Assembly (NCBI GenBank): GCA_052035915.1
Contig: JBPOHE010000007.1
Location: 1-60,613 of the forward strand
Length of the DNA: 60,613 nt
Direction: 5' to 3'
Source of the DNA: Pseudomonadota bacterium
GTDB lineage: Bacteria > Pseudomonadota > Gammaproteobacteria > Chromatiales > Chromatiaceae
This document shows, one piece after another, positions 1 to 60,613 of the stretch. How positions within the stretch are numbered: the stretch's first letter is position 1; every line of letters begins with the position of its first letter. The notes beneath the pieces are model-generated. The model made no database searches and was not told the origin of the DNA. It saw nothing but the letters and a program-made list of their open reading frames with translations. A program made the translations under genes and the position numbers.

Positions 1-1
1 C

Positions 2-319
2 GACATCGTCTCAGCCGCCGAGTTTTTGAAGGTCCACCCACAGACTCTCGGACGCCTCGCCCGTTCTGGCGAGGTCCCAGCCTCTCGCATTGGTCGCGCC
101 TGGGTGTTCCTGGAGGATGATCTTGTCACCTTTCTGCGATCGCGCTACTTTCAGCCTGGGCAGGCGCCAGCAACGGCGACTGGAGAAAAACGATGCTCTA
201 CAAACGGAATGGATCGGAGACTTGGTGGACAAGATTCACCCCGCCAGGTGGAACAGAAATACGGCGCTCTACTCGCACTACCGATAAACGGCAGGCGCAG
301 GAGTACGAAGACAAGCTGA
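2..319 (+). CDS. excisionase/AlpA-type helix-turn-helix DNA-binding protein (5' end off-window)
   Basis: ORF is open from the window edge. AAEFLKVHPQTLGRLARSGEVPASRIGRAWVFLEDDLVTFLRSRY fits the excisionase-family HTH pattern (..IPA.KIGR.W.F...L..WL). It lies directly upstream of the integrase. The 127-nt overlap with int is unusually long, so the true 3' end is uncertain. Confidence 0.55.
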   Translation, partial: DIVSAAEFLKVHPQTLGRLARSGEVPASRIGRAWVFLEDDLVTFLRSRYFQPGQAPATATGEKRCSTNGMDRRLGGQDSPRQVEQKYGALLALPINGRRRSTKTS

Positions 320-1242
320 GGTCGGAATACTGGCGGATACGGCAACTCGGCGAGCGTCCAAGGCACACCTGGCCGGAAGCCGTGGTCCGGTGGCTTGAGG
401 AGCAGCCGCCAGGAAAGCCGAGCCTGACTGACGACAAGGCCCGGCTGCGATGGATGGACCCGTGGTTGGGACAAAAACGGCTCGATGAGATCGGGCGGGA
501 CCTGATCGACCGCATGACCAGGACGCGCAAGGCCGAGGGGGTAGCCAATGCCACATGCAACCGAATGCTGGAAGTGTTGCGTGCCATCCTACGGCGAGCG
601 CATAGGGAGTGGGGGTGGATTGATACCATTCCAGCGGTGCGCTTACTGCCGGAGCCAACCAGGAGGATACGGTGGATTACCAGAGAAGAAGCGGACAAGC
701 TCTTGGCCGAACTGCCCGAGCATCTGGCGGAGATGGTGCGGTTCAGCCTCGCCACCGGCCTGCGGGAGGCCAATGTCACCGGCCTGGAGTGGTCACAGGT
801 CGACCTCTCGCGCCGGGTAGCCTGGATACATGCTGATCAGGCCAAAGCGCGTCAACCAATCGGAGTGCCGCTGAACGCGGAGGCGGTGGTGGTGCTGCGG
901 CGCCAGGCAGGGAAGCACCAGACGCGGGTATTCACCTACTGCGGGTCTCCGGTTCTGAAAGCCGGGACCCGGGCGTGGAGACTGGCTATGCAGCGGGCCG
1001 GAATCACAGGATTCCGCTGGCATGACCTTCGGCACACATGGGCGAGCTGGCATGTGCAGGCCGGGACACCGTTGCATGCGCTCCAGGAACTTGGTGGCTG
1101 GCACAGCTATGAGATGGTGTTGAGGTACGCGCACTTGGCCCCAGAGCACCTGGCGGCGCATGCTGAAAAACTGTCTCGACCGCGCGTTTTGGACGCGACC
1201 CGGACAAATTCCGGTACATCATCGGTGGTCATCCAAAAATGA
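193..1242 (+). CDS. tyrosine-type site-specific recombinase (phage integrase family)
   Basis: 349-aa ORF. N-terminus MLYKRNGSETWWTRF is typical of phage integrases. The C-terminal catalytic region is FRWHDLRHTWASWHVQAGTPLHALQELGGWHSYEMVLRYAHL (H-x-x-R ... Y). It ends 42 nt from the 3' end of tRNA-Arg. Confidence 0.9.
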   Translation: MLYKRNGSETWWTRFTPPGGTEIRRSTRTTDKRQAQEYEDKLRSEYWRIRQLGERPRHTWPEAVVRWLEEQPPGKPSLTDDKARLRWMDPWLGQKRLDEIGRDLIDRMTRTRKAEGVANATCNRMLEVLRAILRRAHREWGWIDTIPAVRLLPEPTRRIRWITREEADKLLAELPEHLAEMVRFSLATGLREANVTGLEWSQVDLSRRVAWIHADQAKARQPIGVPLNAEAVVVLRRQAGKHQTRVFTYCGSPVLKAGTRAWRLAMQRAGITGFRWHDLRHTWASWHVQAGTPLHALQELGGWHSYEMVLRYAHLAPEHLAAHAEKLSRPRVLDATRTNSGTSSVVIQK

Positions 1243-1284
1243 CCCTTAAAACTGTCCGTAACGCATTGAAGTACAAATGGATTT

Positions 1285-1361
1285 TGGCGCGCCCGGAGGG
1301 ACTCGAACCCCCGACTCCCAGGTTCGAAGCCTGGTGCTCTATCCAACTGAGCTACGGGCGC
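1285..1361 (-). tRNA. tRNA-Arg (anticodon UCG)
   Basis: Hand-folded 77-nt cloverleaf on the minus strand: GCGCCCG-UA-GCUC-AGUUGGAUA-GAGC-A-CCAGG-CUUCGAA-CCUGG-GAGUC-GGGGG-UUCGAGU-CCCUC-CGGGCGC-G-CCA. The anticodon loop CUUCGAA gives UCG, and CCA is encoded. Confidence 0.85.
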
Positions 1362-1565
1362 TGAAAGGACGTTGTACCAGAGATCACCAGTTGCTGGTTG
1401 CTGGGTACCTCGGGCTTGGCATTGTAAGCCAGGCGCGGCGCGAATGGGTTCAGCAAAACTTATGTAATGTGCTTCTTAAAATTATTTTCTTATGCTGTTC
1501 GGCTTGTATCGCCCAAGCCCGGCGGCCTTGGGCGATCAACCCAGGGTTCCAGGCCGATCCCCGCT

Positions 1566-2747
1566 TCACAACCGACGCTCCAGTACCTCGGCCAGTTCGG
1601 CGTCCGTCAGTTCGATGGGATTGGTCTGCATGCTGCCACCGCGACTCTGAGCCACCACCCGGGGAATGTCGGTGCTGGTCAGGCCGAGAGCGGACAGGCG
1701 GGACAATCCCAGCCGCTTGGTCCAGCGATCCAACTCCTCCACCAAGGCTGTAAGCGCGGCCTCTTGGTTGAGTCCGGCCTGACCGCAAAGCAGGCGTCCC
1801 ACCCGGGCATATTTTTCCACCGCCGGGCTGTATGGCGCCCGCTGCCCCAAAGCGCGGATGTTGATGGCCGTCGCCTCGGCGAGCAGGGTGCCGCATACCA
1901 GGCCATGAGGGATGGGAAAAAAGGCGCCCAGGGGAGAAGCCAAGCCGTGCACCGCACCCAGACCGGTCTGGGCAAGGCAGATGCCGGATTGCAGGGAGCC
2001 ATAGGCGATCCGGGCCCGGCCATCGGGATCGCCTTCCATGGCGGCGTCCAGCCCGGCGCGAAACTGGGTCATCCCCGACCAGGCCAGGGCCTCGGTCATG
2101 GGGTTGGCCCGGATGGAGACGAAGGATTCCAGCAACTGGGTGAAGGCGTCCATGCCCTGGGCGGCCATCAACTCCGGCGGGCAACCGGCGAGCAACTCCG
2201 GATCGACGATAGCGACCTGGGCCACCAGGGCCTCATGGCGGAAGGATTTTTTGAAGCCATCGGCACCACGTAGACTAAGCACCGCGTTCTTGGTGGCCTC
2301 GCTGCCGGTGCCCGCGGTGGTGGGCACGGCGACGAAAGGCGTCGATGGCCCCTGGTAAGGGACCCCGCGACCAACCCCTTCCAGATGATCCATCACCGAA
2401 GTTGTATGGGGCAACAGCCCGGCGATCGCCTTGGCGGCATCGAGCACACTGCCACCGCCGACGCCCAGGACCACCCGGGGTGACCAGGGACGAAAGGTCT
2501 CCAGCGCCTGATCCACCAATTCCGGCGAGGGCTCGTCGCTGACCTGGGTCAGGCGCCAGGAGATACCCCGCGCCTCCAGACCGGCCATCATAGGGGCCCA
2601 AGCCAGGGAAGCCGGAAAGGAACGTGCCCCGGTGACGATCAACAGCCGCTCGCCGAAGGCCGCCACCTGCGCGGGGATCTCCCGCACCCGTCCGGCACCG
2701 AAGAGAAGGCGCGGCAGACGGGCGAAATCGAAGCCGGGCAGGATCAC
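1566..2747 (-). CDS. iron-containing (group III) alcohol dehydrogenase family protein
   Basis: 393-aa ORF with Fe-ADH family features: GGGSVLDAAKAIA nucleotide loop, AVPTTAGTGSEAT, and a His-rich metal site near GAVHGLASPLG. Confidence 0.85.
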   Translation of the reverse strand: MILPGFDFARLPRLLFGAGRVREIPAQVAAFGERLLIVTGARSFPASLAWAPMMAGLEARGISWRLTQVSDEPSPELVDQALETFRPWSPRVVLGVGGGSVLDAAKAIAGLLPHTTSVMDHLEGVGRGVPYQGPSTPFVAVPTTAGTGSEATKNAVLSLRGADGFKKSFRHEALVAQVAIVDPELLAGCPPELMAAQGMDAFTQLLESFVSIRANPMTEALAWSGMTQFRAGLDAAMEGDPDGRARIAYGSLQSGICLAQTGLGAVHGLASPLGAFFPIPHGLVCGTLLAEATAINIRALGQRAPYSPAVEKYARVGRLLCGQAGLNQEAALTALVEELDRWTKRLGLSRLSALGLTSTDIPRVVAQSRGGSMQTNPIELTDAELAEVLERRL

Positions 2748-3046
2748 GTCGATTCCCGGGGAAACAGGGCCTGGTAAGGAACCCCCTGTCGCGGTTCGGC
2801 CATCATCCCGGCCACCGCATCGCGCCAGGCGAGGTAATGGGCCGTTTCTTTGTGCGCCTTGGCGGAAGCGGCATCCACATAGGCCTCGTAGAGGATGAAG
2901 CGGGTCGGATCCTGGGGATCCTGCAACACATCGAAGCGCCGGTTGCCCGGTTCGCGCACCGAGGACTCGTGATTGAGCCGGGTCGCCTCGATGAAGGCCG
3001 CCACCTGCTCGGGTTTGACATGGACATGGACCAAGGTGACCTGCAT
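2744..3046 (-). CDS. antibiotic-biosynthesis-monooxygenase (ABM/LsrG-like) domain protein
   Basis: Start trimmed to the ATG at 3046 (MQVTLVHVHVKPEQVAAFIEAT...), giving 100 aa. This is the ferredoxin-like ABM pattern. A 4-nt overlap with the downstream ADH gene suggests an operon. Confidence 0.7.
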   Translation of the reverse strand: MQVTLVHVHVKPEQVAAFIEATRLNHESSVREPGNRRFDVLQDPQDPTRFILYEAYVDAASAKAHKETAHYLAWRDAVAGMMAEPRQGVPYQALFPREST

Positions 3047-3101
3047 GCTCTGTCTCCGGAATGGGGTTGAAACACTCATGGAACCGGGGCGACGGCCTGG
3101 C

Positions 3102-4283
3102 TCAGCCGTTACAGCCGACAACCTTGAACTCCACCCGCCTGTCGATGGCGTCGCGCTCATCGTTAGTACCTGTGCCGATGATGTTCTCCGTATAGCCCAG
3201 GCCCTCGGTGCGGATCTTTCTGGAACTCTCACTGGCCTCGGCCCGCAGGAGTTCCATCAATCGCTCGGCCCGCTTGAGCGAGAGCTTTTTATTATGCTCC
3301 TCGCTTCCCGAACGGCTGGCATGGCCCACGATGGTGATGCAGGAACCCGATTCCGCGATCCTTTTGGCGATCTGACGCATCCAGATCGAATATTCCGGCA
3401 GTTTGTTGTTCTTGAAAAAGTCGGTCTTGTTGACCTCGAAGAGGAATTTCACGCTGATATTCCCGGCCTGCAACCCCAACTTGGTCAGGCTGGCGAAGGC
3501 CTCTTCCGCCTCCGGCATCATTCCCAGCCGATAGAAGCATTGATAGAGTCCCGAATAGGTCTTCATCACCTGTCCATCGTCCCGTTCCGCCGCCTTGGCG
3601 AACAACCCCAGTGCCCGCCGATAATCATTCTTGTCATAGGCCGCGCTGGCCTCGTCCAGCAAGGCATTGGTGGCCAGGGTATCGAAATATTCCCTGTTCG
3701 CCATGCTGCCAGCCGCCGCCCGGGCGGTGGCGATCAGGGCATCCACCCGTTTGTCTTTGATATACATGGGGCTGTCCCGATACATGGGGGTGGGCTCGAA
3801 CTCCAACTTGGCATTGGAGATCCAGGCATCCGAATGGGCCACCACCTGGCCCGATTTGGTATTCACGATGGAGACCGTCAAGTGGGGCAACTTGGCGGCC
3901 TCGCCCCGATAGTGTTCCAGTTGCATGATGCCGCTGACGACATAGGCGGCCCTGGCAAGGTTCTCCGAGGTCATCTCCTGCAATAGGAAGCGGGGCATCT
4001 TCATCCGTGCCTGGGCCGAGATCAGTTTCTCGATGTTGCGGCTGGTGCTGGTAACCTCGCCGGTATCGGCATCGATCACCGGATCAATGACAAAAACCGC
4101 CTCCTGTTCCTTCAACTTTTCCATCAGGCTGTGCTGCTCGCTGACCTGACGGAACAGATCATCCGCCATGATGCGCACCGCCGCCTCGAACGGCAGCGGC
4201 GTGGGGCGGTACCCCCGGGGGGAGACACAGGCCGACAGGATCAGAAACAGCATCAACAAGAGAGGCAATTTATAGGTTTTCAT
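3102..4283 (-). CDS. OmpA-family lipoprotein with TPR-like middle region
   Basis: Start chosen at MKTYKLPLLLMLFLILSAC (lipobox L-S-A-C). The C-terminal OmpA-like domain is TIVGHASRSGSEEHNKKLSLKRAERL...RRVEFKVV. The middle region is helical-repeat (YDKNDYRRALGLFAKAAE...). Alternative ATGs lie at 4289 and 4298. Confidence 0.8.
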   Translation of the reverse strand: MKTYKLPLLLMLFLILSACVSPRGYRPTPLPFEAAVRIMADDLFRQVSEQHSLMEKLKEQEAVFVIDPVIDADTGEVTSTSRNIEKLISAQARMKMPRFLLQEMTSENLARAAYVVSGIMQLEHYRGEAAKLPHLTVSIVNTKSGQVVAHSDAWISNAKLEFEPTPMYRDSPMYIKDKRVDALIATARAAAGSMANREYFDTLATNALLDEASAAYDKNDYRRALGLFAKAAERDDGQVMKTYSGLYQCFYRLGMMPEAEEAFASLTKLGLQAGNISVKFLFEVNKTDFFKNNKLPEYSIWMRQIAKRIAESGSCITIVGHASRSGSEEHNKKLSLKRAERLMELLRAEASESSRKIRTEGLGYTENIIGTGTNDERDAIDRRVEFKVVGCNG

Positions 4284-4408
4284 TTCCATGGTCCGCATGA
4301 CTTCAGAGTGTTGTTCAGGCATCAAGGTAGAGAGGGAACTCAGAGTTTGGGAAAATTTCTGCTGCGCTTGCCAATACTTGGTCGCTCGCGAGGATTTTTC
4401 ACCAACTC

Positions 4409-5611
4409 TCAGTTTCCACATTCGCGACGGTATTCTCCGGCGCCAATCATTCCATCCTGGAAGCGCTCCAATAAGCCCCGACAGCGTGCCGACATTCCAC
4501 CCGCAGACGCTTTCGGCTGAGCAGCGGTGACGAGGGGAGCGGGTTTGAATCTCGGCTGAGCCTGGGAGACGGCCTTCACCGCCGGCTTGGATTGCGCCAC
4601 CATCGTTTCCGGCGCCTTGGATTTTGCTTTTTCCCCAGCCCCGGCGATGGGCTGGGGGGCAAGCGGCTTCGCGGCTACCGAGGGGGGCAAGGGGGCCGTA
4701 GGGGGTGTCGGAGATACAGTCGGAGTCACGGGCTGTGTCTCGATTTTCGCCAGAGCACTACAGCCGGCGAAGCAGAATTCCCCTTTCAACGAGGTGTTCT
4801 CCCAGGGCACCTGGCCGCCCTGGCTCTCCTCGACCACGGCCTCCCGCACCGACTTGAACATGGCCTCCACCGTCAGGCCGGGTTGGGCCAGGAAACGCAA
4901 CAGGTGCTTGGTATAGAGCCCGTTCGCACCGCCACCATCGGCGGCCACACCGCCCGGGGCCGTGGCATAGGCGATGAGAGACCCCACAGGTCCGCTCAGG
5001 GCGGTCAGACCCCTGTTGGTACCGCTGCGAAAGCCTTTGAAGGGATTATCCCGACAGGCATCCAGGATGAGGATGGTAACCCGGGTTCCCGCCTGTTCCG
5101 CCGCTTCGAAGACCACCCCCACATCGAGGGCGCGGTTGCGGAGTTCGGTCTTGCTGGCAATACGGGCCTGCACCGGGATCAGATAATTGTTGCCATCCGC
5201 CTGCACGCCATGGCCGGAATAGTAGAACAACCCGACGCTGTCCTTCCCGAGTCGCCGCCCGAACTCGCGCACGGCCTCTTCCATGCCGGACTGATCCGCA
5301 TTCTCGCGATAGATGACCTGGAAGCCCAGTGTTTCCAGCACCACCTTCAGGGCACGGGCATCATTGACGGGATTTCGCAACGGCGATTCTTCGTAGGTCT
5401 GATTGCCGATCACCAGGGCCAGTCGTTGCTCTTCCTGCACCCGCTTGAAGCCCCGGGTTTCACTGGGGATCGGCGCCGTCGGGGCCTGGTTTCCTTCGGC
5501 GCCAAAGATCGGTTTTGACAGGATCGCACCCAGAACGGTCAGCAACAATCCTGCCCACATCCACTTGTTCGGTCTATCCAGGGGACCGGCCATCCAACCC
5601 GCGAGATTCAA
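4409..5611 (-). CDS. caspase-family (peptidase C14) protein with N-terminal signal/anchor and Pro/Ala-rich C-terminal tail
   Basis: The His-Cys dyad context is conserved: LFYYSGHGVQADGNNYLIP and ILILDACRDNPF. The hydrophobic N-terminus is WMWAGLLLTVLGAILSKPIFGA. The C-terminal 120 aa are low-complexity P/A/K-rich. Confidence 0.8.
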   Translation of the reverse strand: MNLAGWMAGPLDRPNKWMWAGLLLTVLGAILSKPIFGAEGNQAPTAPIPSETRGFKRVQEEQRLALVIGNQTYEESPLRNPVNDARALKVVLETLGFQVIYRENADQSGMEEAVREFGRRLGKDSVGLFYYSGHGVQADGNNYLIPVQARIASKTELRNRALDVGVVFEAAEQAGTRVTILILDACRDNPFKGFRSGTNRGLTALSGPVGSLIAYATAPGGVAADGGGANGLYTKHLLRFLAQPGLTVEAMFKSVREAVVEESQGGQVPWENTSLKGEFCFAGCSALAKIETQPVTPTVSPTPPTAPLPPSVAAKPLAPQPIAGAGEKAKSKAPETMVAQSKPAVKAVSQAQPRFKPAPLVTAAQPKASAGGMSARCRGLLERFQDGMIGAGEYRRECGN

Positions 5612-5798
5612 ACAGCAGGCCCTCCATCAGCCTGGTTAATCAAGGGTTAAGCGCCTTCGATACCTTGGTCCAAGTATCGGCTCATAATCATAAATTCCCC
5701 AAGGTATCTTATCTATTCTATTTTCAGTGCTTCAACGGGTCGGCCCCTTACCTATCGGCTGCTTCCAATTCGTCCGCGGCTTCCATGGTCGGCTGGTT

Positions 5799-6287
5799 TC
5801 ACGAACCGGTCTCGGCCACGGCCTCGAGAAACGCATACACCAATCGATAGGTCCCTGGACGCCGACTCTCCCGGGGACCGGCGATGTTGAGTTGCGCGAT
5901 CCGATGGGTCTCGAGCCAGTCCAGCGTCCGCCGAACCGACAGGGAATCAGGACCGGCCTCGAGTTGCAGGACCAAACAGGGCCGTCCCAAGGCTTCGGCG
6001 AGAGTCAGGGTCTCCAGCGTGCCACCATCCAGGGCGCCCAGATTGAGGATGAGGGTGCCGTCGCTGTCCAGGACGTTGCGCCTGGTGCGGTCGATATACC
6101 TGGATGTCGGCATCTCGCGCAGGTTGTAGCGCGGCGGGATGGGGCCATCCTCGGCCAGGCGTCCCCGGGGACACCAGCCGCCATGGGCTAGGCCACGGTC
6201 GATGGCCCAATCCAGGGCGGCACGGTCGGCGCCGCTCTGGCCGCCCGATACTATCCGATCGACTCGTCCGAGCCTGTCCGACCTCAT
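5799..6287 (-). CDS. SLOG-superfamily protein (YpsA / 'putative molybdenum carrier' family)
   Basis: IVSGGQSGADRAALDWAIDRGLAHGGWCPRGR is the hallmark N-terminal motif of this family. Start set at the ATG at 6287 (MRSDRLG), 5 nt after the ovoA stop. The longer 6311 start would overlap ovoA. Confidence 0.7.
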   Translation of the reverse strand: MRSDRLGRVDRIVSGGQSGADRAALDWAIDRGLAHGGWCPRGRLAEDGPIPPRYNLREMPTSRYIDRTRRNVLDSDGTLILNLGALDGGTLETLTLAEALGRPCLVLQLEAGPDSLSVRRTLDWLETHRIAQLNIAGPRESRRPGTYRLVYAFLEAVAETGS

Positions 6288-6292
6288 CTCGA

Positions 6293-8425
6293 TCAGTCCA
6301 GTCGCTCCCATACCGTGAGTTCGGCCAGGCTGTGCTGGAACTTGCGTTTGGTCTCCCGGATCACGAAGGGGACATCCCTGGGTTCACCGACGAGACGGAA
6401 CCGCCGGCCGAGGATCTCGCTCATGGCGTCCAGGGTGGTCAGATTCTCCCCGTCCTTTTTGAAGCCGCCGATCCATTCGTCGCGCTCGGTGTGCTCGATC
6501 AGCCAGGTGTAGGGGGAACTGATCACCAGCAGACCGCCCGGGCGGAGACGTTCGTGGATGCCGGCCAGGAATCGGCGCGGACTGTAGAGCCGATCGATCA
6601 GATTACCAGCGAAGATAAGGTCATAGTCGGCGTAGATCGGCTTGAGATTGCAGGCATCGGCCTGGAAGAACTCGACCCTGGATTCGCTGCCCACCAGTCC
6701 CGTCTCGCTCAGGCGGCTTTCGTGGTAGGACACCAGCTCTCCCTCCTCCGGCAACACATACTGGATGTAGCCCTTGGATTTCATCTCCTCGGCGATGCGG
6801 ATGAAACGCGCCGAAAAATCCAGACCCGTAACCCGGGCGAAGCCGGTCGCCAGCTCGAAGCTGGTGCGTCCCAGGGCACAGCCTATGTCCAACGCCCGCT
6901 CCCGAGGGCGATCCCGCATCAGCTCGAGGCAGAGGCGGGCACATTCCCGCGGATAATTGGCGACGCCGAAATACTCCCGGCCCCAGTGCAACTCGCAATA
7001 CTGGGCCACCAGCACATCGGTCTCGTAATAGTCGCTACGGACCCTGACCTGATGCTCCGACTCCAGATAACGAAATCCGGCATGCTGGAAAAAATGCCGC
7101 CGGAAGGCATAGCGCGCATCCTTGGTCGCCTCGTTGCCGGTGGAGATCCAGGAACCGCCCTTGATCAGGTTGTGCTTGGTGTCGAAGGTCGGGGTGGAAA
7201 AGTCGTCGTAGAGGGGATGCACCCGGAAACCCGGAAAGCCGTTGATGGGGGTCTCGGTCCACTGCCAGACATTACCGACGACATCGTAAAAAGGTCCCTG
7301 GGGAAACTCGTCCACCGGACAGGCCGAGGCCCAGTGTTCGAGATTGATATTCCCCGGCGCGCCCCGCCAGCCGTCCACATCCGGTAGGCCGCTGAGTTCC
7401 CGCAGGCGATACCACTCCTCCTCGGTGGGCAGCCGGATCGGCTTGTCCCGGCGCGCGCCGAACCAGTTGCAGAAGGCCTTGGCCTCCAGATAGTTGACCT
7501 CAACCGGCCAATTCCAGGGCATGGGGATTTCCTCCAGCATCAGCCGCAGACGCCAATCGCCAGTCGGCTGGGGGCGCCAGAACAGGGGATGCTCGGCTTG
7601 GCGATAGCCGCGCCAGGCCCAACCTTCCTCGGTCCACCAACGGGATTCGCGATAGCCGCCATCCTCGACAAAACCCAGGTATTCGGCATTGGAGACCAAA
7701 TAACGACCGGCTCGGAAGGCCGCTATCTCCTGTTCCAGTTGGCCGTATTCGTTGTCCCAGCCGTAGAAGGGGTGATCCTTGGCCTTGCCGAGCCGGAGGA
7801 TTCCGGCGGGCACCTCGACCAAGTCATTCGGCGGTGCCTCGCCGACCTTGGGACAGACGCGCCAGAAAGGATCCGGGCGCAGCCATTCCAAGGGCAACTG
7901 CCGGATGAGCACGGAGGAGGTTTCGAGGTGGATGCGCTCGTGCTCGATACCCATCATGATGGCCCAGAACGGCGAGTCCCAATCGATGGGCAGACTCAAG
8001 GGTAATTCCCGGATGACCCGGTCCAGGGTTTGACGCACCTCTTGCCGATAGGCCCAGACCTCGGCCACCGAGGGCCAGTCGTAATGGGCCTCGTTGAGAT
8101 CGTCCCAGGACATCTCGTCCACCCCTACCGCGAAGATGGACTCGAATCTCGGGTTGATACGCTCGGACAGCCGCTTCGCCAGCACCAGTTTGTTGATAAA
8201 AAACACCGCGGTGTGACCGAGGTAGAAAATGAGCGGGTGACGCAGGAGATCCGCCTTGCGATAGTAGGCCTCATCCCTGGCCAGGGTGGCGAAGAGCCGT
8301 TCGTAGATATCGAAGCTGGCGTGGAAATAGCGGCGGATGCTTTCCCGCTTGGCGTCGGGATCTCCCGAACGCAGGTCGGGCGTATAGGCGGGTTCGAGGT
8401 CTAATGACATGATCAATTCTCGCAA
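6293..8425 (-). CDS. ovoA: 5-histidylcysteine sulfoxide synthase / 4-mercaptohistidine N1-methyltransferase (ovothiol biosynthesis)
   Basis: 710 aa with the three-part OvoA architecture. It has a DinB-like N-terminus (HPLIFYLGHTAVFFINKL), an FGE-sulfatase-like middle (GNVWQWTETP) and a C-terminal class I SAM methyltransferase (ALDIGCALGRTSFELA). Confidence 0.85.
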   Translation of the reverse strand: MRELIMSLDLEPAYTPDLRSGDPDAKRESIRRYFHASFDIYERLFATLARDEAYYRKADLLRHPLIFYLGHTAVFFINKLVLAKRLSERINPRFESIFAVGVDEMSWDDLNEAHYDWPSVAEVWAYRQEVRQTLDRVIRELPLSLPIDWDSPFWAIMMGIEHERIHLETSSVLIRQLPLEWLRPDPFWRVCPKVGEAPPNDLVEVPAGILRLGKAKDHPFYGWDNEYGQLEQEIAAFRAGRYLVSNAEYLGFVEDGGYRESRWWTEEGWAWRGYRQAEHPLFWRPQPTGDWRLRLMLEEIPMPWNWPVEVNYLEAKAFCNWFGARRDKPIRLPTEEEWYRLRELSGLPDVDGWRGAPGNINLEHWASACPVDEFPQGPFYDVVGNVWQWTETPINGFPGFRVHPLYDDFSTPTFDTKHNLIKGGSWISTGNEATKDARYAFRRHFFQHAGFRYLESEHQVRVRSDYYETDVLVAQYCELHWGREYFGVANYPRECARLCLELMRDRPRERALDIGCALGRTSFELATGFARVTGLDFSARFIRIAEEMKSKGYIQYVLPEEGELVSYHESRLSETGLVGSESRVEFFQADACNLKPIYADYDLIFAGNLIDRLYSPRRFLAGIHERLRPGGLLVISSPYTWLIEHTERDEWIGGFKKDGENLTTLDAMSEILGRRFRLVGEPRDVPFVIRETKRKFQHSLAELTVWERLD

Positions 8426-8608
8426 AGGGCCGCTGTCGGGCGATCCGCTGGCGGCTTCAAGTGTAGCGACGATTCTAAGCCGTCCATCCTGATCGGTGAA
8501 ACACCCATCGAGGGCAACAACGCCCTTATTCCGCTGAGAAATATTTGCCTGGATCTGGCCTGGGAACTAGAGTCAGAGTAAAGAACCTCCCCCATCAGGA
8601 GCCGGCCC

Positions 8609-9604
8609 ATGCGCACCCGTCGTCTCGGTAACACGGACCTCCAGCTTTCCTGCATCGGCCTGGGAACCTGGGCCATCGGTGGTCCCTGGGACTTCGGTTG
8701 GGGGCCGCAATCGGACGAGGATTCGATCTCCACCATACGTCGGGCGCTGGACCTGGGCGTCAATTGGATCGACACCGCCCCCGTCTACGGTCTCGGGCAC
8801 GCCGAACTGGTCGTGGGCCGGGCCATCAACGGACGACGCGACAAGGTCATCATCGCCACCAAATGCGGTCTGGTGTGGGACGAATGCCCCCAGCGCAAGT
8901 TATGCGGCCGACTCAAGGCGGAAAGCATCAAGCGGGAGGCGGAAAACAGCCTGCGACGGCTGGGTATCGAGACCATCGACCTCTATCAGGTCCACTGGCC
9001 GAATCCCGAACCCGATATCGAAGAGGCTTGGTCGGCCATCGGGGAGCTGATCGCCGAGGGCAAGATCCGTTATGCCGGGGTCGCCAACTTCTCCGTGGCC
9101 CAGATGGAACGACTTCAAGCCATCCACCCCATCGCCTCCCTGCAACCGCCTTACAGCCTGCTGGATCGGGCCGTCGAGAGCGAATTGCTGCCCTATTGCG
9201 TAGCCCAGGGTATCGGCATCGTGGCCCACGGCCCCATGGCCTATGCCCTCTTGACCGGGAAGTTCAGCCACTCCTATATCGCCACCCTGCCCGCCGACGA
9301 CTGGCGCCGTCGGGGCGGTTGCTTCCAGGAACCCGAACTCAGCGCCAACCTGGCGTTCGTCGACAAGCTCAAGACCCTCGCCGAACGCCGCGGCCATCAG
9401 GTGGCCCATCTCGCCATCGCCTGGGTGCTGCGCCGACCCGAGGTGACCGCCGCCATCGTCGGCGCGCGTCGCCCCCAGCAGATCGAACAAACCCATGCCG
9501 CCGCCTCTCTGGATTGGCTGCCGGAAGATCTGGAGACCATTGAGGCCTGGCTGGCCGAGCGGGATCGGATCATCAGCACCCATATAGCCTGCTCCCCGGT
9601 GTGA
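8609..9604 (+). CDS. aldo/keto reductase
   Basis: 331 aa with typical AKR motifs: LGTWAIGG, GVNWIDTAPVYG, IDLYQVHWP. Confidence 0.9.
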   Translation: MRTRRLGNTDLQLSCIGLGTWAIGGPWDFGWGPQSDEDSISTIRRALDLGVNWIDTAPVYGLGHAELVVGRAINGRRDKVIIATKCGLVWDECPQRKLCGRLKAESIKREAENSLRRLGIETIDLYQVHWPNPEPDIEEAWSAIGELIAEGKIRYAGVANFSVAQMERLQAIHPIASLQPPYSLLDRAVESELLPYCVAQGIGIVAHGPMAYALLTGKFSHSYIATLPADDWRRRGGCFQEPELSANLAFVDKLKTLAERRGHQVAHLAIAWVLRRPEVTAAIVGARRPQQIEQTHAAASLDWLPEDLETIEAWLAERDRIISTHIACSPV

Positions 9605-9754
9605 TACCATTTCTTGATAGGTATTATCGATATTCGTAGGCTGGTGTTGAGGCGCGAAGCGCTGAAACCCAGCTTCTGAGTAGCTGGGATTCGCTTCGCT
9701 CATCGCCAGCCTACCCCATGACTTTCAGGCGGATAAACTAATAGGAAATGGTAT
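9604..9754. repeat. MITE-like repeat family A, copy 1 (151 bp)
   Basis: Perfect 10-bp terminal inverted repeats (ATACCATTTC ... GAAATGGTAT). An internal long hairpin is based on GCGAAGCGCTGAAACCCAGCT; it is partly deleted in this copy. Near-identical to 14639-14792 in the same orientation. Confidence 0.85.
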
Positions 9755-9970
9755 GAGATCCTCTTCCGATCCCTGATCAACACTGGACACCAGCACGCGA
9801 CCGGGGGTGAAGGGGAAGCTGATAACAATGTTTATGTACTAATGATATTTTGTTGAATATTTTTATGTAGCAATGCTTCTACCGCCCATGCCCGGGGCCT
9901 TTTGGGTCGATAAGCGGGTTGTCGTCGCCGGCTCGTCCTTCTCGGACTCTATCCAGCATGAGAGAACACC

Positions 9971-10372
9971 ATGAGCATCGAAGAGGAACATCAAGACGTC
10001 CTGCAGAATATCGAGTTCGTCGTCACCCAGATCTATAGACGCCATCCAACATTGACCGACTACGGCGTTCTGCGCGCCTACGAGGCCCTGGTTCAAACCT
10101 ATACCGCGGAACTCTCGGGACGTCCGCCGAAGCCGTTGATGTTACAAGGAGGGCCTGAAGGGGTGATGCTGGAGAACCTCAGAATCATCTGTGAATGGCG
10201 TCTGGGTCGGATCAACAGGCCAAACGCCGCGGGCCGGGGAGAACAGTCAGAGCCCATTGATATTCCGACCCTGATTCAATGCCTGAAAAGGCTCATCAAG
10301 TCCGTCAACAAGTGGAACAAAAGCGGCGGCCAACAAGGGTACCTGCACTTCATGACGCAATTTATCCATTGA
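9971..10372 (+). CDS. hypothetical protein (133 aa)
   Basis: Clean ORF preceded by an AT-rich stretch and followed by a perfect 18-bp palindrome (10384-10401, ACAGGCCGATCGGCCTGT). I recognise no motif. It is the only plus-strand gene in the accessory segment. Confidence 0.5.
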   Translation: MSIEEEHQDVLQNIEFVVTQIYRRHPTLTDYGVLRAYEALVQTYTAELSGRPPKPLMLQGGPEGVMLENLRIICEWRLGRINRPNAAGRGEQSEPIDIPTLIQCLKRLIKSVNKWNKSGGQQGYLHFMTQFIH

Positions 10373-10640
10373 GGGCTCGGACGACAGGCCGATCGGCCTG
10401 TGGTGGGTTGGCTTCGCTTATCAGCCTCACCAAGAGACGGCTGCCTCAGCCCTCTATACGCTGGTTCCCAAGCTCCAGCTTGGGAACCACTGCGTGGCAA
10501 GCTCTTGCTTACCGACCTTCGACATTCCCAAGGAGGACCTTGGGAACGAGCGGACCTCCTGTCATCACTGCTTGACTGTGAACAACTCCTCTTCAGGGTT
10601 CACGATGTTTGCATGTGCGATTGCCCTGTTGATGGTGGCG

Positions 10641-10692
10641 ATTAAACATGCGTGCGATTAGGCTACGCCAATCGCACCTACGGCCCTTTAAT
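10641..10692 (-). repeat. attC-like / REP-like imperfect palindrome downstream of TA cassette 1
   Basis: Minus-strand reading: TATTAAAGGGCCGTAGGTGCGATTGGCGTAGCCTAATCGCACGCATGTTTAAT. The toxin stop codon lies inside the first arm. A related copy with conserved arms and a variable centre is at about 59545-59600. Confidence 0.4.
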
Positions 10693-10972
10693 ACACCTCG
10701 TCGTGGGTGCCAATATCATGCAAAATGATGACTTCACATCCTGTTTTCTCATCGATTTCAATGGAGAAAACAATGCGGCAATCATAGCCACGGGAGCAGG
10801 CCCACAATCCCAGCAGAGCACCGCTAAGTTTATGCGTTCACGGGGCAGGCGCAAATACATCCGCCTGCATTCGCCGAAGCACCTCATCAATATAATCTTG
10901 CAACTTGGGAGTCTGTTTTCCAAATTTCCGATAGGCTCGCCGAAATCTTGGCGTGATAACCAACAGCCTCAT
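10688..10972 (-). pseudogene. RelE/YafQ-family toxin gene interrupted by an in-frame TGA (codon 45)
   Basis: Hand translation: MRLLVITPRFRRAYRKFGKQTPKLQDYIDEVLRRMQADVFAPAP*THKLSGALLGLWACSRGYDCRIVFSIEIDEKTGCEVIILHDIGTHDEVY*. The C-terminal half is the classic RelE/YafQ signature. The stop is at 10838-10840. The ATGA start/stop overlap with the antitoxin is preserved. Confidence 0.75.
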
Positions 10973-11199
10973 TCATCATCCTCAAGCGTCCGATGCAACT
11001 CGGCAATGGCCTCTTCTGCAGATTGCGCCTTGAATTGGCCATCGCGGAAAGCCGCTATTGACTTATTAGCATCGACCATGATTTCCTGCCGCCGGGTTTC
11101 AATCCGGCGCTTGCTTAGAATGTCGATCAGCATTTCTTGCTGATCTGGCGGAAGTTGCAAAACGGTATTAATGGCTTGATCCAAGGTTATGGCATTCAT
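10969..11199 (-). CDS. type II antitoxin (partner of the RelE/YafQ-like pseudogene)
   Basis: 76 aa from MNAITLDQAINTVLQLPPDQQEMLIDIL..., with an AAGGAG Shine-Dalgarno sequence 8 nt upstream. The acidic C-terminus and the 4-nt ATGA overlap with the toxin start are typical. The longer 11277 start lacks an RBS. Confidence 0.7.
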   Translation of the reverse strand: MNAITLDQAINTVLQLPPDQQEMLIDILSKRRIETRRQEIMVDANKSIAAFRDGQFKAQSAEEAIAELHRTLEDDE

Positions 11200-11303
11200 C
11201 GTTTCCACAATCTCCTTGCTTTCATTACAGCCGTAGAAGGTACGCGATGCGTACCCTACGAGGCTCTCCTGCGTCACGCATGCGTTCGGGTGGGATCATG
11301 AGT

Positions 11304-11359
11304 TCTAACGCCTGCCTCAGCCGCGAGCGTAGCGAGTCGTCTGGAGGCGCATGTTAGGA
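11304..11359 (-). repeat. attC-like recombination-site candidate
   Basis: Minus-strand reading: TCCTAAC-ATGCGCCTCCAG...CTGAGGCAGGC-GTTAGAA. This has an inverse-core-like YYTAAC and a core-like GTTAGR, with imperfectly paired inner arms. It is 56 nt long and lies between the two TA cassettes. Confidence 0.5.
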
Positions 11360-11477
11360 AATTACGTGTATTCTCTGGTTGCATTCAGCGTCGTTGGATG
11401 TTGGGTTGGCGATACGGCCGCCAACCCAACCTATGGTGCTGGGTCCGAGTGAAAGCGCAGGTTAGCTTTCAAATTCA

Positions 11478-11729
11478 TCAGTAGATTTCTCGACGATGGC
11501 CTATTGCAATAACGATCACAACTAACTGTTCGTCGTGGATTTCGTAGATGACTCTGAAATCGCCAATTCGGATTCGCCACGCATCTCTACCTGTGAGTTT
11601 CTTGCTGCCGACTGGTCTTGGATTGTGGGAAAGCGCTTTTACCTGATCAGCAATCTCTGCTCGACGGACTTTATCAATTTTTGCAAGGGACTTCTGCGCG
11701 CTTCGAGTGATTGAGATCGATTAGCTCAT
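11478..11729 (-). pseudogene. RelE/ParE-family toxin gene with TAA at codon 3
   Basis: Hand translation: MS*SISITRSAQKSLAKIDKVRRAEIADQVKALSHNPRPVGSKKLTGRDAWRIRIGDFRVIYEIHDEQLVVIVIAIGHRREIY*. This is the canonical RelE/ParE pattern (RIRIGDYRVIYEI...IGHR.EIY). The stop is at 11721-11723, and there is no downstream ATG/GTG/TTG near the N-terminus. Confidence 0.75.
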
Positions 11730-11932
11730 GAGCTGACATCAGTATCTATCTCGTTCAGTGCCTGATCAAAAGGGATTATCTCGTCGCTAGTGAGTTTAGC
11801 TTCGTCGTAAGCCTTTATGTCTTCGAGTTCCTCTATGGCGCTGAGGATTTCCCGCCATTCATTAATGGGTAAGACTACGGACTTAGGAGTCTGATTAGAG
11901 TCGACAATGTATTCTGGATGAAGAATGTTCAT
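11726..11932 (-). CDS. type II antitoxin (Phd/YefM-like by pattern)
   Basis: 68 aa: MNILHPEYIVDSNQTPKSVVLPINEWREILSAIEELEDIKAYDEAK... The ATGA overlap with the toxin start is present. Confidence 0.7.
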   Translation of the reverse strand: MNILHPEYIVDSNQTPKSVVLPINEWREILSAIEELEDIKAYDEAKLTSDEIIPFDQALNEIDTDVSS

Positions 11933-11984
11933 GGTGTGTACCTATTGTAACCACGCTTCGGATTTCGACTAGTTTAGTAGGTCG

Positions 11985-12040
11985 AAAAAACACAGTGTTG
12001 CCCGACATTTTATAGAAGATGTCGGGCACAGGTGCCCGAC
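11985..12040 (-). terminator. tandem hairpins plus T-run downstream of the two-gene operon
   Basis: On the minus strand, right after the TAG at 12041, come two hairpins. They are GTCGGGCAC-CT-GTGCCCGAC and TGCCCGACAT-cttctataaa-ATGTCGGGCA, followed by ACACTGTG-TTTTTT. Confidence 0.5.
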
Positions 12041-13159
12041 CTACCGGGCTGTCTTCACTCTATGTTTTTCGTAGGCTTCCATTTTGTATCTTTCTAAAGA
12101 CTCAATAACCAGTTTACTGACTGTGCTTCTGGTTAATCCTTCTTCATTTGCTTCTAATCTGAGCATCGAAAGATTAAGCGTCAACTCGCCCCCCGCAGAC
12201 TCATCCTTATCAGAAAACTCAAATAGTATTCTGCATGTTCCAGAGCAATTATCGCCTTCAAACTCATAATCACATTGAAGCCCGAACAATCGGATATACG
12301 GATGAATGGATTTATCACTGACGAAAAATGTCGAGTGAAGCCCCTGTCCCTTCATCTTCATGTCTTCGATCTTATCCTTCATCCACGCAATATTCTGCGG
12401 CGGGTTAGCAACGCTGTGATCTGGTGAAAAATGAATGTCCCTGGTGTCAACAAAGCGCAGCATTGAGTGACTTACGTTTTGGGTGAGATCATTCATAAAT
12501 TGTACGCGTGATTCATTCGTGAAGTCTGAATACCTGATTATTGTTACGCCGACACTTTGTTTGATGTGCCCTTCGCTTTTGAAGTGCTTTATCAAAGCAC
12601 TTGAGACTTTGTTTCCGAAGTCGATTGTTTCTGGTGCGGTATGGCTTAGCGAAATGTTTAAGGACTTACCATCGTTGCTTTTCCGTATTTCAACACGGCC
12701 CCCATGTGTGACTGTGTTTTCTCCCCAGTTCTTAACTGGATCACGTCTATCAATCTCGAAATCCATGTAGATGTGATCTGGATTATCATTTGATGCAGTA
12801 AAATTTGACATACTTGAAAGACTGAATACACCAAACTGGTCATTCAGAAGAGTCTCGTAGTCAGCCATATCTGGCAAAGACTCAAGCAAGTTGGATTCAG
12901 AATCCCAGCTAATAGTGCGAGTTTTAGATTTTGGCGATTCCTCTTTTGTCCTATAGCTCTCGCGCAAGTCCACGTACTCAAAGGGAGACAGCCCGGTCTT
13001 GATGAGAATGGGGCCTAGAACTTCCTTCTGATCTGACCCTGTAAATACCCCTCTTGCGCGCAAAACGTTTTTTAATTCGGCGTTCTTAACCTTTGTCTGG
13101 CCAATTAGCTGGCGCAAAAAATCCCTAGTAGGAAGCAAGACCTCTTCGTTGTTATTCAT
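12041..13159 (-). CDS. hypothetical protein B (372 aa), second gene of AT-rich operon
   Basis: Clean 372-aa ORF with a start ATG inside ATGAATAA, an 8-nt overlap with the upstream gene. Sampled lines are 32-50% GC, against about 63% in flanking core genes. I recognise no catalytic or nucleotide-binding motif. Confidence 0.8.
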   Translation of the reverse strand: MNNNEEVLLPTRDFLRQLIGQTKVKNAELKNVLRARGVFTGSDQKEVLGPILIKTGLSPFEYVDLRESYRTKEESPKSKTRTISWDSESNLLESLPDMADYETLLNDQFGVFSLSSMSNFTASNDNPDHIYMDFEIDRRDPVKNWGENTVTHGGRVEIRKSNDGKSLNISLSHTAPETIDFGNKVSSALIKHFKSEGHIKQSVGVTIIRYSDFTNESRVQFMNDLTQNVSHSMLRFVDTRDIHFSPDHSVANPPQNIAWMKDKIEDMKMKGQGLHSTFFVSDKSIHPYIRLFGLQCDYEFEGDNCSGTCRILFEFSDKDESAGGELTLNLSMLRLEANEEGLTRSTVSKLVIESLERYKMEAYEKHRVKTAR

Positions 13160-14102
13160 TATTCAAGCTCCTGTAGTCTGGCCGAAAGCTAGCTACTTTT
13201 ATCCGGGTAAAGATATCGCTCTCAAAACCTGTGGCAGCCCTCTTGACTGCATCACCATGACTAGACTCAACATAATTAGGAAATAGAAACAGCAACGTGC
13301 AACTCATGTCTTGAGTGTATTCTTTGGCTGCTTGGATTAGCCTGCGCAGAGAGTCTTGCGCAAAACCTTCTATGGTAGACAGACAGAAAATATCCTGATC
13401 ATGCCGGGACTGTGCCTTAATGATTAGCGGAATCAAAGGTGAGGTCAGAAATTCAAGCGGACATACCTTTCCATATCTCGATATGGTTTTGTCAACATAA
13501 CTTAGTGAAGTCTCAGGATAATAAAAGTGCAGGCGATCGGAGTCGTACTCATGTCTCAAATACTGCACGGTGTCGAATATAAAGTTTATTCTCTGATTAT
13601 CAACCACATGAAACGACTCAAAGCTCCAATCGGAATCAAGTTGTGAGTTTGCAATTTTTGATACGACATCATCATATGTTTCTTCGTTACTCGATAGCCA
13701 GAACAATACCCCGGAATCCCTACTTTTCGTTGTTCGCCCCAACAATTCCTGCTGTTGCTTTTTTAACTCTGAATGTTTGTAACACTCCAAGGTTTCGACT
13801 AAGTCCTTGGCGTGCGATTTGAAAGTCGACTTTGGATTGTTTTCGTACGGGTTTTGTGAATGCTTAACAGATATTACCGCGCTTTCGGCAGTCGAGCCTT
13901 CAAGTGGGCTTCTATAGCAGTACAAATAGTCAATTCCATGTGTTTCTCTTTTTCCAGTCTTTGACCCTTCACTGGCATGTTTGCTTGGCTTTCTACATGG
14001 CAGTTCTTGCCCAGATAAAACGCCTTCCCACCCCAATAAATGGAAGAAATTGCCAACGATATTCTCGCCAATTTCTCCAATTTTTTTAGATTTTTCACCC
14101 AT
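13152..14102 (-). CDS. hypothetical protein A (316 aa) with PD-(D/E)xK-like (Mrr/DUF4365-like) N-terminal region
   Basis: The N-terminus is KKIGEIGENIVGNFFHLLGWEGV ... THGIDYLYCYRSP ... AVISVKHS. This resembles the helix (GE..E) / beta (G-I-D) / beta (S-V-K) core of restriction-endonuclease-fold proteins (E13, D58, S78-x-K80). I recognise nothing in the C-terminal 180 aa. AT-rich. Confidence 0.8.
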   Translation of the reverse strand: MGEKSKKIGEIGENIVGNFFHLLGWEGVLSGQELPCRKPSKHASEGSKTGKRETHGIDYLYCYRSPLEGSTAESAVISVKHSQNPYENNPKSTFKSHAKDLVETLECYKHSELKKQQQELLGRTTKSRDSGVLFWLSSNEETYDDVVSKIANSQLDSDWSFESFHVVDNQRINFIFDTVQYLRHEYDSDRLHFYYPETSLSYVDKTISRYGKVCPLEFLTSPLIPLIIKAQSRHDQDIFCLSTIEGFAQDSLRRLIQAAKEYTQDMSCTLLFLFPNYVESSHGDAVKRAATGFESDIFTRIKVASFRPDYRSLNNE

Positions 14103-14180
14103 TGCAAGTTCCTTTCACCAATCTGCGGGTTGGATTTTTATGCATAACATGTAATCGACGACATCGTCTTCCTACCAAAA

Positions 14181-14198
14181 GTATCTAAATCTAGATAC
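14181..14198. promoter_or_regulatory. palindrome GTATCTA-AATC-TAGATAC about 80 nt upstream of protein A (possible operator)
   Basis: 7-bp perfect arms, seen directly in the AT-rich leader of the operon. The role is inferred only. Confidence 0.3.
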
Positions 14199-14499
14199 CA
14201 ACCCTTACCCCAATGGTCCTCCATCAGCTCCCACCCTGGATCCCAACCCCGGGGCTACGGCATTTTCGTAGCCTGACTTCCACAACCGCGGATGAGGTCG
14301 CCATATCCATCCAGCCTGATTGACCTCGTTGCGCCGATCGATCTCCCAATATTCCACCCGAGCTGTACGCCACGCAGGCCGGGCACTTTATGGGATGCCC
14401 GACATTTTCCATTGAATCCCTGGACAAGGCCAGGCTTTGGCCCAACCTTCTACATCACTCCCTAACAGCTGAGATAACCTTGAAGAGTCAGGTTTTGGC

Positions 14500-14625
14500 G
14501 TTCCCGGGCATGGGCGGTTTAGCCCGATTTTTCCTTCTCCTAGAGAGAACAATGCCCCATCATGAATGGGCATATGTTCTCTTTAGAAGAACGAAGAATG
14601 GCCGTTTGGGGCCCATGCCCGGAAC
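14500..14625. repeat. MITE-like repeat family B copy (paired TGTTCTC/GAGAACA palindromes)
   Basis: Terminal inverted repeats GTTCCCGGGCATGGGC ... GCCCATGCCCGGAAC. The core is TTCTCCTAGAGAGAACAATGCC...GCATATGTTCTCTTTAGAAGAAC. Confidence 0.7.
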
Positions 14626-14638
14626 CTGGAAGGGCCTC

Positions 14639-14792
14639 ATACCATTTCTCGATAGGTATTATCGATATTCGTAGGCTGGTGTTGAGGCGCGAAGCGCTGA
14701 AACCCAGCTTCTCAGTAGCTGGGTTTCAGCGCTTCGCTCATCGCCAGCCTACCCCATGGCTTTCAGGCGGATAAACTAATAGGAAATGGTAT
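14639..14792. repeat. MITE-like repeat family A, copy 2 (154 bp)
   Basis: Same TIRs as copy 1. It carries the full 21-bp-stem hairpin GCGAAGCGCTGAAACCCAGCT-tctcagt-AGCTGGGTTTCAGCGCTTCGC. It is in direct orientation relative to 9604-9754. Confidence 0.85.
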
Positions 14793-14861
14793 CAGCGACT
14801 AGCTCGGCCATCCTTTGCCGAGGTTCCCTGAAACACCCGAGCCCTTCCCCGCGACCAAGGC

Positions 14862-16409
14862 TCAAGGATTCACCGCCAAGGGCGCCTCGAAGTGTTGGGT
14901 GGTGAAGACCTCGAAGGCGGCGCCTTCCTTCCAGGCGTCCTCCGGCAGACCAGCCTTGCGCGCCAGATGAGAGAGGGTTTGTTCCCGATTCCAACCCTGT
15001 TCCCGGGCCACTTCGGGGAGAAAAACCGCGCTCCGACCTTCCTTGTGCAGGATGATGCCGTGCACACCGGGCTGGAAGTCCTCGACTGAGGGGATGGACT
15101 GGGGCGGGCTGAGCACGCTGACGGTTAGTTCCAGCTCTTTCAATTCCTCCGGCTGCACCGGCGGGAAGCGGTAATCCTGCTGAGCGGCGTTGAGGCCGTT
15201 GAGGATCACTGCCCGATACAGGGGCTCCTTGGGCAGGATGTAGCCGATGCAACCGCGCAGCTCGCCATGTTTCTTCAGGGTGACGAAGGCCCCCGAGGGT
15301 TGACGACCGGCCTCCGGCATCTCGGCCAGGAGTCTTTCATAGTCCGCTGCGATGCCGCTTTGGGGTAGCACGGCATCGATGACCGCGATCCGGGCCAATC
15401 GATGCAGCCAGGGCAGCAGTTCCGGAGTCGGGGCCGTCTCGGCGCGCTTGGGCGCGGCGGCCTTGGACAGAGGGGCCGGATCATAGACGCCGATGCTGAG
15501 GTAACTGACCGAATGGTCCCATTGCTGGGTCAAGGCGCCGCTGGTGTCGTATTGGATCAGCTCGACCTTGGAGCCGGGATTGAGCAGATGGACCAGGATC
15601 AGCAAAGGGGAGAGACCGCAGGCGGTAATGCCGGTACGCCTATGGTATTCCGCCAGGCCTGGGGCATCCTGTTTGGTGATAAATTCAAAGGCCCCCAGAT
15701 CGAGGTTCCGCAGGCGCTCGGGCAATTGCTGATCCGGCGGGAAAGGCAGATAGTCGTATCTGGGACCGTAGTGGGTGAAGTCGCCGGAGATCAGCAACAG
15801 GCTGGTGTCGTCCAACAAAGGGCGCAGCAACTCGGCGGCAGCGGCATAGTCCTGTTCCTCCATGACACCGACGAGTACGGGCAGGAGTTGCCAGCCCGGG
15901 GCCAGACTGCGTTGCAGGAAGGGAAGCTGGATCTCCAGGCTATGTTCGCCCAGGCGGATCGCCTCGTCTCCATGCACCAGGGGTGATGCCCGCAAGGTGG
16001 CGATCGCCGCCGTATCCAGGGGGATGCTGCCCAGAGGAGTGGCATAGTGACTGGCTTCTGGTATCGCCAGACCACGAAAGCCACCGCCATGGGCCGGTCC
16101 AACGGCGATCACCCGTTTCAGTGCCCGCCCCTGGAGCTGGATATACCCCTTGGCCGCGGTGGCGCCTGAATATTGATACCCGGCATGGGGACTCACCAAT
16201 GCCCGCAGCTCGGTGGGCGGCGGGCTGGGGGCCGGTCCGGCCTGCTTGAGCAACTGGTCGATAATCTCCTGGAGTTGGGCCGGCTCCTGCGGATACCAGT
16301 AGCCGGCGATGGCCGAGGGCCGGATGGAGTCGGCGTAGACCGTACCCAGTCCCCAGAACAACCCCAGACAGAGTCCCAGAAAACCCCAGCGCATTGGATC
16401 TCGCCTCAT
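14862..16409 (-). CDS. AmmeMemoRadiSam system fusion protein: Memo-like (protein B) + AMMECR1 (protein A) domains
   Basis: The N-terminal half is Memo-like (AGYWYP...LVSPHAGYQYSG...SLEIQLPFL...SGDFTHYG). The C-terminal half is AMMECR1 (GAFVTLKKHGELRGCIGY...LTVSVLSPP...GIILHKEGRSAVFLPEV). Start set at the ATG at 16409, preceded by GGGGAGGGGGAG. The predicted N-terminus MRRDPMRWGFLGLCLGLFWGLGTVYADS looks like a signal peptide. Confidence 0.8.
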   Translation of the reverse strand: MRRDPMRWGFLGLCLGLFWGLGTVYADSIRPSAIAGYWYPQEPAQLQEIIDQLLKQAGPAPSPPPTELRALVSPHAGYQYSGATAAKGYIQLQGRALKRVIAVGPAHGGGFRGLAIPEASHYATPLGSIPLDTAAIATLRASPLVHGDEAIRLGEHSLEIQLPFLQRSLAPGWQLLPVLVGVMEEQDYAAAAELLRPLLDDTSLLLISGDFTHYGPRYDYLPFPPDQQLPERLRNLDLGAFEFITKQDAPGLAEYHRRTGITACGLSPLLILVHLLNPGSKVELIQYDTSGALTQQWDHSVSYLSIGVYDPAPLSKAAAPKRAETAPTPELLPWLHRLARIAVIDAVLPQSGIAADYERLLAEMPEAGRQPSGAFVTLKKHGELRGCIGYILPKEPLYRAVILNGLNAAQQDYRFPPVQPEELKELELTVSVLSPPQSIPSVEDFQPGVHGIILHKEGRSAVFLPEVAREQGWNREQTLSHLARKAGLPEDAWKEGAAFEVFTTQHFEAPLAVNP

Positions 16410-16657
16410 CTCCCCCTCCCCTTTTGGTTCAAGATTCATCCTCCGGCAGCGCCCGATAATAGGCCGCCTCCGGATACCCGTAGGGTGCGCAAAGCGCACC
16501 AGAATGGTGGGCGATGCTTCGACTTCGCTCAGCACAGGTGCCCACCCTAGCGTTCCCGGGCACCACAGGCACAGCGGCGCCCAGCACCACCCCGGCACAC
16601 AGCCACAAGAAATACCGTCGATCCGCCTCCCATTCATCTGTGTTCATACTCTCCTCC

Positions 16658-17638
16658 TCAGTGCCAGACCCCGGCGATGGGCTGTTGACAACTCGGGCAG
16701 CGACCATCGGCGGTCAGATGATTGGCGATGACCCGCATGCCGCTGCGTTGGACCAACAGGGTGCCGTCCCTTGGGCAGAAGGTGGATTCCGCTTCGTGCC
16801 CGAAAAGATTGCCGATATAGACATGATGCAGTCCCGCGTCCCGCGCCTCCTCCCGCGCCCGCACCAGGCTGGTCTCCGGCGTCGGCGGCAGGCTGCGCAT
16901 GCGGTACATGGGCACGAAGCGCAGGAAATGCAGCGGCGTATCCGCCCCCAGTTCGTCCCGCATCCAGCGCGCCAGGCGCCGCACCAGGGCCATATCGTCG
17001 TTGAGACTGGGGATCATGAGATTGGAGACTTCGAGCCAGACCTTTTCCTCACGAAAGATCACCATGGCGTCCAGCACCGGCTTGAGGCTGCCGCTGCACA
17101 CCCGGCGGTAGAAGCCGTCGTCGAAGGCCTTGATGTCCAGGGTGGTGGCGTCGAGCCAGCGGCAGAGTTCGCGCAGGGGTTTGGGGTTGATGTAGCCGGC
17201 GGTGACGAAAACATTGTTCAGCCCCTTGGCCTTCGCCAGCTCGGCGCTATCCCGCACATATTCGTAGAAGACGATGGGATCGTTGTAGGTATAGGCCAGC
17301 CCCTGGCAATGACGATCCAGCGCCTCTTGCACCAGACCGGCGGGCGGCAGGGAGTAGATCTGTTCCATCTCCTCGCCGCCGCGCTGGGAGAGTTGCCAGT
17401 TCTGGCAATTGAGGCAATGCAGGTTGCAGCCGGCGGTGCCGATGGAAAACACCGAGGTGGTCGGGCGGAAATGATAGAAGGGTTTCTTTTCGATGGGGTC
17501 GATGTGGACCGCCGAGGGGCGTCCATAGGTGGTCGCCCGCAGTTTCCCCTCGATATTGACCCGCACCCGGCAGTCCCCCGCCGCCCCTTCGGGGATGACG
17601 CAGAGACGGGGACAGAGTTCGCACTGGACCTTGGACAC
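16658..17638 (-). CDS. AmmeMemoRadiSam system radical SAM enzyme
   Basis: 326 aa with the radical-SAM cluster motif GCNLHCLNCQNW. An N-terminal Cys-rich region (CELCPRLCVIPEGAAGDCRVR) and a C-terminal CPRDG...CPSC are typical of this family. It sits beside the Memo/AMMECR1 genes. Confidence 0.85.
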   Translation of the reverse strand: MSKVQCELCPRLCVIPEGAAGDCRVRVNIEGKLRATTYGRPSAVHIDPIEKKPFYHFRPTTSVFSIGTAGCNLHCLNCQNWQLSQRGGEEMEQIYSLPPAGLVQEALDRHCQGLAYTYNDPIVFYEYVRDSAELAKAKGLNNVFVTAGYINPKPLRELCRWLDATTLDIKAFDDGFYRRVCSGSLKPVLDAMVIFREEKVWLEVSNLMIPSLNDDMALVRRLARWMRDELGADTPLHFLRFVPMYRMRSLPPTPETSLVRAREEARDAGLHHVYIGNLFGHEAESTFCPRDGTLLVQRSGMRVIANHLTADGRCPSCQQPIAGVWH

Positions 17639-17689
17639 GCTGTTCGAGACCTGGGAATCAGGGAGCCGTGTTTAATTTTAGACCGTTGA

Positions 17690-17932
17690 TCAGCGCGGCC
17701 GTTCGCGCCCCGCTTCCACCGGCTTGGACCAGAGCGCCTCACGCATCTGTAACTCCCCCGATTGCAGCCGCCGCGCCAGGGCCTCGGTATCGATGCGGCG
17801 CCAGCCGCCCACCGGGGCCATCTCTTCCTGACCGCTGGCGAGAAACAGCCCAATGGCGATCAGGTTGGCGAGAACGAAGCCGAGAAACCTGAATTCGCGC
17901 GGGCGGAGATGGCGCCAGAGAAGAGCTTTCAT
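17690..17932 (-). CDS. small single-pass membrane protein (80 aa)
   Basis: The ORF has a 4-nt overlap with the upstream giant gene. It has one hydrophobic helix (FLGFVLANLIAIGLFLA). No homology recognised. Confidence 0.5.
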   Translation of the reverse strand: MKALLWRHLRPREFRFLGFVLANLIAIGLFLASGQEEMAPVGGWRRIDTEALARRLQSGELQMREALWSKPVEAGRERPR

Positions 17933-20900
17933 GGCCTTCGAGTATAGGCTTCAGGCGGGATCACAGGATGTTCCTGGCCCAGTGCCGGCTCGCTCGGTTT
18001 CCGCGGCCTGAGCCTGGTGTCCCTGGCGGTGAGACAGCGGTTGCAGTGGATGCAGTCGATATCCAGCGCTTCCTGCACCCCGAGATCGCAGTGTTCGATC
18101 CGCCGTTGCGGGGCAAACCGCCGCAGCAGGGCGATCTTGTTGCCGAGGGCGACGAAGGCGCCGAAGGGACAGAAATAGCGGCACCAGAAGCGATAGTAGA
18201 ACAGCGAGCCCAAGAGACTGACGGCGATGACGCCCCCCATCCAGCCCCGCCAGTGGCCGCCGAAACAATGCTGCATCGGGTTGAAGGTGGCCCAGATCTC
18301 CTCACCGCCGATCCAGACCCCCAGCAGCACCAGCGCCAGCAACAGGAACTTGAGATAGCGCAGCCGCGACTCCAACGTCCGCTCCGGGTAGCTGCGCAGA
18401 CGCAGCCAGCGGCCCAGGCGGGAGATGAACTCCTGGAGCGCGCCGAAAGGACAGACATAGCCGCACCAGACCTGACCGAACAAGAGCGCGGTCAGGCCGA
18501 CGAAGCCGAGCAGCAGCCAGCGCAGGGGGTTGGTGGCCAGGTCGGAGAGCCGCCCCTGACTCAGGTTGACCAGGTCGATCTCAGTCACCAGGGTATTCAG
18601 CCAGAGGCCCAGCACCAGCAGAGTCGCCGCCTGGAACAGCAGCCGCGCCGGTTCCGATCCCGAGAGATAGACCGGGAAAAAGATCAGCAACAGCGCCAGG
18701 CTGGTCAAAAATCCCGGGCTAAGCCAGGCCGGGGCGGTTTCGATCTCGGCCTGGGGGGCGAAGCTGCTACCGAAGACCTCCCGACCCGCCAGGCGGGCGG
18801 CCTGGTTGATCGTTTCCAGGGCCGCGCGGCTGCTGACCGTGGCCCCGCTGAGACCATCCAGGCGTTGCAGGCTCAGCGGCGGCTCGGTCAGGCTGTGTCC
18901 CGCCAGTCGCTCCAGCCAGGTGTCGATGCCGGCGACATAGGCGGGGGTCTCGTTCGAGCCCAGATAGCGCACCCCCCGCAGCCGACCCTGTCGATCGAAC
19001 GACACCAGCAGGTCGATGGGACCGGCGTAGCCCCGGATATCTCCGGCCACCGCCCGGGTCGCCAGGCTCACCGTCTCCCCCGCCTCGCCGCCCTGACCGA
19101 GATAATGGGGGAAGGGTCGCTCCCGTAGCTCGAAGCTGGCCGAACCACTGAGTCTCGCCAGGGTGACATCGTCGAAATGGAGTTGCGGACCGGGTTGAGC
19201 GGCGCGATTGAGCAACATGAGCACAAAGCTGGTGAGCACCAGAAACCCCAGTCCCCAGCTCAGGCCCTGATAGGGAAAGGCCCGCCCGCCTCTCGCCACC
19301 AGCGCCGGGAGGCGCTCCGGGGCATATTCGGCGAAGAGCAGGGGGACGCAGACCAGTAGCGCCATCATCGCCAGCACCCAAGCCGTCCCCGCCACCCCGA
19401 GCAAAGGCACCATGAGCGCCCCGGTCAACAGGCCGCCGAGCGCCCCGCCCAGGCTGTCCGCCGCCTCGATGAGACCACTGGACTGCACCGTCTCCTCGGT
19501 ATCCAGATGGGCCAGATGCACCCCCAGGGGGAAACCGGCGCCGGTGACCAGCCCCGCCAGACCGCACAGCCCGAGATAGACCGCCTCCTGAGCCCCGGCC
19601 CCCAGGCCGTCGAGAAACTCGAAGCCCGCGGGCAAAGCGGCGCAACCGGCGGCGATGACCAACATCAGACCGATCAGCGCCAAGCCGGGACGGCGCCGCC
19701 GGGGCAGCGAGCGCCCGAACACCCCGGCGCCGATCACCAGCCCGGTCATGAAGAGCCCATTGAGCAGGGCTATCCGGCTGAAGACAAAGCCCAGATGGGC
19801 CTGGTAGGCGAACAGCAGACAGAGCTGCACCGCCATGGCGATCAATCCCTGCACCGCCAGGGCGAGGATCGCCGCCCATCTCCGGGTACGGCGTCGTGGG
19901 GCTCCGGCGAGGGCGGACTTGAGCATCAAGAGCCAGACCATCACCCCCAGGGGCACCAGGTAGGGCCAGGGGCCCAGGGCCCGCGCCGACTCCAGCCAGG
20001 TCACCAGGGCCGAGGCGGTGAACTTCCCCCAGAGCAGCATGTTGAGGTAATAGGTCAGGGGGCGGGCATCGGTATTGATCTCCGCCTCCTCTTGTTCGAG
20101 TTGGGAGCGCACATAGGCGATCCGCCCCGGGTCCAGCAGGTTGTGGAATGAAGTAGCGGGGAAACGGTGTTCGTCCAGAGGCACCACCAGATAACGCCGG
20201 GACAGCTCCCAGGCGTCTTCGGTCACCCGTTCCGCCAGGGCGGCGGCGCAATAGAGGTGCTGATCCCCGGGGGCGATGGCGATGAAGGGCCACACCGGCT
20301 TCAGGCTGTGATAGACCGAGGCGCTGTAACTCTTCACCTCCCGCCCGAGATAGTTGGAGGCGCTGCTCACCGCCGTGCAGAACACCCCTTCCGGCGTCAT
20401 GAGATGCTGAATACGCCGATAAAACTCCAGGGTGAAATAACGATTGCCGTGGGCGCTGCTGGGGTCGTCGCGCAACACCAGCACCAGGTCATAGGGAGAC
20501 GGCTCCCGCGGTTCCTTGAGAAAACGCCGCCCATCCATGAACACCAGCCGCACCCGGGGGTCCTTCAAGGCCGCCTGGGTGACCTCGGGTAAGTGTGGTC
20601 GCATGCGCTCGAAGGCGAGCTGGTCCTGCTCGATCAGATCGATCCGCTCGACCGGATAACGCAACAGGGCCTCGACCAGCCCGCCGGCGCTGCCGCCGAA
20701 CAAGAGCAGCCGTTTCGGCGCCTCGGCCTGGGAATAGACATAGGCGGCTTCCTGGTCGGCTTCCCGTTGCGCCGGAAAACTCTCGCCGATGCGTCCGTCG
20801 GCGACCAGGGAAAACTGGTCGCCGGTGCGTCCCAGAGCGAGATGACCGTATCTGGTCTCCACCGCGTCCACCCATTGCAGCGCCGGTTGCAGGGTGGCGA

Positions 20901-21621
20901 ACCTCAGCGCCTCCAGCCTCGGCTCCAACCAGGAACTCAGGGGGGTGAAGCCCAGGGCGAGTCCCATCGTCAGCACCAGAGCCAATCCCAGCCGCCGCCA
21001 GCCGCCGCTCCCCAAGGGCCAGGCCGTCAACCCCAATAAGAGCGCCACCACCCCCAGGGTGCGCCAGGTCCCCAGCCATTCGACAAAGACGAAGGTGAAC
21101 AGAAGCCCTCCCAGCAGCGCCCCGATGGCCTCGAAGATATAGAGGCCGGAAACCGCGCCCAGGGTGCCGGGGAGATCCTGATCCGCCTGCCGATCCGGAC
21201 GCAGACCCCGCGCCGCCAAGGGAAAGGCGAGACCGATCAGGATACCGGCGGGCGCCACCACCAGGGCGATGGCGACGAACACCTGTCCGAGAGGGATGAG
21301 TTCGGTCGGCGAGACATCCAGCAACAGCCGCACCCCCCGGGTCACCAGGATCTGCCCGGCGAGCACCAGCGGCAATAACAACAGCGTCCCGCTCAACACC
21401 GGCAGCGGCTGCCGCACCCAGTCCCGCTCCCGCCAATACACCACCAGCGCCGAACCGACGGCGATCCAGAACAACCAACTGCCGTAGAAGGCCCCCAGGG
21501 TGACCTCGTTGCCATAGAACACCACCAGGCACTCGCGGATGAGCATCGCCTGGCTGAGCTGGGAATAGACCCCGAGCACCAAGAGGGTCAGAAAGAGATT
21601 GTGTTGCCTGCGATGGACCAT
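17929..21621 (-). CDS. giant polytopic fusion protein: spermidine-synthase-like module + FMN-binding domain + CX3CP/ferredoxin-type (NosR/NapH-like) membrane module
   Basis: Start set at the ATG at 21621 (MVHRRQHNLF; GGGGAGGGG upstream), giving about 1230 aa. The N-terminal TM bundle plus LLLFGGSAGGLVEALLRY...DLVLVLRDDPSS matches the fused-MFS/spermidine-synthase type. Next comes LDGLSGATVSSRA, the S-G-A-T covalent-FMN motif of FMN_bind domains. Then come TM helices with CGYVCPFGALQE and WCRYFCPFGAF (CX3CP), and a terminal CIHCNRC ferredoxin-like motif. Confidence 0.75.
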   Translation of the reverse strand: MVHRRQHNLFLTLLVLGVYSQLSQAMLIRECLVVFYGNEVTLGAFYGSWLFWIAVGSALVVYWRERDWVRQPLPVLSGTLLLLPLVLAGQILVTRGVRLLLDVSPTELIPLGQVFVAIALVVAPAGILIGLAFPLAARGLRPDRQADQDLPGTLGAVSGLYIFEAIGALLGGLLFTFVFVEWLGTWRTLGVVALLLGLTAWPLGSGGWRRLGLALVLTMGLALGFTPLSSWLEPRLEALRFATLQPALQWVDAVETRYGHLALGRTGDQFSLVADGRIGESFPAQREADQEAAYVYSQAEAPKRLLLFGGSAGGLVEALLRYPVERIDLIEQDQLAFERMRPHLPEVTQAALKDPRVRLVFMDGRRFLKEPREPSPYDLVLVLRDDPSSAHGNRYFTLEFYRRIQHLMTPEGVFCTAVSSASNYLGREVKSYSASVYHSLKPVWPFIAIAPGDQHLYCAAALAERVTEDAWELSRRYLVVPLDEHRFPATSFHNLLDPGRIAYVRSQLEQEEAEINTDARPLTYYLNMLLWGKFTASALVTWLESARALGPWPYLVPLGVMVWLLMLKSALAGAPRRRTRRWAAILALAVQGLIAMAVQLCLLFAYQAHLGFVFSRIALLNGLFMTGLVIGAGVFGRSLPRRRRPGLALIGLMLVIAAGCAALPAGFEFLDGLGAGAQEAVYLGLCGLAGLVTGAGFPLGVHLAHLDTEETVQSSGLIEAADSLGGALGGLLTGALMVPLLGVAGTAWVLAMMALLVCVPLLFAEYAPERLPALVARGGRAFPYQGLSWGLGFLVLTSFVLMLLNRAAQPGPQLHFDDVTLARLSGSASFELRERPFPHYLGQGGEAGETVSLATRAVAGDIRGYAGPIDLLVSFDRQGRLRGVRYLGSNETPAYVAGIDTWLERLAGHSLTEPPLSLQRLDGLSGATVSSRAALETINQAARLAGREVFGSSFAPQAEIETAPAWLSPGFLTSLALLLIFFPVYLSGSEPARLLFQAATLLVLGLWLNTLVTEIDLVNLSQGRLSDLATNPLRWLLLGFVGLTALLFGQVWCGYVCPFGALQEFISRLGRWLRLRSYPERTLESRLRYLKFLLLALVLLGVWIGGEEIWATFNPMQHCFGGHWRGWMGGVIAVSLLGSLFYYRFWCRYFCPFGAFVALGNKIALLRRFAPQRRIEHCDLGVQEALDIDCIHCNRCLTARDTRLRPRKPSEPALGQEHPVIPPEAYTRRP

Positions 21622-21729
21622 GATCCCCTCCCCTTGCGGGAAAGTATGGCCCGTTCCGGCGGCTCTGGAAGAGACCGCGGGCCGGGAGGCTCCGTTCATG
21701 GCAAGCCTGTCGAACCACTCGTGGATCGT

Positions 21730-21846
21730 CCGGGCACAGCCGCCTGAAGGAAGATATTTGTTCTCAAAAAGAGAACAATAAGCATATTTGACAGGCTATT
21801 ATTCTCTTATTAAGAACACTTTTGAGGCCAATTCGGTCCATGCCCG
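21730..21846. repeat. MITE-like repeat family B copy
   Basis: Ends are CCGGGCA...TGCCCG. The core has TGTTCTCAAAAAGAGAACA (21759-21777) and ATTCTCTTATTAAGAACA. It lies about 110 nt upstream of the AmmeMemoRadiSam operon start. Confidence 0.65.
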
Positions 21847-22169
21847 AGCCGTTTCGAGGTTTTCTCTATTCCGCTCCGGGTTGTTGTCCGAGCGACCAGG
21901 GTCAGCCACTCGGTCGGGCCTCCGGGTCCGATATCAGTGATGGAGCTCGGACGGGGTCCGACGTTTGAAATATCGTCCTGGAGTTGTCGGGCTGTAGCTG
22001 TACCCAAGACTCCCCGCCGGTGCCATGTGGAGAAGGGGGATTTTCTGGCCTGAACCCCCGCGGCCAGGATGGCCCGGACCTTTCATGGACGCCATCGGAC
22101 CAATCTGAGAAAATGCGCACGTTTCGCTAGTCGCTGAATTTGGCGAACAGCGGTTTTTCCATGGATCGA

Positions 22170-22192
22170 GCCGGGATCACCCCGGCTTTTTT
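22170..22192 (+). terminator. intrinsic-terminator-like hairpin (GCCGGG-atcac-CCCGGC + TTTTTT) with no upstream ORF
   Basis: Seen directly. It is plus-strand oriented (the U-run only follows on plus). It ends 14 nt before the DUF2065 ATG, and there is no credible plus-strand CDS in 21850-22170. Confidence 0.45.
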
Positions 22193-22206
22193 GTGAAACT
22201 TTGTCC

Positions 22207-22395
22207 ATGTCCCACGAACTCTGGATCGCCTTTGCCCTGCTCCTGGTCATCGAAGGCATCTGGCCCTTCTTGAGCCCAGGGAGCTTCCGCAACATGTTGG
22301 CCAACATGGCCCAGCAAGAGGATACATTGATCAGAACCCTGGGTTTCATCAGCATGGTCGTCGGCGTCGTGCTCCTGTATATCGTCAACGGCTAG
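22207..22395 (+). CDS. DUF2065 (YjeT-like) small membrane protein
   Basis: MSHELWIAFALLLVIEGIWPFLSPGSFRNML... matches the YjeT family pattern. Its position upstream of hisZ-purA matches known gammaproteobacterial synteny. An alternative TTG start lies at 22201. Confidence 0.75.
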   Translation: MSHELWIAFALLLVIEGIWPFLSPGSFRNMLANMAQQEDTLIRTLGFISMVVGVVLLYIVNG

Positions 22396-22405
22396 CCGGA
22401 CCCCC

Positions 22406-24918
<2,513 letters not shown>

Positions 24919-24928
24919 TTCCCGCTCC

Positions 24929-24956
24929 GGATCTCCGGCCCGAGAGCCGGAGATCC
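24929..24956 (+). terminator. 11-bp-stem hairpin after purA
   Basis: GGATCTCCGGC-ccgaga-GCCGGAGATCC lies 10 nt after the purA stop. The trailing tract is C/T-rich rather than a clean U-run. Confidence 0.45.
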
Positions 24957-25083
24957 CCCTTCCCTATCGGATTGACACCGGCGTCGCCGGGCGCTGATTA
25001 TCCGGCGATTGCGCAGAAGCAAGGACGACCACGGCCATCGGCCCTTACACTTGGATCTCCTCCACGCGGGAAAGGGCCGCCCC

Positions 25084-25635
25084 ATGCTCTACCAGATCGA
25101 AGAACAGATTCGCCGCCAGGCGAAGACACCCCATGAACTCTTCATGCTCAATCTGGCCGTCTTTCACCTGCTGCTGGCACCGGCGGCCATCGTACTCAAG
25201 ATCGGCATCCTGGGATTTTTCGTCCCCCTGTCCGCCTCCCTGGGTCTGATCGGCTTCACCTATTGGCGCAGCCGAGAAACCAGGCCGGATCGACCCTGGT
25301 TCGTCAAGGTGCATTGGAAGCTGGCCTCCCGGCGCAGCCGGATCCTGCTCATCGCCTATGTCCTGAGCGGGAGCCTCCTGGGCCTCGGGCTCTTGGTCGC
25401 CTCCGGGGCCGACAAACACACCACCCAGGACATCATCACCACGGTCTTCGCCCGGATTGCCGTTTTTCCCGTGCTCGTCGCCGTGATGCTCGGCTTCGTC
25501 CTGGAGTCGGGGGCCATCTACCAGGCCACCAAGGGTGAGGTGCCCGACTTCATGATCAAGACGAACCCAGCCCCGGCGGATCTGCCGAGCCTGACGCCGA
25601 CGGCGGAAGAACCCTCTGTCGATCCCACCGCCTGA
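25084..25635 (+). CDS. hypothetical polytopic membrane protein (183 aa)
   Basis: Start set at ATG 25084 (MLYQIEEQIRRQ). Four hydrophobic segments. No family recognised. Confidence 0.6.
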   Translation: MLYQIEEQIRRQAKTPHELFMLNLAVFHLLLAPAAIVLKIGILGFFVPLSASLGLIGFTYWRSRETRPDRPWFVKVHWKLASRRSRILLIAYVLSGSLLGLGLLVASGADKHTTQDIITTVFARIAVFPVLVAVMLGFVLESGAIYQATKGEVPDFMIKTNPAPADLPSLTPTAEEPSVDPTA

Positions 25636-25647
25636 CCACCCTTAGAA

Positions 25648-25727
25648 GCAGAGTAGGTCGGCAATCCTTTGCCGACACCCCTTGATCGGCATCAAATGGC
25701 GGCAAGGGGTTGCCGCCCTACGAACTC
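25648..25727 (+). repeat. REP-like repeat family C, copy 1 (about 80 bp, two short hairpins)
   Basis: GCAGAGTAGGTCGGCAATCCTTTGCCGAC...GATCGGCATCAAATGGCGGCAAGGGGTTGCCGCCCTACGA. The hairpins are GTCGGCAA-tcct-TTGCCGAC and GGCGGCAA-gggg-TTGCCGCC. Confidence 0.8.
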
Positions 25728-25845
25728 CCCAGGGTGGCGGCCACAGGCCCGGCCAGGGCCTGGTCTACAATGGAGCTATGGAGGGAGCGGGTTTGTCGAC
25801 TAGCCCGACCCCCGGACGATCCATTCTTCTAGAGGAGAGACCCTC

Positions 25846-26319
25846 ATGACCGTGGCCACGAAACTTCAAACCTATCTAGATGAGATGGGTGAGGGTTATG
25901 AGCTGATCCGCCACCCTCATAGCCATTGCAGCATGGAAAGCGCGGCGTCCGCCCATATCCCGGGAGACAATCTGGCGAAAGGGATAGTGCTGCGGGATAC
26001 CCAGGGACATGTATTGCTGGTGGTGCTCCCCGCGGATTTTCATGTCAACCTCAAGCAACTCGGTACCTTGCTGCAGCGGGAAGTCCATCTGGTGGACGAA
26101 GAGGAACTCGGATCGCTGTTTCCAGACTGCGCCCTCGGGGCCATCCCGCCCATAGGTCCGGCCTATGCCCTGCCGACCATCTGGGATCGGGTGCTGGGCG
26201 ATAAGGAAACCGTCTTTTTCGAGGCGGGCGATCATGAATCCCTGGTCAAGGTGAGCGGCCGCGTCTTCCATGAACTCATGGCCCCGGCGGAGCGGGCCCA
26301 TTTCAGCCGGCATCTGTAG
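25846..26319 (+). CDS. YbaK/EbsC-type aminoacyl-tRNA deacylase domain protein
   Basis: 157 aa with ...AKGIVLRDTQGHVLLVVLPADFHVNLKQL...LGAIPPIGP...FFEAGDH, the pattern of the YbaK/ProX editing-domain family. Confidence 0.7.
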   Translation: MTVATKLQTYLDEMGEGYELIRHPHSHCSMESAASAHIPGDNLAKGIVLRDTQGHVLLVVLPADFHVNLKQLGTLLQREVHLVDEEELGSLFPDCALGAIPPIGPAYALPTIWDRVLGDKETVFFEAGDHESLVKVSGRVFHELMAPAERAHFSRHL

Positions 26320-26415
26320 CCCGCTTTTCTCGCCAGTCGTCCAGGGCGGGGACCGAGCCTGAAGCCGCCGACGGGAGAAAGCCCCGGCAGAGAGGGATAT
26401 CAGCGCTCGGAGGCT

Positions 26416-26532
26416 CCGGGCCTGGGCTGAAAAGCGCTGGTTTCTGTTCTCATTAGGAGAACAATGCGGCCTGTAGAAAGGCATTGTTCTCGATTGGAGA
26501 ACAAAAAACCGGGCCAAAGCGCCCTGGCCCGG
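26416..26532. repeat. MITE-like repeat family B copy (best-preserved)
   Basis: Ends are CCGGGCCTGGGC ... GCCCTGGCCCGG. The two palindromes are TGTTCTCATTAGGAGAACA (26445-26463) and TTGTTCTCGATTGGAGAACAA (26484-26504). It lies between convergent genes. Confidence 0.75.
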
Positions 26533-26812
26533 AAGCGTCAAAAGACGAACTGGCCGGCCATGAAGGTCGCCGCCAGGCCCGCCTGGCCGGCGGCGAACCT
26601 GATGGCTCCAACGACTCCGGCTCCGTCCCGACCTCCCAGGGCTCATCTTCCCAGGCCAGCCAGGCCTCCATCCGCTGTTGTCGCGCGTCCCTCTCCAATT
26701 GGCGCCGATCCCTGTGCGCCCCGCCCTTGCGCAGCAAGGGCGATTTGGCCGCCAGATTACGTATCTTCACCCCTTTCATACTTTCTCTCCCAAGGCCACT
26801 GAAAGCCTTCAC

Positions 26813-28009
26813 TCACCCCTTCACGCACACCAGCTGTTTCAAGGTGTGCACCACTTCCACCAGGTCGGTCTGATTGGCCATCACCTGGTCGATGTCTTTA
26901 TAGGCGCCGGGGATCTCGTCGATCACCCCGCCGTCCTTGCGGCACTCGATCCCCTGGGTCTGGGCGGCCAGGTCGTCGGTGCTGAATTTCCGCTTCGCCG
27001 CATGGCGGCTCATGCGCCGGCCCGCGCCGTGAGAGCAGGAGCAAAAGGACTCCGGGTTGCCGAGACCGCGCACCACATAGCTTCTGGCCCCCATGCTGCC
27101 GGGAATGATGCCGAGCTGGTCCGCGTAGGCGGCGATGGCCCCCTTGCGGGTCAGGTAGACCTTGGCCCCGTAGTGCTCCTCGAGGCTCACGTAGTTGTGA
27201 TGGCAGTTCACCGCCTCCTTGGTGGCCTCGAAGGGGGGCAGCACCGGGCGCAGGGCCTCGACGATCAGCCGCATCATCTCGCGGCGGTTGGTCATGGCGT
27301 AGTCCTGGGCCCAGTGCACCGCCTCCACGTAGTCGTCGAAGTGTTCGCTACCCTCGGTGAGATAGGCGAGGTCTTTGTCCGGCAGGGTCCCCAGCAGCTT
27401 ACCCATGTCCCGCTTGGCGAGGTCGATGAAATAGGTGCCCATCACGTTGCCGATGTTGCGGCTGCCGGAGTGCAGCATGATCCAGACCTGATCCGCCTCG
27501 TCGAGACAGATCTCGATGAAGTGGTTGCCGCCCCCCAGGGTGCCGAGCTGGCGTACCCAGGGGAGAAAGGCGCGGCTTTGCTTGCGGTTGATGCCGGGGT
27601 GCTTGGCGATGATCCGCTCCAACCGCTGATCCAGGGCGACGATGGTGGAGCGTTTCACCGGGTCGTGATCGTGCTGCTCGAACCCCACCGGCACGGCCGC
27701 CTCGATAGCGGAGCGCAGGCGATGGAGCTTGTCCGGCAACTGCTCGGCACGCAGGCCCAGGCGCACGGCGTTCATGCCGCAGCCGATGTCCACCCCCACG
27801 GCGGAGGGGATGATCGCCCCGACGGTGGGGATCACCGCGCCGATGGTGGCGCCGATACCCATGTGCACGTCCGGCATCGCCGCCACATGATGGTGAATGA
27901 AAGGGAGCTGGGCGATGTTGCCGAGCTGATCGATGGAGGCGGCGTCGATGTCGTCGGTGTAGACCTTCACCGGCGCCTTGCCTTTGTTGAGGGTCATCTT
28001 GATGGGCAT
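26813..28009 (-). CDS. rtcB: RNA 3'-phosphate ligase RtcB
   Basis: 398 aa with GGGNHFIEIC, HSGSRNIGN and the C-terminal CSCSHGAGRRMSR (guanylylated His context). No rtcA or rtcR is adjacent. Confidence 0.9.
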   Translation of the reverse strand: MPIKMTLNKGKAPVKVYTDDIDAASIDQLGNIAQLPFIHHHVAAMPDVHMGIGATIGAVIPTVGAIIPSAVGVDIGCGMNAVRLGLRAEQLPDKLHRLRSAIEAAVPVGFEQHDHDPVKRSTIVALDQRLERIIAKHPGINRKQSRAFLPWVRQLGTLGGGNHFIEICLDEADQVWIMLHSGSRNIGNVMGTYFIDLAKRDMGKLLGTLPDKDLAYLTEGSEHFDDYVEAVHWAQDYAMTNRREMMRLIVEALRPVLPPFEATKEAVNCHHNYVSLEEHYGAKVYLTRKGAIAAYADQLGIIPGSMGARSYVVRGLGNPESFCSCSHGAGRRMSRHAAKRKFSTDDLAAQTQGIECRKDGGVIDEIPGAYKDIDQVMANQTDLVEVVHTLKQLVCVKG

Positions 28010-28102
28010 TGGGGGTTCTCCAAAGGTAGCTGTTAGAATTCTATGAGCTTCTCAACCTGCGTTTGGCAGAAAGTTATTGTCTGTGGCAAGGGTAAAACAG
28101 CC

Positions 28103-28351
28103 ATGCGAATCACCGCTGAACTCGATCAACAGCACTTCGAACGATTGCAACAGCTCGAGCAACAGTCCGGCAAGGACACCTCGAGGCTGATTGAAGAGGC
28201 CATCGACGAGATGTTCGCCCACCGCAAGGACGTTCCGGCTCACCAAGCCCTCGAAATCATGCGTCGCAACGGCTTTATCGGCTGTATGGAGGGCGACGAC
28301 GACCTTTCGGTTCTCTACAAGGAAAAGCTCGACTGGTCCCATAAGCTATGA
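28103..28351 (+). CDS. vapB: ribbon-helix-helix antitoxin (VapB-like)
   Basis: Start trimmed to MRITAELDQQHFERLQQLEQQSGKDTSRLIEEAIDEMF (RHH pattern). It has a 4-nt overlap with the PIN gene. Confidence 0.7.
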   Translation: MRITAELDQQHFERLQQLEQQSGKDTSRLIEEAIDEMFAHRKDVPAHQALEIMRRNGFIGCMEGDDDLSVLYKEKLDWSHKL

Positions 28352-28767
28352 TCATCGCCGACACCGGTTTCTGGATCGCCTTGGGAAACCGCAAAGATCA
28401 GTTTCACCAAACGGCCATCGATGCCATGAAGCAGATCGATGAGCCCCTGATCACCACTTGGCCGGTCATGACGGAGGTCTGTCACCTTCTCCTCAAACAG
28501 CTCGGCGTGCGTGGCGAAACCTCGTTTTTGAAGAGCTGGCGCGATGGCGCATTCGTACTTTTCGATCTTCGAGACGAGCACTTACCCCGCCTGGTTCAGT
28601 TGGTCGAAAAGTACGCTGACTTACCTATGGACCTTGCTGATGCGTCGCTCGTCATCCTTGCCGAGGAGCTTCGCGAAGGCCGCATCCTGAGCACCGACCG
28701 CCGCGACTTTCGGGCTTACTGCTGGAAAAACCAGCACCCTTTTCATAATCTGCTGTTTGATCAATAA
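28348..28767 (+). CDS. vapC: PIN-domain toxin (VapC family)
   Basis: MIIADTGFWIAL... (acidic D5), ...TTWPVMTEV..., ...DLADASLVILAEEL... These are the conserved acidic positions of PIN ribonucleases. Confidence 0.8.
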   Translation: MIIADTGFWIALGNRKDQFHQTAIDAMKQIDEPLITTWPVMTEVCHLLLKQLGVRGETSFLKSWRDGAFVLFDLRDEHLPRLVQLVEKYADLPMDLADASLVILAEELREGRILSTDRRDFRAYCWKNQHPFHNLLFDQ

Positions 28768-28834
28768 CCATAAAGGGATTGTTTTTTCGCTCCTGAACGC
28801 CTATCCAGGCGGCGCCTCCGCGCCGCCCGGTGGG

Positions 28835-29983
28835 TTATCCCGGCCCGATCCTCACCAGCCCGTTCAGCACCCCTTCCAGCCCGCCGAAGACATGCAGGCT
28901 ACCGATCCGCTCGGTGACCTTCTCCAGGGTCTCCAATTCCTTGAGCCGCAGCAGCAGTGGGTTCTCCTCCATGAGCTTGGCGGTGTTGAGCAAAGAGCGG
29001 GTGGCGGCGGTCTCCTCCCGACGCTTGATGACGTTGGCCTGGGCCGCCTTTTCGGCCTCCACCACCTGGTTGAGGATCGTCTTCATCTCGCCGGGCAGGA
29101 TCACGTCCTTGACCCCCACCTCCCGCACCTCCAGCCCGAAGGGGGCCACCTTGGCCCGCACCTGCTCCAAGAGCCCGGAGTCCAGGGACTCCTTGTCTCC
29201 CAGCAGTTCTTCCAGGGTGCGAGTGCCGACCGCCTGCCGCAGGGCGAATTGCAACTCGCGGTAGAGAAAACCGCTCCAGTCCTCCAGCTCGGCGCGGGCC
29301 TTCAGCGGATCGGCGAGGCGGAAGCCGGCGCTCAGGTTGAGCCTCAGGCTCACCTTGTCCTTGGTGAGGATCTCCTGGCCTCCCACCTCCAGGGTTTGGA
29401 GCCGCAGGTCCAGGGTCTCTACCTTGACCGCCCGCAACCAGGTCCAAAACCCATGCAGACCGGGCTTGAGGCTGTCCACCAAGTCGCCGTCCACGAACAC
29501 CAAGCCGAGATGCTGGGCCTTGACCTCAACCACCAGCACCCCGGCGGACAAGGCCCTGACCAGGACCGGCTGGCTGCGGGAGCGTGCGATCAAGTCCAAT
29601 ACCGCTACGGGCACTCGCAGGTCGTCGCCGATCTCGATCAGCTCCACCCGTACCTCCACCGGGCCGCGCCAGTAAACGCGCCGGGCGGCGGGCGGCAAGA
29701 GATCGGTCAGCTTGTCGTCCTGGAACACCAGTCCCACCTGGCGCTCACCCACATCCACCCGTTGCAGGTGGGCGGCACAGACCTCCGGGGCGGTGCGCAC
29801 CAGCATCTCGGCGCCAGCGAGTTCGAGCTCCACCCGACCCAGGTCGCAGAGCTGTACCGCGACCCGATTCAAGGGGTCGAAGTAACGGTAGACACCGGGC
29901 CTGAGCACGGCCCGCAGGGTACGGTCGCGAAACAGCAGGCCACGCTCCTGCTGGGCCACCACGATGCGCCTGAATCCGAACAT
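28835..29983 (-). CDS. SPFH/band-7 (slipin-type) domain protein
   Basis: Start set at the ATG at 29983 (MFGFRRIVV; GAAAGGAGAA upstream). The C-terminal half is SPFH: TKDKVSLRLNLSAGFRL...LEVREVGVKDVILPGEMKTILNQVVEAEKAAQANVIKRREETAATRSL. Confidence 0.8.
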   Translation of the reverse strand: MFGFRRIVVAQQERGLLFRDRTLRAVLRPGVYRYFDPLNRVAVQLCDLGRVELELAGAEMLVRTAPEVCAAHLQRVDVGERQVGLVFQDDKLTDLLPPAARRVYWRGPVEVRVELIEIGDDLRVPVAVLDLIARSRSQPVLVRALSAGVLVVEVKAQHLGLVFVDGDLVDSLKPGLHGFWTWLRAVKVETLDLRLQTLEVGGQEILTKDKVSLRLNLSAGFRLADPLKARAELEDWSGFLYRELQFALRQAVGTRTLEELLGDKESLDSGLLEQVRAKVAPFGLEVREVGVKDVILPGEMKTILNQVVEAEKAAQANVIKRREETAATRSLLNTAKLMEENPLLLRLKELETLEKVTERIGSLHVFGGLEGVLNGLVRIGPG

Positions 29984-30456
29984 GATTCTTCTCCTTTCTA
30001 CACAAGGGCGGCTTGCCGCCTGGGAAGAGAGCCGCCCGCTGTTGGCGGACGCCTTCTCCATTGGCCTCGACAGGGCCGGATAGGCCAGGTCGAGGCGGTA
30101 GTGGCGGCCAAGTCCCGGAGAGGGGAAAGGCGGCCACCGCCGAATAAGCCGTTCCGGGATCGCCGGAGGCGGCTGAAAATCTGGAGACCACCCCGCACCC
30201 GCCCAGCGGGCCACGGGGGCCGGGGGATGGACCCAGGACGGGCCTCGGTAAGGGGCGCTCCGGCGCTGTTTCACTCCTGTGATCCCCTACCTTGGCTGGT
30301 TCTGGGCCGACCCTCCCCGCCGATCCGTCACACAAGCCGGGCGGGTGCCGCGACGCTTGGCGGTCGGGGAGTCGCCTCCCCGCTTCCCCCTCCGTCGCCG
30401 GGGGGTTCCATGCTGTCAAGCGGATTCGAACCGCGGACCCTTGCGGGTCTTTCCTA

Positions 30457-30531
30457 TGGCGGAAATGGAGGATTTGAACCCCCTACCCACTGGTGATCGG
30501 CCAGTTGCTCTACCCAACGAGCTCATTTCCA
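30457..30531 (-). ncRNA. tRNA-like element with non-canonical positions (possible tRNA pseudogene)
   Basis: The minus strand folds into a cloverleaf: (U)GGAAAU-GA-GCUC-GUUGGGUA-GAGC-A-ACUGG-CCGAUCA-CCAGU-GGGUA-GGGGG-UUCAAAU-CCUCC-AUUUCC(G)-CCA. It is non-canonical at several points: the anticodon loop CCGAUCA has C33 and C37, position 8 is G, and the 1-72 pair is U-G or missing. A second T-arm/acceptor fragment (GGUCCGCGGUUCGAAUCCGCUUGACAGCA) follows at 30411-30446. Confidence 0.35.
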
Positions 30532-30678
30532 CGGGCTTTCAAGGATCTCGCTGCCCCGGTACGGACCCTGCGATCGCGCCATCCATTCGAGGCGGCGGAG
30601 AGGCTTGGGCACGCCAGGCCGGAATGGGAACCGGCACCGCTGGAGCAGAGAGCCTTCCCTGAAAGAGTTTTACGGGGC

Positions 30679-30840
30679 TTAAGGCGATTTCTGTCAAAAG
30701 ATAACCAGCCTGCGGGTCTGTTCGTCCGCCTTCGGTGTTCCGCCAGCCGTTACAGAGCTCGCTCTGCGCCGTCTGACGCGCCTGGAAAGCGAACGAACCG
30801 CCGTCGCATTCAGGTATGTCTTTTTCCGGCAATCGCCTAA
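30679..30840. repeat. MITE-like repeat family D, copy 1 (about 160 bp)
   Basis: The element runs TTA(A)GGCGATTTCTGTCAAAA...CCGGCAATCGCCTAA, with terminal inverted repeats TTAGGCGAT/ATCGCCTAA. It aligns along its whole length with 37505-37664. Confidence 0.8.
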
Positions 30841-31107
30841 AACGACAGAGCCCCGGACGGCGTCATGCCGACCGGGGCTCTGAGTCCGGAAGGCATCGCC
30901 GAGCGGGCCTTCCGCAATGGAATTCCGGAAGCCCTAGATCAGGTTGAATTTCCCACCGCGCCCGTGCGCGGCCACTTGGTTGAATGTATTCGGGTCATGG
31001 ATCATTGGACTTGGATACCAAACATGCGCTGGAAAGAAGGCGGCGGATTCTAAGCCGAAACCGCGGATTGTCAATAAGCATTTTATCCATGACGACCGGG
31101 CAATCGC

Positions 31108-33645
31108 CTAATCTCCGCACTCGGCCGGCGTCATGGGCAGATCCCGGGTTTCGGCGATCGAGAAGGGGGCGAATACCGCCTTGTAGGGGAAGAAGCCCTC
31201 CGCCCAGGCGAAGAGGGTCACCTGGCCGTTGCCGTCCGTCGGGATATCGTCCAAGGCGTACAGACCGTCGCCACCACAACTGAACTGGCTCTGGCCGTTG
31301 GCCAGCAGCATGGCGCAGACGGGGATGGTCGTCCCCGCCAGAAACACCTTGCCCGAAAGACTTGCCTTGGGCAGGCTGCTGTGTTGAGTGGTCGTACCAC
31401 CGTCCGGCCCCTGGCAGGGTGACACCCTCATGGCCACATCGACCTGCCCGAAGGTCGTGTCTGGGGTGAACACCAGCTTATAGGGATCGAAACCATCGGC
31501 CCAAGAATACAGGGTGACCTGGTCCTGACTATCGAGGGGAATGGATTGCAAGGCGAAGCGGCCTTCCCCATCACAACTGAACTGGCTCCGGCCGTTGGCC
31601 AACACCAGGGCGCAGACAGGGATGTCGGTGCCGAACAGGGAGACGACGCCGGAGAGGTCGATCTGGGAAAAGAGACTCAGTTTGGCGACGAAGGCGTCAT
31701 CATAAGAATTGCCGTTATGCGCCCGAAGCGGAGCACCCCAGGTGGCCAGACTCCAACCGGTCACGTAGACATGACTGGTTCCCTTCAGCGCAATACCTTT
31801 GCCCGAATCGGTTTCGCTGCCGAGAAAGGTGTTCCAGAGGAGGAAGCCATTGAGGTTGAGCTGGGCGACAAAGGCATTGGGACATGGGAAGGTGTACCCA
31901 TCGCCGCAGGTTCCACCGCTATAAGGCTGGAGCGGACTGGCCCAGGTGGCGGAACTGTACCCAGTCACAGAAAGATTGCCGTTGGCGTTTATCGCGAGGC
32001 CATAGCCGAAATCGTTATGGCTGCCGCCGAGGAAGCTGTTCCAGAGCAGGGCGCCATCAGCGTCGATCTGGGCGACAAAGGCGTCGATACAAGGGTATAT
32101 TCCAGGGGCAGAGCCGCAAGCTCCGCCGCTATGCGTCCGCAACGGGCTGCCCCAGGTGGCGTCGCTACCTCCCGTCACATAGACATGGTCACTGTCGTCC
32201 AGGGCGATACCCCGACCTGAATCGTAGCCGCTGTTACCAAGAAAGGTGTTCCAGAGCAGCTCGCCATGGGCGTCGAGCTTGGCGACAAAGGCATCGTAAC
32301 CGCCGCTATGCGCCCGTAGTGGACTACCCCAGGTAGCGAAACTGTACCCGGTCACATAGATATGGCCACTGCCGTCTAGGGCGATGCCATAACCGAGGGC
32401 CCCGTCGCTGCCGCCGAGGAAGCTGTGCCAGAGCAGGGCGCCATTGGGGTCGAGCTTGGCAACAAAGGCACCGGCACCACTATGCGTCCGCACCGGGTTG
32501 CCCCAGGTGGTGCCGCTGCCTCCCGTCACATAGACATGGCCACTGCCGTCCACGGCGATACCATAGCCGAAATCGTTTTGGCTGCCGCCGAGAAAGACAT
32601 TCCAGAGCAGGGCGCCATCGGCATCGAGCCGGGCGGCAAAGGCATCGGTACAAGGGATTGGCACACGGTAACCACAATATCCGCCACCATACTCTCGCAA
32701 CGGACTACCCCAGGAAGCGTTGCTGCGACCGGTCACAAAAATATGGCCGCTGCCATCCAAGGCGACACCCTCACCTAAATCGTCGCCGCTGCCACCCAGG
32801 AAGGTGTTCCAGAGCAAGGCGCCATCGGGATCGAGCTTGGCGACAAAGGCATCGTAACCGCCGCCATGCGCCCGTAGTGGACGGCCCCAGGTGGCGTCGC
32901 TGGAACCAGCGACATAGATGTTGCCGTCGCCATCCACCGCGAGGCCATTACCAGCATCACTACCACTACCGCCCAAAAAGGTATTCCAACTCAAGGTGGG
33001 ATCGATCCACAGCGGGCGGGTCGGATCGTGCTCACCCAACGCAAAGCCCAGTTCCCGTTCGCCATGCTGGACAAAGGAGACGCTGACGGATAGACGCTGG
33101 CCGTCCACTTCCTGCCAGGCGATGGGCGCGGATTCGCTGAGGACGCCGGTATCAAAACGGATGCTCAGGCGGCCATCGGCGGTGAGGTTCAAGGACCGGT
33201 TGTAGCGCAGCCGTACCTGATTGATGTCGGCGCCTGGTTGCAGTCGGTAGAGACTTTCGGCGATACCGCCCGGCGCGGCGTGGTAGCTGAGGTCGATGCC
33301 GTCCCAGAGATTGGGGTAGCGTACTTGCGTCAGGGGCGGGGCCGGCGACTCCTGGCCGGTCGCCGCCGGGGTGTCGCTCTGGGGGATGACAGGCTGGGCG
33401 TTGAGGAATTCCACCTTGAGCCCATGATGACCGCTGGCCGTGAGTAGGTACCGAGGAGCAAAACCCAGCACATGACCACCGGCGGTAAAGGTCTGTAGTT
33501 CAGGTGTCGGCGGCGAGGTGAGCGTTGTCCTGCCCTCCGGCAAGGGGGACGTCATGGGTTCCATCCCCCCGAGACTGGCTGATCCCACCCCCACCAGGCC
33601 GAGCAGCCCGGCCAATCCAAGTCCATACCACAGCTTCAGATTCAT
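31108..33645 (-). CDS. secreted SBBP beta-propeller-repeat protein with two C-terminal Cys-containing tandem domains
   Basis: Start set at the ATG at 33645 (MNLKLWYGLGLAGLLGLVGVGSA signal; AAGGAGGAA upstream). It has about 8 repeats of WNTFLGGSGxDxGxGIAxDGSGxxYVTGxSxATWGSPLRAHxGGxDAFVAKLDxxGxLLW. The tail has two about 95-aa repeats (IPVCALVLANGRSQFSCDGEGRFAL / IPVCAMLLANGQSQFSCGGDGLYAL). Confidence 0.85.
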   Translation of the reverse strand: MNLKLWYGLGLAGLLGLVGVGSASLGGMEPMTSPLPEGRTTLTSPPTPELQTFTAGGHVLGFAPRYLLTASGHHGLKVEFLNAQPVIPQSDTPAATGQESPAPPLTQVRYPNLWDGIDLSYHAAPGGIAESLYRLQPGADINQVRLRYNRSLNLTADGRLSIRFDTGVLSESAPIAWQEVDGQRLSVSVSFVQHGERELGFALGEHDPTRPLWIDPTLSWNTFLGGSGSDAGNGLAVDGDGNIYVAGSSDATWGRPLRAHGGGYDAFVAKLDPDGALLWNTFLGGSGDDLGEGVALDGSGHIFVTGRSNASWGSPLREYGGGYCGYRVPIPCTDAFAARLDADGALLWNVFLGGSQNDFGYGIAVDGSGHVYVTGGSGTTWGNPVRTHSGAGAFVAKLDPNGALLWHSFLGGSDGALGYGIALDGSGHIYVTGYSFATWGSPLRAHSGGYDAFVAKLDAHGELLWNTFLGNSGYDSGRGIALDDSDHVYVTGGSDATWGSPLRTHSGGACGSAPGIYPCIDAFVAQIDADGALLWNSFLGGSHNDFGYGLAINANGNLSVTGYSSATWASPLQPYSGGTCGDGYTFPCPNAFVAQLNLNGFLLWNTFLGSETDSGKGIALKGTSHVYVTGWSLATWGAPLRAHNGNSYDDAFVAKLSLFSQIDLSGVVSLFGTDIPVCALVLANGRSQFSCDGEGRFALQSIPLDSQDQVTLYSWADGFDPYKLVFTPDTTFGQVDVAMRVSPCQGPDGGTTTQHSSLPKASLSGKVFLAGTTIPVCAMLLANGQSQFSCGGDGLYALDDIPTDGNGQVTLFAWAEGFFPYKAVFAPFSIAETRDLPMTPAECGD

Positions 33646-33845
33646 AGATCGTTCCTCCTTCTGTCCTTTCTGATCGTTGTCTTCCGGGAATTCCACTGGG
33701 CGACAGAGTGTATCCCAGTCCGATCGCCAGCCATCAGTGACCTCGATCAAAGAATCAACACCTTCTCGGTCGATGACTGCCGTGACCGGCAGATCGGCGG
33801 CGATTTGTTGCTGATTGCGGTTTGCCCGGACCAGCACGAGCTGGG

Positions 33846-33962
33846 CCGGGCATGGGGGCACGAGTCGGCCTATTGTTCTTTTTATGAGAACAATATATTC
33901 AAAAAATAAATTATTGTTGTTTTTAAAAGAACGGAAATGAACCTATTCGGCCCGATGCCCGG
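33846..33962. repeat. MITE-like repeat family B copy
   Basis: Ends are CCGGGCATGGGG...GATGCCCGG. The core has TTGTTCTTTTTATGAGAACAA plus an AT-rich second half-site. It lies about 200 nt upstream of the SBBP gene start. Confidence 0.65.
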
Positions 33963-34164
33963 ATATTTCTGGTCGGGGACATCAGGGACGCCGGATTCAC
34001 TGCCCGGCGGCCCGCGAGCTCAAGGTCTCCGTCTCAGCGGACGCGCCAGACGACCACCCTTCACATGCCAAGATTGCACCCACCTCGGACAATGCCTAGA
34101 GTGATGAGCAGCCGCTCATGTTCATTGGCGGAGCGGACATCCCCAAAAGCGAGGTTTGAGGTTG

Positions 34165-34244
34165 GCAGAGTAGGTCGGCAATCCTTTGCCGACACTCCCT
34201 GATCGGCATCAAATGGCGGCAAGGGGTTGCCGCCCTACGAACTC
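34165..34244 (+). repeat. REP-like repeat family C, copy 2
   Basis: Near-identical to 25648-25727 and 52486-52567, in the same orientation. Confidence 0.8.
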
Positions 34245-34301
34245 GGAAGTGGCCACGAGAATTTCCAAGCAGCTTTTAGATATCTTTAGAGGTTGGGTTC
34301 T

Positions 34302-34847
34302 ATGGCGGGCATCACCCCGGAACAGGCGAATGCGGTATGGACGGCTTCCCCCTGCTTATTGCCGGGGACAGCGATACAAGCGGCCCTGGATCGTATGGCC
34401 GCCGAGATCACCCGGGTCCTGGCCACGGCGGATCCGCTGGTCTTGGTGGTGATGCAGGGAGGGGTGATTCCGGCTGGACAACTCTTACCCCGATTGGATT
34501 TCCCGCTACGCCTGGACTATGTGCATGCCACCCGCTATCGGGAACAGACCCGGGGCGGCGAACTGCATTGGCTGAAACCCCCGCCGCCATTGGCCGGGGA
34601 ATGCGTATTGATCCTGGACGATGTGTTGGACGAAGGCATCACCCTGGCCGAGATCGTCTCCGCCTGTTATCGGCAGGGCGCCAAACAGGTCTACACAGCC
34701 GTCGTGGTGGAAAAACACCGCCCCCGCCAGGTGCCCCTGGTGGCCGATTTCATCGGCGTGCGGGTGGAGGATAGGTATCTGTTCGGCTACGGCATGGACT
34801 ACAAAGGCTATCTACGCAACGCCAACGGCATTTATGCCGTGGACTGA
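34302..34847 (+). CDS. hpt: hypoxanthine-guanine phosphoribosyltransferase family protein
   Basis: PRPP-binding motif CVLILDDVLDEGITL. About 180 aa. An alternative TTG start lies at 34293. Confidence 0.8.
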   Translation: MAGITPEQANAVWTASPCLLPGTAIQAALDRMAAEITRVLATADPLVLVVMQGGVIPAGQLLPRLDFPLRLDYVHATRYREQTRGGELHWLKPPPPLAGECVLILDDVLDEGITLAEIVSACYRQGAKQVYTAVVVEKHRPRQVPLVADFIGVRVEDRYLFGYGMDYKGYLRNANGIYAVD

Positions 34848-35060
34848 ATATCACCCTGGCCAGACCGGGTTCAATCTCTTAGCGCTCAGAACCTTTTCCC
34901 TTTATGATTGTAGTTATTGATAAATAGAATGAACGCATAACCTGACCCCGGGAGGGGTACAGGGAAACCGAACAAATCCAGACCCGGTTGTTTTCCGCCG
35001 CTCTTTGGCGTGAAGGGTTTGGCCACCAGAGCGACCACCTATAATAGGAGGAGCCTTTTC

Positions 35061-35504
35061 ATGATTGCCCTTGACTCAGTCCGTGATCAGCATCTCCAAC
35101 TACAGGAGATGATTACCGATATCAAGGCCATGCTGAAGCCCGAGGTGCTCAGCATCAAGCCGAATGCCAAGCTGGCCTACGAGATGATCTGTTCCCTCGG
35201 GGTCAAGATGAAGGAACATCTGGCCGCCCAGGACGAGGGGTTGTATCCGAGTCTGTTGACCCACCAGGATCCCCAGTTGAAATCCGTCGCCTGGGGTTTC
35301 ATCAACGGCGAAAAACCTCTGCGGCGGGTATTCGACGATTACTACAAAAAGTGGCTGAAAGATTGCGACTTCAGCTTCAACACCGAGTTCATGACGGATA
35401 CCCGCGATTTGCTCACGATGCTGGAAAACCGTATCAACCGGGAGAAAACCCTGCTCCTGCCCAAACTGGAACAGACCGGCCTGTTCGGTCGCCTTCAAGC
35501 CTGA
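35061..35504 (+). CDS. hemerythrin-HHE-like cation-binding domain protein
   Basis: Start at the ATG at 35061 (AGGAGGAG upstream). A four-helix pattern with H...E pairs (DQHLQLQEMI, MKEHLAAQDEGLYPSLL). The assignment is tentative. Confidence 0.55.
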   Translation: MIALDSVRDQHLQLQEMITDIKAMLKPEVLSIKPNAKLAYEMICSLGVKMKEHLAAQDEGLYPSLLTHQDPQLKSVAWGFINGEKPLRRVFDDYYKKWLKDCDFSFNTEFMTDTRDLLTMLENRINREKTLLLPKLEQTGLFGRLQA

Positions 35505-35671
35505 GCCAGCCTTACCAAGGGACCGGCCGACCTGGACAGGCGGTCGGTCGGTTCGCTCGTTGCGTTTTGTATCCTTCAGATTCCCTTCCTTCGGTGGCCG
35601 CTATTCACATCCCCTCCGCCCGCCTCTCCCCCAGGGGATTGAACGATCAACGGCTGAGGTGACTCGGGGCC

Positions 35672-36406
35672 ATGCTGGCGATCATCGGCGGTTCCGGCCT
35701 GAACAGTCTCCAGGGGTTCGAGGTGCATCGCACCCTGGAGGTGGCGACCCCATTCGGTTCTCCTTCCGCCCCGCTCGGTTTCGGTCGCATCGGCGACCAC
35801 GAATTCATCTTTCTCCCCCGACATGGGGTGGGACACCGTCTCCCACCTCACCTGATCAATTACCGCGCCAATATCTGGGCGCTCTGGAAAGCCGGGGCGA
35901 AAACGATCATGGGGGTGGCCGCCGTCGGCGGGATCAGCCCCCGGATGCGCCCCACCAGCCTGGTGATACCGGATCAGATCATCGATTACACCTGGGGCCG
36001 GGAGTCGAGCTTCGGCACCGATTCGGACGGCCGGGTGCTTCACATCGACTTCACCCATCCCTATTGTGAAGCCCTGCGGCAGAACATCCTCGCCGCGGCG
36101 GAAGGGCTGGGGATCGCGGCGATCGACGGCGGCACCTATGGCGCCATGCAAGGCCCCCGCCTGGAAACCGCCAGGGAGATCCAGCGCCTGGAACGGGACG
36201 GTTGCGATCTGGTCGGCATGACCGGCATGCCGGAGGCCGCCCTGGCGAGGGAATTGGGCCTCTGTTATGCCTGTTGTGCCCTGGTGGCGAATTGGGCGGC
36301 CGGTAAAGAGGCTGCTATCCTCAGCATGACTGAAATCGAGCAGACCCTCCGGTTGGGTATGACCCAGGTGCTCAGACTCATTCCAGCCCTCCTCGATCAG
36401 TTTTGA
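35672..36406 (+). CDS. purine-nucleoside phosphorylase of the MTAP family (S-methyl-5'-thioadenosine/-thioinosine phosphorylase)
   Basis: 244 aa with MLAIIGGSGL...FLPRHGVGHRLPPHLINYRANIWAL...MTGMPEAALAREL. Confidence 0.85.
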   Translation: MLAIIGGSGLNSLQGFEVHRTLEVATPFGSPSAPLGFGRIGDHEFIFLPRHGVGHRLPPHLINYRANIWALWKAGAKTIMGVAAVGGISPRMRPTSLVIPDQIIDYTWGRESSFGTDSDGRVLHIDFTHPYCEALRQNILAAAEGLGIAAIDGGTYGAMQGPRLETAREIQRLERDGCDLVGMTGMPEAALARELGLCYACCALVANWAAGKEAAILSMTEIEQTLRLGMTQVLRLIPALLDQF

Positions 36407-36499
36407 CCGGTTATCGGCCCAGCCCAAAGGGTTGCAAGTGGGAATCTTCCGCTCGGGGCCATAATCGCCTCCCTACTTCTTTGTTTCCGGACAGCCAGT

Positions 36500-37480
36500 A
36501 TGAACGACAACATCGCCCATCCCCTTGATCATGACATCCTCTGTATCGACACCGGGGATTTTCGCCATCGTATGGTGGCGAGTTACCTGGTGGAACAGGA
36601 TGGTCATGCGGCCTTCGTCGATACCGGCACCGCCCGCGCCCTCGGGCGGCTGATGTCGGTTTTGCAGTCAAGAGGATTGAGTCCGGAACAGGTCGATTAC
36701 GTTATCCCCACCCATGTCCACCTCGACCATGCCGGGGGGTCCGGCAGCCTGATGCAGCTTTGCCCCAATGCCAAGTTGGTGATCCATCCCCGAGGGGCAC
36801 CCCACATGGTCGATCCCAGCAAGCTGATTGCCGGCTCGCTGATCGTCTATGGCGAAGAGGTGTTCGCCAGGGATTTCGATACCCTCCACCCGGTGCCCCA
36901 GGAACGTGTGATCGTGGCGGAAGATGGTTATGAGTTGGAACTCGGCGGGCGACGCCTGAGCTTCCTGGACACCCCGGGGCACGCCAATCACCACTTCTGC
37001 GTCTTCGACCATCGCAGTCGGGGCTTTTTCACCGGCGACACCTTCGGTATTTCCTACCGGGAATTCGACAGCGACCTGGGCCCCTTTCTCTTTGCCCCGA
37101 CCACGCCGGTGGCCTTTGACCCGGAGGCCTGGATAAGCAGCGTCGATCGCATGCTGTCCTATCAACCGGAATGGATGTACCTCACCCATTTCGGGGCCAT
37201 CCTTCCCACGCCGGAACAGATCGATCAACTCAAGGCCAGTATCCGCCGCATGGCGGAGATCGCCTTGGCCGAAGAGGTAGGAAATCCAACCGGACGCCAG
37301 GAACGCATTCGCCTCGGGGTAGAGGCGGAACTGGTCGCCGGCGCCATGGCCAATGGTAGCGGTCTGGATGCGGATGGCTGCCGGGAATTGCTGGCCTTCG
37401 ACGCGGATCTCAATGCCCAGGGTCTGGAGGTCTGGCTGGTACGGCGGGAAAAGGCCCGGCGGGCGGGGATGTCTACTTAG
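36500..37480 (+). CDS. MBL-fold metallo-hydrolase
   Basis: HxHxDH motif in VIPTHVHLDHAGGSG, then a later TPGHANHH. Confidence 0.8.
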   Translation: MNDNIAHPLDHDILCIDTGDFRHRMVASYLVEQDGHAAFVDTGTARALGRLMSVLQSRGLSPEQVDYVIPTHVHLDHAGGSGSLMQLCPNAKLVIHPRGAPHMVDPSKLIAGSLIVYGEEVFARDFDTLHPVPQERVIVAEDGYELELGGRRLSFLDTPGHANHHFCVFDHRSRGFFTGDTFGISYREFDSDLGPFLFAPTTPVAFDPEAWISSVDRMLSYQPEWMYLTHFGAILPTPEQIDQLKASIRRMAEIALAEEVGNPTGRQERIRLGVEAELVAGAMANGSGLDADGCRELLAFDADLNAQGLEVWLVRREKARRAGMST

Positions 37481-37504
37481 GGGCCAATCGAACAGGAATT
37501 GGCA

Positions 37505-37664
37505 TTAGGCGATTTCTGTCAAAAAATATACCAGCCTGCTGGTCTGTTCGTCCGCCCTCGGCGTTACGCCAGCCGTTACAGAGCGCGCTCCGCGCCGGCT
37601 GGCGCGCCTGGAAGACAAACGAACAGAGGGCGCATCAGATATATCTTTTCCGGCCATCGCCTAA
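37505..37664. repeat. MITE-like repeat family D, copy 2
   Basis: Same orientation and ends as 30679-30840. Confidence 0.8.
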
Positions 37665-38065
37665 CGTCCTTTCCATGGAATCTCTGGCGATAAAAGTCAA
37701 AGAAGGCGTGGTCAAGAGGCTTATAGTGGTCGATCTCCGATATGACCAAGGATCGCCATTCATTATGCAGGGTGATGGAAAGTATCGACATGATCGCCCG
37801 CAGGCCAATCATTTCACTCGCCAAATCGAGGGTCTATGTTTTGCGGTTGAGCTGGGAATCCGGGATGTTCGGACTCTTTAAGGACGAGATATGGCGCTAT
37901 CCACCCCCCCCGTTATCCCGATGCGCGACTCCCACCACATCGACTATCGACAACCCACAGCGACCCCATGCTGCGGGTTGTCGACATTCATGATCTCTCC
38001 GAAGAAGAATGGTATCAGCACGCTGTCACTCCTTGCCTCCATGTGCCCAAATACAGAACGCCTCT

Positions 38066-38518
38066 TTATTTGATGGCCGAGTACATACCGCGCCCGGACG
38101 AGGTGAGCCGTCCCTTCTTCTTTAAGTAAGCCAACAATTGACTCAGGTTGGCGACTTCGACACCGATTTCGGCGAGGTGGTCCTTTATTTCTTTGGTCGA
38201 CGCTTGGGATTGCGCGTTGACAAAGTCGACTACTTTCTGCGTCGCCTGAATTTTTCCGGCAGGCGGCGTTGTAGCGGTTGTGGACGCACTGGCCGTGACC
38301 GTTTTACGCCTTCTACCGATCAGATTCTGTAATTCCGACTCGATTTCACGGATCTGGCGGTTGTATTCGTTGGTAACCTCCTTCCGTTTGGCCCGCAACT
38401 CTTCAATGCGTTGCTTACGAGCCTCTTTCTGTTGCTCTTTCTCCAACTCGGCACGCTGCCGAGCGAGTTCATACAGCTCTTGCGACGTCATTTCTTCGAA
38501 GGCTTTGTTATTGATCAA
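38066..38518 (-). CDS. hypothetical coiled-coil protein with winged-helix-like C-terminus (150 aa)
   Basis: Lower-GC ORF. The N-terminus is a charged coiled coil (ELARQRAELEKEQQKEARKQRIEELRAKRKE). The C-terminus is STKEIKDHLAEIGVEVANLSQLLAYLKKKGRLTSSGRGMYS, which looks HTH/wHTH-like. DNA binding is an inference. Confidence 0.6.
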   Translation of the reverse strand: MINNKAFEEMTSQELYELARQRAELEKEQQKEARKQRIEELRAKRKEVTNEYNRQIREIESELQNLIGRRRKTVTASASTTATTPPAGKIQATQKVVDFVNAQSQASTKEIKDHLAEIGVEVANLSQLLAYLKKKGRLTSSGRGMYSAIK

Positions 38519-38554
38519 GGCCGATCTCCTCTATGAATGATGGATCTACAATAT

Positions 38555-38570
38555 TTATTGTATACAATAA
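38555..38570. promoter_or_regulatory. perfect 16-bp palindrome TTATTGTATACAATAA upstream of 38066-38518
   Basis: Seen directly, 37 nt upstream of the ATG at 38518. It may be an autoregulatory operator (inference). Confidence 0.35.
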
Positions 38571-39337
38571 TATCGGCGAATGAAAATAGAGATTCGGTCC
38601 TTTATGGGCATTGATTTCTAGCTTGAGGTAAAAAATCCGCAGATCGGGCCATGACCGGTCTTACTTTTCATGATGGCTGTCTGTCGCCTGGATCAAACCG
38701 GTATCAAGGCGGAACCTATCGGCGGTGTTGCTCGCATGAGGGCCGCCAGGATCCCGCACTCTAGGATCCAAGCCTAAAGAGTCGGGGTGCCAAATGATCC
38801 TGGAGATACCAGAGTCTTGACAGAGAGGACAAACCGCCATACTCCAACTTCATTTTTCGCTCGCAACCAAAAGCCATCCATAGTGAACACCCGGGTCATT
38901 ATCTGCACCGACCCTGGGTTATCTGTGTCTATGACAGCGTTTCTCAGCCGGAACCGACACCTTGGAGGGCACGACACAATAGGTTCAGGCCTCCCCCGCC
39001 TGTCGAGGCGGCGCGGCCATGACTCGATATGGAGCAAATGATGGTGAAGAATGGAATCTCAATCGGCGCTGTTTCTGGGGTTATCGCATGACAGGCGGCC
39101 TGTCTCGAAGTCCTTCTGGTGAGATATCCCCGAGACCTCGTCCAGCGGATCCGGCCGGAGACAGACAGAAAACCTTCCGGACCGCCTCGAGCTGGATCAT
39201 GGCAACCACCCTCTCGCTTCTGTTACAGTGTTTATCGGAAGCGAGATACGCCAGCCAAGGGCACCTCACCGCTGTTACGGGCTTCCAGCCTCAGTCTTTC
39301 CGCACAGATATCCCTTCGCCGAGTGGAGACGTTTAGC

Positions 39338-39790
39338 ATGTTTGGTTTCAAGGCCGCCGAATCCTATCAAAGCGAGCATTGCCTGTTGAAGAATGTGGGT
39401 GTCGCCTCATTCAACAAACAGCACCTCCGTCTCGCCAGTTATGCCGTGGAGTTCAACCAGATCGCCGAACAGCTCAAAGGCCGATCGCCGCGGCCCGAGG
39501 AATGGAAACAGATCGACGCCCTGTTCAGTCGCATCTCCATCTTCGTGGCGACGCACTTTCGCGAAGAAGAAGACATGATGGAAACCCATGCCTACCCAGG
39601 GTTTCCCGAACATAAACGCCAGCATGACCGATTCGTCGAAGAATTGGCGCGGATACAATCCCAAATCAACAACAGGAACGCGGATTTCAGGGGCCGCCTG
39701 GGCTCCCTGTTATGGGATTGGCTATACAAACATATCAACGAGACGGACTATCAGTATCGGGAATTCTTTCGCGAGAAAGGCGTTTCCTGA
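39338..39790 (+). CDS. bacteriohemerythrin-like protein
   Basis: Start trimmed to MFGFKAAESYQ. It has HFREEEDMME, FPEHKRQHDRFVEEL and WLYKHINETDYQY, the hemerythrin H/E/D iron-ligand motifs. Confidence 0.8.
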   Translation: MFGFKAAESYQSEHCLLKNVGVASFNKQHLRLASYAVEFNQIAEQLKGRSPRPEEWKQIDALFSRISIFVATHFREEEDMMETHAYPGFPEHKRQHDRFVEELARIQSQINNRNADFRGRLGSLLWDWLYKHINETDYQYREFFREKGVS

Positions 39791-39796
39791 TCCCGG

Positions 39797-40144
39797 GTGG
39801 ATGGAGTTCGACGGACGATGAAGATCGGCAACCGGCTCGGCATCGGCGTTATGGTCTGTCTTTTGGCGACCGCCCAGATGGAAGCAGGAGCCCCGGCAAG
39901 CGCGGCCTCCACCCAGGAGGTATTGAGCCCCTCCCCTGGCGAGATCTCGCTTCAGTCAGGCTCCCTGCCCTCATCGCCACCCACGACCGGTCTGCCGAGT
40001 GAACGGGGACCAGGTGTCAATCCTCCCAAGACCCTGACCAGCTTTTTTCTCATCGGCATCGTGCTCAACCTGTTGCTGGTGATCCTGGTGGGATCCTGGG
40101 CCTACAAACGTCTTCGCAAACCTCGAAGGCCGAACAATCCGTGA
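39797..40144 (+). CDS. small exported/anchored Pro/Ser-rich protein
   Basis: It has a signal-like segment (MKIGNRLGIGVMVCLLATAQMEA, alternative start 39818) and a C-terminal TM helix (FFLIGIVLNLLLVILVGSWAY). It has a 4-nt overlap with the SCO gene. Confidence 0.5.
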   Translation: MDGVRRTMKIGNRLGIGVMVCLLATAQMEAGAPASAASTQEVLSPSPGEISLQSGSLPSSPPTTGLPSERGPGVNPPKTLTSFFLIGIVLNLLLVILVGSWAYKRLRKPRRPNNP

Positions 40145-40776
40145 AACCAACGACGCTTCCGATCGGTACCCTGGCCGGGTTTCTACTCTGGGTTGGATTG
40201 CTGGGAGCCGCCCTGTTCTGGTGGAGTTCGGTAAGCCGACCCATCTCTCCTGAATTGAAACAGGTGCTGCGTAGCCAACCCCGGCTCTTGCAAGGCTTCT
40301 CCCTGGTTGATCAATACCAAAGACCCTTTACCGATGCCAATCTGCGGGGGAAATGGACCTTCCTGTTTTTCGGCTACACCTATTGTCCGGATATCTGCCC
40401 CACCACCCTCGGGACGCTCAAACAGAGCCTCGATCTGTTGCGTAAGACGCCCCAGGACGCGGACGATCTCCAGGTAGCCTTCGTATCCGTGGATCCGGAG
40501 CGCGACCGCACCGATGTATTGCGGAACTACATGGCCTATTTCGATAAAACCTTTATCGGTCTCACCGGACAACGCCAACAGATAGACAATCTGGTGGCCC
40601 AGACGGGGGCGGGATATATCAAGGAAGCGGAACAGACGCCAGGGAATTATTTGATCAGTCACAGCTCTTCGCTGTTTCTCATCAACCCGACCGGACAGCT
40701 GGTGGCGGTTTTCCCGCCACCACTCTATCCGGACTCGATCGCTTCACTCTACCGGGAGCTACGGGCCCATTATTGA
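40141..40776 (+). CDS. SCO1/SenC-family copper chaperone
   Basis: Thioredoxin-like fold with FGYTYCPDICPTTL (CxxxCP) and a downstream H in ISHSSSLFLI. Confidence 0.85.
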   Translation: MKPTTLPIGTLAGFLLWVGLLGAALFWWSSVSRPISPELKQVLRSQPRLLQGFSLVDQYQRPFTDANLRGKWTFLFFGYTYCPDICPTTLGTLKQSLDLLRKTPQDADDLQVAFVSVDPERDRTDVLRNYMAYFDKTFIGLTGQRQQIDNLVAQTGAGYIKEAEQTPGNYLISHSSSLFLINPTGQLVAVFPPPLYPDSIASLYRELRAHY

Positions 40777-40797
40777 TTCGCGCCCGGACTGATACTC

Positions 40798-41262
40798 TCA
40801 GTGGTGCCTGTGCTCGTGAGAATCTTCAGCACCTTTGCGGACTTCCACCATGAGGGGGATCGGGCGGCCCTCCTTGAACTCCAACTCCAGCGGGACAGTA
40901 TCACCCGCGACCAGGGCCTTTTGGGGCCGCATCAACATAAAATGATTACCACCCGGCTCGAACACCACCGTTTCGCCTGGGGGGATACGGATCTCATCCA
41001 GATGGAACATCTGTGCCATGTCATTCTGGATCCTTGTCCCATGCAACATGACATGACCAAAGAGCGGGCTGCTGGCACCGGTCAATATCCGCATGCCCTG
41101 ACCGGTATTCTGTATCTTCATATAAGCGGCCAGGGCCTCTGCTGTTGGGGGAGCTTCGCGTATCCATGGGTCCTGGATCCGAAGCGCGGCCTCTTCGGCC
41201 AGGAGCGGCGTCAGACTGGCCGCCATGACGATTCCAGCCAGAGCCCGAACCAAGGTGTTCAT
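40798..41262 (-). CDS. periplasmic copper chaperone PCu(A)C (DUF461)
   Basis: Signal peptide present. Met/His copper motifs in GHVMLHG...MAQMFH...GGNHFMLM, with a His-rich tail. Confidence 0.8.
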   Translation of the reverse strand: MNTLVRALAGIVMAASLTPLLAEEAALRIQDPWIREAPPTAEALAAYMKIQNTGQGMRILTGASSPLFGHVMLHGTRIQNDMAQMFHLDEIRIPPGETVVFEPGGNHFMLMRPQKALVAGDTVPLELEFKEGRPIPLMVEVRKGAEDSHEHRHH

Positions 41263-41408
41263 CTATTCATCTCCTGTTTTCATTGCCGCGGCAAAGCGGT
41301 TTCGCTATCACACAAACACAGCCAGAGGTTCGCCCAAACCTTCAACAAGGGTTTTTCTTTCTGGCCACCAGAAGCCTCTTGGATGGCGGCTACGACGAGA
41401 GAAGGGTT

Positions 41409-41825
41409 ATGGACAAGATAAGTCTGCTTCCACCACTCCAGGCGACGCTGAATATCCTGGCCACCGCACTCATGATCGCCGCCTATTATGCCATTCGCCG
41501 CAACCACCCATCCGCTCATCGGCTAGGCATGATCGGCGCCTTGATTACCTCGATCCTCTTCCTCGGCTCCTATCTCATCTATCATCATGAAGTCGGCTAT
41601 GTGCCCTTCACCGGTCAAGGGATCATGCGTCCTCTCTATTTCACTATTCTGTTCACCCATATCGCCACCGCCGCGGCCATCGTCCCCTTGGTGCTCATCA
41701 CCCTGTTTCACGCCCTGCGGGGACATACCCAGCAACATCGACGGATCGCCGCCTGGACCTTGCCGCTGTGGTTGTATACCTCCATCACCGGCGTCATGGT
41801 CTATATCCTGGTGTTTCGGCTTTAG
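41409..41825 (+). CDS. DUF420 membrane protein
   Basis: Start trimmed to MDKISLLPPLQATLNILATALMIAAYYAIRR. Four TM helices and HRRIAAWTLPLWLYTSITGVMVY match the DUF420 pattern, often found near haem-copper oxidase genes. Confidence 0.7.
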   Translation: MDKISLLPPLQATLNILATALMIAAYYAIRRNHPSAHRLGMIGALITSILFLGSYLIYHHEVGYVPFTGQGIMRPLYFTILFTHIATAAAIVPLVLITLFHALRGHTQQHRRIAAWTLPLWLYTSITGVMVYILVFRL

Positions 41826-42062
41826 CCCGCATTTCTCACCGGGCGCCGTAGCGAGGACGCGAGGGGCCACTGTGGTGGGGCTCACAGAGGAATCGGCGGC
41901 GAAGGCGTAGCTGAGACTACGTCGAGCCGAGGATTCCGCGTACGTCCCGCCACAGCAAGCCAATCGGCGTCCGCAGTAGACGACTGGTGAGAAATGCGGG
42001 CCAGATCCCGAGCCGGCCAGATCTCATACCCCTTGCTGTTGGTTTTTTCCTCATGAGCCATA

Positions 42063-42179
42063 CGGGCCAGGCACTGAGGCGCGGATTTTCTGTTCTCTTA
42101 GTGAGAACAATTATAAAGAATAAGGCGATATTGTTCTTCAAATAAGAACTAAAATTACCCATTTTCCGTCGATGCCCGG
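42063..42179. repeat. MITE-like repeat family B copy
   Basis: The core is TGTTCTCTTAGTGAGAACA ... TTGTTCTTCAAATAAGAAC and the right end is GATGCCCGG. It lies between convergent operons. Confidence 0.65.
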
Positions 42180-42295
42180 AACAACCGAGCCTGAATATGG
42201 CTTCCTGTCGAATCTTTCCCTCAGCGGTGAACGATGGGCTGGCGCGCGCCTCCGCCTGATCCACTCGAAGACCCAGCAGGCATTCGGAAAGGGGG

Positions 42296-42481
42296 TCAGT
42301 TCCGCAGCAGAAAGTGCAAGGCCTGGAAACTGGTCAGGGCCAAGACGAGGATGATCAGGAAAAACACCAGGCTGCGGTTTGGCAGCAAGGCGCCGCGTCG
42401 ACGCTCGATCAGATTGAGGATCCAGTCCGACAGGGCGTAGAGCAGCACCGCCACGACTGTGTAGGCGAGCATCTCCAGCAT
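42296..42481 (-). CDS. small two-helix membrane protein (61 aa)
   Basis: Start trimmed to MLEMLAYTVVAVLLYALSDW. It is the last gene of the minus-strand respiratory operon. No family recognised. Confidence 0.45.
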   Translation of the reverse strand: MLEMLAYTVVAVLLYALSDWILNLIERRRGALLPNRSLVFFLIILVLALTSFQALHFLLRN

Positions 42482-42503
42482 GGGGTCGATCTCTGTGGGT
42501 TGG

Positions 42504-43886
42504 TCAGTTTCCGGATTTTCCAGGCCACATCGCCTTGAAGCAGATGATGAGAAACAGCAGACCGCCGATGATGGCAATGAGGCCGCCAAGCCCCATCAAT
42601 CCCATGCCGAGGGTCTCCTGCAAGGTATGCAGCACCTGGGCGCTACCGGCGGTTTTGCGCTGTACCCCATAGCCGCCCGACCAGGCCAGACCGAGCACAT
42701 GGAGCAACTGCCCACTGCCGTAAATGATAGGCTGCCAGCGCACCATCCAGCCCTCCGGGCGGCGAAACCCAAGCCGCGGGAGCAGATGATAGGTCACCCC
42801 CATATAGGCCAGGGTGACGCTGACGATGGACCCATGGTAGTGGGCAGGCACCGTGACATTGGCGCCACTGATCAAGAAACCGATGATCCCGCCGGCGCCG
42901 AAGAGGATGATGGAAAACCAGAGCGCGTTGCGTTCCGGTGCCTGTTCCACTGGCGAACGCCCCGCCCGCGCCAGGGCCCAAAGAATGGCCAGTCCTATCG
43001 GCAGACTGGAGAGACCACCGCCGTACTGCATGAGCCAGGTGAGCCCAAGCATGTGGTAGGCCGAACCGATCTCGTACCTCAGGTACAGGGGCAGGATCAG
43101 GAGCACGGGCGCCGCGCCCAGGCCCAGTATCAGGATGGCGACCCGCGGGCTCAGCGGTGGTCGGGCCTGGGAGACCCAGGCCAGCCACAACCAGGCGACC
43201 AACATCAACTGGGTATGGGTGAACTGAATGGCATGGCCGCCACCCCAGAAAAGGACCTCGTAATATTGGGCACCGATCAAGGAGGACGGAGTCCCCTTAT
43301 AGGAGCCCGCCAAGGCCAGCAGGGCGATCAAAGCGGCGACTTGTCCGGTGATCAGGCCAAACCCCAGCGTCTTCTCTCCCGGACCAGCCATTGCCATGGA
43401 AGAGCGGCTGAACAGGGAATGCAGCACCAGGATCAGGAAACCAAGACCGAACAACCCGAGTCCGACGAAAAAGACCGGTGCCTGCAACACCGGCACATAG
43501 TTGTTCATCAAGGGACCACCGGCCCCGACGAATGGCGAGATCGAAATCACCCCGGCCCCGGCCACGGCCAGATAGAGGGCCCCACGACCGCAGGCCCGGC
43601 AGCGGTCGTTCAGGTTCAGACTCCACAACACCCCCGCAAAGGCCAGGAACCACACCAGTACGGTCAGATCCACATGCACCACCAAGGCGGTATGGAAAAA
43701 ATCCACCCAGGGGATGAGATCCTGAATCTTGGGTGTCCGTGACAAGACGATGAGAATAGTGAACACACCGCCGACCACCAGGGAGCCCAGGGCCAGCCAC
43801 AGCCAACCTATGGCCAGGGAACGAGGCTCCCCGGTGGGAACGCGGAGCACGAAGGCCCCATCAATGGCATCTGTTTGTTGGTTCAT
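42504..43886 (-). CDS. divergent haem-copper-oxidase subunit-I-like membrane protein (460 aa), no cognate subunit II
   Basis: About 12 TM helices. Candidate ligand histidines lie in FHTALVVHVDLTVLVWF, GGGHAIQFTHTQL and VPAHYHGSIV (an H-x-H as in HCO helix X). ATGA overlap with the upstream gene. Confidence 0.65.
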   Translation of the reverse strand: MNQQTDAIDGAFVLRVPTGEPRSLAIGWLWLALGSLVVGGVFTILIVLSRTPKIQDLIPWVDFFHTALVVHVDLTVLVWFLAFAGVLWSLNLNDRCRACGRGALYLAVAGAGVISISPFVGAGGPLMNNYVPVLQAPVFFVGLGLFGLGFLILVLHSLFSRSSMAMAGPGEKTLGFGLITGQVAALIALLALAGSYKGTPSSLIGAQYYEVLFWGGGHAIQFTHTQLMLVAWLWLAWVSQARPPLSPRVAILILGLGAAPVLLILPLYLRYEIGSAYHMLGLTWLMQYGGGLSSLPIGLAILWALARAGRSPVEQAPERNALWFSIILFGAGGIIGFLISGANVTVPAHYHGSIVSVTLAYMGVTYHLLPRLGFRRPEGWMVRWQPIIYGSGQLLHVLGLAWSGGYGVQRKTAGSAQVLHTLQETLGMGLMGLGGLIAIIGGLLFLIICFKAMWPGKSGN

Positions 43887-44383
43887 CGGAACAAGAATCC
43901 GTTTTCTGGGTTGAAGTCAATGACCAGGAGTTTTCCCACGAGCAGATCGGCCTGGTGTTCGGCGCTGTGGGTGAAGCCCTCGACCCGGCTGTTGTCGTTC
44001 ATCCGCACTTGAAAGGAATGCCGGCCCGCCGCTACCCGCAGGCTGCGAAAGATATCCACCGAGCCATCCTCGAACAATCCGGGTGACTTGGCAACCACCC
44101 GCAACAGGGGTTTCCCATCCATGAATAGCTCGACCTGAATGGGGGAGCGGGCGCGAGGACAATCGGTCGGTTTGCGCATGTTCGGCGGTAGTTTCGCCAA
44201 CTCCTCCGCCGTCAGGGTGCGACAGGGTTCCCGGGGCTGACCCGCATGGCCGAAGGCAAGGGTCACCTGCGCCTGGTCTCCTTCGAGATGGCGATAGGGC
44301 GGTGCGACGGAGAAATACCCCACCACGGCCATAAAGATGAAGTAATTCAGCGCCTGCAAGGGATAACGCCACCAACTAGACAT
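43883..44383 (-). CDS. hypothetical membrane-anchored protein (166 aa)
   Basis: Start trimmed to MSSWWRYPLQALNYFIFMAVVGYF (one TM helix). The rest is predicted beta-rich. It overlaps both neighbours (8 nt and 4 nt). Confidence 0.55.
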   Translation of the reverse strand: MSSWWRYPLQALNYFIFMAVVGYFSVAPPYRHLEGDQAQVTLAFGHAGQPREPCRTLTAEELAKLPPNMRKPTDCPRARSPIQVELFMDGKPLLRVVAKSPGLFEDGSVDIFRSLRVAAGRHSFQVRMNDNSRVEGFTHSAEHQADLLVGKLLVIDFNPENGFLFR

Positions 44384-45995
44384 GAGACTCTCCCTGGCGC
44401 TCCGGCGATGGCTCCTGGGCCTTGAGTTCGCGCAATGAGTCGCGGAAGGCATCGAGTTCGCGTTTGAGCCAAGCCCCATCGGACTCGGACGCCCCCTCCA
44501 TCCGCCAACGCCGCGGATCGACACGGTTGCGGAGCACAGGTTTGCGCATACCGGCGAGGCGCTTGCCCAACCATCTGTTGCCGAACCGGAAATAGCAATC
44601 CGCCGCGCGGCAACCGGAGACCAGAACGCCATCGGCCCCTTTCTTCAGCCCGTATTCGATCAGGGATGGGGGGACCATGCCGCTGCAAAAGAGGCTGAGG
44701 CCAACCGTGTCCGGGCCGTTGAAGCGGGTAACATCGAAGCCGTGTTCGCAGCCCAGGATCAGGATCCGAATCTCGCCCTGCAATCCGGCCAGGGCGGCGT
44801 CGGTTTGCCGGCGGATGTCGTGCAGCGGGAACTGAGGCATGTCAATGCCGGTTTTCAAGACCTGATCGGCGCGGCGTAGCGGATTGGATGACGGACAGGA
44901 CCCCATGCAGATACCGCAGGCGGCACATAACTGAGGGGATACCACCACCTCGTACTCCCAATGGGAGTTGTCGGTACGTTTTTGCAGCGTGATGGCGTCG
45001 AAGGGGCAGTCATCGAAGCACTGACCGCAGCCATTGCAGTGGTTGAGATCGACCACCGCCGCCGGCCCGGTGCGCTTGCGCGGCAGCCAGGGCATGAGCA
45101 TGAGCAACAGGGTGACGCTCGTGGTCAGGAGCCAGGTCTCCCCGGCCGTCCAATAATCCAGCAAGGGATAGACATTGAGATAGAACCAGTCCAGATGCAG
45201 GGTGGCGGGAACCCGGCTGAGGTCCGCCGGTTCGTGACTCACCGCCGGCATGACCAATGACAAGGCCAGCAAGCCGATGAAGCTGCCGATCGCCAGCCCC
45301 CGGGGCGGGTTGATGCTGACATGGGAGAGCCGCCGTACATGAAACCAGAGCATGAACACCAGGAACATGGGTTGTCCCAGGAGATGGAGAAAACCCATGA
45401 GGATGAAAAAGCGATCGTTCAGGTGGCCTTCGAGAAAATTGCGTGTCATGGCCTCGGGAAAGATGGGCACCGCGTCCATGAGCCGGGAGGAACCGATGGC
45501 GACATACTGGGCCAGCAGATCCCACACCAGCCAGTAGCCGGTGATCCCCAGCAGGATGATCATCCACAGGGTCGGGATGCCGGTAAACCAGGAGTACCAG
45601 CGGAAACCGCGATAACGGTCGAGGGCGAACTCGCGGAACAGATGCAGCAGGATGGTGACCACGGCGGCGTCCGAGGCATAGCGATGCAGGCTGCGCATCA
45701 CCCCCCCGGCGTACCACTGTCCATGGGTGATCTGCTGCACCGAGGCGTAGGCGCCATGGATGCTGCTATTGAAAAAGACGAAAAGATAGAGGCCACTGAT
45801 CAGCACCACCCACAAAAAGAAAAAGGTCAGGGTTCCCAGGTGATAGAGGGGGTTCCAGGCGGGGGTGAAGGAAAGATTGAACCAGTCTTCGAGGGCCAGA
45901 TAGCCCCGCTTGATGAGATTGAAGGGTTTCAAGGCGGTATCCTCGCGGGGTACGGCTGGGGGGATCGCGGTCGTCTTGTTATCGCACAACCTCAT
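44376..45995 (-). CDS. fusion protein: cytochrome b (bc-type N-terminal) + 2x[4Fe-4S] ferredoxin + MvhD/FlpD-like hydrogenase iron-sulfur domain
   Basis: The N-terminus is WNPLYHLGTLTFFFLW...MRSLHRYASDAAVVTILLHLFREF (bis-His haem-b helices). The middle is NHCNGCGQCFDDCPF and CAACGICMGSCPS. The C-terminus is ILILGCEHG...LFCSGMV...GADGVLVSGCRAADCYFRFGN (MvhD family pattern). Confidence 0.75.
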   Translation of the reverse strand: MRLCDNKTTAIPPAVPREDTALKPFNLIKRGYLALEDWFNLSFTPAWNPLYHLGTLTFFFLWVVLISGLYLFVFFNSSIHGAYASVQQITHGQWYAGGVMRSLHRYASDAAVVTILLHLFREFALDRYRGFRWYSWFTGIPTLWMIILLGITGYWLVWDLLAQYVAIGSSRLMDAVPIFPEAMTRNFLEGHLNDRFFILMGFLHLLGQPMFLVFMLWFHVRRLSHVSINPPRGLAIGSFIGLLALSLVMPAVSHEPADLSRVPATLHLDWFYLNVYPLLDYWTAGETWLLTTSVTLLLMLMPWLPRKRTGPAAVVDLNHCNGCGQCFDDCPFDAITLQKRTDNSHWEYEVVVSPQLCAACGICMGSCPSSNPLRRADQVLKTGIDMPQFPLHDIRRQTDAALAGLQGEIRILILGCEHGFDVTRFNGPDTVGLSLFCSGMVPPSLIEYGLKKGADGVLVSGCRAADCYFRFGNRWLGKRLAGMRKPVLRNRVDPRRWRMEGASESDGAWLKRELDAFRDSLRELKAQEPSPERQGESHV

Positions 45996-46016
45996 CCCGA
46001 GGCGACTTGATGGGTA

Positions 46017-46850
46017 TCAATGCCCGGGCAGTCCTGGGCCGCGACGCCATTCCCGGACGACAAACCAAGCCGCCAAAATAAGGATGAAGCCGCCAATGAT
46101 CAGGCCAATGAACAGCGACAGATCCACATAATAGGCATCGCGGCTGGGATCGTAGGTGGTGCAGAAGAAACGGATGCGATTGAGAAGACTAGCCAGGAAG
46201 GGCTGGCCCGGCTTGGGCTGCCCAAGCACTAATTCCTTGAGCGGTTCCACCAACAGCGGGGTCTCGAACACCTCGCCATAGACCTGACGATAGATGCGCC
46301 CATCGGCGTCGATGACCGTGGCCTGGATGATATGGTCGAAGCCGCGCGGGGAATCCACATAGGTGAATCCCAGCTCCCGCATCAGAGCCTCCGCCGTGGC
46401 GCGATCAGCGCTCAAAAGCAGCCAATCCGCCCCGGCGATGCCCTGGTTCCTGGCGAACTGGCGCATGGATTCCGGGCTGTCGTGCAGGCTGTCGAAGCCC
46501 AGGGTGGCGACACGAAAACTCTCTTGGCCCAGGGCCTCCCTGGCTTTGGCGACTACTTTGGCCAGATGCTGGGTGGTCAGGGGACAGACATGGTAGCAAC
46601 TGGTATAGACCAAGCTGAGCACCAGGGGCTTGCCCTTCAGGCTTGACAAGGAAAGTCGGTCTTCCGCACCTGTAGTGAAGACGTAGTCCCCCAAGGATCG
46701 GCCGATCGCCTGCTGGCTAGCTTCCAGGGCTCGCTTGCTATCGAATTTGGTGGTGGTTTCCTGATGTCCGGTCCTCGACCAAGCCGGGAAAAGTATCGCG
46801 AGCCAGGCGAAGATCAGCGCGCAGGCGAGGAGAGGGAGCCGATACCTCAT
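46017..46850 (-). CDS. SCO1/SenC-family protein with C-terminal TM anchor
   Basis: Start trimmed to MRYRLPLLACALIFAWLAILF. CxxxCP is present in VYTSCYHVCPLTT. A C-terminal helix is LFIGLIIGGFILILAAWFVV. Confidence 0.8.
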   Translation of the reverse strand: MRYRLPLLACALIFAWLAILFPAWSRTGHQETTTKFDSKRALEASQQAIGRSLGDYVFTTGAEDRLSLSSLKGKPLVLSLVYTSCYHVCPLTTQHLAKVVAKAREALGQESFRVATLGFDSLHDSPESMRQFARNQGIAGADWLLLSADRATAEALMRELGFTYVDSPRGFDHIIQATVIDADGRIYRQVYGEVFETPLLVEPLKELVLGQPKPGQPFLASLLNRIRFFCTTYDPSRDAYYVDLSLFIGLIIGGFILILAAWFVVREWRRGPGLPGH

Positions 46851-46879
46851 CGGGGGATCCGCAGGAGAGGCGATCGAGG

Positions 46880-47737
46880 TCAAGACACCAGCCAGGCGTC
46901 CAGGACAGCGCTTGTCAATAGACAGGTCAGTTGCACCAGGGAAGCAAAAAAACAACTCATCGCGGTCTTGGCGGTGGGATCCCTGACCAGTTGGAGATTT
47001 TTCTGTAGAAAATAGCCCCCACCGATCAGGGCGCCGGCCAGATAGATCCAACCGAGACCAAAGAAAAAGGGAAGAATGGAAAATGTCACCAGGACCAGGG
47101 TGTTGAGCAATACGGCCCGCGCTGCCCGCGCATTGCCCACCACCACCGGCAACATCGGAACCCCCGCAGCGACATAATCGTCGCGCTGGGCAATGGCCAG
47201 ACTCCAGAAATGGGAGGGGGTCCAGAAAAACAACACGATGGCGAGAAGGATAGGTACCGGACTGAGACTCGGGTCAACCGCCGCAGCCCCGGCGAGTACC
47301 GCAAAACTGCCGGATGCCCCACCGATGACGATGTTGAGCCAAGTCCGGCGTTTCAGCCAGACTGTATAGACGATCGCATAGAAAAACGCCCCGAGAAAGA
47401 TATAGAGGGCGGCCACGCCGTTCAGCAGCAGTGCGGCACCCAAAACTCCCATCGCCAGCAGCGCCATGATCAACATCAACCAGAAGGGCGTATGGGAGAA
47501 ACTCCCGGTCACGAAGGGGCGGTTGTGGGTCCGCCGCATCCGACTATCGATATCCAACTCATAATATTGGTTGAAGGCACCGGCACTGGCGGCCGCCATG
47601 AGTACCGTCAGGGCCAGGACAAGGGTGTGCCAGCCGCCAAGAGGTTCTCCCGGAGTCACCACCATGGCCGCAATCGCGGTAAAGGCCATGATGATACCGA
47701 TACGGAGTTTGAACAGATTGGTGAGCTGCTTGAGCAT
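46880..47737 (-). CDS. ctaB: protohaem IX farnesyltransferase (haem O synthase)
   Basis: Start trimmed to MLKQLTNLFKLRIGIIMAF. UbiA-family motifs are present: NQYYELDIDSRMRRTHNRPFVTG and a later Asp-rich loop. Confidence 0.85.
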   Translation of the reverse strand: MLKQLTNLFKLRIGIIMAFTAIAAMVVTPGEPLGGWHTLVLALTVLMAAASAGAFNQYYELDIDSRMRRTHNRPFVTGSFSHTPFWLMLIMALLAMGVLGAALLLNGVAALYIFLGAFFYAIVYTVWLKRRTWLNIVIGGASGSFAVLAGAAAVDPSLSPVPILLAIVLFFWTPSHFWSLAIAQRDDYVAAGVPMLPVVVGNARAARAVLLNTLVLVTFSILPFFFGLGWIYLAGALIGGGYFLQKNLQLVRDPTAKTAMSCFFASLVQLTCLLTSAVLDAWLVS

Positions 47738-47858
47738 ATCGAACTCGCTGTCGGGGTTGACCGATCCCTGGTGCTTCTCCACCAAGCGGAGAAGCACCAG
47801 GGGTACGCTGTTGGACGGGACAAGAGATCTTGCCCCGCCCCGTATTTTCAAACCTGGG

Positions 47859-49592
47859 CTATTTGAGTGGCCAGACGGCCGCCAGATAGTTCCAGTTGAT
47901 GAAATAATACAGCACAAAGGACACCAGCAAGACCATGGCGAGGGCAAAAGTACCAGGCGCTTCGAAACCCGCCGAGCCGTGCTGTTCCACCACCGGCCGG
48001 CTGGCCATGGGCAGTTGCTCCGGCTGCTCGAAGGTATAGACAGAAGCCGCAAGCGGCTTGCCGAAGCTCTGCAGCAACCCCGCGGAAGGCTCCAGCTTCT
48101 TGCCGAACACCAGCGAACCCACGGTGACGATGAGGTACATGGCGCCGCCGACCATCGCCAGGAGGGCACCGATTCCGGCGATACCCATCAGCACATAGGC
48201 GGTCCCCGGATACTTGAAGCCCAAAGGATTGCCCGCAAAGCCCATGTCCCAGTGGCGACGGGCCACTCCCAGGGTACCCGCGCCCATGAGGAACAAGGAC
48301 ACGATAGTCATGCCTAGACCGAAGACATAGGGCTGCCATTTCGCCACCGTGGGCAGGATCATCTGGCGACGGAACAAAACCGGGATCAGCAGGTAAGTCA
48401 GGGCCATGAAGGCCAGGGTGGTGCCTATAACGACCGTGGCATGGAAGTGGCCCGGTACATAGATGGTGTTGTGGATGATGATGTTGATCTGCTCGGTACC
48501 CATCACCACACCTGAGATGCCACCCAGGAAACCAAAACCTACCAGCGAGATGAACATGCCCGAGAACACCGGATTATCCCAGGGGGCCTTGCGCAACCAC
48601 TCGAACATACCCTTGGTGAATCCCTTGTGTCGCTGGGCCACCTCGATGGCGCCAGGGACGGTCAGGCCGTGGATCATGCTGGCCAGCACCGCCAGATACA
48701 TGGCATAGCTGGTGTTGAATACCTTCCACTCGGAGCTGATACCCGGATCCACCAGGATGTGGTGGGCGCAGGCCAGTTGCAGGAAGAGGATGTAGAGCAG
48801 ATAGGCCGAACGGCTGACCTTCTCCGACATGGGCCGGGCGCCGAAGACCACACCCGCGATCAGATACCACACGGCCACATGGGCGGCGACGTTGATCTGT
48901 TGGGAGGAGTGCCCGAGGCCCCACCAGATGACCCGGTACATCAGGGCGTCGATGTGGCCGATGTAGCCGATGGACCAGAGGAAGGTCGGGATCAGAATGA
49001 TCGCCCCCGAGGCGATGGTGAAGACGGCGATGATAGCCGCGGTGATGGCGCCGAAGGTCACAAGGGGCACCGAGCCCTGATAGGTGTTCTCATCCTTGGC
49101 GATGACCAGGGTGCCGAAGAACACAAACACAGCGATTAGCGCACCCACGGCGAACAAAATCAACCCGAGATAGAAGGTTGGCTGGGCGGGCATGGGCACA
49201 TAGGAAGTCATCATCACGCTGGAACCGCCCTGGAAGATGGTGACGAGGGTGGTGATGGAGCCTATTACCATGAGCGCGAAGCCGAGCCAAGCCCAGCGTG
49301 GTGTAGCCAGGCGGCAGCGCAACAGGGTCGAGGAGGCGAAATAGAGGATGGCTATTTCGAAAAAGATGATCCAGAAGATGAGCGCGCCGATGCCATGGGC
49401 GGTCAGCACCATATAGAAGGAGTCCGCCGGCAAAAGATGCACCGCCGGCCATCTGGTCAGGGCGACCAGCACCCCGAGCACACCAGAGATCAAGAGGCTC
49501 ACCGCGGCGGCGACCGCGTTGACCTTCATCAGGCTCTCGGCGGACTTATGGAAATACAGCCCTGAGGATGGGCAAACCCGAAACTCTGCCAT
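47859..49592 (-). CDS. haem-copper oxidase subunit I (B/ba3-like or NOR-like family)
   Basis: 577 aa, about 13 TM helices, with HFHATVVIGT (H-x-H helix X) and a CuB region IWWGLGHSSQQINVAAH. The Tyr found 4 residues after the CuB His in A/B-type oxidases (GHPxVY) is replaced by Q. Confidence 0.8.
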   Translation of the reverse strand: MAEFRVCPSSGLYFHKSAESLMKVNAVAAAVSLLISGVLGVLVALTRWPAVHLLPADSFYMVLTAHGIGALIFWIIFFEIAILYFASSTLLRCRLATPRWAWLGFALMVIGSITTLVTIFQGGSSVMMTSYVPMPAQPTFYLGLILFAVGALIAVFVFFGTLVIAKDENTYQGSVPLVTFGAITAAIIAVFTIASGAIILIPTFLWSIGYIGHIDALMYRVIWWGLGHSSQQINVAAHVAVWYLIAGVVFGARPMSEKVSRSAYLLYILFLQLACAHHILVDPGISSEWKVFNTSYAMYLAVLASMIHGLTVPGAIEVAQRHKGFTKGMFEWLRKAPWDNPVFSGMFISLVGFGFLGGISGVVMGTEQINIIIHNTIYVPGHFHATVVIGTTLAFMALTYLLIPVLFRRQMILPTVAKWQPYVFGLGMTIVSLFLMGAGTLGVARRHWDMGFAGNPLGFKYPGTAYVLMGIAGIGALLAMVGGAMYLIVTVGSLVFGKKLEPSAGLLQSFGKPLAASVYTFEQPEQLPMASRPVVEQHGSAGFEAPGTFALAMVLLVSFVLYYFINWNYLAAVWPLK

Positions 49593-49598
49593 AGATGC

Positions 49599-50135
49599 TT
49601 ACTCCTTGACGTAGATCTTGCCCAGCATGGTGTGGTGCAAGATGCCGCAATATTCGTTACAGACGATGGTGTACTCGCCCGCCTGGTCCGGGGTCACCGT
49701 CATGACCATCTCGTAGCCCGGCAGGACCTGCACATTGATGTTGACGGGTTGCAGGGAGAAGCCGTGCTGCCAATCCATCGACGAAAGATGAAGCCGGTAG
49801 CTCTTGTTCTTTTTCAGTTCAAGCATCGGATACCATTGCCAGAGCCGGCCCAACATATAGACATCGCTGTCCGCGGGTGGAGCGACCACGGGTAACCCCG
49901 CCTCATCTCTCACCTTATGGTCCTTGACCATGGCCTCCACCTTGGCCAGGTGTTTGGCCGGTGTGGTCTGATAGGCCTCGTTGGACAGATTCTGCTTACC
50001 GTAAAGGTGCCAGTAGGGCATCATGAGGAACATGATCAGGCACCAGACTACCGCCAACAGGATCCAGACGATTTCGGTCTTGCCGACCGGTTCTTTCCAC
50101 CAGATGCGTTCGGCCGGTGGTGTAAAGCTGCTCAT
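49599..50135 (-). CDS. haem-copper oxidase subunit II with CuA site
   Basis: 178 aa with one N-terminal TM helix and a cupredoxin domain carrying CNEYCGILHHTM (C-x-E-x-C-G-x-x-H-x-x-M). Confidence 0.85.
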   Translation of the reverse strand: MSSFTPPAERIWWKEPVGKTEIVWILLAVVWCLIMFLMMPYWHLYGKQNLSNEAYQTTPAKHLAKVEAMVKDHKVRDEAGLPVVAPPADSDVYMLGRLWQWYPMLELKKNKSYRLHLSSMDWQHGFSLQPVNINVQVLPGYEMVMTVTPDQAGEYTIVCNEYCGILHHTMLGKIYVKE

Positions 50136-50156
50136 CGGTATTTCCCCCTCTCAGAC

Positions 50157-50345
50157 TTATGGCGTAACGGGCAGGGTGACGATCTCCATGATCCCCCACA
50201 GGATGTAGAACACCGTCGGCATCACCACACCGATAAAAAGGAGCAAAAAAGGGTTATCTATCAACTTCTGCATAGCAGGAATCTTTTCCCGCTTTTCTGG
50301 GTTTGTTCTGGATGCAACATTTGGAGTCGGTTCTCCCATAGACAT
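50157..50345 (-). CDS. small single-helix oxidase-associated protein (subunit IIa-like)
   Basis: The hydrophobic core is FLLLFIGVVMPTVFYILWGIMEIV. The likely true start is the internal ATG at 50273 (MQKLIDNPF). Assigned by position upstream of subunit II. Confidence 0.5.
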   Translation of the reverse strand: MSMGEPTPNVASRTNPEKREKIPAMQKLIDNPFLLLFIGVVMPTVFYILWGIMEIVTLPVTP

Positions 50346-50649
50346 ATCTCCTCAAAGATGGCGAAACACACAACACGGATTGGCGAAGCCCGAAGGCAGG
50401 CGAAGCTGCTTGGTTCGTTCAGACGAGGGCCGCGATGCCTTCGGATGTTGCCTTCCGATACAACCAGACAGATCGTTGTACCCCCTCAACATCCGGATGG
50501 AACAACCCTCAGATACGCGAATGAGTGTTGATTTACCCGCCACCCCGAACCTTGATCTCGATCAAGAGTTGAAAAATATTCCCTTGCGGTAAGCGGATGA
50601 GGCATTATGGGGAGTTTGATCCCTTCTCCAGTTCACGAGATTTCAGGCT

Positions 50650-51702
50650 ATGTCCGTGACCGAAACTGCTGCAAATAGAACGGTTGCCCTCTGGTTGTTG
50701 ATCTGCTGTGCCGCCATCTTCGCCATGGTGGTGCTGGGAGGGGTGACGCGGTTGACGGGCTCCGGGCTCTCCATCGTACGCTGGGAACCCATCACCGGGG
50801 TGCTGCCGCCCCTGAACGAAACCGCCTGGGAACAGGTATTCCAGCTCTATCAGCAATCGCCGGAATATCGGCTGAAGAACCGGGGGATGTCGCTCGAGGG
50901 CTTCAAAACCATCTTCTGGTTCGAATACGCCCACCGCCTGCTCGGCCGGCTGATTGGGGTCATCTTTCTCGTCCCCCTGATCTTTTTCGTGATCCGCAAG
51001 CAGCTGAACCGCTCGCTCATCCCCAAGCTGGTCCTGATGTTCGTGCTCGGTGGGCTGCAGGGCCTGCTCGGCTGGTATATGGTGATGAGCGGACTGGTCA
51101 ATGATCCCCACGTGAGCCAATACCGCCTGACCGCCCACCTCGGGCTCGCCCTTCTCATTTATTCTTATATGTTCTGGGTGGCGTTGGATCTGTTGTTTCC
51201 CGACACCGGTCACATCCAAAAAAGGGGGGCAACGGCAGGCCTGATCGTCTTGCTGGTGTTTCTGACCGCCCTTTCCGGTGGTTTCGTCGCCGGCACCCGG
51301 GCGGGTCTGGCCTACAACACCTTCCCCTTGATGGACGGCCAATGGGTTCCTGGGGGAATGTTCACCCTGACTCCCCTGTGGAGCAACTTGTTCGAGAATG
51401 TCACCACGGTGCAGTTCGACCACCGCCTGCTGGCCACCCTGCTGTTCTTGGTCATCCCGGCGTTCTGGTGGCGCGCCCGCCGACAGCCGCTCGCACCCCG
51501 GGTCCAGATCGGGCTCCATGTCCTGCTCATGACCCTATTCCTACAGCTCGGGCTGGGCATCTCCACGCTGCTGCTCCGGGTGCCGGTGGCCCTGGGAACG
51601 GCGCATCAGGGCGGTGCCGTGTTGTTGCTGACCGCGGCCCTGTTCGTCTGGCATCGAATGCGTCGGGAGCCTCTCCAGCAGCCGATCTCAGGATTTGTCT
51701 AG
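50650..51702 (+). CDS. ctaA: haem A synthase (COX15/CtaA)
   Basis: 350 aa and 8 TM helices, with LGGVTRLTGSGLSIVRWEP, EYAHRLLGR and VQFDHRLLA (conserved His pairs). Confidence 0.85.
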   Translation: MSVTETAANRTVALWLLICCAAIFAMVVLGGVTRLTGSGLSIVRWEPITGVLPPLNETAWEQVFQLYQQSPEYRLKNRGMSLEGFKTIFWFEYAHRLLGRLIGVIFLVPLIFFVIRKQLNRSLIPKLVLMFVLGGLQGLLGWYMVMSGLVNDPHVSQYRLTAHLGLALLIYSYMFWVALDLLFPDTGHIQKRGATAGLIVLLVFLTALSGGFVAGTRAGLAYNTFPLMDGQWVPGGMFTLTPLWSNLFENVTTVQFDHRLLATLLFLVIPAFWWRARRQPLAPRVQIGLHVLLMTLFLQLGLGISTLLLRVPVALGTAHQGGAVLLLTAALFVWHRMRREPLQQPISGFV

Positions 51703-51771
51703 CCGCTCGCCCTGCCTTGCCGGCGTTTTTCATCAACCGAGCCTATTACGCCACCCAGACCATCCGACTCC

Positions 51772-52446
51772 ATGATCAAGTCCAAACTCGACTTCTCCTA
51801 TAAATATGATCAGGACTTTGCCGAGCGCTATCACCAGAGTCGGGAGGAAAGCCTGGAGCGTCGCGTTGCCAGTCAACTGGAAATCCGCATGGCCCGCCGC
51901 GGTCTTCAGTTGGCGGGGCACCCCAAGTCGGTGCTCGATCTCCCCTGCGGCACGGGAAGATTCTGGTCGATGCTGGCCGAGGACCCGGAGCGCCTGCTCC
52001 TGGCTGGCGACAGCAGCCAGGCGATGATACATACCGCCATCCAGCATCACCCGGATCTTGCCCCCAGATTCCAGCTGTATCACCTGGACGCCCTCGCCAT
52101 CGATCTGCCGGATCGCTCGGTCGAAAGCGTATTCTGCATGCGTCTGCTGCATCACGTCTTCGATGTCGAGACGCGGCTACAGATCTACCGCGAATTCGCC
52201 CGGGTAAGCCGTCACACGGCCTGCATATCATTGCGGGTCACGGGGAATTTCCATGCCTGGCGGCGGCAGTACCGTCTGCGACACAGGAACCAACCCGGGA
52301 GAAACCGCACTGTGCTGGACCCGCGCCAAGCGGAGACAGAGTTCAGCATGGCGGGGTGGAAGGTGATCGGGAAGGTCGACCTGCTGCCCTATCACTCGAT
52401 GTGGCGCACCTACGTGCTGGCCCTGAAGGAGGCTCCCCAAAGCTGA
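51772..52446 (+). CDS. class I SAM-dependent methyltransferase
   Basis: Motif I is VLDLPCGTGRFW, with the post-I acidic residue in LLAGDSS. 224 aa. Confidence 0.75.
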   Translation: MIKSKLDFSYKYDQDFAERYHQSREESLERRVASQLEIRMARRGLQLAGHPKSVLDLPCGTGRFWSMLAEDPERLLLAGDSSQAMIHTAIQHHPDLAPRFQLYHLDALAIDLPDRSVESVFCMRLLHHVFDVETRLQIYREFARVSRHTACISLRVTGNFHAWRRQYRLRHRNQPGRNRTVLDPRQAETEFSMAGWKVIGKVDLLPYHSMWRTYVLALKEAPQS

Positions 52447-52485
52447 GTCGCCCGATCCTGGCGGCTCCGGGAAGGGGACCGCGTA

Positions 52486-52567
52486 GCAGAGTAGGTCGGC
52501 AATCCTTTGCCGACCCCCCCCCTGATCGGCATCAAATGGCGGCAAGGGGTTGCCGCCCTACGAGCTC
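52486..52567 (+). repeat. REP-like repeat family C, copy 3
   Basis: Same unit as 25648 and 34165. It is flanked by a near-direct repeat: GCTCCGGGAAGGGGACCGCGTA to the left and GCTCCGGGAAGGAAACCGCGTA to the right. Confidence 0.8.
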
Positions 52568-52666
52568 CGGGAAGGAAACCGCGTAATCGGATGGAGGCGG
52601 ACGGGGGCCACGAAGGTGTGGCTGAGAAAAAGACTCAGCAGGAATCGGTATTCGAGTTCGGGTGTT

Positions 52667-52784
52667 CCGGGCATCGACGGCCAATGGCCGATTTCCGTTC
52701 TAATACAGAGAACAATATATCAATATCTCGCGGTATTGTTCTCTAATGGAGAACAAAAACCGGCCCAACACAGCCAGGCCCGGG
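52667..52784. repeat. MITE-like repeat family B copy
   Basis: Ends are CCGGGCATCGACGG...CCAGGCCCGGG. The core is CAGAGAACAATATAT...TTGTTCTCTAATGGAGAACAA. Confidence 0.7.
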
Positions 52785-52906
52785 AGGCTCTCCCAACCAC
52801 CAGGGGCCAAATCCAAATCTGATTGGCCAGTTATTTCAGCGAGAGAGGGATGTGCCGTCACTCCCCTCGCCCGTTTGCGGGAGAGGGGAGCTGGACGGTT
52901 ACAAGA

Positions 52907-54688
52907 TCACAACAACCCGGCGTAGTCGGCTATCCCCGGATTGCCTTTTACCCCCACGAGTTTCGGGCTGTTGACTTTGGCCAGCTTCACCTGGCCTTTG
53001 AGGCGGAGATAATCGGCGACCACATCCCACACCGGACGCCCGGGCGCTTGGGAGCCCACGGTGGCCCAGCCGGAGACGATATAGTTTTTCCCCGCCTCGA
53101 CCGGGGTACCGTCGTCCAGGGTCATCTGACTGATGCGCTGGCCCATCTCCCGGCTGGGATCACAGACATAATCCAGCCCCCCGACGCGCACCATATCCCC
53201 ACCCTGCTGGTAATAGGGGTCCGGATTGAACAGGTTGTCGCAGACATCTTCGAGAATGGTCTTGATGTCGGCGCCGGTCATCTCGCGTCGATAGGTTTCC
53301 GGGTAGGTGATACAGGTCTGGTCCAATACCTGTTCCATGGTGATCGCCTGTCCCGGCAGGATGCTGGTACCCCAGCGGAAGCCGGGCGAGAGGGCGATCT
53401 GAGCGTCATTGACCTCCCGCAGGGCATCGCAGATGACCTGGTCGAAAGTGCCGTTGAAGTTCCCCCGTCGATAGAGGGTGGCCTCGGTAACCGCCAGTTT
53501 CTCCTCCAGCCGATCCTTGTAAGGCGCACGCACCTTATCGATATAGGCCTGCATCTCCGGGTCGGCGGGCAGGAGGTTGGAGAACACCGGCAACAGCCGG
53601 TAGCGGAAATCCCGTACCTGTCCGCCCTTCACCTCCAAGTCCATGACGCCGAGAAACTTGCCGTTGGAACCGGCATTGGTCACCAGGGTACGCCCGTTGC
53701 GGTTCTTGATGAGGCTCGGCGCCGGCACACCGTCATGGGTATGGCCGCCGAAGATGACGTCGATACCGCTCACCCGCTCCGCCATCTTGAGGTCGACATC
53801 CATGCCGTTGTGGGAAAGCACCACTATGACTTCGGGTTTTTCCTTCGCCTTGAGCTTGTCGACGACTTCCTGCATGTGCTTGTCTTCGATGCCGAAGGTC
53901 CAATCCGGGATAAAGCGCTGCGGGTTGGCGATGGGGGTATAGGGAAAGGCCTGGCCAATGACGGCCACGCGAACCCCGCCTACCTCCTTGATGGTATAGG
54001 GGCGGAAGGCCTGGCCGCTGTCGCCGTCGAAACCCGCGTATTTGGCGAATTTGTAATCGAAGAGGGCGTCCTCCTTGACCTTGATGTTCTGCGCCACGAA
54101 CTCGGCCTTGAGCTCGGCCAGGTTCTCCATGACCTCCTGGTCCAGATAGGTGAACTCCCAATGGCCGGTCATGACATCCACGCCCAGGAGGTTGCAGGCC
54201 CCTACCATGTCCTTACCCCGGGTCCAATAGGCGGTTCCCGATCCCTGCCAGGTATCGCCGCCGTCCAATAAGAGGGTATTGCCTGGGCCCCTGGCTTCCC
54301 GCAGGCGCTTCACCAGGGTCCGCAGATGGGCGAAGCCACCAACCCGACCATAGCGCTTGGCCGCCTCATCGAAATGGAGATAGGTGAAGGCATGGGCGTC
54401 GAGGCCACCGCCGGTCAGACCATAGTGTTTCAACAGGGCCTCGCCGACCAGATGCGGCGGTTTGCCCAGGGCGGTGCCAACGCCCAGGTTGACATTGGGT
54501 TCCCGGTAATAGACTGGATTCAGCTGGGCATGGGTATCAGTGATATGCAACAGGCTCAGATTACCGAATTTGGGGACATCATAGATGTCGGCCGCCTGGG
54601 TCTTGGCGGCAGCCAAGGACCTGGGCAGGATCCCCGCCGCCCCGGCCATGGCCATCAAGTGGAGAAACTCACGTCTGGAGATACTCAT
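52907..54688 (-). CDS. soxB: thiosulfohydrolase SoxB
   Basis: Start trimmed to MSISRREFLHLMAMAGAAG (twin-arginine signal). Dinuclear metallophosphoesterase motifs are present: LLHITDTHAQL, LDGGDTWQGSG, GHWEF, FGGHTHDG. It also has a 5'-nucleotidase-type C-terminal domain, and its length of about 593 aa is typical of SoxB. Confidence 0.85.
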   Translation of the reverse strand: MSISRREFLHLMAMAGAAGILPRSLAAAKTQAADIYDVPKFGNLSLLHITDTHAQLNPVYYREPNVNLGVGTALGKPPHLVGEALLKHYGLTGGGLDAHAFTYLHFDEAAKRYGRVGGFAHLRTLVKRLREARGPGNTLLLDGGDTWQGSGTAYWTRGKDMVGACNLLGVDVMTGHWEFTYLDQEVMENLAELKAEFVAQNIKVKEDALFDYKFAKYAGFDGDSGQAFRPYTIKEVGGVRVAVIGQAFPYTPIANPQRFIPDWTFGIEDKHMQEVVDKLKAKEKPEVIVVLSHNGMDVDLKMAERVSGIDVIFGGHTHDGVPAPSLIKNRNGRTLVTNAGSNGKFLGVMDLEVKGGQVRDFRYRLLPVFSNLLPADPEMQAYIDKVRAPYKDRLEEKLAVTEATLYRRGNFNGTFDQVICDALREVNDAQIALSPGFRWGTSILPGQAITMEQVLDQTCITYPETYRREMTGADIKTILEDVCDNLFNPDPYYQQGGDMVRVGGLDYVCDPSREMGQRISQMTLDDGTPVEAGKNYIVSGWATVGSQAPGRPVWDVVADYLRLKGQVKLAKVNSPKLVGVKGNPGIADYAGLL

Positions 54689-55064
54689 CTTCTTATCGCT
54701 CCTCATAACCATACCGGGGCTTGGTGACGGGTTATCGGGCTGTCGCCGCTTGGAAGCCTGGCTCCTCCTGCCTTCCTGGTGACAACAAGCCGAACCCGGA
54801 TATCGCCAAGTATAAGATGGCACCAGCGGGACAACATCCCAGGTCACCAAGGGTTTTCCCGGATATTCCCTCCTCTCCCCTTTCGCCACGCCGTCCTGCC
54901 CCTGTCCCCGGCCACTGGCTAAGCCGGGGAATGTGTGGAAGGATCCGGGGCGCGCCTGCTGTGAAAGTCCCTGGCCCAACCGGCGGCGGAAGCGGTTCTC
55001 TCGAACCCGGCCACCACAACAGCCAGGCGGCAACGAAACCCAAGGTCAATGAGGAGAGAAGGTC

Positions 55065-56051
55065 ATGAAATCGAAGCTTTTGCTTGGCTTGTTGTTGGCG
55101 TCGGTCCTGAGCCTGTCGGCCCATGGGGACGAAAACCAGATCCGTATCGCCGGCGGGCCGGCCACCGGCGAATATATCAATATCGCCAGATCCCTGTGCG
55201 CCTCCCTGGGAAAGCTGTTCCAGTGTCAACCGACGGAAACCGCCGGTACCCTGGACAACCGCAAGCGATTGGAGGCCGGGCAGGCGGAATTCGGCCTCGC
55301 CAAGAGTAATGCCGCGGATGACTGGATGAAGGATCCGACCTTTGCCGCCAAGCATACGATCGTGCGCCGGATCGGCGACGAATCCCTGTTCGTGTTCGCC
55401 AAACCGGAGATCCTGCAGGCCGCGGGCAGTTGGCTGGGGGTGCGCGAGAACGCCTTTCTGTTGAGCCTCGGCCTGCCGGGCGAACTCTCTGGCGATGCGA
55501 CAGTATTCAACGCCCTGAAGTCGGTGCCTGGTTCACCCCTCGCCAATATAGAGGTCAAGATGTTCCCGGATCGCCCGGCGCTGGTCGAGGCGGTAAAAAC
55601 CGGTAAGGTCAAGCTGGGTTTCATCACCCAGGTGCCCAACCCCACCAACCCCCTCTTCGCCTCCATCAATGAATCCGGGCTCATGATCATGGGCGTGGTG
55701 GATCCGGACATGATCACCTTCGGCGAGACCTTCCGCATCAAGCCGGTCACGGTGAAGAATGCCAAATGGTTCGGCCTCGGCGGCGGTGCCCATCAGATCG
55801 AGACCGCCAATGTCCCCGCCGCCATAGTCGCGGTGAAACCCGAGACCCTGCAGGGACGCGCGGCCATGGTGCAACAGGCCGCCATCAAGCGGATCCAGGA
55901 GGCCAAGGAGGCCGAGCTGCTGCCGCAGCAAAGCTGGATGCAGGAACTCGCCAATACCACTTCCTTGAAGGCCGGGGCCGGTCTGGAGAATGCCATGAAG
56001 TCCATGGAAAAGGCCGCCGCCGGGGCCAAGGAGCGGCTCGGCAAACTCTGA
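55065..56051 (+). CDS. periplasmic solute-binding protein (TAXI/PhnD-like fold, tentative)
   Basis: Signal peptide MKSKLLLGLLLASVLSLSAHG, then IRIAGGPATGEYINIARSL..., a pattern similar to TAXI-type receptors. The C-terminal 70 aa are helical and A/K/E-rich. Confidence 0.5.
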   Translation: MKSKLLLGLLLASVLSLSAHGDENQIRIAGGPATGEYINIARSLCASLGKLFQCQPTETAGTLDNRKRLEAGQAEFGLAKSNAADDWMKDPTFAAKHTIVRRIGDESLFVFAKPEILQAAGSWLGVRENAFLLSLGLPGELSGDATVFNALKSVPGSPLANIEVKMFPDRPALVEAVKTGKVKLGFITQVPNPTNPLFASINESGLMIMGVVDPDMITFGETFRIKPVTVKNAKWFGLGGGAHQIETANVPAAIVAVKPETLQGRAAMVQQAAIKRIQEAKEAELLPQQSWMQELANTTSLKAGAGLENAMKSMEKAAAGAKERLGKL

Positions 56052-56555
56052 GCCGCAAGATTGTGGCTCGCCGGAACGACCGCCTCGACCTGGCGCGTCG
56101 TCCCGGCGCAAGCCAACGCGCCCTGACCTCGGGATGAGCCAGGGGGGCAGGGTTCTGAACCACCGACGGCTCATCGACTCCCGGGCCTCCTGCTCCTCCC
56201 TCTCCCGGGGAGACGGGGTGATGATGTATGTCATTGGGAGAAGAGCCTTTCCGTGGCACCCTTGCGCTTTTCCCGAGGGACGAAGTGACCGCGCCCAACA
56301 GCCTCCGCCAAGAGAAGGGCCGTTGAGGCGATAGTTTGACAGCGGTCCTCCCGGCTTCGAGCCGGTATTCCGCGTCTGGACGAAGGTCCGCAACCAAGCG
56401 ACGAGTCACTGACGCCGAGGATCCCGGACCCGCTTGTTTGCACACCCCGGCCACAGACACAGCATCGATAATGTCGTTTTCCCTAAATACACCACCTATG
56501 CAATGGTCAGTTTAGCCCCCAGGCCCGCTCGCCCCGGCCCACAGGAACATCTCCC

Positions 56556-59009
56556 ATGATCCGTCGAGAGTGGCTGGTTCACTTGGTCAGCGGCGTCCTC
56601 ATTTGCGGGATGGCGGTGGCCGCCTGGTTCGGCGAGCGGCTCAACAACGAGCGGCATACCGCCCAGGTCCGCGCCGCCACCCAGGAACGCTTGAACGAGC
56701 TACGCAGCCGGTTGGAAAACAATCTCCTCAGCAACATCCAACTGAGCCAGGGGCTGGTCAGCGTGATCGCCGCCAACCCGCGCCTGACCCAGGAAGAATT
56801 CATCCGCTCCGCCAGGCCTTTATTCGATGGCGGATCCCAATTGCGCAACATCGGCGCCGCCCCGAACATGGTGATTCGTCTGATGTATCCGCTGGTGGGC
56901 AATGAAAAGGCGATCGGGCTCGATTTCCGTCGTACCCCGAATCAGTTCGAGACCGCGGACCTGGCCCGTCGAACCGGGCGCCTGGTGTTGGCCGGACCGC
57001 TGGAGCTGGCGCAGGGCGGGTCCGGCCTCGTGGCCCGCATCCCGGTCTTCCTCGATGGAGACAGCGGGGAGAAAGCGTTTTGGGGACTGATCTCCAGCGT
57101 GATCGACACCCAGAGGCTGTTCGCGGACAGCGGGCTCCTCAGCGACCGATTGCCGATCGAATTGGCGATCCGGGGCAAGGATGCCGGTGGCCCCCGGGGC
57201 GAGGTCTTTTTCGGGCGCGCCAGCCTGTTCGACGAGGAACCTATCGCGGCCATCATCCCTCTCCCCCTCGGTTCCTGGGTGTTGGCGGCGGTGCCGGTCG
57301 GCGGTTGGCCCCAGCAGGCGGACAATGCCTGGTGGTTGCGTGGGGTCTTCCTGCTGGTGGCCGTCCTCGTCTTCGGTCCCATCTTCGCGTTGGGAAGAGC
57401 CCTGCGGGCTACCGAACACGCCCGGCGCCGGGCGGACACCGGCGCCTCCCGCCTGGTGGCCACCCTGGAAAACACCCCCAATGTCGCCGTGCAGTGGTAC
57501 GACCAGAATGGTCGCGGGAACTACTGGAATCAGGCATCTGAACGCTTGTTCGGCTGGTCGTCACAGGAGGCGGTCGGCCAGACGCTCGATCGACTCATTC
57601 TCAAGGCCGAAGAGATGGAAGCTTTCTTGTCCACCATGACGCAGATCGCCGGGAGCGGTCAGACCATAGGTCCGGTCGAGTTCGGCATCCACCATCGTGA
57701 CGGCTCGCCCCGCCAGGCCCTCTCCACCATCTTTCCCATTCCCGGGGATGACCGACCGCTCTTCGCGCGCATGGACGTCGACATCACCTGGCAAAAACAG
57801 GTCGAACAGGACCTCATCGCCGCCCGCGACGAAGCGCAGAAGGCCTATCGGGTCAAATCCGACTTTCTCGCCAATATGAGCCATGAGATCCGCACCCCGA
57901 TGAATGCCATCATCGGCTTCAGCCACCTGGGTCTTGCCGCGACCTCGGCGGAAAAAATGCGGGAGTATCTGGACAAGGTGTATGTCTCCTCGACCAATCT
58001 TCTTGGCATCATCAACGACATCCTCGACTTTTCCAAGATCGAGGCCGGCAAACTGGAACTCGAAATCGCCCCCTTTCAGCTCCGACGACTGGTGTGGGAG
58101 ATCCGCGACACCATGGAGCTGGAAGCCGAGGCCAAGGGACTGCGGCTCGAGTTCCAGATCGCCGAGGAGGTGCCGGATCCGCTGCTGGGGGATAGCCTGC
58201 GGCTACGCCAGGTGATCACCAATCTGATCTCCAATGCGGTCAAGTTCACCGCCCAGGGCCACATCCGGGTGAGCGCCGAGTTGGTCTCCCGGGTGGAGGA
58301 TCAGCTCCGGCTCAGGTTCTCCGTCGCCGATACGGGGATAGGTATGACCGCCGAGGAACAGGGTCGGTTATTCCGCGCCTTCAGCCAGGCGGACAGCTCC
58401 ACCACCCGGAGATACGGGGGTACGGGGCTGGGTCTGGCCATCAGTCGACAACTGGTGGAGATGATGGGTGGAAAGATCAGCCTCCTCAGTGAACCTGGCC
58501 AAGGCAGCACCTTCAGTTTCACCATCAACCTCGAAGTGAATCCCGAGCCCCATGAGCCCGCCCATATCCTCAACTCCGGCTCTTCACCGGCGGCGATACT
58601 GGAACAGGCTGCCGCCCTGTTGCGGGGCCTGCGGGTGCTGTTGGTGGAGGACAATGTCGTCAACCAGTTGCTGGCCCAGGCGATGCTGGACAAGGTCGGC
58701 ATCCTGGTCGAGCTCGCCGTCAACGGGCGCGAGGCGGTGGAGAAGCTGAGACGATCCCCCGACTACGACCTGGTGTTGATGGATATCCAGATGCCGGAAA
58801 TGAACGGCTATGAGGCGACCGGCCTCATCCGTCGCCAACTCGGCTTGACCGCCTTGCCCATCATCGCCATGACCGCCCACGCCATGAGCGAGGAACGCAC
58901 CCGCTGCCTGGATACAGGCATGGACGACATCATTACCAAACCGATCGACGTCAAATTGCTCTATGCCAAATTGGCGGAGTACCGCCAAGCGCGACCTTCC
59001 AACCGCTAG
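56556..59009 (+). CDS. hybrid sensor histidine kinase/response regulator with periplasmic CHASE-like domain and PAS domain
   Basis: A TM helix is followed by a CHASE-like region (NIGAAPNMVIRLMYPLVGNEKAIGLDF...VLAGPLELAQGGSGLVARIPVF) and a second TM helix. Then come a PAS domain, the H-box SHEIRTPMNAIIGF, N/G boxes (NLISNAVKFT, DTGIGM, GGTGLGLAI) and REC (LVLMDIQMPEMNG...KP). Confidence 0.9.
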   Translation: MIRREWLVHLVSGVLICGMAVAAWFGERLNNERHTAQVRAATQERLNELRSRLENNLLSNIQLSQGLVSVIAANPRLTQEEFIRSARPLFDGGSQLRNIGAAPNMVIRLMYPLVGNEKAIGLDFRRTPNQFETADLARRTGRLVLAGPLELAQGGSGLVARIPVFLDGDSGEKAFWGLISSVIDTQRLFADSGLLSDRLPIELAIRGKDAGGPRGEVFFGRASLFDEEPIAAIIPLPLGSWVLAAVPVGGWPQQADNAWWLRGVFLLVAVLVFGPIFALGRALRATEHARRRADTGASRLVATLENTPNVAVQWYDQNGRGNYWNQASERLFGWSSQEAVGQTLDRLILKAEEMEAFLSTMTQIAGSGQTIGPVEFGIHHRDGSPRQALSTIFPIPGDDRPLFARMDVDITWQKQVEQDLIAARDEAQKAYRVKSDFLANMSHEIRTPMNAIIGFSHLGLAATSAEKMREYLDKVYVSSTNLLGIINDILDFSKIEAGKLELEIAPFQLRRLVWEIRDTMELEAEAKGLRLEFQIAEEVPDPLLGDSLRLRQVITNLISNAVKFTAQGHIRVSAELVSRVEDQLRLRFSVADTGIGMTAEEQGRLFRAFSQADSSTTRRYGGTGLGLAISRQLVEMMGGKISLLSEPGQGSTFSFTINLEVNPEPHEPAHILNSGSSPAAILEQAAALLRGLRVLLVEDNVVNQLLAQAMLDKVGILVELAVNGREAVEKLRRSPDYDLVLMDIQMPEMNGYEATGLIRRQLGLTALPIIAMTAHAMSEERTRCLDTGMDDIITKPIDVKLLYAKLAEYRQARPSNR

Positions 59010-59129
59010 CCGCCAGGGTTGGCGCCCTTGGCTGGATTGGGCAGGCACACCTGGTTACCCGGCATGTGGTGATACCTAGACGTCGGGCAACGGAGCCCGA
59101 CTGGCCTGGCATTACAGGAATGGGTATCG

Positions 59130-59260
59130 CGCCCGGTCGTTCTGGGCCTCGACTGAAAAAGGCTTGTTTTCGTTCTTTTATGAAGAACAATACCTCAATA
59201 TAACCGTTATTATTCTCTATTTGAGAACAATAACGCTTCCAAAACCGCCACCCCCGGCCC
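59130..59260. repeat. MITE-like repeat family B copy (degenerate ends)
   Basis: The core is GTTCTTTTATGAAGAACAATACC...ATTATTCTCTATTTGAGAACAATAA. The ends are less clear than in the other copies. Confidence 0.55.
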
Positions 59261-59616
59261 TCCCCGAAAAGGGAAAAAGGAAACAGATCAAAGGGAAGAA
59301 GCCAATATCCTGGCCAGACGAAAACCCCAGGGGGAAGTCCCAGCGGCGTAGGTTGGGTTGACACCGTCAACCCAACATTCCAAGCAGCGCCGGGGAGAAA
59401 TGTTGGGTTGCGCAATACGCAACCCAACCTACGATACTTGTTAGGCCATTTTCAGGTTTCATAATTTAGCTTGGTCCCTTTTCAACTTTTCCCAAACGGA
59501 TCAGCTCGCGTAGCTCCGATTAGCGACAGCGTAATCGGAGGAATGTAGCTTTCATGCGTGCGATTACACTAGGGTAATCGCACCTACGGTCCTTTGGTGG
59601 TTGCACGTGCAAGCCT

Positions 59617-59685
59617 CCTAACACGTTCAAATTAACCGGCCTGCGCGGCTTTTCGCGCAGGTCCGATTGAATGCTGGGTTAGGGC
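59617..59685 (-). repeat. attC-like site at the 3' end of the Mrr-like cassette
   Basis: Minus-strand reading: GCCCTAAC-CCAGCATTCAATCGGACCTGCGCG-aaaag-CCGCGCAGGCCGGTTAATTTGAACGT-GTTAGGA. The TAA stop of the ORF lies inside the CCCTAAC inverse-core-like box. GCCCTAA is complementary to the TTAGGGC that begins the cassette at 60236-60242. Confidence 0.6.
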
Positions 59686-60230
59686 ACAGCGGGTTCATCG
59701 ATAAGAGCATGGCGCAAATACTCCGGATGTTGGCGAGAGGCTACAGAATGCCTGTTACCGTCGATGAGCCAACCGATGACTGGCTCAATGTTGGCCCACG
59801 GCGGTGGTTCGCTCGGGCCGCCAAGGGACTTTGTGAAATAGCTTGTGCGCCCTTCGGCCAATTGGACGGTTGCGATGCCGTGAGCCTTCGCAAACTCCAG
59901 AGCACCTGATTGAAAGCCAGAGCTAGAAAAGACCATGCCCTTCTGGGCACCAACCGACAATAGCTTGCTGTGAAGGCTCTGAATGACTTCGCGCTTCACC
60001 GGATTTTTGTAGTGCTTACACTCGACAAGCACCAGAAACTCAGCATCAAGAGCGCCGAAGCGAACGGTGACATCGATTTCGTAGTCTCCGTCGTGCCCTT
60101 CGACAACCTCGCGGTGTTGAGAGTCGTATCCGTGTAGGTTGAGGCCAAGAACATCAAGCATTGCCTTTACCTCAAGCTCAAATTGCTCAGGTGTAAGTTG
60201 GATCGGTGGATATTGGCCAAGGCGCGGCAT
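59679..60230 (-). CDS. Mrr-type (PD-(D/E)xK) restriction endonuclease domain protein
   Basis: 183 aa. FELEVKAMLDVLG...GDYEIDVTVRF...FLVLVECKHYKNPVKREVIQ...GMVFSSSGFQSGA fits the Mrr_cat core (D ... E-x-K). There is no adjacent methyltransferase. Confidence 0.75.
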   Translation of the reverse strand: MPRLGQYPPIQLTPEQFELEVKAMLDVLGLNLHGYDSQHREVVEGHDGDYEIDVTVRFGALDAEFLVLVECKHYKNPVKREVIQSLHSKLLSVGAQKGMVFSSSGFQSGALEFAKAHGIATVQLAEGRTSYFTKSLGGPSEPPPWANIEPVIGWLIDGNRHSVASRQHPEYLRHALIDEPAVP

Positions 60231-60235
60231 GCTGT

Positions 60236-60314
60236 GCCCTAACGTAGAGTTAACCGGTGGCCAAGACGACGCGAAGCGGCGTTTTGGGCGTTCGGATTGA
60301 ACGCCATGTTATAT
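60236..60314 (-). repeat. attC-like site upstream of the Mrr-like cassette
   Basis: Minus-strand reading: ATATAAC-ATGGCGTTCAATCCGAAC...CCACCGGTTAACTCTAC-GTTAGGGC, then 5 nt, then the ORF ATG. It shares conserved arms (TTCAATCSGA / CCGGTTAA) and a variable centre with 59617-59685. Confidence 0.55.
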
Positions 60315-60613
60315 CAATTGTCGTTATGACTTACCACTTTCAAAGCCAGATAGGGTCCGCTGTGCGGACCAAACATTCCAACGAAAACGAGGCGGGGAGA
60401 AGGGCCGTAGGGCCGTAGGGCGCAATAGGCGGTAGCCGTATTGCGCCGCATGGCTTTGGGTTTGATATCCGGCGCAATACGCTTCGCTATTGCGCCCTAG
60501 TGTGCCCGGCATGGGCCAAGACTTGTAGCCTGAAAGGAGGCTACCGGAGAGAGTGACGACAACCGTAGAGAAGCGCAAGGGGGAAGCCGCGAGGCCAGCC
60601 TGAAAGAAGCGTG

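What the first reader, a model, noticed from the sequence alone, without database searches (positions are those of the whole stretch)
9604..14792. 5-kb AT-shifted accessory segment bracketed by direct copies of a 151/154-bp hairpin MITE
Two near-identical repeat copies (9604-9754 and 14639-14792) lie in the same orientation. Each has perfect 10-bp TIRs, ATACCATTTC/GAAATGGTAT. Between them is everything that looks foreign: the hypothetical 133-aa gene, two TA cassettes and the two-gene operon. Outside them, core genes begin almost at once. The AKR stop codon overlaps the first copy, and the AmmeMemoRadiSam operon ends 70 nt after the second. This suggests either insertion into a pre-existing repeat or a segment that can be lost by recombination between the copies. 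Copy 1 carries a 3-nt deletion in one arm of the internal 21-bp-stem hairpin.
Basis: seen in the sequence. Interest (0 to 1): 0.6.

Follow-up and report, generated by a model that had tools for sequence, protein, structure and literature searches.

The report
Two independent MITE insertions flanking defence islet
The two repeats are separate insertions of a small multi-copy mobile element that happen to sit at the two edges of a strain-variable toxin-antitoxin and anti-phage (GAPS4) gene islet; they did not bring the islet in and do not mark the part of it that is exchanged between strains.

Summary
Two ~97% identical direct repeats lie at 9604-9754 and 14639-14792 and enclose DNA of 42-54% GC, against 62-66% outside. 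The proposed link between repeats and segment fails.

Each copy is a 149-nt (152-nt for copy 2) MITE with 9-bp termini TACCATTTC/GAAATGGTA. Each has its own 3-bp target duplication: TGA, the AKR stop codon, for copy 1 and TCA for copy 2. The family has at least 38 insertion sites in metagenomes of the same uncultured gammaproteobacterium. Its target is S|TNA|S and copies are 98.3% identical on average.

Two related assemblies carry the same islet genes with a precise empty site in place of copy 1. Copy 2 is present in all three assemblies. Both insertions therefore post-date the islet.

What varies between strains is an internal slot, 12051-14181. It holds GAPS4 here, an OLD/GajA-like ATPase in a second strain, and BrnT/BrnA plus a 152-aa ORF in a third. 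Its borders are a GTAGG…CCTAC hairpin module and a TATCTAAATCTAGATA palindrome, not the MITEs.

The "3-nt deletion" in copy 1 is really a strain-specific 3-nt insertion in copy 2.

With about 20-40 copies per genome, a pair within 5 kb is not surprising. This is an ordinary new member of known kinds.

The parts
9602..9604 (+). Left target-site duplication of copy 1 (TGA). It is also the AKR stop codon.
   Evidence: The empty site in L001 and L007 reads GGTG TGA GATCC. The window reads GGTG TGA [element] TGA GATCC.
9605..9753 (+). MITE copy 1: 149 nt, termini TACCATTTC…GAAATGGTA, internal GTAGG…CCTAC hairpin. It is polymorphic between strains.
   Evidence: It is absent in L001 and L007 and present in L002-L005, L009, L010 and L018.
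9754..9756 (+). Right target-site duplication of copy 1 (TGA).
9971..10372 (+). 133-aa ORF of unknown function. It is conserved in all three strains. GC3 is 0.67.
   Evidence: There are no Pfam, NCBIfam, PADLOC, PHROG or PDB hits. It is present in L001 and L018.
10373..10689 (.). Intergenic hairpin modules. They include a copy of the repeat also found at 59553-59595. A second copy of this whole module lies 3' of the OLD-like ATPase gene in L001.
   Evidence: family D9; L001 6428-6717 matches window 10398-10687 at 98%.
10690..10972 (-). YafQ/RelE-like toxin pseudogene, with an in-frame TGA at codon 45 (10838-10840).
   Evidence: L001 has a frameshift instead, and L018 has both lesions.
10969..11199 (-). 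76-aa antitoxin-like ORF that overlaps the toxin start.
   Evidence: and the gene call in L001. It has no family hit.
11478..11729 (-). ParE toxin pseudogene, with TAT to TAA at codon 3 (11721-11723). The gene is intact in L001 and L018.
   Evidence: Pfam ParE_toxin, E = 1e-14. Strain comparison (the single difference seen in an off-frame translation, read as TAT vs TAA in the toxin frame).
11726..11932 (-). RelB-like antitoxin, with a 4-nt ATGA overlap with parE.
   Evidence: Pfam RelB-like, E = 8e-8.
11969..12050 (-). GTAGG…CCTAC hairpin module that forms the left border of the variable slot. The gapS4b stop codon lies within its CCTAC. L018 has a copy after each cassette.
12041..13159 (-). 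gapS4b (372 aa).
   Evidence: NCBIfam NF047934: 383 bits against a cut-off of 300, covering profile positions 1-355 of 355. Precomputed PF26110 GAPS4b_N.
13152..14102 (-). gapS4a (316 aa), a PD-(D/E)xK-type nuclease subunit with the HGID…SVK motif.
   Evidence: NCBIfam NF047933: 349 bits against a cut-off of 270. Precomputed PF26115 PDDEXK_GAPS4. The motif matches HGxD-SxK of bioRxiv 10.1101/2025.09.07.674715.
14153..14212 (+). Recurring cassette 5' module: palindrome P1 AATCGACGACATCGTCTTC (14153-14171), palindrome P2 GTATCTAAATCTAGATAC (14181-14198), and the tail CAACCCTTACCCCA. The alleles diverge at the left edge of P2, which is the right border of the variable slot.
14213..14636 (.). Non-coding stretch conserved in all strains between the slot and copy 2. 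It contains an inverted copy of the repeat family also found at 26480, 52732 and 59206.
   Evidence: (I3, D6).
14637..14639 (+). Left target-site duplication of copy 2 (TCA).
14640..14791 (+). MITE copy 2: 152 nt here and 149 nt in the other strains. It is present at the same site in all three assemblies. In the window, a 3-nt insertion plus an A-to-T change make the inner hairpin perfect.
14792..14794 (+). Right target-site duplication of copy 2 (TCA).

Best explanation
**The repeats.** They are two independent insertions of one family of non-autonomous DNA transposon (MITE).
- The element is 149 nt long and has 9-bp terminal inverted repeats, TACCATTTC/GAAATGGTA.
- It has no coding capacity and carries a long internal GTAGG…CCTAC hairpin.
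- Inferred: a DDE transposase supplied in trans makes a 3-nt staggered cut at S|TNA|S targets, which leaves a T-N-A duplication. That signature is typical of the IS5 / PIF-Harbinger superfamily.

**Order of events.**
- Copy 2 inserted first, 70 nt beyond the Memo-AMMECR1 stop codon. It is fixed in the sampled population.
- Copy 1 inserted later, exactly on the AKR stop codon. The duplication recreates the stop, so AKR stays intact. Copy 1 is still polymorphic.
- Both went into sequence that was already contiguous, so the islet predates both.

**The enclosed DNA.** It is a small defence and toxin-antitoxin islet between two convergent core genes.
- A constant frame holds the 133-aa ORF and two decaying TA modules.
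- One exchangeable slot, 12051-14181, holds the two-gene anti-phage system GAPS4 in this strain.
- Published work describes GAPS4 as a GapS4a2-GapS4b2 complex with non-selective DNase activity triggered by DNA breaks.
- Other strains carry an OLD/GajA/AriA-type ATPase, or BrnT/BrnA plus a 152-aa ORF, in the same slot.
- Slot exchange happens at a hairpin module and a palindrome, not at the MITEs.

**The bracketing.** It is best read as coincidence, helped by the element's tolerance for non-genic sites next to accessory DNA.
For: **Shown.**
- Empty versus filled site for copy 1, with a TGA duplication.
- Copy 2 has a TCA duplication at the same site in the window, L058 and L059.
- There are 44 exact matches to the left end on 42 metagenome stretches, giving 38 distinct sites. 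Position -3 is T in 37/38, -1 is A in 38/38, -4 is S in 34/38 and +4 is S in 19/22. The duplication is perfect in 18/22 distinct complete copies.
- Mean pairwise identity is 98.3%, and 7 of 23 copies equal the consensus.
- The slot borders and the three alleles are shown by blastn and alignment.
- GAPS4 is identified by full-length NCBIfam hits above the cut-offs and by the HGxD-SxK motif.
- GAPS4-bearing contigs from five further samples are essentially identical to the window (four at 100%, one at 99.96%). They break about 30 nt into the shared border modules.
- Under random placement, the probability of at least one pair within 5.2 kb is 0.33-0.93 for 20-40 copies in a 3-5 Mb genome. Another close pair exists in L051, 865 nt apart.

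**From the literature.**
- TNA-type 3-bp duplications occur in the PIF/Harbinger-IS5 superfamily (PMC4482050).
- GAPS4 mechanism.
Against: - No parent transposase with matching termini was found in 484 kb of held DNA from this population.
- The only IS5-family transposase remnant seen has a different terminus. The superfamily assignment therefore rests on the duplication alone.
- No empty site for copy 2 was found. Its status as a simple insertion rests on the matching duplication.
- Of about 16 non-coding S-TNA-S sites in the AKR-Memo interval, the two occupied are the outermost. That is roughly 1 in 120 if sites were equally usable, a post-hoc figure.
- Low-GC flanks are about 5 times more frequent next to MITE copies than in background tiles, 8/58 against 5/184. 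Some non-random attraction to islet edges is therefore not excluded.
- No island-free relative exists in the data, so whether the whole 5-kb interval is an acquisition could not be tested.
Confidence: 0.8

Rival explanations
1. Composite transposon. The two direct MITE copies act together, using the left end of copy 1 and the right end of copy 2, and moved the 5-kb segment into the AKR-Memo gap as one unit.
For: Each copy has both termini, so the outer ends form a valid pair. All the AT-shifted DNA lies between them.
Against: - The outer flanks differ, TGA against TCA, while each copy has its own matched duplication.
- L001 and L007 have the islet without copy 1.
- The unit was not seen at any other locus.
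Confidence: 0.03
2. The segment inserted into a pre-existing single MITE copy, which now appears on both sides of it.
For: The two copies are direct, near-identical, and lie at the two edges of the segment.
Against: - Such an event would split one element into two partial copies, or duplicate it without separate target duplications.
- Both copies are full length, with complete termini and different duplications of their own.
- The empty site for copy 1 joins the AKR stop codon directly to islet sequence.
Confidence: 0.02
3. The pair matters because it is a deletion substrate. RecA-dependent recombination between the two direct copies removes the islet, leaving AKR, one hybrid MITE, then Memo. 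This would make the defence islet dispensable and reversible.
For: - The copies are direct repeats of 149 and 152 nt, with a 62-bp uninterrupted identity block.
- Both toxins are already inactivated in this strain, so losing the TA modules should not be toxic.
Against: - No deletion allele was seen in any assembly. L018, L058, L059 and L144 read through a MITE copy into islet sequence.
- The variation actually observed is slot exchange, not whole-islet loss.
- Short-read contigs that break inside the MITE cannot detect the hybrid copy.
Confidence: 0.1
4. Non-random targeting. The MITE, or its transposase, prefers the borders of accessory cassette regions, for example through local DNA structure or proximity to the P1-P2 module. 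The bracketing would then reflect site preference, not coincidence.
For: - Flanks below 55% GC are 8/58 for MITE copies against 5/184 for background tiles.
- MITE copies lie 0.4-2.5 kb from the P1-P2 module at three separate loci: the window, L026 and L054.
- The two occupied sites are the outermost of about 16 candidates.
Against: - The loci in hand were selected because they contain a MITE, so co-occurrence with other repeats is biased.
- Preference for gene 3' ends or stop codons was tested against random S-TNA-S sites and was not significant: 10/35 against 175/679 within 100 nt, and 4/35 against 46/679 on a stop codon, p = 0.30.
- Most copies (50 of 58 flanks) lie in ordinary-GC DNA.
Confidence: 0.2

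Closest known systems
Tourist-like MITEs and IS5 / PIF-Harbinger (PHIS) superfamily elements
   Same: - A short non-coding element with terminal inverted repeats.
- A 3-bp duplication of a T-N-A target with S on each side. The eukaryotic NuwaII group has the target C|TNA|G (PMC4482050).
- Many near-identical copies.
   Different: - No autonomous partner with matching termini was found.
- The termini begin TACC rather than the GA/GG ends I recall for IS5-family groups (from memory, not tested).
- The one IS5-family transposase remnant in the same population has unrelated ends.
Bacterial MITEs such as Correia elements (Neisseria), RUP and ERIC (recalled from memory)
   Same: - Size of about 100-160 bp, with inverted termini and strong hairpin potential.
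- Intergenic location, often just past gene ends.
- Insertion polymorphism between strains.
   Different: - As I recall, Correia and RUP duplicate TA, whereas this element duplicates T-N-A.
- There is no sequence similarity to any annotated plasmid or phage record, and no Rfam family matches.
GAPS4 anti-phage system (Mahata et al., bioRxiv 10.1101/2023.03.28.534373 and 10.1101/2025.09.07.674715)
   Same: - A two-gene gapS4a-gapS4b operon.
- Full-length NCBIfam hits above the cut-offs, and the HGxD-SxK motif.
   Different: - The system was found there in Vibrio GMT islands and in E. coli.
- Here it sits in a small chromosomal slot of an uncultured Chromatiales-like gammaproteobacterium, with no GMT genes nearby.
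- Its activity was not tested here.
Defence hotspots between conserved core genes, and integron-like cassette arrays
   Same: - Alternative defence and TA cargo at one fixed chromosomal position between core genes.
- Co-oriented small cassettes, each followed by a structured repeat.
- TA modules among the cassettes.
   Different: - There is no integrase in the interval.
- The hairpin modules do not fit the attC R''/R' consensus (RYYYAAC / GTTRRRY) on inspection.
- The borders are a GTAGG…CCTAC hairpin and a TATCTAAATCTAGATA palindrome, and no recombinase is known for them.
REP / REPIN elements (recalled from memory: a GTAG head followed by a palindrome, mobilised by RAYT transposases)
   Same: The MITE's inner hairpin and the islet's intergenic modules all start with GTAGG and end with CCTAC. 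So does the repeat family at 25648, 34165 and 52488.
   Different: - The stem sequences differ from module to module.
- No RAYT gene was looked for.
- The MITE itself moves with terminal inverted repeats and a target duplication, which REPs lack.

Membership tests
MITE (non-autonomous DDE-type transposon) | Short, with no coding capacity | tested here: met
   149 nt, with no ORF of its own.
MITE (non-autonomous DDE-type transposon) | Terminal inverted repeats | tested here: met
   A perfect 9-bp pair, TACCATTTC/GAAATGGTA, in all complete copies retrieved through the left-end probe and the GAAATGGTA right-end search. Longer variants (L038, L056) end in GAATTGGTA.
MITE (non-autonomous DDE-type transposon) | A target-site duplication flanking each copy | tested here: met
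   A 3-bp T-N-A duplication is perfect in 18 of 22 distinct complete copies.
MITE (non-autonomous DDE-type transposon) | Many near-identical copies at unrelated loci | tested here: met
   38 distinct sites, with mean identity 98.3%.
MITE (non-autonomous DDE-type transposon) | Empty and filled alleles of the same site | tested here: met
   Copy 1 is absent in L001 and L007, with a precise empty site.
MITE (non-autonomous DDE-type transposon) | An autonomous element with matching termini in the same host | tested here: inconclusive
   None was found in 484 kb of held DNA. The whole genome is not available, and the genome collection has no match.
IS5 family / PIF-Harbinger superfamily derivative | A 3-bp duplication of a T-N-A-type target | tested here: met
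   The target is S|TNA|S. For comparison see PMC4482050.
IS5 family / PIF-Harbinger superfamily derivative | Termini shared with a transposase-encoding member of the family | tested here: not met
   The IS5-family transposase remnant in L054, L027 and L043 ends in …GTGAACACGGCC, which is unlike the MITE termini.
IS5 family / PIF-Harbinger superfamily derivative | Mobilisation by a DDE transposase of that family | not testable with these tools
   This needs a transposition assay or the identified parent element.
Composite transposon | One target duplication flanking the whole unit | tested here: not met
   The outer flanks are TGA and TCA, and each copy has its own duplication.
Composite transposon | The same unit present at another locus | tested here: not met
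   All contigs carrying islet genes map to this one locus.
GAPS4 defence system | Adjacent gapS4a and gapS4b genes | tested here: met
   NF047933 at 349 bits (cut-off 270) and NF047934 at 383 bits (cut-off 300), with overlapping genes.
GAPS4 defence system | The HGxD…SxK active-site motif in GapS4a | tested here: met
   HGID…SVK in the N-terminal region.
GAPS4 defence system | Protection against phage | not testable with these tools
   This needs a plaque assay.
Type II toxin-antitoxin modules | An adjacent or overlapping small toxin and antitoxin gene pair with family hits | tested here: met
   ParE_toxin (E = 1e-14), RelB-like (E = 8e-8), and a weak YafQ_toxin hit (23.6 bits, below the cut-off of 30).
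Type II toxin-antitoxin modules | An intact toxin reading frame | tested here: not met
   Both toxins have in-frame stops in the window. ParE is intact in L001 and L018.
Integron cassette array (considered) | An integron integrase next to the array, and attC sites with the R''/R' cores | tested here: not met
   No integrase ORF lies between AKR and Memo. By inspection, the hairpin modules lack the RYYYAAC / GTTRRRY cores, except for one 6/7 + 6/7 pair at 11303-11362. No attC covariance model was available.

The most novel reading that the evidence does not exclude
The GTAGG…CCTAC hairpin module at the 3' side and the P1-P2 palindrome module at the 5' side (AATCGACGACAYCGTC…GTATCTAAATNTAGATAC…CCTTACCCCA) could be the recombination sites of an undescribed cassette-exchange system. 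Such a system would swap defence and TA cassettes at several chromosomal slots in this lineage. It would be integron-like in outcome but would lack an integron integrase or attC sites.

The same 5' module sits upstream of unrelated low-GC cassettes at two or more other loci, and the three alleles at this locus diverge exactly at its edge.
Probability: 0.1. Interest if true: 0.65.

Novelty: new member of a known kind. Interest (0 to 1): 0.25.

Why it matters
Mainly as a caution. A pair of direct repeats around foreign-looking DNA does not make a mobile unit. Target duplications and one empty site were enough here to separate two unrelated events.

On the positive side, the work does three things:
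- It documents a recently active T-N-A-duplicating MITE family in an uncultured Chromatiales-like gammaproteobacterium.
- It places a GAPS4 system in a compact, strain-variable defence slot outside the Vibrio and E. coli contexts where GAPS4 was described.
- It flags recurrent border motifs that might explain how such slots exchange cargo.

Tried and rejected
- **Stop-codon or 3'-end targeting.** Six to nine of the 38 insertions sit exactly on the stop codon of a long ORF. Against random non-genic S-TNA-S sites this is not significant: 4/35 against 46/679, p = 0.30. Within 100 nt of a 3' end it is 10/35 against 175/679.
- **Parent IS.**
  - The two long-range terminus pairs (L031, L036) were followed up. 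L036 encloses ordinary genes and no transposase; the L031 partner looks like the right end of a diverged family variant.
  - A generic search for an inverted repeat plus a T-N-A duplication, and an all-against-all search for dispersed 0.4-3.5 kb repeats, found nothing.
  - The IS5-family remnant has different ends.
  - The 342-aa DDE_Tnp_1 ORF in L054 is a different element.
- **Second empty/filled pair (L051 against L031).** The flanks agree only in part. This is probably a paralogous repeat module, so it was not counted.
- **Genome collection.** The MITE probe found nothing in 185k species representatives. PurA gave only 75% identity to a Chromatiales MAG.
- **Island-free comparator.**
  - The 84% Memo orthologue diverges immediately after its stop codon, and its contigs end there.
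  - The nearest AKR homologue is 70% identical and lies in a different neighbourhood.
- **Known families.**
  - Rfam gave only a sub-threshold mir-577 hairpin hit.
  - Promoter-like matches inside the MITE are no more frequent than in shuffled sequence.
  - The annotated plasmid and phage collections gave no match.
- **Library coverage of GAPS4.** The local Pfam copy and PADLOC 2023 do not recognise GAPS4. NCBIfam does.
- **Integron reading.** The attC core motifs are not present on inspection.

Full report
**Observation.**
- The window is a complete 60,613-nt metagenomic contig.
- Two direct repeats lie at 9604-9754 and 14639-14792. They differ by four substitutions and one 3-nt indel, and similarity stops abruptly at both ends.
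- A 41-nt probe finds only these two copies in the window, with none expected by chance.
- Both fold into a long hairpin as single-stranded DNA: -50.4 kcal/mol (z = -11) and -36.2 kcal/mol (z = -6.5).
- GC falls from 62-66% outside to 42-52% inside.
- GC3 is 0.41-0.52 for the TA and two-gene-operon ORFs and 0.67 for the 133-aa ORF, against 0.75-0.82 for AKR, OvoA-like, Memo-AMMECR1 and the radical-SAM gene.

**What the repeat is.**
- The exact AKR protein occurs on many metagenome contigs.
- In two of them, L001 (GCA_009612975.1) and L007 (SRR31893854), the AKR stop codon is followed directly by the islet's left-hand sequence. They read GGTG-TGA-GATCC, where the window reads GGTG-TGA-[TACCATTTC…GAAATGGTA]-TGA-GATCC.
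- The element is therefore 149 nt (9605-9753), with 9-bp inverted termini and a 3-bp target duplication. Here the duplicated triplet is the AKR stop codon, so AKR keeps its reading frame.
- Copy 2 (14640-14791) is flanked by TCA on both sides.

**Family-wide test.**
- A 25-nt left-end probe found nothing in 185,579 species-representative genomes.
- It found 44 matches on 42 stretches of three metagenome assemblies.
- These collapse to 38 distinct insertion sites.
- Position -3 is T in 37/38 and -1 is A in 38/38. Position -4 is G or C in 34/38, and +4 is G or C in 19/22.
- 18 of 22 distinct complete copies have a perfect T-N-A duplication (TAA, TGA, TTA or TCA).
- Copies average 98.3% pairwise identity, and 7 of 23 equal the consensus. 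This points to recent activity.
- Longer variants (~185 and ~210 nt) share the left end and have a slightly different right end, …GGAATTGGTA.
- The element has no Rfam family and no match in annotated plasmid or phage records.
- These features meet the definition of a MITE.
- A 3-bp T-N-A duplication is the signature of the IS5 / PIF-Harbinger superfamily (PMC4482050; the IS5 subgroup details are from my memory).
- No transposase-bearing partner with these termini was found in 484 kb of DNA from the population.
- The one IS5-family transposase remnant present, in L054, L027 and L043, has unrelated ends.
- The superfamily assignment is therefore an inference, not a demonstrated membership.

**Polarity of the indel.**
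- The consensus is the 149-nt form.
- Copy 2 is 149 nt at the same site in two other assemblies, L058 and L059.
- The window's copy 2 has thus gained 3 nt. It also carries an A-to-T change that L058 shares. Together these make its inner stem perfect.
- Copy 1 did not lose 3 nt.

**Order of events.**
- Copy 2 is present, with the same TCA duplication, in the window, in WBZP01 (L058) and in Ga0268298 (L059 and L018).
- Copy 1 is present in the window, in L018 and in several Logan contigs, and absent in L001 and L007.
- The WBZP01 population therefore has the islet and copy 2 but lacks copy 1.
- Each copy has its own intact duplication, so each entered sequence that was already contiguous.
- This excludes insertion of the segment into a pre-existing repeat. 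It also excludes delivery as a composite transposon, because the outer flanks differ (TGA against TCA).

**What the enclosed DNA is.**
- Pfam identifies a ParE toxin with a RelB-like antitoxin. It also gives a weak YafQ-like toxin hit next to a 76-aa partner.
- NCBIfam identifies the two-gene operon as GAPS4. GapS4a scores 349 bits against a cut-off of 270, and GapS4b scores 383 against 300. Both hits are full length.
- GapS4a carries HGID…SVK, the published non-canonical PD-(D/E)xK motif HGxD-SxK.
- GAPS4 has been shown to protect against phages. It is described as a GapS4a2-GapS4b2 complex with non-selective DNase activity triggered by DNA breaks (bioRxiv 10.1101/2023.03.28.534373 and 10.1101/2025.09.07.674715).
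- The 133-aa ORF has no hit in any library.

**What actually varies.**
- Comparison with L018, L001 and L058 shows 98-99% identity across 9750-12050 and from 14182 onwards. Between those points the sequence is unrelated.
- The slot 12051-14181 holds GAPS4 in the window.
- In WBZP01 it holds a 591-aa AAA_15/AAA_21 ATPase that hits Old, GajA and AriA models.
- In Ga0268298 it holds BrnT, a BrnA-like ORF and a 152-aa ORF.
- The left border is the end of a GTAGG…CCTAC hairpin module, and the gapS4b stop codon lies in its CCTAC.
- The right border is the left edge of the palindrome GTATCTAAATCTAGATAC. L018 has five or six tandem copies of that palindrome.
- GAPS4-bearing contigs from five more samples are essentially identical to the window (four at 100%, one at 99.96%). 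They break about 30 nt into these border modules, as expected if the slot is polymorphic in those populations.
- The MITEs are not the borders of the exchangeable unit.

**Is the bracketing more than chance?**
- Each metagenome assembly shows about 21-22 sites, which is a lower bound.
- For 20-40 copies in 3-5 Mb, the probability of at least one pair within 5.2 kb under uniform placement is 0.33-0.93.
- Another pair lies 865 nt apart in L051, and two contigs carry two or three copies each.
- Against pure chance, the two occupied sites are the outermost of about 16 non-coding S-TNA-S sites in the interval (post hoc).
- Also against pure chance, flanks below 55% GC are commoner next to MITE copies, 8/58 against 5/184.
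- A preference for gene 3' ends or stop codons was tested against random candidate sites and was not significant.
- I conclude that the arrangement is mostly coincidence, with a possible mild bias towards accessory, non-coding-rich DNA.

**Limits.**
- The host is an uncultured gammaproteobacterium. Its best PurA match is 75%, to a Chromatiales MAG.
- The only closer relative, with an 84% identical Memo protein, diverges right after the Memo stop codon.
- The nearest AKR homologue is 70% identical and lies in another neighbourhood.
- Whether the whole interval is an acquisition relative to an ancestor could therefore not be tested.
- Recombination between the copies could delete the islet, since they share a 62-bp identical block. 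No such allele was seen, and short-read contigs could not reveal it.

**Verdict.** This is a genuine MITE family, previously undescribed as far as these tools show, next to a known defence system in a small variable slot. These are ordinary biology and new members of known kinds. The only lead with real novelty potential is the recurring P1-P2 and hairpin border architecture of the cassette slots, which remains unexplained.

Noticed in passing
window 10838-10840 and 11721-11723; L001 4934-5219; L018 2037-2322: Both toxin genes are broken in the window: the YafQ-like toxin has TGA at codon 45, and ParE has TAT to TAA at codon 3. The YafQ-like toxin is broken in all three strains but by different lesions: nonsense only in the window, frameshift only in L001, and both in L018. 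ParE is intact in the other two strains.
   Followed up: yes
window 14153-14260; L026 8632-8710; L054 2530-2676 (- strand); L001 8725-8743; L018 4527-4628: A ~130-nt module recurs on the 5' side of unrelated low-GC cassettes at several loci. It consists of palindrome P1, palindrome P2 and a conserved tail. The alleles of the window's slot diverge exactly at P2, and L018 has tandem P2-like units. It could be an operator and promoter or a recombination site.
   Followed up: partly
window 10398-10687, 11230-11260, 11300-11441, 11969-12050, 25648-25727, 34165-34244, 52488-52567; L001 6294-6717: Many intergenic hairpins begin with GTAGG and end with CCTAC, which is REP/REPIN-like, but their stems differ. 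The MITE's inner hairpin has the same heads. Whole intergenic modules of the islet are reused as separators next to other cassettes in L001 and L018.
   Followed up: partly
window 14640-14791, compared with L058 and L059: The window's copy 2 has a strain-specific 3-nt insertion. Together with an A-to-T change that L058 also carries, it turns an interrupted stem into a perfect 21-bp inner stem, as if one arm had been corrected against the other.
   Followed up: yes
L054 67-172, L027 81-186, L043 1-77: These stretches encode the C-terminus (NKLKQFRRVATRYEKLKANFLA…) of an IS5-family transposase, with three different downstream flanks, so the IS has at least 3 copies. In L054 and L027 the MITE sits inside that transposase gene at the identical position although the downstream flanks differ. 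A MITE-carrying IS copy may itself have been moved, or the assemblies may be chimeric.
   Followed up: partly
L054 203-1231: A 342-aa ORF with a weak DDE_Tnp_1 hit (28 bits) lies directly after the IS5-family remnant. It is a second, different transposase in the same junkyard.
   Followed up: partly
L018 1084-1204 (between window 9849 and 9858): The Ga0268298 strain has an extra ~121-nt element with 20-bp perfect inverted termini, GCTCTTCCTGCGTTTCGGAC…GTCCGAAACGCAGGAAGAGC, upstream of the 133-aa gene. It looks like a second, unrelated MITE-like insertion at this locus.
   Followed up: no
window 14493-14556 (inverted), 26480-26536, 52732-52788, 59206-59262; also L031 ~7620-7720, and seen in translated ORFs near the MITE in L036 and L047: Another short repeat family, with the hairpins TTGTTCTC…GAGAACAA and CCGGGCC…GGCCCGG, is dispersed in the window. 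It often lies near MITE copies.
   Followed up: no
L056 2104-2313; L038 1729-1913; L031 ~7900-7938: Longer variants of the MITE (~185 and ~210 nt) have extra sequence before a right end that reads …GGAATTGGTA. They may be closer to the unknown parent element.
   Followed up: partly
window 31816-32952: Five or six tandem repeats of ~174-210 nt, 61-77% identical, lie inside a 917-aa ORF (31108-33861, - strand). This looks like a repeat-domain protein.
   Followed up: no
L047 9581-11107: A 508-aa P-loop protein lies in a 50%-GC flank 0.3 kb from another MITE copy. Several other copies also have core-like GC on one side and low GC on the other.
   Followed up: no

Follow-up and report, generated by a model that had tools for sequence, protein, structure and literature searches.

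Two kinds of integron-related element come closest to the locus described here. CALINs, which comprise at least two attC sites within 4 kb and no intI nearby, and single attC sites were defined by Cury et al. 2016 (PMC4889954); both consist of same-strand cassettes with attC and no neighboring integrase gene, and their cargo includes unknown, toxin-antitoxin (TA), and defence genes. Sedentary chromosomal integrons, such as the Vibrio cholerae superintegron, have TA cassettes interleaved with defence cassettes, which are the typical cargo of integrons (bioRxiv 10.1101/2024.07.02.601686). The window, that is, the whole stretch of 60,613 nt that was analyzed, contains at 9.6-14.8 kb an island that shares these features and is probably a small chromosomal integron-type cassette array without an integrase of its own, partly decayed and colonized by repeats. 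The TA cargo comprises ParE/RelB, YafQ-like, and, in a sister allele, BrnT/A pairs; the defence cargo consists of GAPS4 in the array, an AAA ATPase in a sister allele, and, at 59.6-60.3 kb of the window, an Mrr-like nuclease. In contrast to CALINs, the window allele keeps one detectable attC, a conserved attI-like insertion point, and REP/REPIN elements at the cassette junctions. With 2-4 cassettes, it is tiny beside sedentary chromosomal integrons, and it further differs from them in that the contig lacks intI, the attC sites are heterogeneous and do not form a single homogeneous family, and both toxins are inactivated. The array is a fresh example of an already known kind of element.

The island is bordered by an aldo-keto reductase gene, which ends at 9604, and a Memo/AMMECR1 gene, which starts at 16637. 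An earlier note on this DNA had described the gene units as lying all on the minus strand, each with an imperfect palindrome on its 3' side, and this is borne out for the YafQ-like pair, the ParE/RelB-like pair, and the two-gene operon. The units are as follows:

13152..14102, minus strand: GAPS4a, first gene of the proximal cassette (Pfam PF26115 PDDEXK_GAPS4, precomputed on the identical protein)
12041..13159, minus strand: GAPS4b (Pfam PF26110 GAPS4b_N, precomputed on the identical protein)
11726..11932, minus strand: RelB-like antitoxin of TA2 (PF18506, 32.5 bits)
11478..11729, minus strand: ParE toxin pseudogene of TA2 (PF05016, 55.2 bits)
10969..11199, minus strand: antitoxin of TA1, 76 aa, with no Pfam family
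10688..10972, minus strand: YafQ-like toxin pseudogene of TA1 (PF15738, 23.6 bits, below the cutoff)
10398..10687, minus strand: non-coding tail ("S") of the last cassette, with more palindromes at 10459-10552

GAPS4a encodes a PD-(D/E)xK nuclease subunit of 316 aa that carries an HGID...SVK motif; the GAPS4a motif HGxD...SxK has been described (bioRxiv 10.1101/2025.09.07.674715). Our own Pfam and PADLOC scans of GAPS4a returned no match. The adjacent GAPS4a and GAPS4b genes constitute a predicted GAPS4 anti-phage system. The ParE toxin is interrupted at codon 3 by a TAA (11721-11723), and an intact ParE of 83 aa is found in related strains (L052-L056 and L062), while the YafQ-like toxin has an in-frame TGA at 10838-10840. 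The nonsense codons in both toxins had gone unmentioned in the earlier note. In strain L062, the non-coding tail is duplicated behind an ATPase cassette, and a REP and an attC come after the duplicate. A scan of the island for promoters and terminators stayed close to the shuffle expectation, with promoter-like matches below it and terminator-like matches about 1.7 sd above it, and was uninformative.

Candidate attC sites were scored with a home-made covariance model (R1) built from 18 real class-1 cassette attC sites. Real attCs held out of the training set score 24.8-29.8 bits. With the filters off, 189 kb of unrelated proteobacterial DNA gave nothing above 12.6 bits, and across about 250 kb of controls the background matches nowhere exceeded 12.6-14.4 bits. 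Within the 60.6 kb of the window, the three highest-scoring matches all lie on the minus strand, and the fourth-ranked match reaches 14.4 bits. These three are listed by score, with E-values that are rough, given the short calibration of the model and its restriction to class-1 sites:

60237..60314, minus strand: attC upstream of the Mrr-like cassette (24.8 bits, E 1.6e-4)
11303..11359, minus strand: candidate attC site of the island (21.4 bits, E about 1.3e-3, minus strand only)
59616..59684, minus strand: attC at the 3' end of the Mrr-like cassette (20.1 bits; plus strand, 12.3)

The first and third of these correspond to what had been called a clearer pair around the Mrr-like gene (59617-60314), an assessment that their scores of 24.8 and 20.1 bits uphold. 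The boxes of the site at 60237-60314 include L'' GTT[C]AATCCGA and L' CCGGTTAAC, and the stop codon of the Mrr-like gene lies inside R'' (CCCTAAC) of the site at 59616-59684. With its two attC sites, the segment 59616-60314 is a CALIN. A search at Rfam gathering thresholds retrieved two tRNAs only; Rfam has no attC family. A naive scan for AAC...GTT pairs and complementary 7-mers, followed by folding, was abandoned as unspecific, matches in coding regions having outranked the candidates.

The island had been thought to carry an attC-like site after each gene unit. This proved wrong, as just one of the five palindromes is a candidate attC and the others are REP or REPIN elements:

11969..12050, minus strand: REPIN ("E"), two GTAGGTCGGGC...GCCCGAC REPs in inverted arrangement, at the GAPS4/TA2 junction
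11400..11434, minus strand: REP hairpin TAGGTTGGGTTGGCG...CGCCAACCCAAC, beginning with ATAGG, of the same family as 59349-59376 and 59402-59431
11233..11259, minus strand: REP hairpin GTAGGGTACGC...GCGTACC..CTAC
10647..10689, minus strand: GTAG-tagged REP hairpin AAAGGGCCGTAGGTGCGATT...AATCGCACGCATG, core of the 10641-10692 palindrome

These four elements are not integrase substrates. Like the REPs and REPINs mobilized by RAYT transposases (PMC3733652, PMC3116915, PMC3479197), they are imperfect hairpins of 20-40 nt with GTAG(G) at one end, extragenic, multicopy, and in some cases arranged as inverted doublets; GTAG-tagged REPs are an established class (PMC3733652). One stem type, GTGCGATT...AATCGCAC, is atypical of REPs in that its sequence hardly varies between beta- and gamma-proteobacteria. 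Neither 10641-10692 nor 11985-12040 matched the covariance model at E<=10 with the filters off. The former palindrome, proposed as attC-like, offers no AAC/GTT (ATTAAAG/GTTTAAT is without AAC), although the observation that the TA1 stop codon sits within one of its arms is correct (TAA 10688-10690, in the TTTAAT arm). Its hairpin (10636-10697) folds better than shuffled sequences (z -2.4 to -3.2), has a second copy at 59553-59595 (repeat family D12), and recurs 30 times in the genomes of unrelated beta- and gamma-proteobacteria; no consistent R boxes flank these 30 homologs. At 11985-12040, the doubt expressed in the earlier note as to the fit with attC was justified, since the site is part of the REPIN. 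The hairpin at 11975-12050 folds far better than shuffles (z about -6), and the TAG stop of the GAPS4b translation falls within the GTAG of this REPIN. Other copies are found in L052/L061 behind a different gene, and the elements at 25654, 34171, and 52492 belong to the same REP family. A long VCR-like attC at 11969-12050 was considered since CATAAC...GTTAGGC flanks the L061 copy, and was ruled out because the distance to the nearest AAC differs between copies (1, 11, or 13 nt), the model gives no match, and members of the REP family lie beside core genes. GTAGG followed by a hairpin occurs in at least 14 places, including beside purA and soxB; TAGG-hairpins number 24, against a mean of 8.1 in shuffles, and REP doublets are present at 25648-25727 (after purA), 34165-34244, and 52488-52567 (before soxB). 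The earlier note had named the presence of the palindromes in non-cassette intergenic regions as evidence against attC sites; palindromes of the REP type do occur there, and the one at 11303-11359 does not.

The window allele was compared with those of L061 and L062, the strain alleles having been recovered from metagenomes. Data sets in which the strain is present include SRR14932482, SRR1027651, SRR35571891, SRR14610228, JGI 3300028647, Ga0268298, and WBZP01. At the head of the array lies the following element:

14142..14172, minus strand: attI-like block GGAAGACGATGTCGTCGATTACAT|GTTATGC, with the core GTTATGC at 14142-14148

In the alignment, the three alleles share ...CGATGTCGT..ATT.C.T GTTA.G and diverge directly beyond it. 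The block occurs once in the window and otherwise only in alleles of the locus. It is a conserved site to which different cassettes are joined at G|TT in the three alleles, and this suggests that it functions as attI. The first cassettes vary, being GAPS4 in the window, BrnT/BrnA with an unknown ORF in another allele, and an AAA ATPase in the third, and the distal TA cassettes are common to all alleles, as is everything from the REPIN/TA2 onwards. The L062 allele contains three attC matches within 3.1 kb and in one orientation, at 8539-8653 (38 bits), 6292-6348 (30.8 bits), and 5548-5604 (19.4 bits), which bound the AAA_21/AAA_15 ATPase cassette and the TA2 cassette; having three sites, this allele is a CALIN. 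The site at 6292-6348 is a paralogue of the window attC with a fully paired L stem (CAGCCG/CGGCTG). For TA1, the last cassette, none of the alleles has an attC. A 12-bit match behind BrnA (L052/L061) was considered as an attC relic and is unproven, as the background reaches 12-14 bits.

Read on the minus strand, such an array would open with the attI-like block, followed by the GAPS4a/b operon, the REPIN, RelB/ParE with the attC at 11303-11359, and, as the last unit, the YafQ-like TA pair, which has a non-coding tail but lacks an attC. The most likely mechanism is that an integron integrase whose gene lies at another place in the genome would recombine the folded bottom strand of a cassette attC with the attI-like core at its G|TT. 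New cassettes would enter at the first position, as in sedentary chromosomal integrons, so that strains would vary at the proximal end of the array and have the distal TA cassettes in common. These would have stabilized the array, and their toxins would now be in the course of being lost. We infer both the involvement of IntI and this order of events.

The best-placed alternative, considered unlikely, is a defence/TA hotspot remodeled by homologous recombination between shared flanks and REPIN copies, in which the cassettes and their attC were imported once as integron relics and no integrase acts at the locus. Such remodeling would account for the distal side of the variable segment, where the REPIN forms the boundary in all alleles. 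The window REPIN resembles a hybrid of the two L061 copies, as could arise by homologous recombination: it is 94% identical to the upstream copy but carries the right end of the downstream one. At the junction between GAPS4b and the REPIN the sequence is GAC|AGCC, with GTT missing, and no attC follows GAPS4, so that this boundary is not a clean IntI product; the lack of intI on the contig is also in keeping with this explanation. In contrast, three independent alleles have their proximal boundary precisely behind GTTA.G, the variable segment of L062 is bounded on both sides by G|TT cores that belong to strong attC or attI-like sites, and the variation is limited to the first positions, which is the signature of insertion at attI. 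These features favor an integron-type array.

The single attC candidate of the island was correctly read in the earlier note as TCCTAAC...GTTAGAA on the minus strand. Its boxes are R'' TCCTAAC, spacer ATGCG, L'' CCT[C]CAG, L' CTGAGG, spacer CAGGC, and R' GTTAGAA. R'' and R' contain the AAC/GTT triplets and are complementary at six of seven positions, their first and last letters (T of R'' and A of R') being off the RYYYAAC/GTTRRRY consensus. L'' (CCT[C]CAG) pairs with CTGAGG, with an extra C in the 5' arm and 5-nt spacers. Box order and spacing are those of the short class 1 attC sites (57-72 nt; aadA1, cmlA, and aac(6')-Ib), the extra base at position 4 of L'' is also present in aadA1, aac(6')-Ib, cmlA, and arr-3, and the 3' half, GGCTGAGG-CAGGCGTTAG, resembles GGCTGAGCTCAGGCGTTAG of cmlA. 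Unlike in class 1 sites, the inner stem is poorly paired, the R''/R' ends are slightly off consensus, and no resistance gene is attached. Judged by its sequence, 11303-11359 is supported as a site that would behave as attC, in the correct orientation relative to the cassette ORFs, and a covariance-model match, whose absence had been named as decisive against it, was obtained (21.4 bits). It is very unlikely that the locus has no relation to integrons, all palindromes including this one being REPs or terminators and the model match arising by chance. REPs are abundant in the island, the model E-values are rough, and shuffled sequences fold as well as 11300-11363 does (z about -0.1 to -0.2), as such an explanation would have it. 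Nevertheless, the score stands against a background maximum of 12.6-14.4 bits in about 250 kb, and the site lacks the GTAG tag and has canonical R/L boxes with an extrahelical base. Moreover, the paralogous and neighboring attCs of L062 reach 30.8 and 38 bits, and the same contig and strand hold two further attCs.

The statement that the window contains no integrase holds for integron integrases but not for tyrosine recombinases in general, as a phage-type enzyme is encoded at the start of the contig. This gene and the two direct repeats around the island are as follows:

193-1242: phage-type tyrosine recombinase, 349 aa (PF00589, 95.7 bits), adjoining a tRNA
9605..9753: MITE copy 1, terminal inverted repeats TACCATTTC...GAAATGGTA, target-site duplication TGA
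14640..14791: MITE copy 2, target-site duplication TCA

A tblastn search with IntI1 over the 60613-nt contig gave just a weak C-terminal match to the integrase at 193-1242, and neither intI nor a remnant of it was found by tblastn or six-frame reading upstream of the attI-like block (14150-14860). The attI-like block and array have no adjacent intI and do not form a complete integron. The 150-nt direct repeats are independent MITE insertions, because they have terminal inverted repeats and separate 3-bp duplications, and because L062 has an empty site for copy 1, where the sequence is CCCCGGTGTGA|GATCC and the element is absent. This site and the two distinct duplications also ruled out the repeats as att sites of the island. 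The least probable explanation of all, that the island is a unit bounded by these repeats (att-like or composite transposon) and inserted by the 193-1242 recombinase or a transposase, has in its favor that the direct repeats are 97% identical and bracket a low-GC segment and that the contig encodes a tyrosine recombinase, but it is contradicted by L062, which has the array without the left repeat and with a clean empty site; moreover, terminal inverted repeats and a separate 3-bp duplication (TGA or TCA) are found at each of the two copies, and the recombinase lies 8 kb off, beside a tRNA at the contig start.

An integron-type array without intI on the contig is what remains of the earlier comparison of the locus with CALINs. 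In the region at 9.6-14.8 kb one attC only is detected, and by the IntegronFinder definition the window allele would be classed with the single attC sites that lack an integrase, not with the CALINs. The array nature of the locus is clear only from the strain alleles.

A GTAG hairpin of 34-40 nt, CCGTAGGTGCGATT...AATCGCACGCATG, has a nearly identical sequence in Formivibrio, Undibacterium, Methylococcales, Aeromonadaceae, and the source organism. Six copies adjoin attC sites (in L020, L022, L026, and L031 and two in the window). All six are oriented as the cassettes are and border the portion of the array that is marked by attC sites, none of them having its own attC; the hairpin is beyond the last detected attC in five of the six and ahead of the first attC in L031. 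Because of this shared orientation and array-edge position, and with REPINs likewise at cassette junctions, it is conceivable, if rather doubtful, that GTAG hairpins are array-border elements or surrogate recombination sites that shuffle cassettes without canonical attC or IntI. A possible route for such shuffling would be RAYT-type single-strand processing aimed at folded cassette DNA.

The locus shows how a decayed integron array appears in raw sequence, where REP hairpins are easily mistaken for attC, and it provides a concrete candidate attI-like site. With GAPS4, an AAA ATPase, an Mrr-like nuclease, and three TA families, the case extends the defence cargo of integron cassettes outside Vibrio, here to an uncultured sulfur-oxidizing proteobacterium. 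The REP/REPIN elements at the cassette junctions raise the question of whether the IntI/attC and RAYT/REP single-strand DNA systems interact.

Because Rfam has no attC family, a dedicated covariance model (R1) was built. Sixteen plasmid class 1 integron loci were retrieved with an IntI1 query, and R1 was trained on the attC sites of 18 different cassettes, aligned as A1, with a structure that pairs the R boxes and the L boxes and leaves one base of L'' unpaired. On the plasmid loci, nearly all matches lay inside cassette arrays on the cassette strand, the sole others being the same sites, which scored lower (≤21.8 bits) on the opposite strand. Genuine attC sites outside the training set scored 24.8 (aadA5), 26.4 (dfrA27) and 29.8 bits (gcuC), and with filters off nothing exceeded 12.6 bits in 189 kb of unrelated beta- and gammaproteobacterial DNA. 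Searching both strands of the window with filters off returned three attC matches, with the fourth-ranked at 14.4 bits and no match at 10641-10692 or 11985-12040:

60237-60314, minus, 24.8 bits, E 1.6e-4
11303-11359, minus, 21.4 bits, E 1.3e-3
59616-59684, minus, 20.1 bits, E 3e-3

The site at 11303-11359 reads, on the minus strand, TCCTAAC, ATGCG, CCT[C]CAG, 20 nt, CTGAGG, CAGGC and GTTAGAA, with the boxes in the order R'', 5-nt spacer, L'', L', 5-nt spacer and R', and one extra base at the fourth position of L''. It shares this layout with the real attC sites of aadA1 (GTT[C]AAGC/GCTTAAC), aac(6')-Ib, cmlA and arr-3. The extra base falls on the 5' arm only if the minus strand is the top strand, which is consistent with how the genes are oriented and with R1 scoring that strand alone. 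This canonical R/L layout, together with the R1 score, upholds the choice of 11304-11359 as the best candidate in the earlier note. The fold is not better than that of shuffled sequence and the inner stem is poor; the site would not stand out by stability alone. Its paralogue at 6292-6348 of the sister strain allele L062 has a fully paired L stem (CAGCCG/CGGCTG), and the window attC is therefore a slightly degraded version. It is the single detectable attC in the window's allele of the island, so the proposal of an attC-like site behind every unit does not hold.

The island stands out by its low G+C content at ~9.6-14.8 kb (43-53% versus ~61% in the rest of the window), and all its genes are on the minus strand except one plus-strand ORF of 133 aa (9971-10372):

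10688-10972, minus, YafQ-like toxin of TA1 (Pfam match of 23.6 bits, below cutoff)
10969-11199, minus, TA1 antitoxin, 76 aa
11478-11729, minus, ParE toxin of TA2 (PF05016, 55 bits)
11726-11932, minus, RelB-like antitoxin of TA2 (PF18506)
12041-13159, minus, 372-aa gene, overlapping the 316-aa gene
13152-14102, minus, 316-aa gene (GAPS4a), overlapping the 372-aa gene

The operon at 12041-14102 is predicted to encode the anti-phage system GAPS4. In public assemblies, identical proteins have precomputed Pfam assignments to PDDEXK_GAPS4 and GAPS4b_N, and the 316-aa protein contains the HGxD...SxK motif described for GAPS4a (bioRxiv 10.1101/2025.09.07.674715); local Pfam and PADLOC searches of both proteins gave no match. 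The YafQ-like toxin gene is interrupted by a TGA (10838-10840) and the ParE gene by a TAA at codon 3 (11721-11723), nonsense codons that would inactivate both toxins in the window strain. In sister strains ParE is intact (L062 5723-5974), and the YafQ-like toxin of L062 (4932-5217) is broken independently, via a frameshift. The antitoxins are intact.

The island locus was found in several assemblies at ~99% identity. A distal part composed of REPIN, TA2, REP, attC, REP, TA1, the non-coding tail and the 133-aa ORF is common to all alleles, and the differences are confined to the proximal part:

Window and L001-L005: GAPS4 operon
L052, L054, L055 and L061: unknown ORF, REPIN copy, then BrnT (PF04365) and a 79-aa partner
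L062, first: short cassette without an ORF, with a 115-nt attC at its end (8539-8653, 38 bits)
L062, second: 591-aa AAA_21/AAA_15 ATPase, then a copy of the 10398-10687 tail and REP
L062, last: attC 6292-6348 (30.8 bits), abutting the REPIN of the TA2 cassette

With the third attC of L062 at 5548-5604 (19.4 bits), this allele has three matches in 3.1 kb, all on the same strand, and qualifies as a CALIN as IntegronFinder defines it (PMC4889954). The array head, GG.AGGA.G.CGATGTCGT..ATT.C.T GTTA.G, is common to the window, L061 and L062, and divergence begins immediately after it, at GTTATGC/ATAAAAATCC in the window, GTTATGT/TACAAAAGG in L061 and GTTAAGC/GGCGCTTCG in L062. The attI-like block (14142-14172) is single in the window and occurs elsewhere only in alleles of the island locus. 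Under attI-directed insertion by an integron integrase (bioRxiv 10.1101/2024.07.02.601686), different cassettes would be joined at the G/TT of a conserved site, and the first positions would vary while the distal ones stayed conserved, a pattern that matches the alleles.

A tblastn search with IntI1 found no intI on the contig, its sole match being weak, C-terminal and to a phage-type integrase at the contig start:

26-319, plus, HTH_17 excisionase-like ORF
193-1242, plus, phage-type tyrosine integrase, 349 aa (PF00589, 95.7 bits)
1288-1361, minus, tRNA adjoining the integrase

These three features probably mark one border of a different integrated element, and the integrase is not of the integron type. 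Upstream of the attI-like block there is nothing that resembles an integrase; the public record holds no more of the contig than the window, so one may be encoded elsewhere. The earlier suggestion of an integron-type array without an integrase is supported, and the array nature of the locus rests on the attI-like junction and the sister alleles.

Some points do not fit. No attC was found behind GAPS4 in the window allele, where the last codons run into the REPIN, the stop TAG lies within GTAG and the junction is GAC/AGCC versus GTT/AGCC in L062. The window REPIN matches the upstream copy of L061 at 94% identity, yet its right end is that of the downstream copy, a hybrid that suggests homologous recombination between REPINs and not a clean integrase event. 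None of the alleles has an attC at the last cassette (TA1).

All the palindromes listed in the earlier note exist in the window, and the TA1 stop codon sits within the TTTAAT arm of the one at 10641-10692. Four island palindromes (10647-10689, 11233-11259, 11400-11434 and 11969-12050) consist of GTAGG (ATAGG once) and a hairpin, the last being a REPIN of two such units in inverted orientation. This design recurs in the window:

16481-16549
25648-25727, after purA
34165-34244
52488-52567, before soxB
59349-59434
59553-59595
60416-60499

TAGG-hairpins number 24 in the window versus a shuffle mean of 8.1. REPs are defined by GTAG-tagged palindromes (PMC3733652; REPINs, PMC3116915), and by their sequence the four island palindromes are classed as REPs. 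The hairpin within 10641-10692 has a second window copy at 59553-59595 (86% identity), and its 24 specified bases occur at 30 loci (Formivibrio, Undibacterium, Methylomicrobium/Methylobacter, Aeromonadaceae and others), whose flanks are unrelated and show AAC/GTT boxes in no consistent way. REP-type palindromes thus recur in non-cassette places (for example near purA and soxB), which the earlier note had said would make them plain REP elements, and its attC-like reading of 10641-10692 gives way to a GTAG-tagged REP hairpin.

Copies of the conserved GTAG hairpin lie near attC at four foreign loci (L020 2350-2383, L022 2458-2491, L026 3452-3485 and L031 3083-3116), in each case between same-strand ORFs, and at both window copies (10647-10689 and 59553-59595, the latter directly after the last attC). 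All six are in cassette orientation at a margin of the array portion marked by attC sites, without an attC of their own, past the last detected attC in five and before the first in L031. The other 26 loci have no attC nearby, and six cases are not enough to decide.

An 80-nt REP doublet family (GTAGGTCGGCAATCC...GCCGCCCTAC) is present at 25648-25727, 34165-34244 and 52488-52567, with a partial copy at 14797-14831, and occupies ordinary intergenic regions, such as those following purA and preceding soxB. The REP doublet at 59349-59434 is directly abutted by GCCTAACAAGT (59428-59446, minus), a perfect R'' plus spacer for which there is no matching R'; this may be an attC into which a REPIN has inserted.

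The other two attC matches flank a gene for a 183-aa Mrr-like nuclease (59679-60230, PF04471), which starts 12 nt past R' of the upstream site and has its stop codon inside R'' of the downstream one. The two sites are related to each other (TTCAATC.GA ... CCGGTTAA). Homologues with 73-87% identity occur in Nitrospiraceae, Ramlibacter, Gallionellaceae, Thermodesulfovibrionales and a conjugative plasmid; the close homologues include some on a conjugative plasmid backbone (TrwC, TraG; plasmid-like contigs L063-L065) and one on a Ramlibacter chromosome (L066). Beside two homologues, only weak attC-like matches (13-15 bits) were found. Since the contig ends 300 nt past an attC, in a REP-rich stretch (60315-60613), an assembly break probably truncates this array.

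The 150-nt direct repeats flanking the island were rejected as att sites delimiting it, being two insertions of one ~149-nt MITE (9605-9753 and 14640-14791) with terminal inverted repeats TACCATTTC.../...GAAATGGTA and separate 3-bp target duplications (TGA and TCA, respectively), and in L062 the stop codon of the aldo-keto reductase gene is followed immediately by an empty MITE site. At 1084-1204, L061 carries another element bounded by terminal inverted repeats (120 nt), which the window lacks. Hairpins of a short repeat family, GTTCTC...GAGAACAA, occur at 26480-26536, 52732-52788, 59206-59262 and ~14493-14599, one copy being just upstream of the array. A ~130-nt segment is duplicated at 30676-30809 and 37501-37635 (86-89% identity), with one copy beside a tRNA (30459-30531). 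The tandem 174-210-nt repeats at 31816-32952, in an 845-aa SBBP beta-propeller lipoprotein-like gene, are protein repeats and not a DNA element.

The island is a further example of the known CALIN or single attC sites that carry TA and anti-phage cassettes.

What the first reader, a model, noticed from the sequence alone, without database searches (positions are those of the whole stretch)
12041..14102. AT-rich, translationally coupled two-gene operon (316 aa + 372 aa) with a nuclease-fold-like N-terminus: candidate undescribed defence / abortive-infection module
Seen in the sequence:
- Two clean minus-strand ORFs overlap by 8 nt (ATGAATAA).
- Sampled lines are about 32-50% GC against about 63% in neighbouring core genes, which points to horizontal acquisition.
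- Protein A opens with GEIGENIVGNFFHLLGW...HGIDYLY...AVISVKHS. This lines up with the alpha-beta-beta core of PD-(D/E)xK (Mrr/DUF4365-like) proteins, giving E13, D58 and S78-x-K80, with Ser in the usual Glu/Gln position.
- I recognise nothing in the last about 180 aa of protein A or in any of protein B. There is no P-loop, helicase, methylase, TIR, SIR2 or HEPN signature.

Context is typical of defence islands:
- two TA cassettes lie immediately downstream;
- attC-like sites and MITEs flank the locus;
- an Mrr-type nuclease cassette sits elsewhere in the window.

I cannot match the pair to any named system from memory.
Basis: partly seen in the sequence, partly recalled or inferred. Interest (0 to 1): 0.85.

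Follow-up and report, generated by a model that had tools for sequence, protein, structure and literature searches.

The report
Known GAPS4 anti-phage nuclease pair
The two overlapping genes are an intact copy of GAPS4, an already published two-protein bacterial anti-phage system that destroys DNA when it senses DNA breaks, so the finding is real but not new.

The parts
13152..14102 (-). gapS4a: 316-aa GAPS4a, a divergent PD-(D/E)xK DNase subunit. Motif H55-G56-I57-D58 ... S78-V79-K80, plus conserved E13.
12041..13159 (-). gapS4b: 372-aa GAPS4b, the non-catalytic partner. The GAPS4 preprint predicts with AlphaFold3 that two copies form the ring of the a2b2 complex. It has an N-terminal helical domain followed by two beta-sheet/helix modules.
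13152..13159 (-). 8-nt overlap ATGAATAA (B start codon and A stop codon), with AGGAG 8 nt upstream of the B start: translational coupling.
   Evidence: Read directly from the sequence. Short overlaps are the rule in 59 adjacent homologous pairs.
14103..14148 (-). Leader of gapS4a with an AAAGGAA ribosome-binding site. Nucleotide homology with the 81%-identical pair in L005 ends at 14148, next to GTTATGC (14146-14140).
12021..12050 (-). Fixed recombination junction (12050) followed by the hairpin GTCGGGCAC-ct-GTGCCCGAC (12040-12021). The last two codons and the stop codon of gapS4b (gcc cgg tag) lie in sequence shared with contigs that carry other cargo.
   Evidence: L076/L082, L084 and L091 all lose homology with the window at exactly 12050. 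The hairpin is flagged as terminator-like.
14639..14795 (.). MITE copy 2 (about 155 nt). Terminal inverted repeats TACCATTTC.../...GAAATGGTA and a 3-bp target duplication TCA.
9604..9757 (.). MITE copy 1, inserted at the stop codon of the aldo/keto reductase gene with a 3-bp target duplication TGA. It is absent from the otherwise 99% identical L076 (empty site GTGTGA|GATCC).
11478..11932 (-). Neighbouring cassette, not part of GAPS4: RelB-like antitoxin (11726-11932) and a ParE toxin frame (11478-11729) with TAA at codon 3 (11723-11721).
   Evidence: Pfam RelB-like 7.8e-08. ParE_toxin 9.6e-15. Stop codon seen. An intact 83-aa ParE is present in L076 and L084.
11303..11359 (-). attC-like imperfect palindrome between the two TA cassettes: TCCTAAC-ATGC-GCCTCCAG ... 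CTGAGGC-AGGC-GTTAGAA.
   Evidence: A second copy in L076 abuts the 12050 junction. No calibrated attC model was available.

Best explanation
The locus is an intact gapS4a-gapS4b operon, a member of the published GAPS4 anti-phage defence family. By inference from the family's characterised members, the two proteins assemble into an a2b2 complex. A GAPS4b dimer forms a ring, and each GAPS4a docks on it with its PD-(D/E)xK active site (here H55/D58/S78/K80, plus E13) facing outward. The complex is idle until DNA breaks or linear DNA ends appear, for example during phage infection. It then degrades phage and host DNA without distinguishing them, killing the infected cell (abortive infection). Shown here: family membership, gene pairing, an intact motif, and the nuclease fold. 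Inferred: complex formation, the trigger, and DNase activity in this host. The operon was acquired horizontally. It occupies a variable slot between housekeeping genes, and in near-identical genomes the same junction holds other defence or TA cargo.
For: - Family models: both proteins match NCBIfam GapS4a and GapS4b over their full length, above the curated cut-offs.
- Naming: sources name the homologues GapS4a/GapS4b, with PF26115 and PF26110.
- Motif: the published HGxD...SxK motif is present and conserved.
- Pairing: of 70 genome loci with an A homologue, 59 have B directly downstream, 2 have the genes fused and 3 have B on the same strand 0.4-2.8 kb downstream (L006, L031, L063). The 6 loci without B are contig ends or A fragments. 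This matches the 'tandem or fused' description.
- Experiments in the papers: both genes are required; D59A abolishes defence; SEC-MALS gives an a2b2 complex; nalidixic acid and a T6SS DNase trigger the system; host and phage DNA are degraded.
- Horizontal acquisition: 42.6% GC against 61%, and different cargo at the same junction in 99%-identical genomes.
Against: - No experiment was done on this orthologue. It is only about 33-42% identical to Vibrionaceae and other distant family members, and the tested proteins themselves were not aligned here.
- No convincing sigma-70 promoter was found upstream (3 sites found against 5.3 expected by chance).
- Both neighbouring TA toxin frames are interrupted by stop codons, so the island shows some decay and expression is unproven.
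- PADLOC 2023 and the local Pfam copy give no hit, most likely because GAPS4 models are missing from those libraries.
Confidence: 0.93

Rival explanations
1. It is a previously undescribed two-gene defence or abortive-infection system.
For: There are no hits in PADLOC-DB 2.0.0 or the local Pfam-A copy. The exact proteins are unnamed in their source records.
Against: Curated NCBIfam GapS4a and GapS4b models hit both proteins over their full length, above cut-off. Homologues are named and have their own Pfam families. Two papers describe the system and its mechanism.
Confidence: 0.02
2. It is a GAPS4 homologue by descent but silent or non-functional here, a decaying cargo gene pair in an eroding island.
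For: Both adjacent TA toxin frames carry in-frame stop codons, and these recur in independent samples. No significant promoter was found. MITEs have been inserted on both sides.
Against: Both ORFs are full length against the family profiles. All conserved catalytic positions are intact. The coupled start/stop arrangement and both ribosome-binding sites are preserved. An identical copy is found in several independent sequencing runs.
Confidence: 0.08
3. The pair has a housekeeping DNA-repair or recombination role, with an RdgC-like ring and a nuclease, rather than a defence role.
Against: Foldseek does not recover RdgC and hhalign gives 0.2% probability. The low GC, the patchy distribution across phyla, the replacement by other cargo in sister genomes and the published phage-defence phenotypes of homologues all argue for an accessory defence role.
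Confidence: 0.02

Closest known systems
GAPS4 (GAPS4a/GAPS4b) of Vibrio parahaemolyticus MAVP-R (WP_055466293.1/WP_055466294.1) and E. coli RiKo 2299/09 (WP_028132563.1/WP_028132564.1); Mahata et al., bioRxiv 10.1101/2023.03.28.534373 and 10.1101/2025.09.07.674715
   Same: - Same two families by curated HMMs.
- Same gene order (a then b) with overlapping or adjacent genes.
- Same HGxD...SxK motif at the same positions (D58 here, D59 in MAVP-R).
- Same predicted PD-(D/E)xK fold.
   Different: - This is a divergent orthologue. Its closest relatives are 90% identical proteins from metagenomes and an 84% identical one in a gammaproteobacterial MAG.
- It is only about 33-42% identical to Vibrionaceae-type members.
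- It is not in a GMT island. It sits in a small 5-kb slot with TA cassettes between housekeeping genes.
- It has not been tested experimentally.
Shedu (SduA) and Hachiman (HamA) PD-(D/E)xK defence nucleases
   Same: - According to the GAPS4 paper, these systems also activate a PD-(D/E)xK effector on sensing DNA ends or aberrant DNA.
   Different: - There is no sequence-level family match.
- The partner protein differs: there is no HamB helicase and no Shedu N-terminal sensor domain.
- The catalytic motif has Ser in place of Glu/Gln.
RdgC (E. coli recombination-associated, ring-forming DNA-binding protein; PDB 2owl)
   Different: - Identity is 9% and hhalign probability 0.2%.
- Foldseek does not find RdgC.
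- No member of the B alignment hits the Pfam RdgC family.
- This is a resemblance only, not membership.
Integron cassette arrays and CALINs (clusters of attC sites lacking an integrase) that carry TA and phage-defence cassettes (e.g. bioRxiv 10.1101/2024.07.02.601719)
   Same: - Small, co-oriented, low-GC genes, including TA pairs.
- attC-like palindromes at 11303-11359 and 59616-59684.
- A single fixed junction used by at least three different upstream cargos.
   Different: - There is no integron integrase in the window. The only tyrosine recombinase (193-1242) scores far below every NCBIfam cut-off.
- GAPS4 has no recognisable attC of its own.
- My attC scan was not specific.

Membership tests
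GAPS4 anti-phage system | A GAPS4a-family protein (curated model NF047933 / PF26115 PDDEXK_GAPS4) | tested here: met
   349.3 bits against a cut-off of 270, with full-length coverage. The exact protein's precomputed Pfam is PF26115.
GAPS4 anti-phage system | A GAPS4b-family protein (curated model NF047934 / PF26110 GAPS4b_N) | tested here: met
   383 bits against a cut-off of 300, profile positions 1-355/355. PF26110 is recorded on the adjacent gene in L001-L004.
GAPS4 anti-phage system | The a and b genes in tandem on one strand, or fused (both are required) | tested here: met
   8-nt overlap in the window. Among 70 loci, 59 are adjacent, 2 are fused and 3 have B 0.4-2.8 kb downstream.
GAPS4 anti-phage system | Non-canonical PD-(D/E)xK motif HGxD...SxK at the GAPS4a N-terminus | tested here: met
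   H55-G-I-D58 and S78-V-K80. H55, D58 and S78 are invariant; G56 and K80 are at least 90% conserved. The motif is as published.
GAPS4 anti-phage system | PD-(D/E)xK (restriction-endonuclease-like) fold of the GAPS4a N-terminal domain | tested here: met
   [not shown]
GAPS4 anti-phage system | a2b2 heterotetramer with a GAPS4b ring | not testable with these tools
   No multimer prediction tool was available. Known only for the MAVP-R and RiKo systems.
GAPS4 anti-phage system | Phage protection, and non-selective DNA degradation triggered by DNA breaks | not testable with these tools
   This needs experiments. It has been shown for two homologues.
Integron cassette / CALIN | attC recombination sites bounding each cassette | tested here: inconclusive
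   Good attC-like structures occur at 11303-11359 and 59616-59684, with a copy at the L076 junction. None is recognisable for the GAPS4 unit. The heuristic scan did no better than shuffled sequence.
Integron cassette / CALIN | An integron integrase IntI next to the array (complete integron) | tested here: not met
   The only tyrosine recombinase (193-1242) is 8 kb away and has only weak Xer-like hits, far below cut-off.
RdgC family | Sequence membership (Pfam RdgC) or profile similarity | tested here: not met
   None of 26 B homologues hits Pfam RdgC at E up to 10. hhalign probability is 0.2%.
RdgC family | RdgC-like fold | tested here: inconclusive
   [not shown]
   Protein A has no Pfam hit at E up to 1. 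The resemblance is only at the level of the shared PD-(D/E)xK fold.

The most novel reading that the evidence does not exclude
There are two modest additions that the evidence does not exclude.

(1) GAPS4b may be a structural relative of RdgC, a ring-shaped dimer that encircles dsDNA. That would give a physical explanation for how GAPS4 senses breaks: the b2 ring could load only onto free DNA ends and so license the outward-facing GAPS4a nucleases. The held GAPS4 papers do not mention RdgC.

(2) Here GAPS4 is not GMT-island cargo. It is one of at least three alternative cargos exchanged at a single fixed junction (window 12050) in an integrase-less, attC-like cassette array. This suggests GAPS4 also spreads as a cassette-like unit.
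Probability: 0.3. Interest if true: 0.4.

Novelty: already known. Interest (0 to 1): 0.15.

Why it matters
As a discovery it matters little, because the system is named, modelled in NCBIfam and Pfam, and characterised experimentally. It has three practical uses:
- **Annotation lesson.** PADLOC-DB 2023 and an older Pfam copy both miss GAPS4, so loci that appear to have no database hit should also be checked against NCBIfam.
The active-site call made from sequence alone was correct.
- **Leads for GAPS4 specialists.** A natural example shows defence cargo swapped at one junction between 99%-identical genomes, and there is an unconfirmed RdgC-like fold for the sensor subunit.

Tried and rejected
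- **Pfam-A (local copy) and PADLOC-DB 2.0.0 on A and B:** no hits. I treat this as a gap in those libraries, because homologues carry precomputed PF26115 and PF26110.
- **PDB sequence search with profiles of A and B:** only chance-level hits for A (sulfotransferase, E about 0.01) and none for B. No solved GAPS4 structure was found.
- **Home-made attC scan (RYYYAAC...GTTRRRY plus folding):** about 20 hits in the window against 0-16 in block-shuffled controls, so it is not specific and I rejected it as evidence.
- **The two 155-nt repeats as ends of a composite transposon carrying the island:** rejected. Each copy has its own 3-bp target duplication, and L076 lacks copy 1 while keeping the island sequences.
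- **The 22-nt inverted repeat flanking the pair (12007-12028 / 14396-14417, 82%):** the exact core is only 10 nt, which is within chance for 6 kb. Not pursued.
- **The tyrosine recombinase at 193-1242 as an integron integrase:** not supported.
- **Look-up of the Memo-AMMECR1 protein:** not on record.
- **Promoter scan:** nothing above chance.

Full report
**1. The observation**

The ORF list shows two minus-strand ORFs exactly as reported: A at 13152..14102 (316 aa) and B at 12041..13159 (372 aa). They share 8 nt, which read ATGAATAA on the coding strand. An AGGAG Shine-Dalgarno lies 8 nt before the B start codon, inside the end of A, and AAAGGAA precedes the A start codon. The pair has 42.6% GC, against 61.0% for the window outside 10-15 kb.

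**2. What it is**

Pfam-A (local copy) and PADLOC-DB 2.0.0 (2023) gave no hit for either protein. NCBIfam gave unambiguous matches. A matches NF047933 antiphage_GapS4a at 349.3 bits (cut-off 270), residues 1-306 on profile 1-302/302. B matches NF047934 antiphage_GapS4b at 383 bits (cut-off 300), residues 9-363 on profile 1-355/355. In the large protein collection, sources name the homologues 'GapS4a family protein', 'GAPS4 PD-(D/E)XK nuclease domain-containing protein' and 'GapS4b family protein'. They carry precomputed Pfam PF26115 (PDDEXK_GAPS4) and PF26110 (GAPS4b_N). The local Pfam copy evidently lacks these two families.

**3. Literature**

- GAPS4 (GMT-encoded anti-phage system 4) was discovered as cargo of a Gamma-Mobile-Trio island in Vibrio parahaemolyticus. 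It protects E. coli against several phages (bioRxiv 10.1101/2023.03.28.534373).
- A follow-up preprint (10.1101/2025.09.07.674715) reports the following:
  - Both genes are required for defence.
  - There are 1,639 non-redundant homologues in 59 bacterial orders, with the genes in tandem or fused.
  - GAPS4a is a divergent PD-(D/E)xK phosphodiesterase with the non-canonical motif HGxD...SxK.
  - D59A abolishes defence.
  - The complex is an a2b2 heterotetramer by SEC-MALS. AlphaFold3 predicts a ring of two GAPS4b subunits with GAPS4a docked on it and the active sites facing outward.
  - The system degrades host and phage DNA.
  - It is triggered by DNA breaks (nalidixic acid, a T6SS DNase effector).
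  - It acts by abortive infection and is attenuated by phage homing endonucleases.

**4. Independent membership tests**

(a) Motif. In an alignment of 30 homologues at 32-90% identity (A1), H55, I57, D58, S78 and V79 are invariant. G56 and K80 are at least 90% conserved, and E13 is invariant. The window protein reads H55-G-I-D58 and S78-V-K80.

(c) Pairing. A scan of one genome per species returned 70 loci with an A homologue, spanning Gammaproteobacteria, Cyanobacteria, Bacteroidota, Campylobacterota, Desulfobacterota, Saccharibacteria and others. An HMM built from the B alignment found B on the same strand in 64 of them:
- 59 directly adjacent (gap -91 to +85 nt between stop-to-stop frames);
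- 2 fused into one ORF (L067, L068);
- 3 with B 0.4-2.8 kb downstream (L006, L031, L063).

The 6 loci without B are contig ends (L057, L062, L069) or A fragments (L066, L071, L072). All defining features that can be tested computationally are met. Complex formation and activity cannot be tested here.

**5. How it most likely works**

By inference from the tested homologues, A and B form an a2b2 complex that stays inactive until DNA breaks or ends appear. The PD-(D/E)xK sites of A then degrade DNA indiscriminately, aborting the infection. Shown here: membership, an intact motif, the fold, gene coupling and pairing. Inferred: everything biochemical.

- Foldseek does not recover RdgC.
- hhalign of the B profile against E. 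coli RdgC gives 0.2% probability.
- No B homologue hits Pfam RdgC.

The held GAPS4 papers do not mention RdgC. I keep this as an unconfirmed lead.

**6. Context**

- **Flanking genes.** The low-GC stretch lies between housekeeping-type, high-GC genes: an OvoA-like gene (6293-8425), an aldo/keto reductase (8609-9604), a Memo-AMMECR1 fusion (14862-16637) and a radical SAM gene. The rest of the window is mostly housekeeping.
- **MITEs.** Two direct copies of a 155-nt palindromic element, 95-97% identical, bracket the island (9604-9757 and 14639-14795). L076 (GCA_009612975.1) has 99% identical flanks but lacks copy 1, and so shows the empty site. Each window copy has perfect terminal inverted repeats and its own 3-bp target duplication (TGA and TCA). 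These are true, independent MITE insertions, not the ends of a composite element.
- **TA cassettes.** Downstream of B lie two TA cassettes. In the first, the ParE frame has TAA at codon 3 (11723-11721). In the second, the weakly YafQ-like toxin has TGA at codon 45 (10840-10838). The same interrupted versions recur in independent samples (L083, L086, L089), while L076, L084, L087 and L088 have an intact 83-aa ParE.
- **Variable cargo at one junction.** Contigs that share the RelB cassette carry three different upstream cargos:
  - GAPS4 in the window;
  - a 571-aa AAA_21/AAA_15 ATPase whose best PADLOC matches are AriA, AriAB, Old and GajA (L076/L082);
  - a BrnT-type TA pair (L091, with the same junction in L084).

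  All three lose homology with the window at the same base, 12050, where the shared sequence AGCCCGGTAG begins. That sequence supplies the last two codons and the stop codon of gapS4b. In L076 the junction is preceded by a copy of the attC-like palindrome found at window 11303-11359.
- **Mrr gene.** A similar palindrome (59616-59684) follows the Mrr_cat gene at 59679-60230.
- **Is it an integron?** The arrangement resembles an integron-type cassette array without an integrase. The only tyrosine recombinase (193-1242) is not an IntI. My attC scan was no better than shuffled sequence, and GAPS4 has no recognisable attC. The mechanism of exchange is therefore unresolved.
- **Size of the GAPS4 unit.** Nucleotide homology with the nearest genomic relative (L005, 81%) spans only 12058-14148. 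This bounds the GAPS4 unit at about 2.1 kb.

**7. Comparison and verdict**

The locus is a member of GAPS4, not merely similar to it. It differs from the founding example in its context: it is not in a GMT island, but in a small variable slot with TA cassettes. It also differs in sequence, being about 33-42% identical to Vibrionaceae-type members, while its closest relatives are 84-90% identical proteins from uncultured gammaproteobacteria. Mechanistically, its nearest analogues are Shedu and Hachiman, which also pair a PD-(D/E)xK effector with sensing of DNA ends or aberrant DNA.

Novelty: already known. Interest: low. The first reader's observation and active-site inference were correct, but the claim that the system is undescribed is refuted by the reader's own criterion.

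Noticed in passing
window 9604-9757 and 14639-14795; empty site in L076 near 3994-4000: A 155-nt MITE with perfect terminal inverted repeats (TACCATTTC.../...GAAATGGTA) and 3-bp target duplications (TGA, TCA; a TNA-type target). Copy 1 is inserted exactly at the stop codon of the aldo/keto reductase gene and is absent from a 99%-identical genome. The parent transposase was not identified.
   Followed up: yes
window 11478-11729 (TAA at 11723-11721) and 10685-10972 (TGA at 10840-10838), minus strand: Both toxin genes of the two TA cassettes carry in-frame stop codons, while the antitoxin genes are intact. The interrupted alleles recur in independent metagenomes (L083, L086, L089). An intact 83-aa ParE exists in L076, L084, L087 and L088.
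   Followed up: partly
window 12050; L082 about 2447, L084 about 988, L091 about 535: A single fixed junction (shared sequence starts AGCCCGGTAG) in front of the RelB/ParE cassette is used by three different upstream cargos: GAPS4, an OLD/PARIS/Gabija-like AAA_21 ATPase, and a BrnT-type TA pair. In two of the three variants the upstream ORF takes its stop codon from the shared sequence.
   Followed up: partly
window 11303-11359 and 59616-59684; Mrr_cat gene at 59679-60230 (-): There are attC-like imperfect palindromes (xCCTAAC ... GTTAGRx, with a spacer, L-box and extrahelical base). One lies between the TA cassettes and one just downstream of a small Mrr_cat restriction-endonuclease gene. No integron integrase is present in the window, which suggests a CALIN-like arrangement. 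This was not verified with a calibrated attC model.
   Followed up: partly
window 10647-10689 vs 59553-59595; 14493-14556 vs 26480-26543; 14502-14625 vs 52664-52785: Further short dispersed repeats and hairpins (REP-like, 70-86% identical) are shared between the island's non-coding flanks and distant intergenic sites of the contig.
   Followed up: no
window 193-1242 (+): A tyrosine recombinase (Phage_integrase, 95.7 bits) lies at the contig start. It has only weak Xer-like NCBIfam hits, far below cut-off, and is not an integron integrase. Its target or element is unknown.
   Followed up: partly
window 3102-5611 (-): Adjacent genes encode a caspase-domain (Peptidase_C14) protein and an OmpA-domain protein. 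L078, a related MAG contig, lacks these two genes between the ABM gene and the cpYpsA gene, so this is a second variable spot.
   Followed up: no
A database gap: PADLOC-DB 2.0.0 (2023) and the local Pfam-A copy do not contain GAPS4 models, while NCBIfam release 20 and the precomputed Pfam annotations (PF26115, PF26110) do. A lack of hits in the first two libraries is not evidence of novelty.
   Followed up: yes
L006 (Thiohalocapsa sp. PB-PSB1) 6948-8349; L031 6930-9749: In two genomes the gapS4a and gapS4b genes are separated by insertions of 1.4 kb and 2.8 kb, presumably mobile elements that disrupt the operon.
   Followed up: no

What the first reader, a model, noticed from the sequence alone, without database searches (positions are those of the whole stretch)
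26416..26532. Seven-copy repeat family built on paired TGTTCTC-N5-GAGAACA palindromes with GC-rich CCGGGC...GCCCGG ends
Copies lie at about 14500-14625, 21730-21846, 26416-26532, 33846-33962, 42063-42179, 52667-52784 and 59130-59260. Each is about 115-130 bp. Each has GC-rich inverted termini and an AT-rich core. The core holds two palindromic sites of the form (T)TGTTCTC-N5-GAGAACA(A), spaced about 38-40 bp centre to centre. That is roughly one copy per 8 kb, always intergenic. Two copies sit upstream of operon starts (AmmeMemoRadiSam and the SBBP protein). The others sit between convergent genes. The conserved dyad pair looks more like a protein-binding module than a simple terminator. It could be a MITE carrying an operator, or a nucleoid-protein or recombinase site. 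I cannot match the dyad to a regulator consensus I know.
Basis: seen in the sequence. Interest (0 to 1): 0.55.

Follow-up and report, generated by a model that had tools for sequence, protein, structure and literature searches.

The report
Conserved 122-bp intergenic repeat family
Seven copies of a previously undescribed 122-bp quasi-palindromic DNA repeat lie between genes of an uncultured wastewater bacterium; their four short conserved motifs are kept by selection while the rest drifts, which points to a protein-docking DNA element rather than a simple terminator or a recently active jumping element.

Summary
The window holds exactly seven copies, scoring 61-92 bits, and the next best hit scores under 5 bits. 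A metagenome scan added about 170 more copies from one uncultured lineage, probably a Chromatiales-like gammaproteobacterium from EBPR sludge.

Copies have a near-constant length: 117±1 bp from CCGGGC to GCCCGG. They have an intrinsic polarity. Their conservation is mosaic. The conserved parts are the GC clamps, four AGAACAA half-sites forming two GTTCT-N7-AGAAC dyads 41 bp apart, and phased A/T runs, all at about 96-97% consensus. Everything between sits at about 38% pairwise identity.

There is no compensatory base-pair change, so sequence is conserved, not structure. In orthologous copies the conserved columns change about 6 times less often than the variable ones. AT content cycles every 10.5 bp, symmetrically about the centre. 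The dyad almost never occurs outside the element (312 inside, 4 outside, in 1 Mb).

I found no target-site duplication, parent IS, empty site, relic copy, or match in phages, plasmids, E. coli or Rfam.

Best reading: an old REP/BIME/ERIC-class repeat kept as a double-stranded DNA docking module for an unidentified protein, in gene-3' intergenic spaces. Mobility is unproven and the binding protein is unknown. It is a new member of a known kind, of moderate interest.

The parts
14502..14625 (-). Copy 1 of the repeat. It lies 14 bp from a 157-bp repeat, at the right edge of a low-GC insert.
   Evidence: Scores 89.5 bits with nhmmer and 81.5 bits with model R1. Dyads at 14533-14551 and 14575-14593.
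21728..21848 (-). Copy 2. It is upstream of the 1256-aa spermine-synthase/FMN-bind/Fer4 gene and downstream of ORF 22083-22388.
   Evidence: The orthologous copy in L149 sits at 10594-10712.
26413..26535 (+). Copy 3, the flagged copy. It lies between the convergent tRNA_edit (25846-26319, +) and RtcB (26813-28009, -) genes.
   Evidence: Best-scoring copy at 102 bits (nhmmer) and 92 bits (R1). Identical or nearly identical orthologues occur in L001, L002 and L149.
26416..26421 (+). Left GC clamp CCGGGC of copy 3.
   Evidence: These columns are 96-100% conserved in 178 copies and were not part of the search pattern.
26445..26463 (+). Dyad 1 of copy 3: TGTTCTC-ATTAG-GAGAACA.
   Evidence: Exact match. 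Its GTTCT and AGAAC columns are 93-100% conserved.
26466..26482 (+). Variable central spacer of copy 3, between the inner half-sites AGAACAAT and ATTGTTCT.
   Evidence: No column here exceeds about 59% consensus. Substitutions between orthologues cluster here.
26485..26503 (+). Dyad 2 of copy 3: TGTTCTC-GATTG-GAGAACA.
   Evidence: Exact match. Its centre lies 40 bp from the centre of dyad 1.
26509..26532 (-). Terminator-like GC hairpin of the right arm, on the minus strand, followed by TTTTTTGTTC. It includes the right GC clamp GCCCGG (26527-26532).
   Evidence: 10 pairs, the best terminator-like site in 14.3-34.1 kb. Across the family this arm folds at a mean of -8.6 kcal/mol, against -6.9 for shuffles.
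33844..33963 (-). Copy 4, between the divergent SBBP/DUF7948 gene (-) and a phosphoribosyltransferase gene (+).
42061..42182 (-). Copy 5, between the convergent DUF420 (+) and COX1-like (-) genes.
   Evidence: Its orthologue in L082 differs at 2 variable columns only.
52664..52786 (+). Copy 6, between a convergent methyltransferase gene (+) and a 5'-nucleotidase-like gene (-).
   Evidence: It has inward-facing terminator-like sites on both arms.
59139..59258 (+). Copy 7, between a convergent hybrid histidine-kinase gene (+) and an Mrr_cat gene (-). Its right terminus is degenerate.

Best explanation
This is an old repeat family restricted to one lineage. It belongs to the same broad class as REP/BIME, RIP and ERIC elements. 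The unit is 122 bp and quasi-palindromic. Reading inward from each end it has a GC clamp (CCGGGC / GCCCGG), an arm with an A or T run, and a dyad GTTCT-N7-AGAAC. The two dyads are 41 bp apart, about 3.9 helical turns, so they face the same side of the helix. A free 17-18-bp spacer separates them.

The most likely working form is double-stranded DNA. A sequence-specific protein, either two dimers or a dimer of dimers, would read the four AGAACAA half-sites. The phased A/T tracts would let roughly 120 bp bend or wrap. The GC clamps would fix the ends of this unit.

Copies sit mostly where genes end. They are kept intact by selection at each site. The plausible role is architectural: an insulator or topological element between transcription units. 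GC hairpins followed by T runs on the arms may help stop incoming transcription in some copies.

Shown directly: the anatomy, the mosaic conservation, the absence of covariation, the in-situ constraint, the helical phasing and the intergenic placement. Inferred: that a protein binds, which protein it is, and what the complex does. The family probably began as a mobile element, but nothing indicates recent movement.
For: (1) Real family. There are 7 copies in the window and about 178 unique copies in about 1.1 Mb of related contigs. The distance from CCGGGC to GCCCGG is 117 bp in 73 of 113 copies and 116-118 bp in 108 of 113.

(2) Mosaic conservation. There are 46 columns at 90% consensus or more. 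Pairwise identity is 0.944 in those columns and 0.384 in the variable columns, where 0.26 is the random expectation. The 25 conserved columns that were not in my search pattern average 96% consensus.

(3) Sequence is conserved, not structure. For the long-hairpin model, 85.9% of cells pair against 85.8% in shuffles (155 of 500 shuffles reach the observed value). For the local-hairpin model it is 83.8% against 84.0%. The RNAalifold covariation term is +0.02.

(4) Selection in place. In 17 distinct orthologous pairs, conserved columns outside the search pattern changed at 4 of 405 cells. Variable columns changed at 53 of 837 (Fisher p = 4e-6). Flanks changed at 1.9%. No decayed relics exist: there is a score gap between about 10 and 24 bits.

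(5) Helical phasing. The per-column AT fraction has its strongest period at 10.5 bp, with amplitude 0.110 against 0.054 for permutations (0 of 1000 reached it). The AT profile is mirror-symmetric about the centre (r = 0.92).

(6) Orientation does not follow flanking transcription. Among co-directional contexts the split is 42 to 28 (p = 0.12).

(7) Placement. Of 115 copies, 33 are in convergent, 70 in co-directional and 12 in divergent contexts. The background proportions are 19%, 62% and 19% (chi-square p = 0.008).

(8) The dyad is confined to the element: 312 occurrences inside and 4 outside in 1.0 Mb.
Against: - No binding protein was identified and no gene is consistently linked to the element.
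- All copies come from essentially one species-level lineage, so selection is measured only over shallow divergence.
- Loci were retrieved by a pattern lying inside the conserved blocks. I corrected for this, but profile-based detection still favours intact copies.
- Phasing and symmetry could partly be a by-product of a palindromic ancestor.
- The phase does not match the published E. coli gyrase motif: r = -0.21 overall and -0.31 on the arms when aligned centre to centre. There is no IHF consensus in any window copy. So the two best-known architectural partners of such repeats are not indicated.
- Gene calls were made with a crude ORF/GC3 heuristic.
Confidence: 0.5

Rival explanations
1. A purely selfish non-autonomous transposable element (MITE-like). 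On this view the GC clamps and the four half-sites are the end-binding and subterminal sites of a transposase or recombinase encoded elsewhere in the genome. The blocks look conserved only because copies that lose them stop multiplying.
For: - It has short terminal inverted repeats, a uniform size, and hundreds of intergenic copies that sometimes cluster 105-420 bp apart.
- It shares intergenic 'nests' with other repeat families, including GTAG-headed REP-like elements.
- The dyad exists only inside the element.
- A REP doublet has inserted into one copy.
Against: - There is no target-site duplication, either exact or degenerate: the best observed value is 0.354 against a permuted mean of 0.346.
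- No longer element with the same termini turned up in about 1 Mb.
- All 32 orthologous sites were occupied.
- The nearest paralogue is a median 78% identical, and there is no burst of young copies.
- Blocks change about 6 times less than variable columns within orthologous copies. Copy-selection alone does not predict this.
- There are no decayed relics.
- There are no copies on viral contigs, plasmids or phages.
Confidence: 0.25
2. An RNA-level element in 3' UTRs: a terminator, an mRNA-end stabiliser or a processing site. Here the dyads and clamps would act as hairpins in the transcript.
For: - Single copies fold well, with z-scores from -1.9 to -7.9. Six of 7 fold better than all 200 shuffles.
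- On the minus strand the right arm is a GC hairpin followed by a T run in many copies. Its mean energy is -8.6 kcal/mol, and 52% of copies reach -8 or lower.
- Terminator-like sites occur in 4 of the 7 window copies.
- Copies favour gene 3' ends.
Against: - There is no covariation at any helix.
- Stems are conserved as sequence, although a hairpin would tolerate compensated changes.
- Orientation is not tied to the direction of the flanking genes (42 to 28, p = 0.12).
- Three of the 7 window copies have no terminator-like site.
- The left arm folds barely better than shuffles: -6.1 against -4.9 kcal/mol.
- Twelve of 115 copies lie between divergent genes.
- No Rfam family matches.
Confidence: 0.13
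3. A strong DNA-gyrase site, analogous to BIME-2 or the Mu strong gyrase site. The roughly 120-130-bp symmetric unit with phased AT/GC content would wrap around gyrase, relieving positive supercoils between converging genes.
For: - The length is about 122 bp. The unit has two-fold symmetry (r = 0.92) and 10.5-bp AT phasing.
- This compares with the published 130-bp symmetric gyrase motif, which has 10.75-bp periodic arms, and with the enrichment of gyrase cleavage in BIME-2 (PMC6379681).
- Copies are enriched between convergent genes.
Against: - Aligned centre to centre, the element's AT profile is anti-correlated with the published gyrase consensus: r = -0.21 overall and -0.31 on the arms. 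The best lag gives only +0.11.
- The published motif carries its cleavage-site preferences in its central part, whereas this element's centre is its most variable part.
- Gyrase recognition is degenerate and works by indirect readout (PMC6379681). It does not explain invariant GTTCT/AGAAC words.
- The position matrix itself could not be retrieved, so only the consensus was compared.
Confidence: 0.05

Closest known systems
BIME-1 / RIP elements of E. coli (two inverted REPs flanking an IHF site) and BIME-2 (gyrase target)
   Same: Both are about 100-150-bp intergenic mosaics, with GC-rich palindromic outer parts around a protein-binding core. Both occur in many copies, mostly at gene 3' ends and between convergent genes. 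Both have a proposed architectural or topological role (BIME-2 and gyrase: PMC6379681; the rest is from general knowledge).
   Different: There is no sequence similarity to any E. coli genome and no IHF consensus. The phase does not fit the gyrase motif. The outer parts are not REP hairpins with a GTAG head. The core carries two identical dyads instead of one IHF site.
ERIC / IRU (about 127-bp imperfect palindromes of enterobacteria)
   Same: Both have nearly the same size, an imperfect palindrome, intergenic placement and either orientation. Copies can be old and orthologously retained (from general knowledge).
   Different: There is no sequence similarity. In this family, conservation is confined to short blocks with near-random sequence between them, and two internal dyads dominate.
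MITEs such as Correia/CREE elements of Neisseria
   Same: Both have short terminal inverted repeats, a uniform small size, hundreds of copies, and possible effects on termination.
   Different: There is no target-site duplication, no parent IS, no insertion polymorphism and no young copies.
REP / REPIN elements mobilised by RAYT transposases
   Same: Both are abundant intergenic palindromic repeats in Gammaproteobacteria. True REP-like repeats with GTAG heads occur in the same genome.
   Different: This element lacks the GTAG head and is not a 20-40-bp hairpin or a doublet of such hairpins. Its conserved words lie in an AT-rich core.

Membership tests
MITE | Terminal inverted repeats | tested here: met
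   The termini CCGGGC and GCCCGG are 96-100% conserved, with weaker complementarity further in.
MITE | Target-site duplication flanking each copy | tested here: not met
   Exact matches sit at background for k of 5 or more. A degenerate test gives a maximum of 0.354 against a permuted mean of 0.346. Decay of old duplications cannot be excluded.
MITE | A longer autonomous element with the same termini | tested here: inconclusive
   No extra terminus-like sites bracketing a gene were found in about 1 Mb. No complete genome of the host is available.
MITE | Insertion polymorphism (empty sites) or young near-identical copies | tested here: not met
   All 32 orthologous comparisons were filled, but the loci had been selected for carrying the element. 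The nearest paralogue is a median 78% identical.
REP/REPIN (RAYT-dependent) | A 20-40-bp imperfect hairpin with a conserved 5' GTAG-type head, often as inverted doublets | tested here: not met
   The consensus has no GTAG head. Other repeats in the same DNA do have one.
BIME-1/RIP | IHF consensus WATCAANNNNTTR between the palindromes | tested here: not met
   There are zero matches in the whole window.
ERIC and other enterobacterial repeats | Sequence similarity to the family consensus | tested here: not met
   There is no blastn match in 5,426 E. coli genomes, which carry ERIC and BIME copies.
Strong gyrase site / gyrase motif | A 130-bp symmetric motif with roughly 10.75-bp GC/AT phasing, in register with a central cleavage site | tested here: not met
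   Period and symmetry are present. The register is opposite to the published consensus (r = -0.21 overall, -0.31 on the arms) and the centre is variable. Only the consensus, not the matrix, was available.
Intrinsic terminator | GC-rich hairpin immediately followed by a T run, facing incoming transcription | tested here: inconclusive
   This is present in 4 of the 7 window copies, and on both arms in 1. The right arm averages -8.6 kcal/mol and the left arm -6.1, barely above shuffles.
Structured RNA family | Base pairs kept through compensatory changes, or a match to a curated model | tested here: not met
   There is no covariation and no Rfam match at gathering or relaxed thresholds.
Operator set of a transcription factor (regulon) | Stand-alone copies of the dyad in promoters, outside the repeat | tested here: not met
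   In 1.0 Mb there are 312 dyads inside elements and 4 outside, one of which lies in a partial element.
Site-specific recombination site | Inverted arms around a 6-8-bp crossover spacer, with a recombinase and rearranged products | not testable with these tools
   The geometry GTTCT-N7-AGAAC is compatible. No inversions or deletions were seen among the 18 orthologous pairs. No linked recombinase was found.

The most novel reading that the evidence does not exclude
The element is not a decayed transposon. It would be a dedicated chromosomal architecture site of a lineage-specific DNA-binding protein. Hundreds of identical two-dyad, helically phased, clamp-bounded 122-bp modules would be selected at the ends of transcription units. 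They would form a defined wrapped or looped nucleoprotein particle that insulates neighbouring units, a bacterial counterpart of positioned insulator complexes.
Probability: 0.2. Interest if true: 0.75.

Novelty: new member of a known kind. Interest (0 to 1): 0.42.

Why it matters
Interspersed intergenic repeats are common. It is rarely clear whether they are junk, mobile DNA or working parts of the chromosome. This family gives an unusually clean signal: short motifs at fixed spacing stay constant while everything between them drifts, and the motifs resist change at individual loci. If a specific protein docks on them, the family would be a ready-made map of several hundred architectural or insulating sites in an uncultured wastewater bacterium. 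It would also offer a simple two-dyad probe for fishing out that protein. If it turns out to be only an old transposon relic, it is still a useful strain marker and a cause of fragmented assemblies for this lineage.

Tried and rejected
- **Long hairpin, cloverleaf or local hairpins as selected structures:** rejected. Pairing equals the shuffled controls and there is no covariation.
- **A larger element of about 250 bp:** conserved-looking flank motifs occur in only about 10-20% of copies. Left and right flanks are not inverted repeats of each other. They belong to neighbouring repeat families.
- **Target-site duplications:** none found.
- **Parent IS or extra termini:** none found.
- **Empty sites:** none found. 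A synteny break next to L025/L069 was uninformative.
- **Deeper orthologues through RtcB and PurA homologues:** the lineage has no sister between 99% and about 77-83% identity, and the 80-83% RtcB contigs have a different gene order.
- **Genes lying between closely spaced copies:** ordinary genes with no recognisable DNA-binding or transposase features; not run against Pfam.
- **Gyrase-site idea:** the period fits but the register does not.
- **IHF site:** absent.
- **Similarity to Tn3-family ends:** this came only from my memory of those sequences. It was not supported by any plasmid match, so I dropped it.
- **Literature searches for the motif words:** nothing relevant.
- **'Sumerlaeota' host suggested by the single GTDB hit:** rejected as probable mis-binning.
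- **A first 'left gene points in' bias (75 to 40):** this only restates the excess of convergent over divergent contexts. The true orientation test is 42 to 28 and is not significant.

Full report
**Observation.**
The dyad pattern TGTTCTC-N5-GAGAACA, allowing two mismatches, hits 11 times and only inside those copies. Shuffled sequence gives 0.16 hits. A first alignment showed that the copies align end to end, with invariant CCGGGC / GCCCGG termini and GTTCT / AGAAC words, but only 58% mean column identity. A maximally sensitive profile scan finds the seven copies at 62-102 bits and nothing else above about 4 bits. An Infernal sequence model gives 61-92 bits. As a control, 21 viral contigs that match only the inner inverted repeat by chance score 11-18 bits over the inner 40-60 positions.

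**Where else it occurs.**
A strict pattern found one copy among 185,579 species-representative genomes, on a 6-kb contig of a MAG labelled Candidatus Sumerlaeaceae. Nearly all hits come from Ga0268298 (JGI 3300028804) and from WBZP01 (GCA_009612975.1) together with the related WGS sets WBZV01 and WBZU01. Profile scanning of these loci gave 177-180 sites and 178 unique sequences.

The host is probably not Sumerlaeota. PurA and RtcB from the window are 99% identical to proteins on those contigs. After that, their best named relatives are 70-77% identical (PurA 75-77%, RtcB 70-78%) and come from Chromatiaceae, Sedimenticolaceae and Thiodiazotropha. The 'Sumerlaeaceae' contig is 92.5% identical over 870 bp to a WBZP01 contig, so it is most likely mis-binned. 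The JGI sample number appears in a preprint on Accumulibacter in phosphorus-removal reactors, which suggests an activated-sludge origin. I did not verify this.

No copy occurs on viral contigs, plasmids, phages or in E. coli genomes. No Rfam family matches.

**Anatomy.**
A first round of mutual-information analysis showed A-with-A and T-with-T coupling between the two arms. That meant copies had been mixed in both orientations. After re-orienting, strand scores differ by a median of 33 bits, so the element has a polarity.

The oriented consensus is:
TTCCGGGCATCGGCnGAAAATGGCCATTTTTCGTTCTTnTTTnGAGAACAATA-n17/18-ATTGTTCTCnnTnnGAGAACAAAAAACCGGnCnAAAnnGCCCAGGCCCGGAA.

In the window the orientations are -, -, +, -, -, +, +. 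Length is nearly fixed: the distance from CCGGGC to GCCCGG is 116-118 bp in 108 of 113 copies. Forty-six columns are at least 90% conserved. Pairwise identity is 0.944 in those columns and 0.384 in the 51 variable columns, where 0.26 is the random expectation.

My search pattern lay inside some of the conserved blocks. The 25 conserved columns outside it cover the clamps, half-site a (GTTCT) and parts of the A and T runs. These still average 96% consensus.

**Structure or sequence?**
Single copies fold into long hairpins with z-scores down to -7.9. This comes from the palindromic consensus, not from selection for pairing.
- Complementarity within a copy in the variable columns equals that between unrelated copies.
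- After orientation, no column pair shows covariation.
- On an 88-copy alignment, the long-hairpin model pairs 85.9% of cells against 85.8% in shuffles (155 of 500 shuffles reach it).
- The local-hairpin model gives 83.8% against 84.0%.
- RNAalifold keeps only 12 near-invariant pairs, with a covariation term of +0.02.

**Selection.**
Orthologous copies from different assemblies were recognised by their homologous flanks. Across them, conserved columns changed at 7 of 808 cells, variable columns at 55 of 887, and flanks at 232 of 12,129. Retrieval had conditioned on some of the blocks, so I recounted. Conserved columns outside the pattern changed at 4 of 405 cells, against 53 of 837 for variable columns (Fisher p = 4e-6).

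There is no tail of decayed copies. Scores fall from 24 bits or more straight to 10 bits or less, both in the window and in 1 Mb of loci. The nearest paralogue is a median 78% identical, so there has been no recent burst of copying.

**Mobility.**
- There is no exact or degenerate target-site duplication.
- No additional terminus-like sites bracket a gene.
- All 32 orthologous sites examined were occupied. This set is biased towards occupied sites.
- Copies sometimes cluster 105-420 bp apart.
- They share intergenic spaces with other repeat families.

A mobile origin is therefore plausible, but current mobility is not shown.

**Context.**
Flanking genes were called with a crude ORF/GC3 caller. 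Of 115 copies, 33 lie between convergent genes, 70 between co-directional genes and 12 between divergent genes. The background proportions are 19%, 62% and 19% (chi-square p = 0.008). Orientation is not tied to the direction of transcription: the co-directional cases split 42 to 28 (p = 0.12).

Terminator-like hairpins followed by T runs face inward on the arms in 4 of the 7 window copies, and on both arms in one. Across the family, the right arm read on the minus strand folds at a mean of -8.6 kcal/mol. The left arm folds at -6.1, barely better than shuffles.

**Tests for a DNA-level signal.**
- The dyad is confined to the element: 312 occurrences inside and 4 outside in 1.0 Mb. This argues against a captured operator of a host regulator.
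- The AT fraction per column has its strongest period at 10.5 bp, with amplitude 0.110 against 0.054 for permutations (0 of 1000 reached it).
- The AT profile is mirror-symmetric about the centre (r = 0.92).
- The dyad centres are 41 bp apart, close to four helical turns.

This geometry resembles the published 130-bp symmetric gyrase motif, which has 10.75-bp periodic arms, and BIME-2 repeats are gyrase targets (PMC6379681). However, the element's profile is anti-correlated with the published gyrase consensus when the two are aligned centre to centre (r = -0.21 overall, -0.31 on the arms). Its centre is also its most variable part. No IHF consensus occurs in the window.

**Interpretation.**
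The evidence best fits a double-stranded DNA recognition module. It consists of four identical half-sites arranged as two dyads on one face of the helix, with phased bendable tracts and fixed GC ends. Purifying selection maintains it at hundreds of gene-distal intergenic sites. I estimate this at about 0.5.

The rivals are:
- A selfish MITE whose blocks are transposase sites, about 0.25. It is weakened by the in-situ constraint and by the lack of any hallmark of mobility.
- An RNA-level terminator or stabiliser, about 0.13. It is weakened by the absence of covariation, the free orientation and the incomplete terminators.
- A gyrase site, about 0.05. The register does not fit.

The identity of the binding protein and the biological effect are inferences, not findings.

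**Comparison and novelty.**
The element works most like BIME/RIP-type mosaics and resembles ERIC in size and form. It fails the tested membership criteria of MITEs, REP/REPIN, RIP, ERIC, the gyrase motif, structured RNAs and regulon operators. No tool or literature search found it described. I file it as a new member of the known class of bacterial interspersed intergenic repeats, with an unusually clear signature of site-by-site constraint.

**Limits.**
- All copies come from one lineage and only shallow divergence is available.
- The loci were ascertained by pattern matching.
- The gene calling is heuristic.
- There are no expression or binding data.

Noticed in passing
window 25647-25728, 34165-34244, 52485-52568: A separate repeat of about 80 bp occurs at these three places, 92-97% identical between copies. 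It has two GC hairpins (GTCGGCAA..TTGCCGAC and GGCGGCAA..TTGCCGCC) and a GTAG head. This looks like a classical REP doublet (REPIN) and is distinct from the element under study. A weak sub-threshold Rfam hit (Termite-flg, 27.7 bits against a gathering score of 40) falls on one copy.
   Followed up: partly
window 9604-9757 and 14639-14795, with 9758-14638 between: Two direct copies of a 157-bp internally palindromic repeat (95% identical) bracket a region of about 4.9 kb with low GC (0.43-0.51 against 0.60-0.64). The ORFs in that region (for example 12041-13159 and 13152-14102) have no Pfam or PADLOC hit. This looks like an inserted island. Copy 14502-14625 of the studied element lies at its right edge.
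   Followed up: partly
window 30676-30840 and 37501-37664; tRNA at 30459-30531: A 166-bp direct repeat (85.5% identical) starts about 145 bp from a tRNA gene and recurs 6.8 kb away. It brackets the SBBP/DUF7948 gene and its neighbours. This may mark the ends of an island integrated next to the tRNA.
   Followed up: no
window 41825-42001: A 177-bp self-complementary (palindromic) stretch, 71% identical arm to arm, lies directly after the DUF420 gene and 60 bp from copy 42061-42182.
   Followed up: no
L045 10380-10900: One copy of the element is interrupted at its centre by a REP doublet (GTAGGATGCGGTGAAC...CACCGCATCCTAC). The left half of the element plus about 15 bp of flank is duplicated on either side of the insertion.
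   Followed up: partly
L034, L046, L076, L097, L130, L141 (metagenome contigs with 37-41% GC): These short contigs have no long ORFs and are probably eukaryotic host DNA. They carry a different, near-perfect palindrome of about 150 bp that shares the same core: GTTCT-N7-AGAACAAT(AT)...(AT)ATTGTTCT-N7-AGAAC. Its outer arms are unrelated to the element studied here. Unlike in this family, its N7 spacers are conserved and mutually complementary (CGTGGCA / TGCCACG). This could be coincidence or convergence on the same recognition word; it is unresolved.
   Followed up: partly
L025 (JAIBAT010000017.1, MAG labelled Candidatus Sumerlaeaceae): This 6-kb contig is 92.5% identical over 870 bp to a WBZP01 contig of the repeat-bearing lineage. 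That lineage's PurA and RtcB are gammaproteobacterial in affinity. The contig is probably mis-binned in the MAG.
   Followed up: partly
L001 2493-2930 versus window 28043-28767 / L002 / L149: The small two-gene cassette next to RtcB differs between strains. L001 has HicA plus a UPF0150 (HicB-like) gene. The window has a weak ribbon-helix-helix ORF plus a 139-aa ORF. The flanking genes are the same in both. This looks like a swapped toxin-antitoxin module.
   Followed up: no
orthologous copies, e.g. L060 5138 / L111 1363 and L062 5386 / L102 10386: Substitutions between orthologous copies cluster in the 17-18-bp central spacer, with up to 6 changes within 10 nt while the rest of the element is almost unchanged (one other change). 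This may be a local mutation hot spot at the centre of the palindrome.
   Followed up: no
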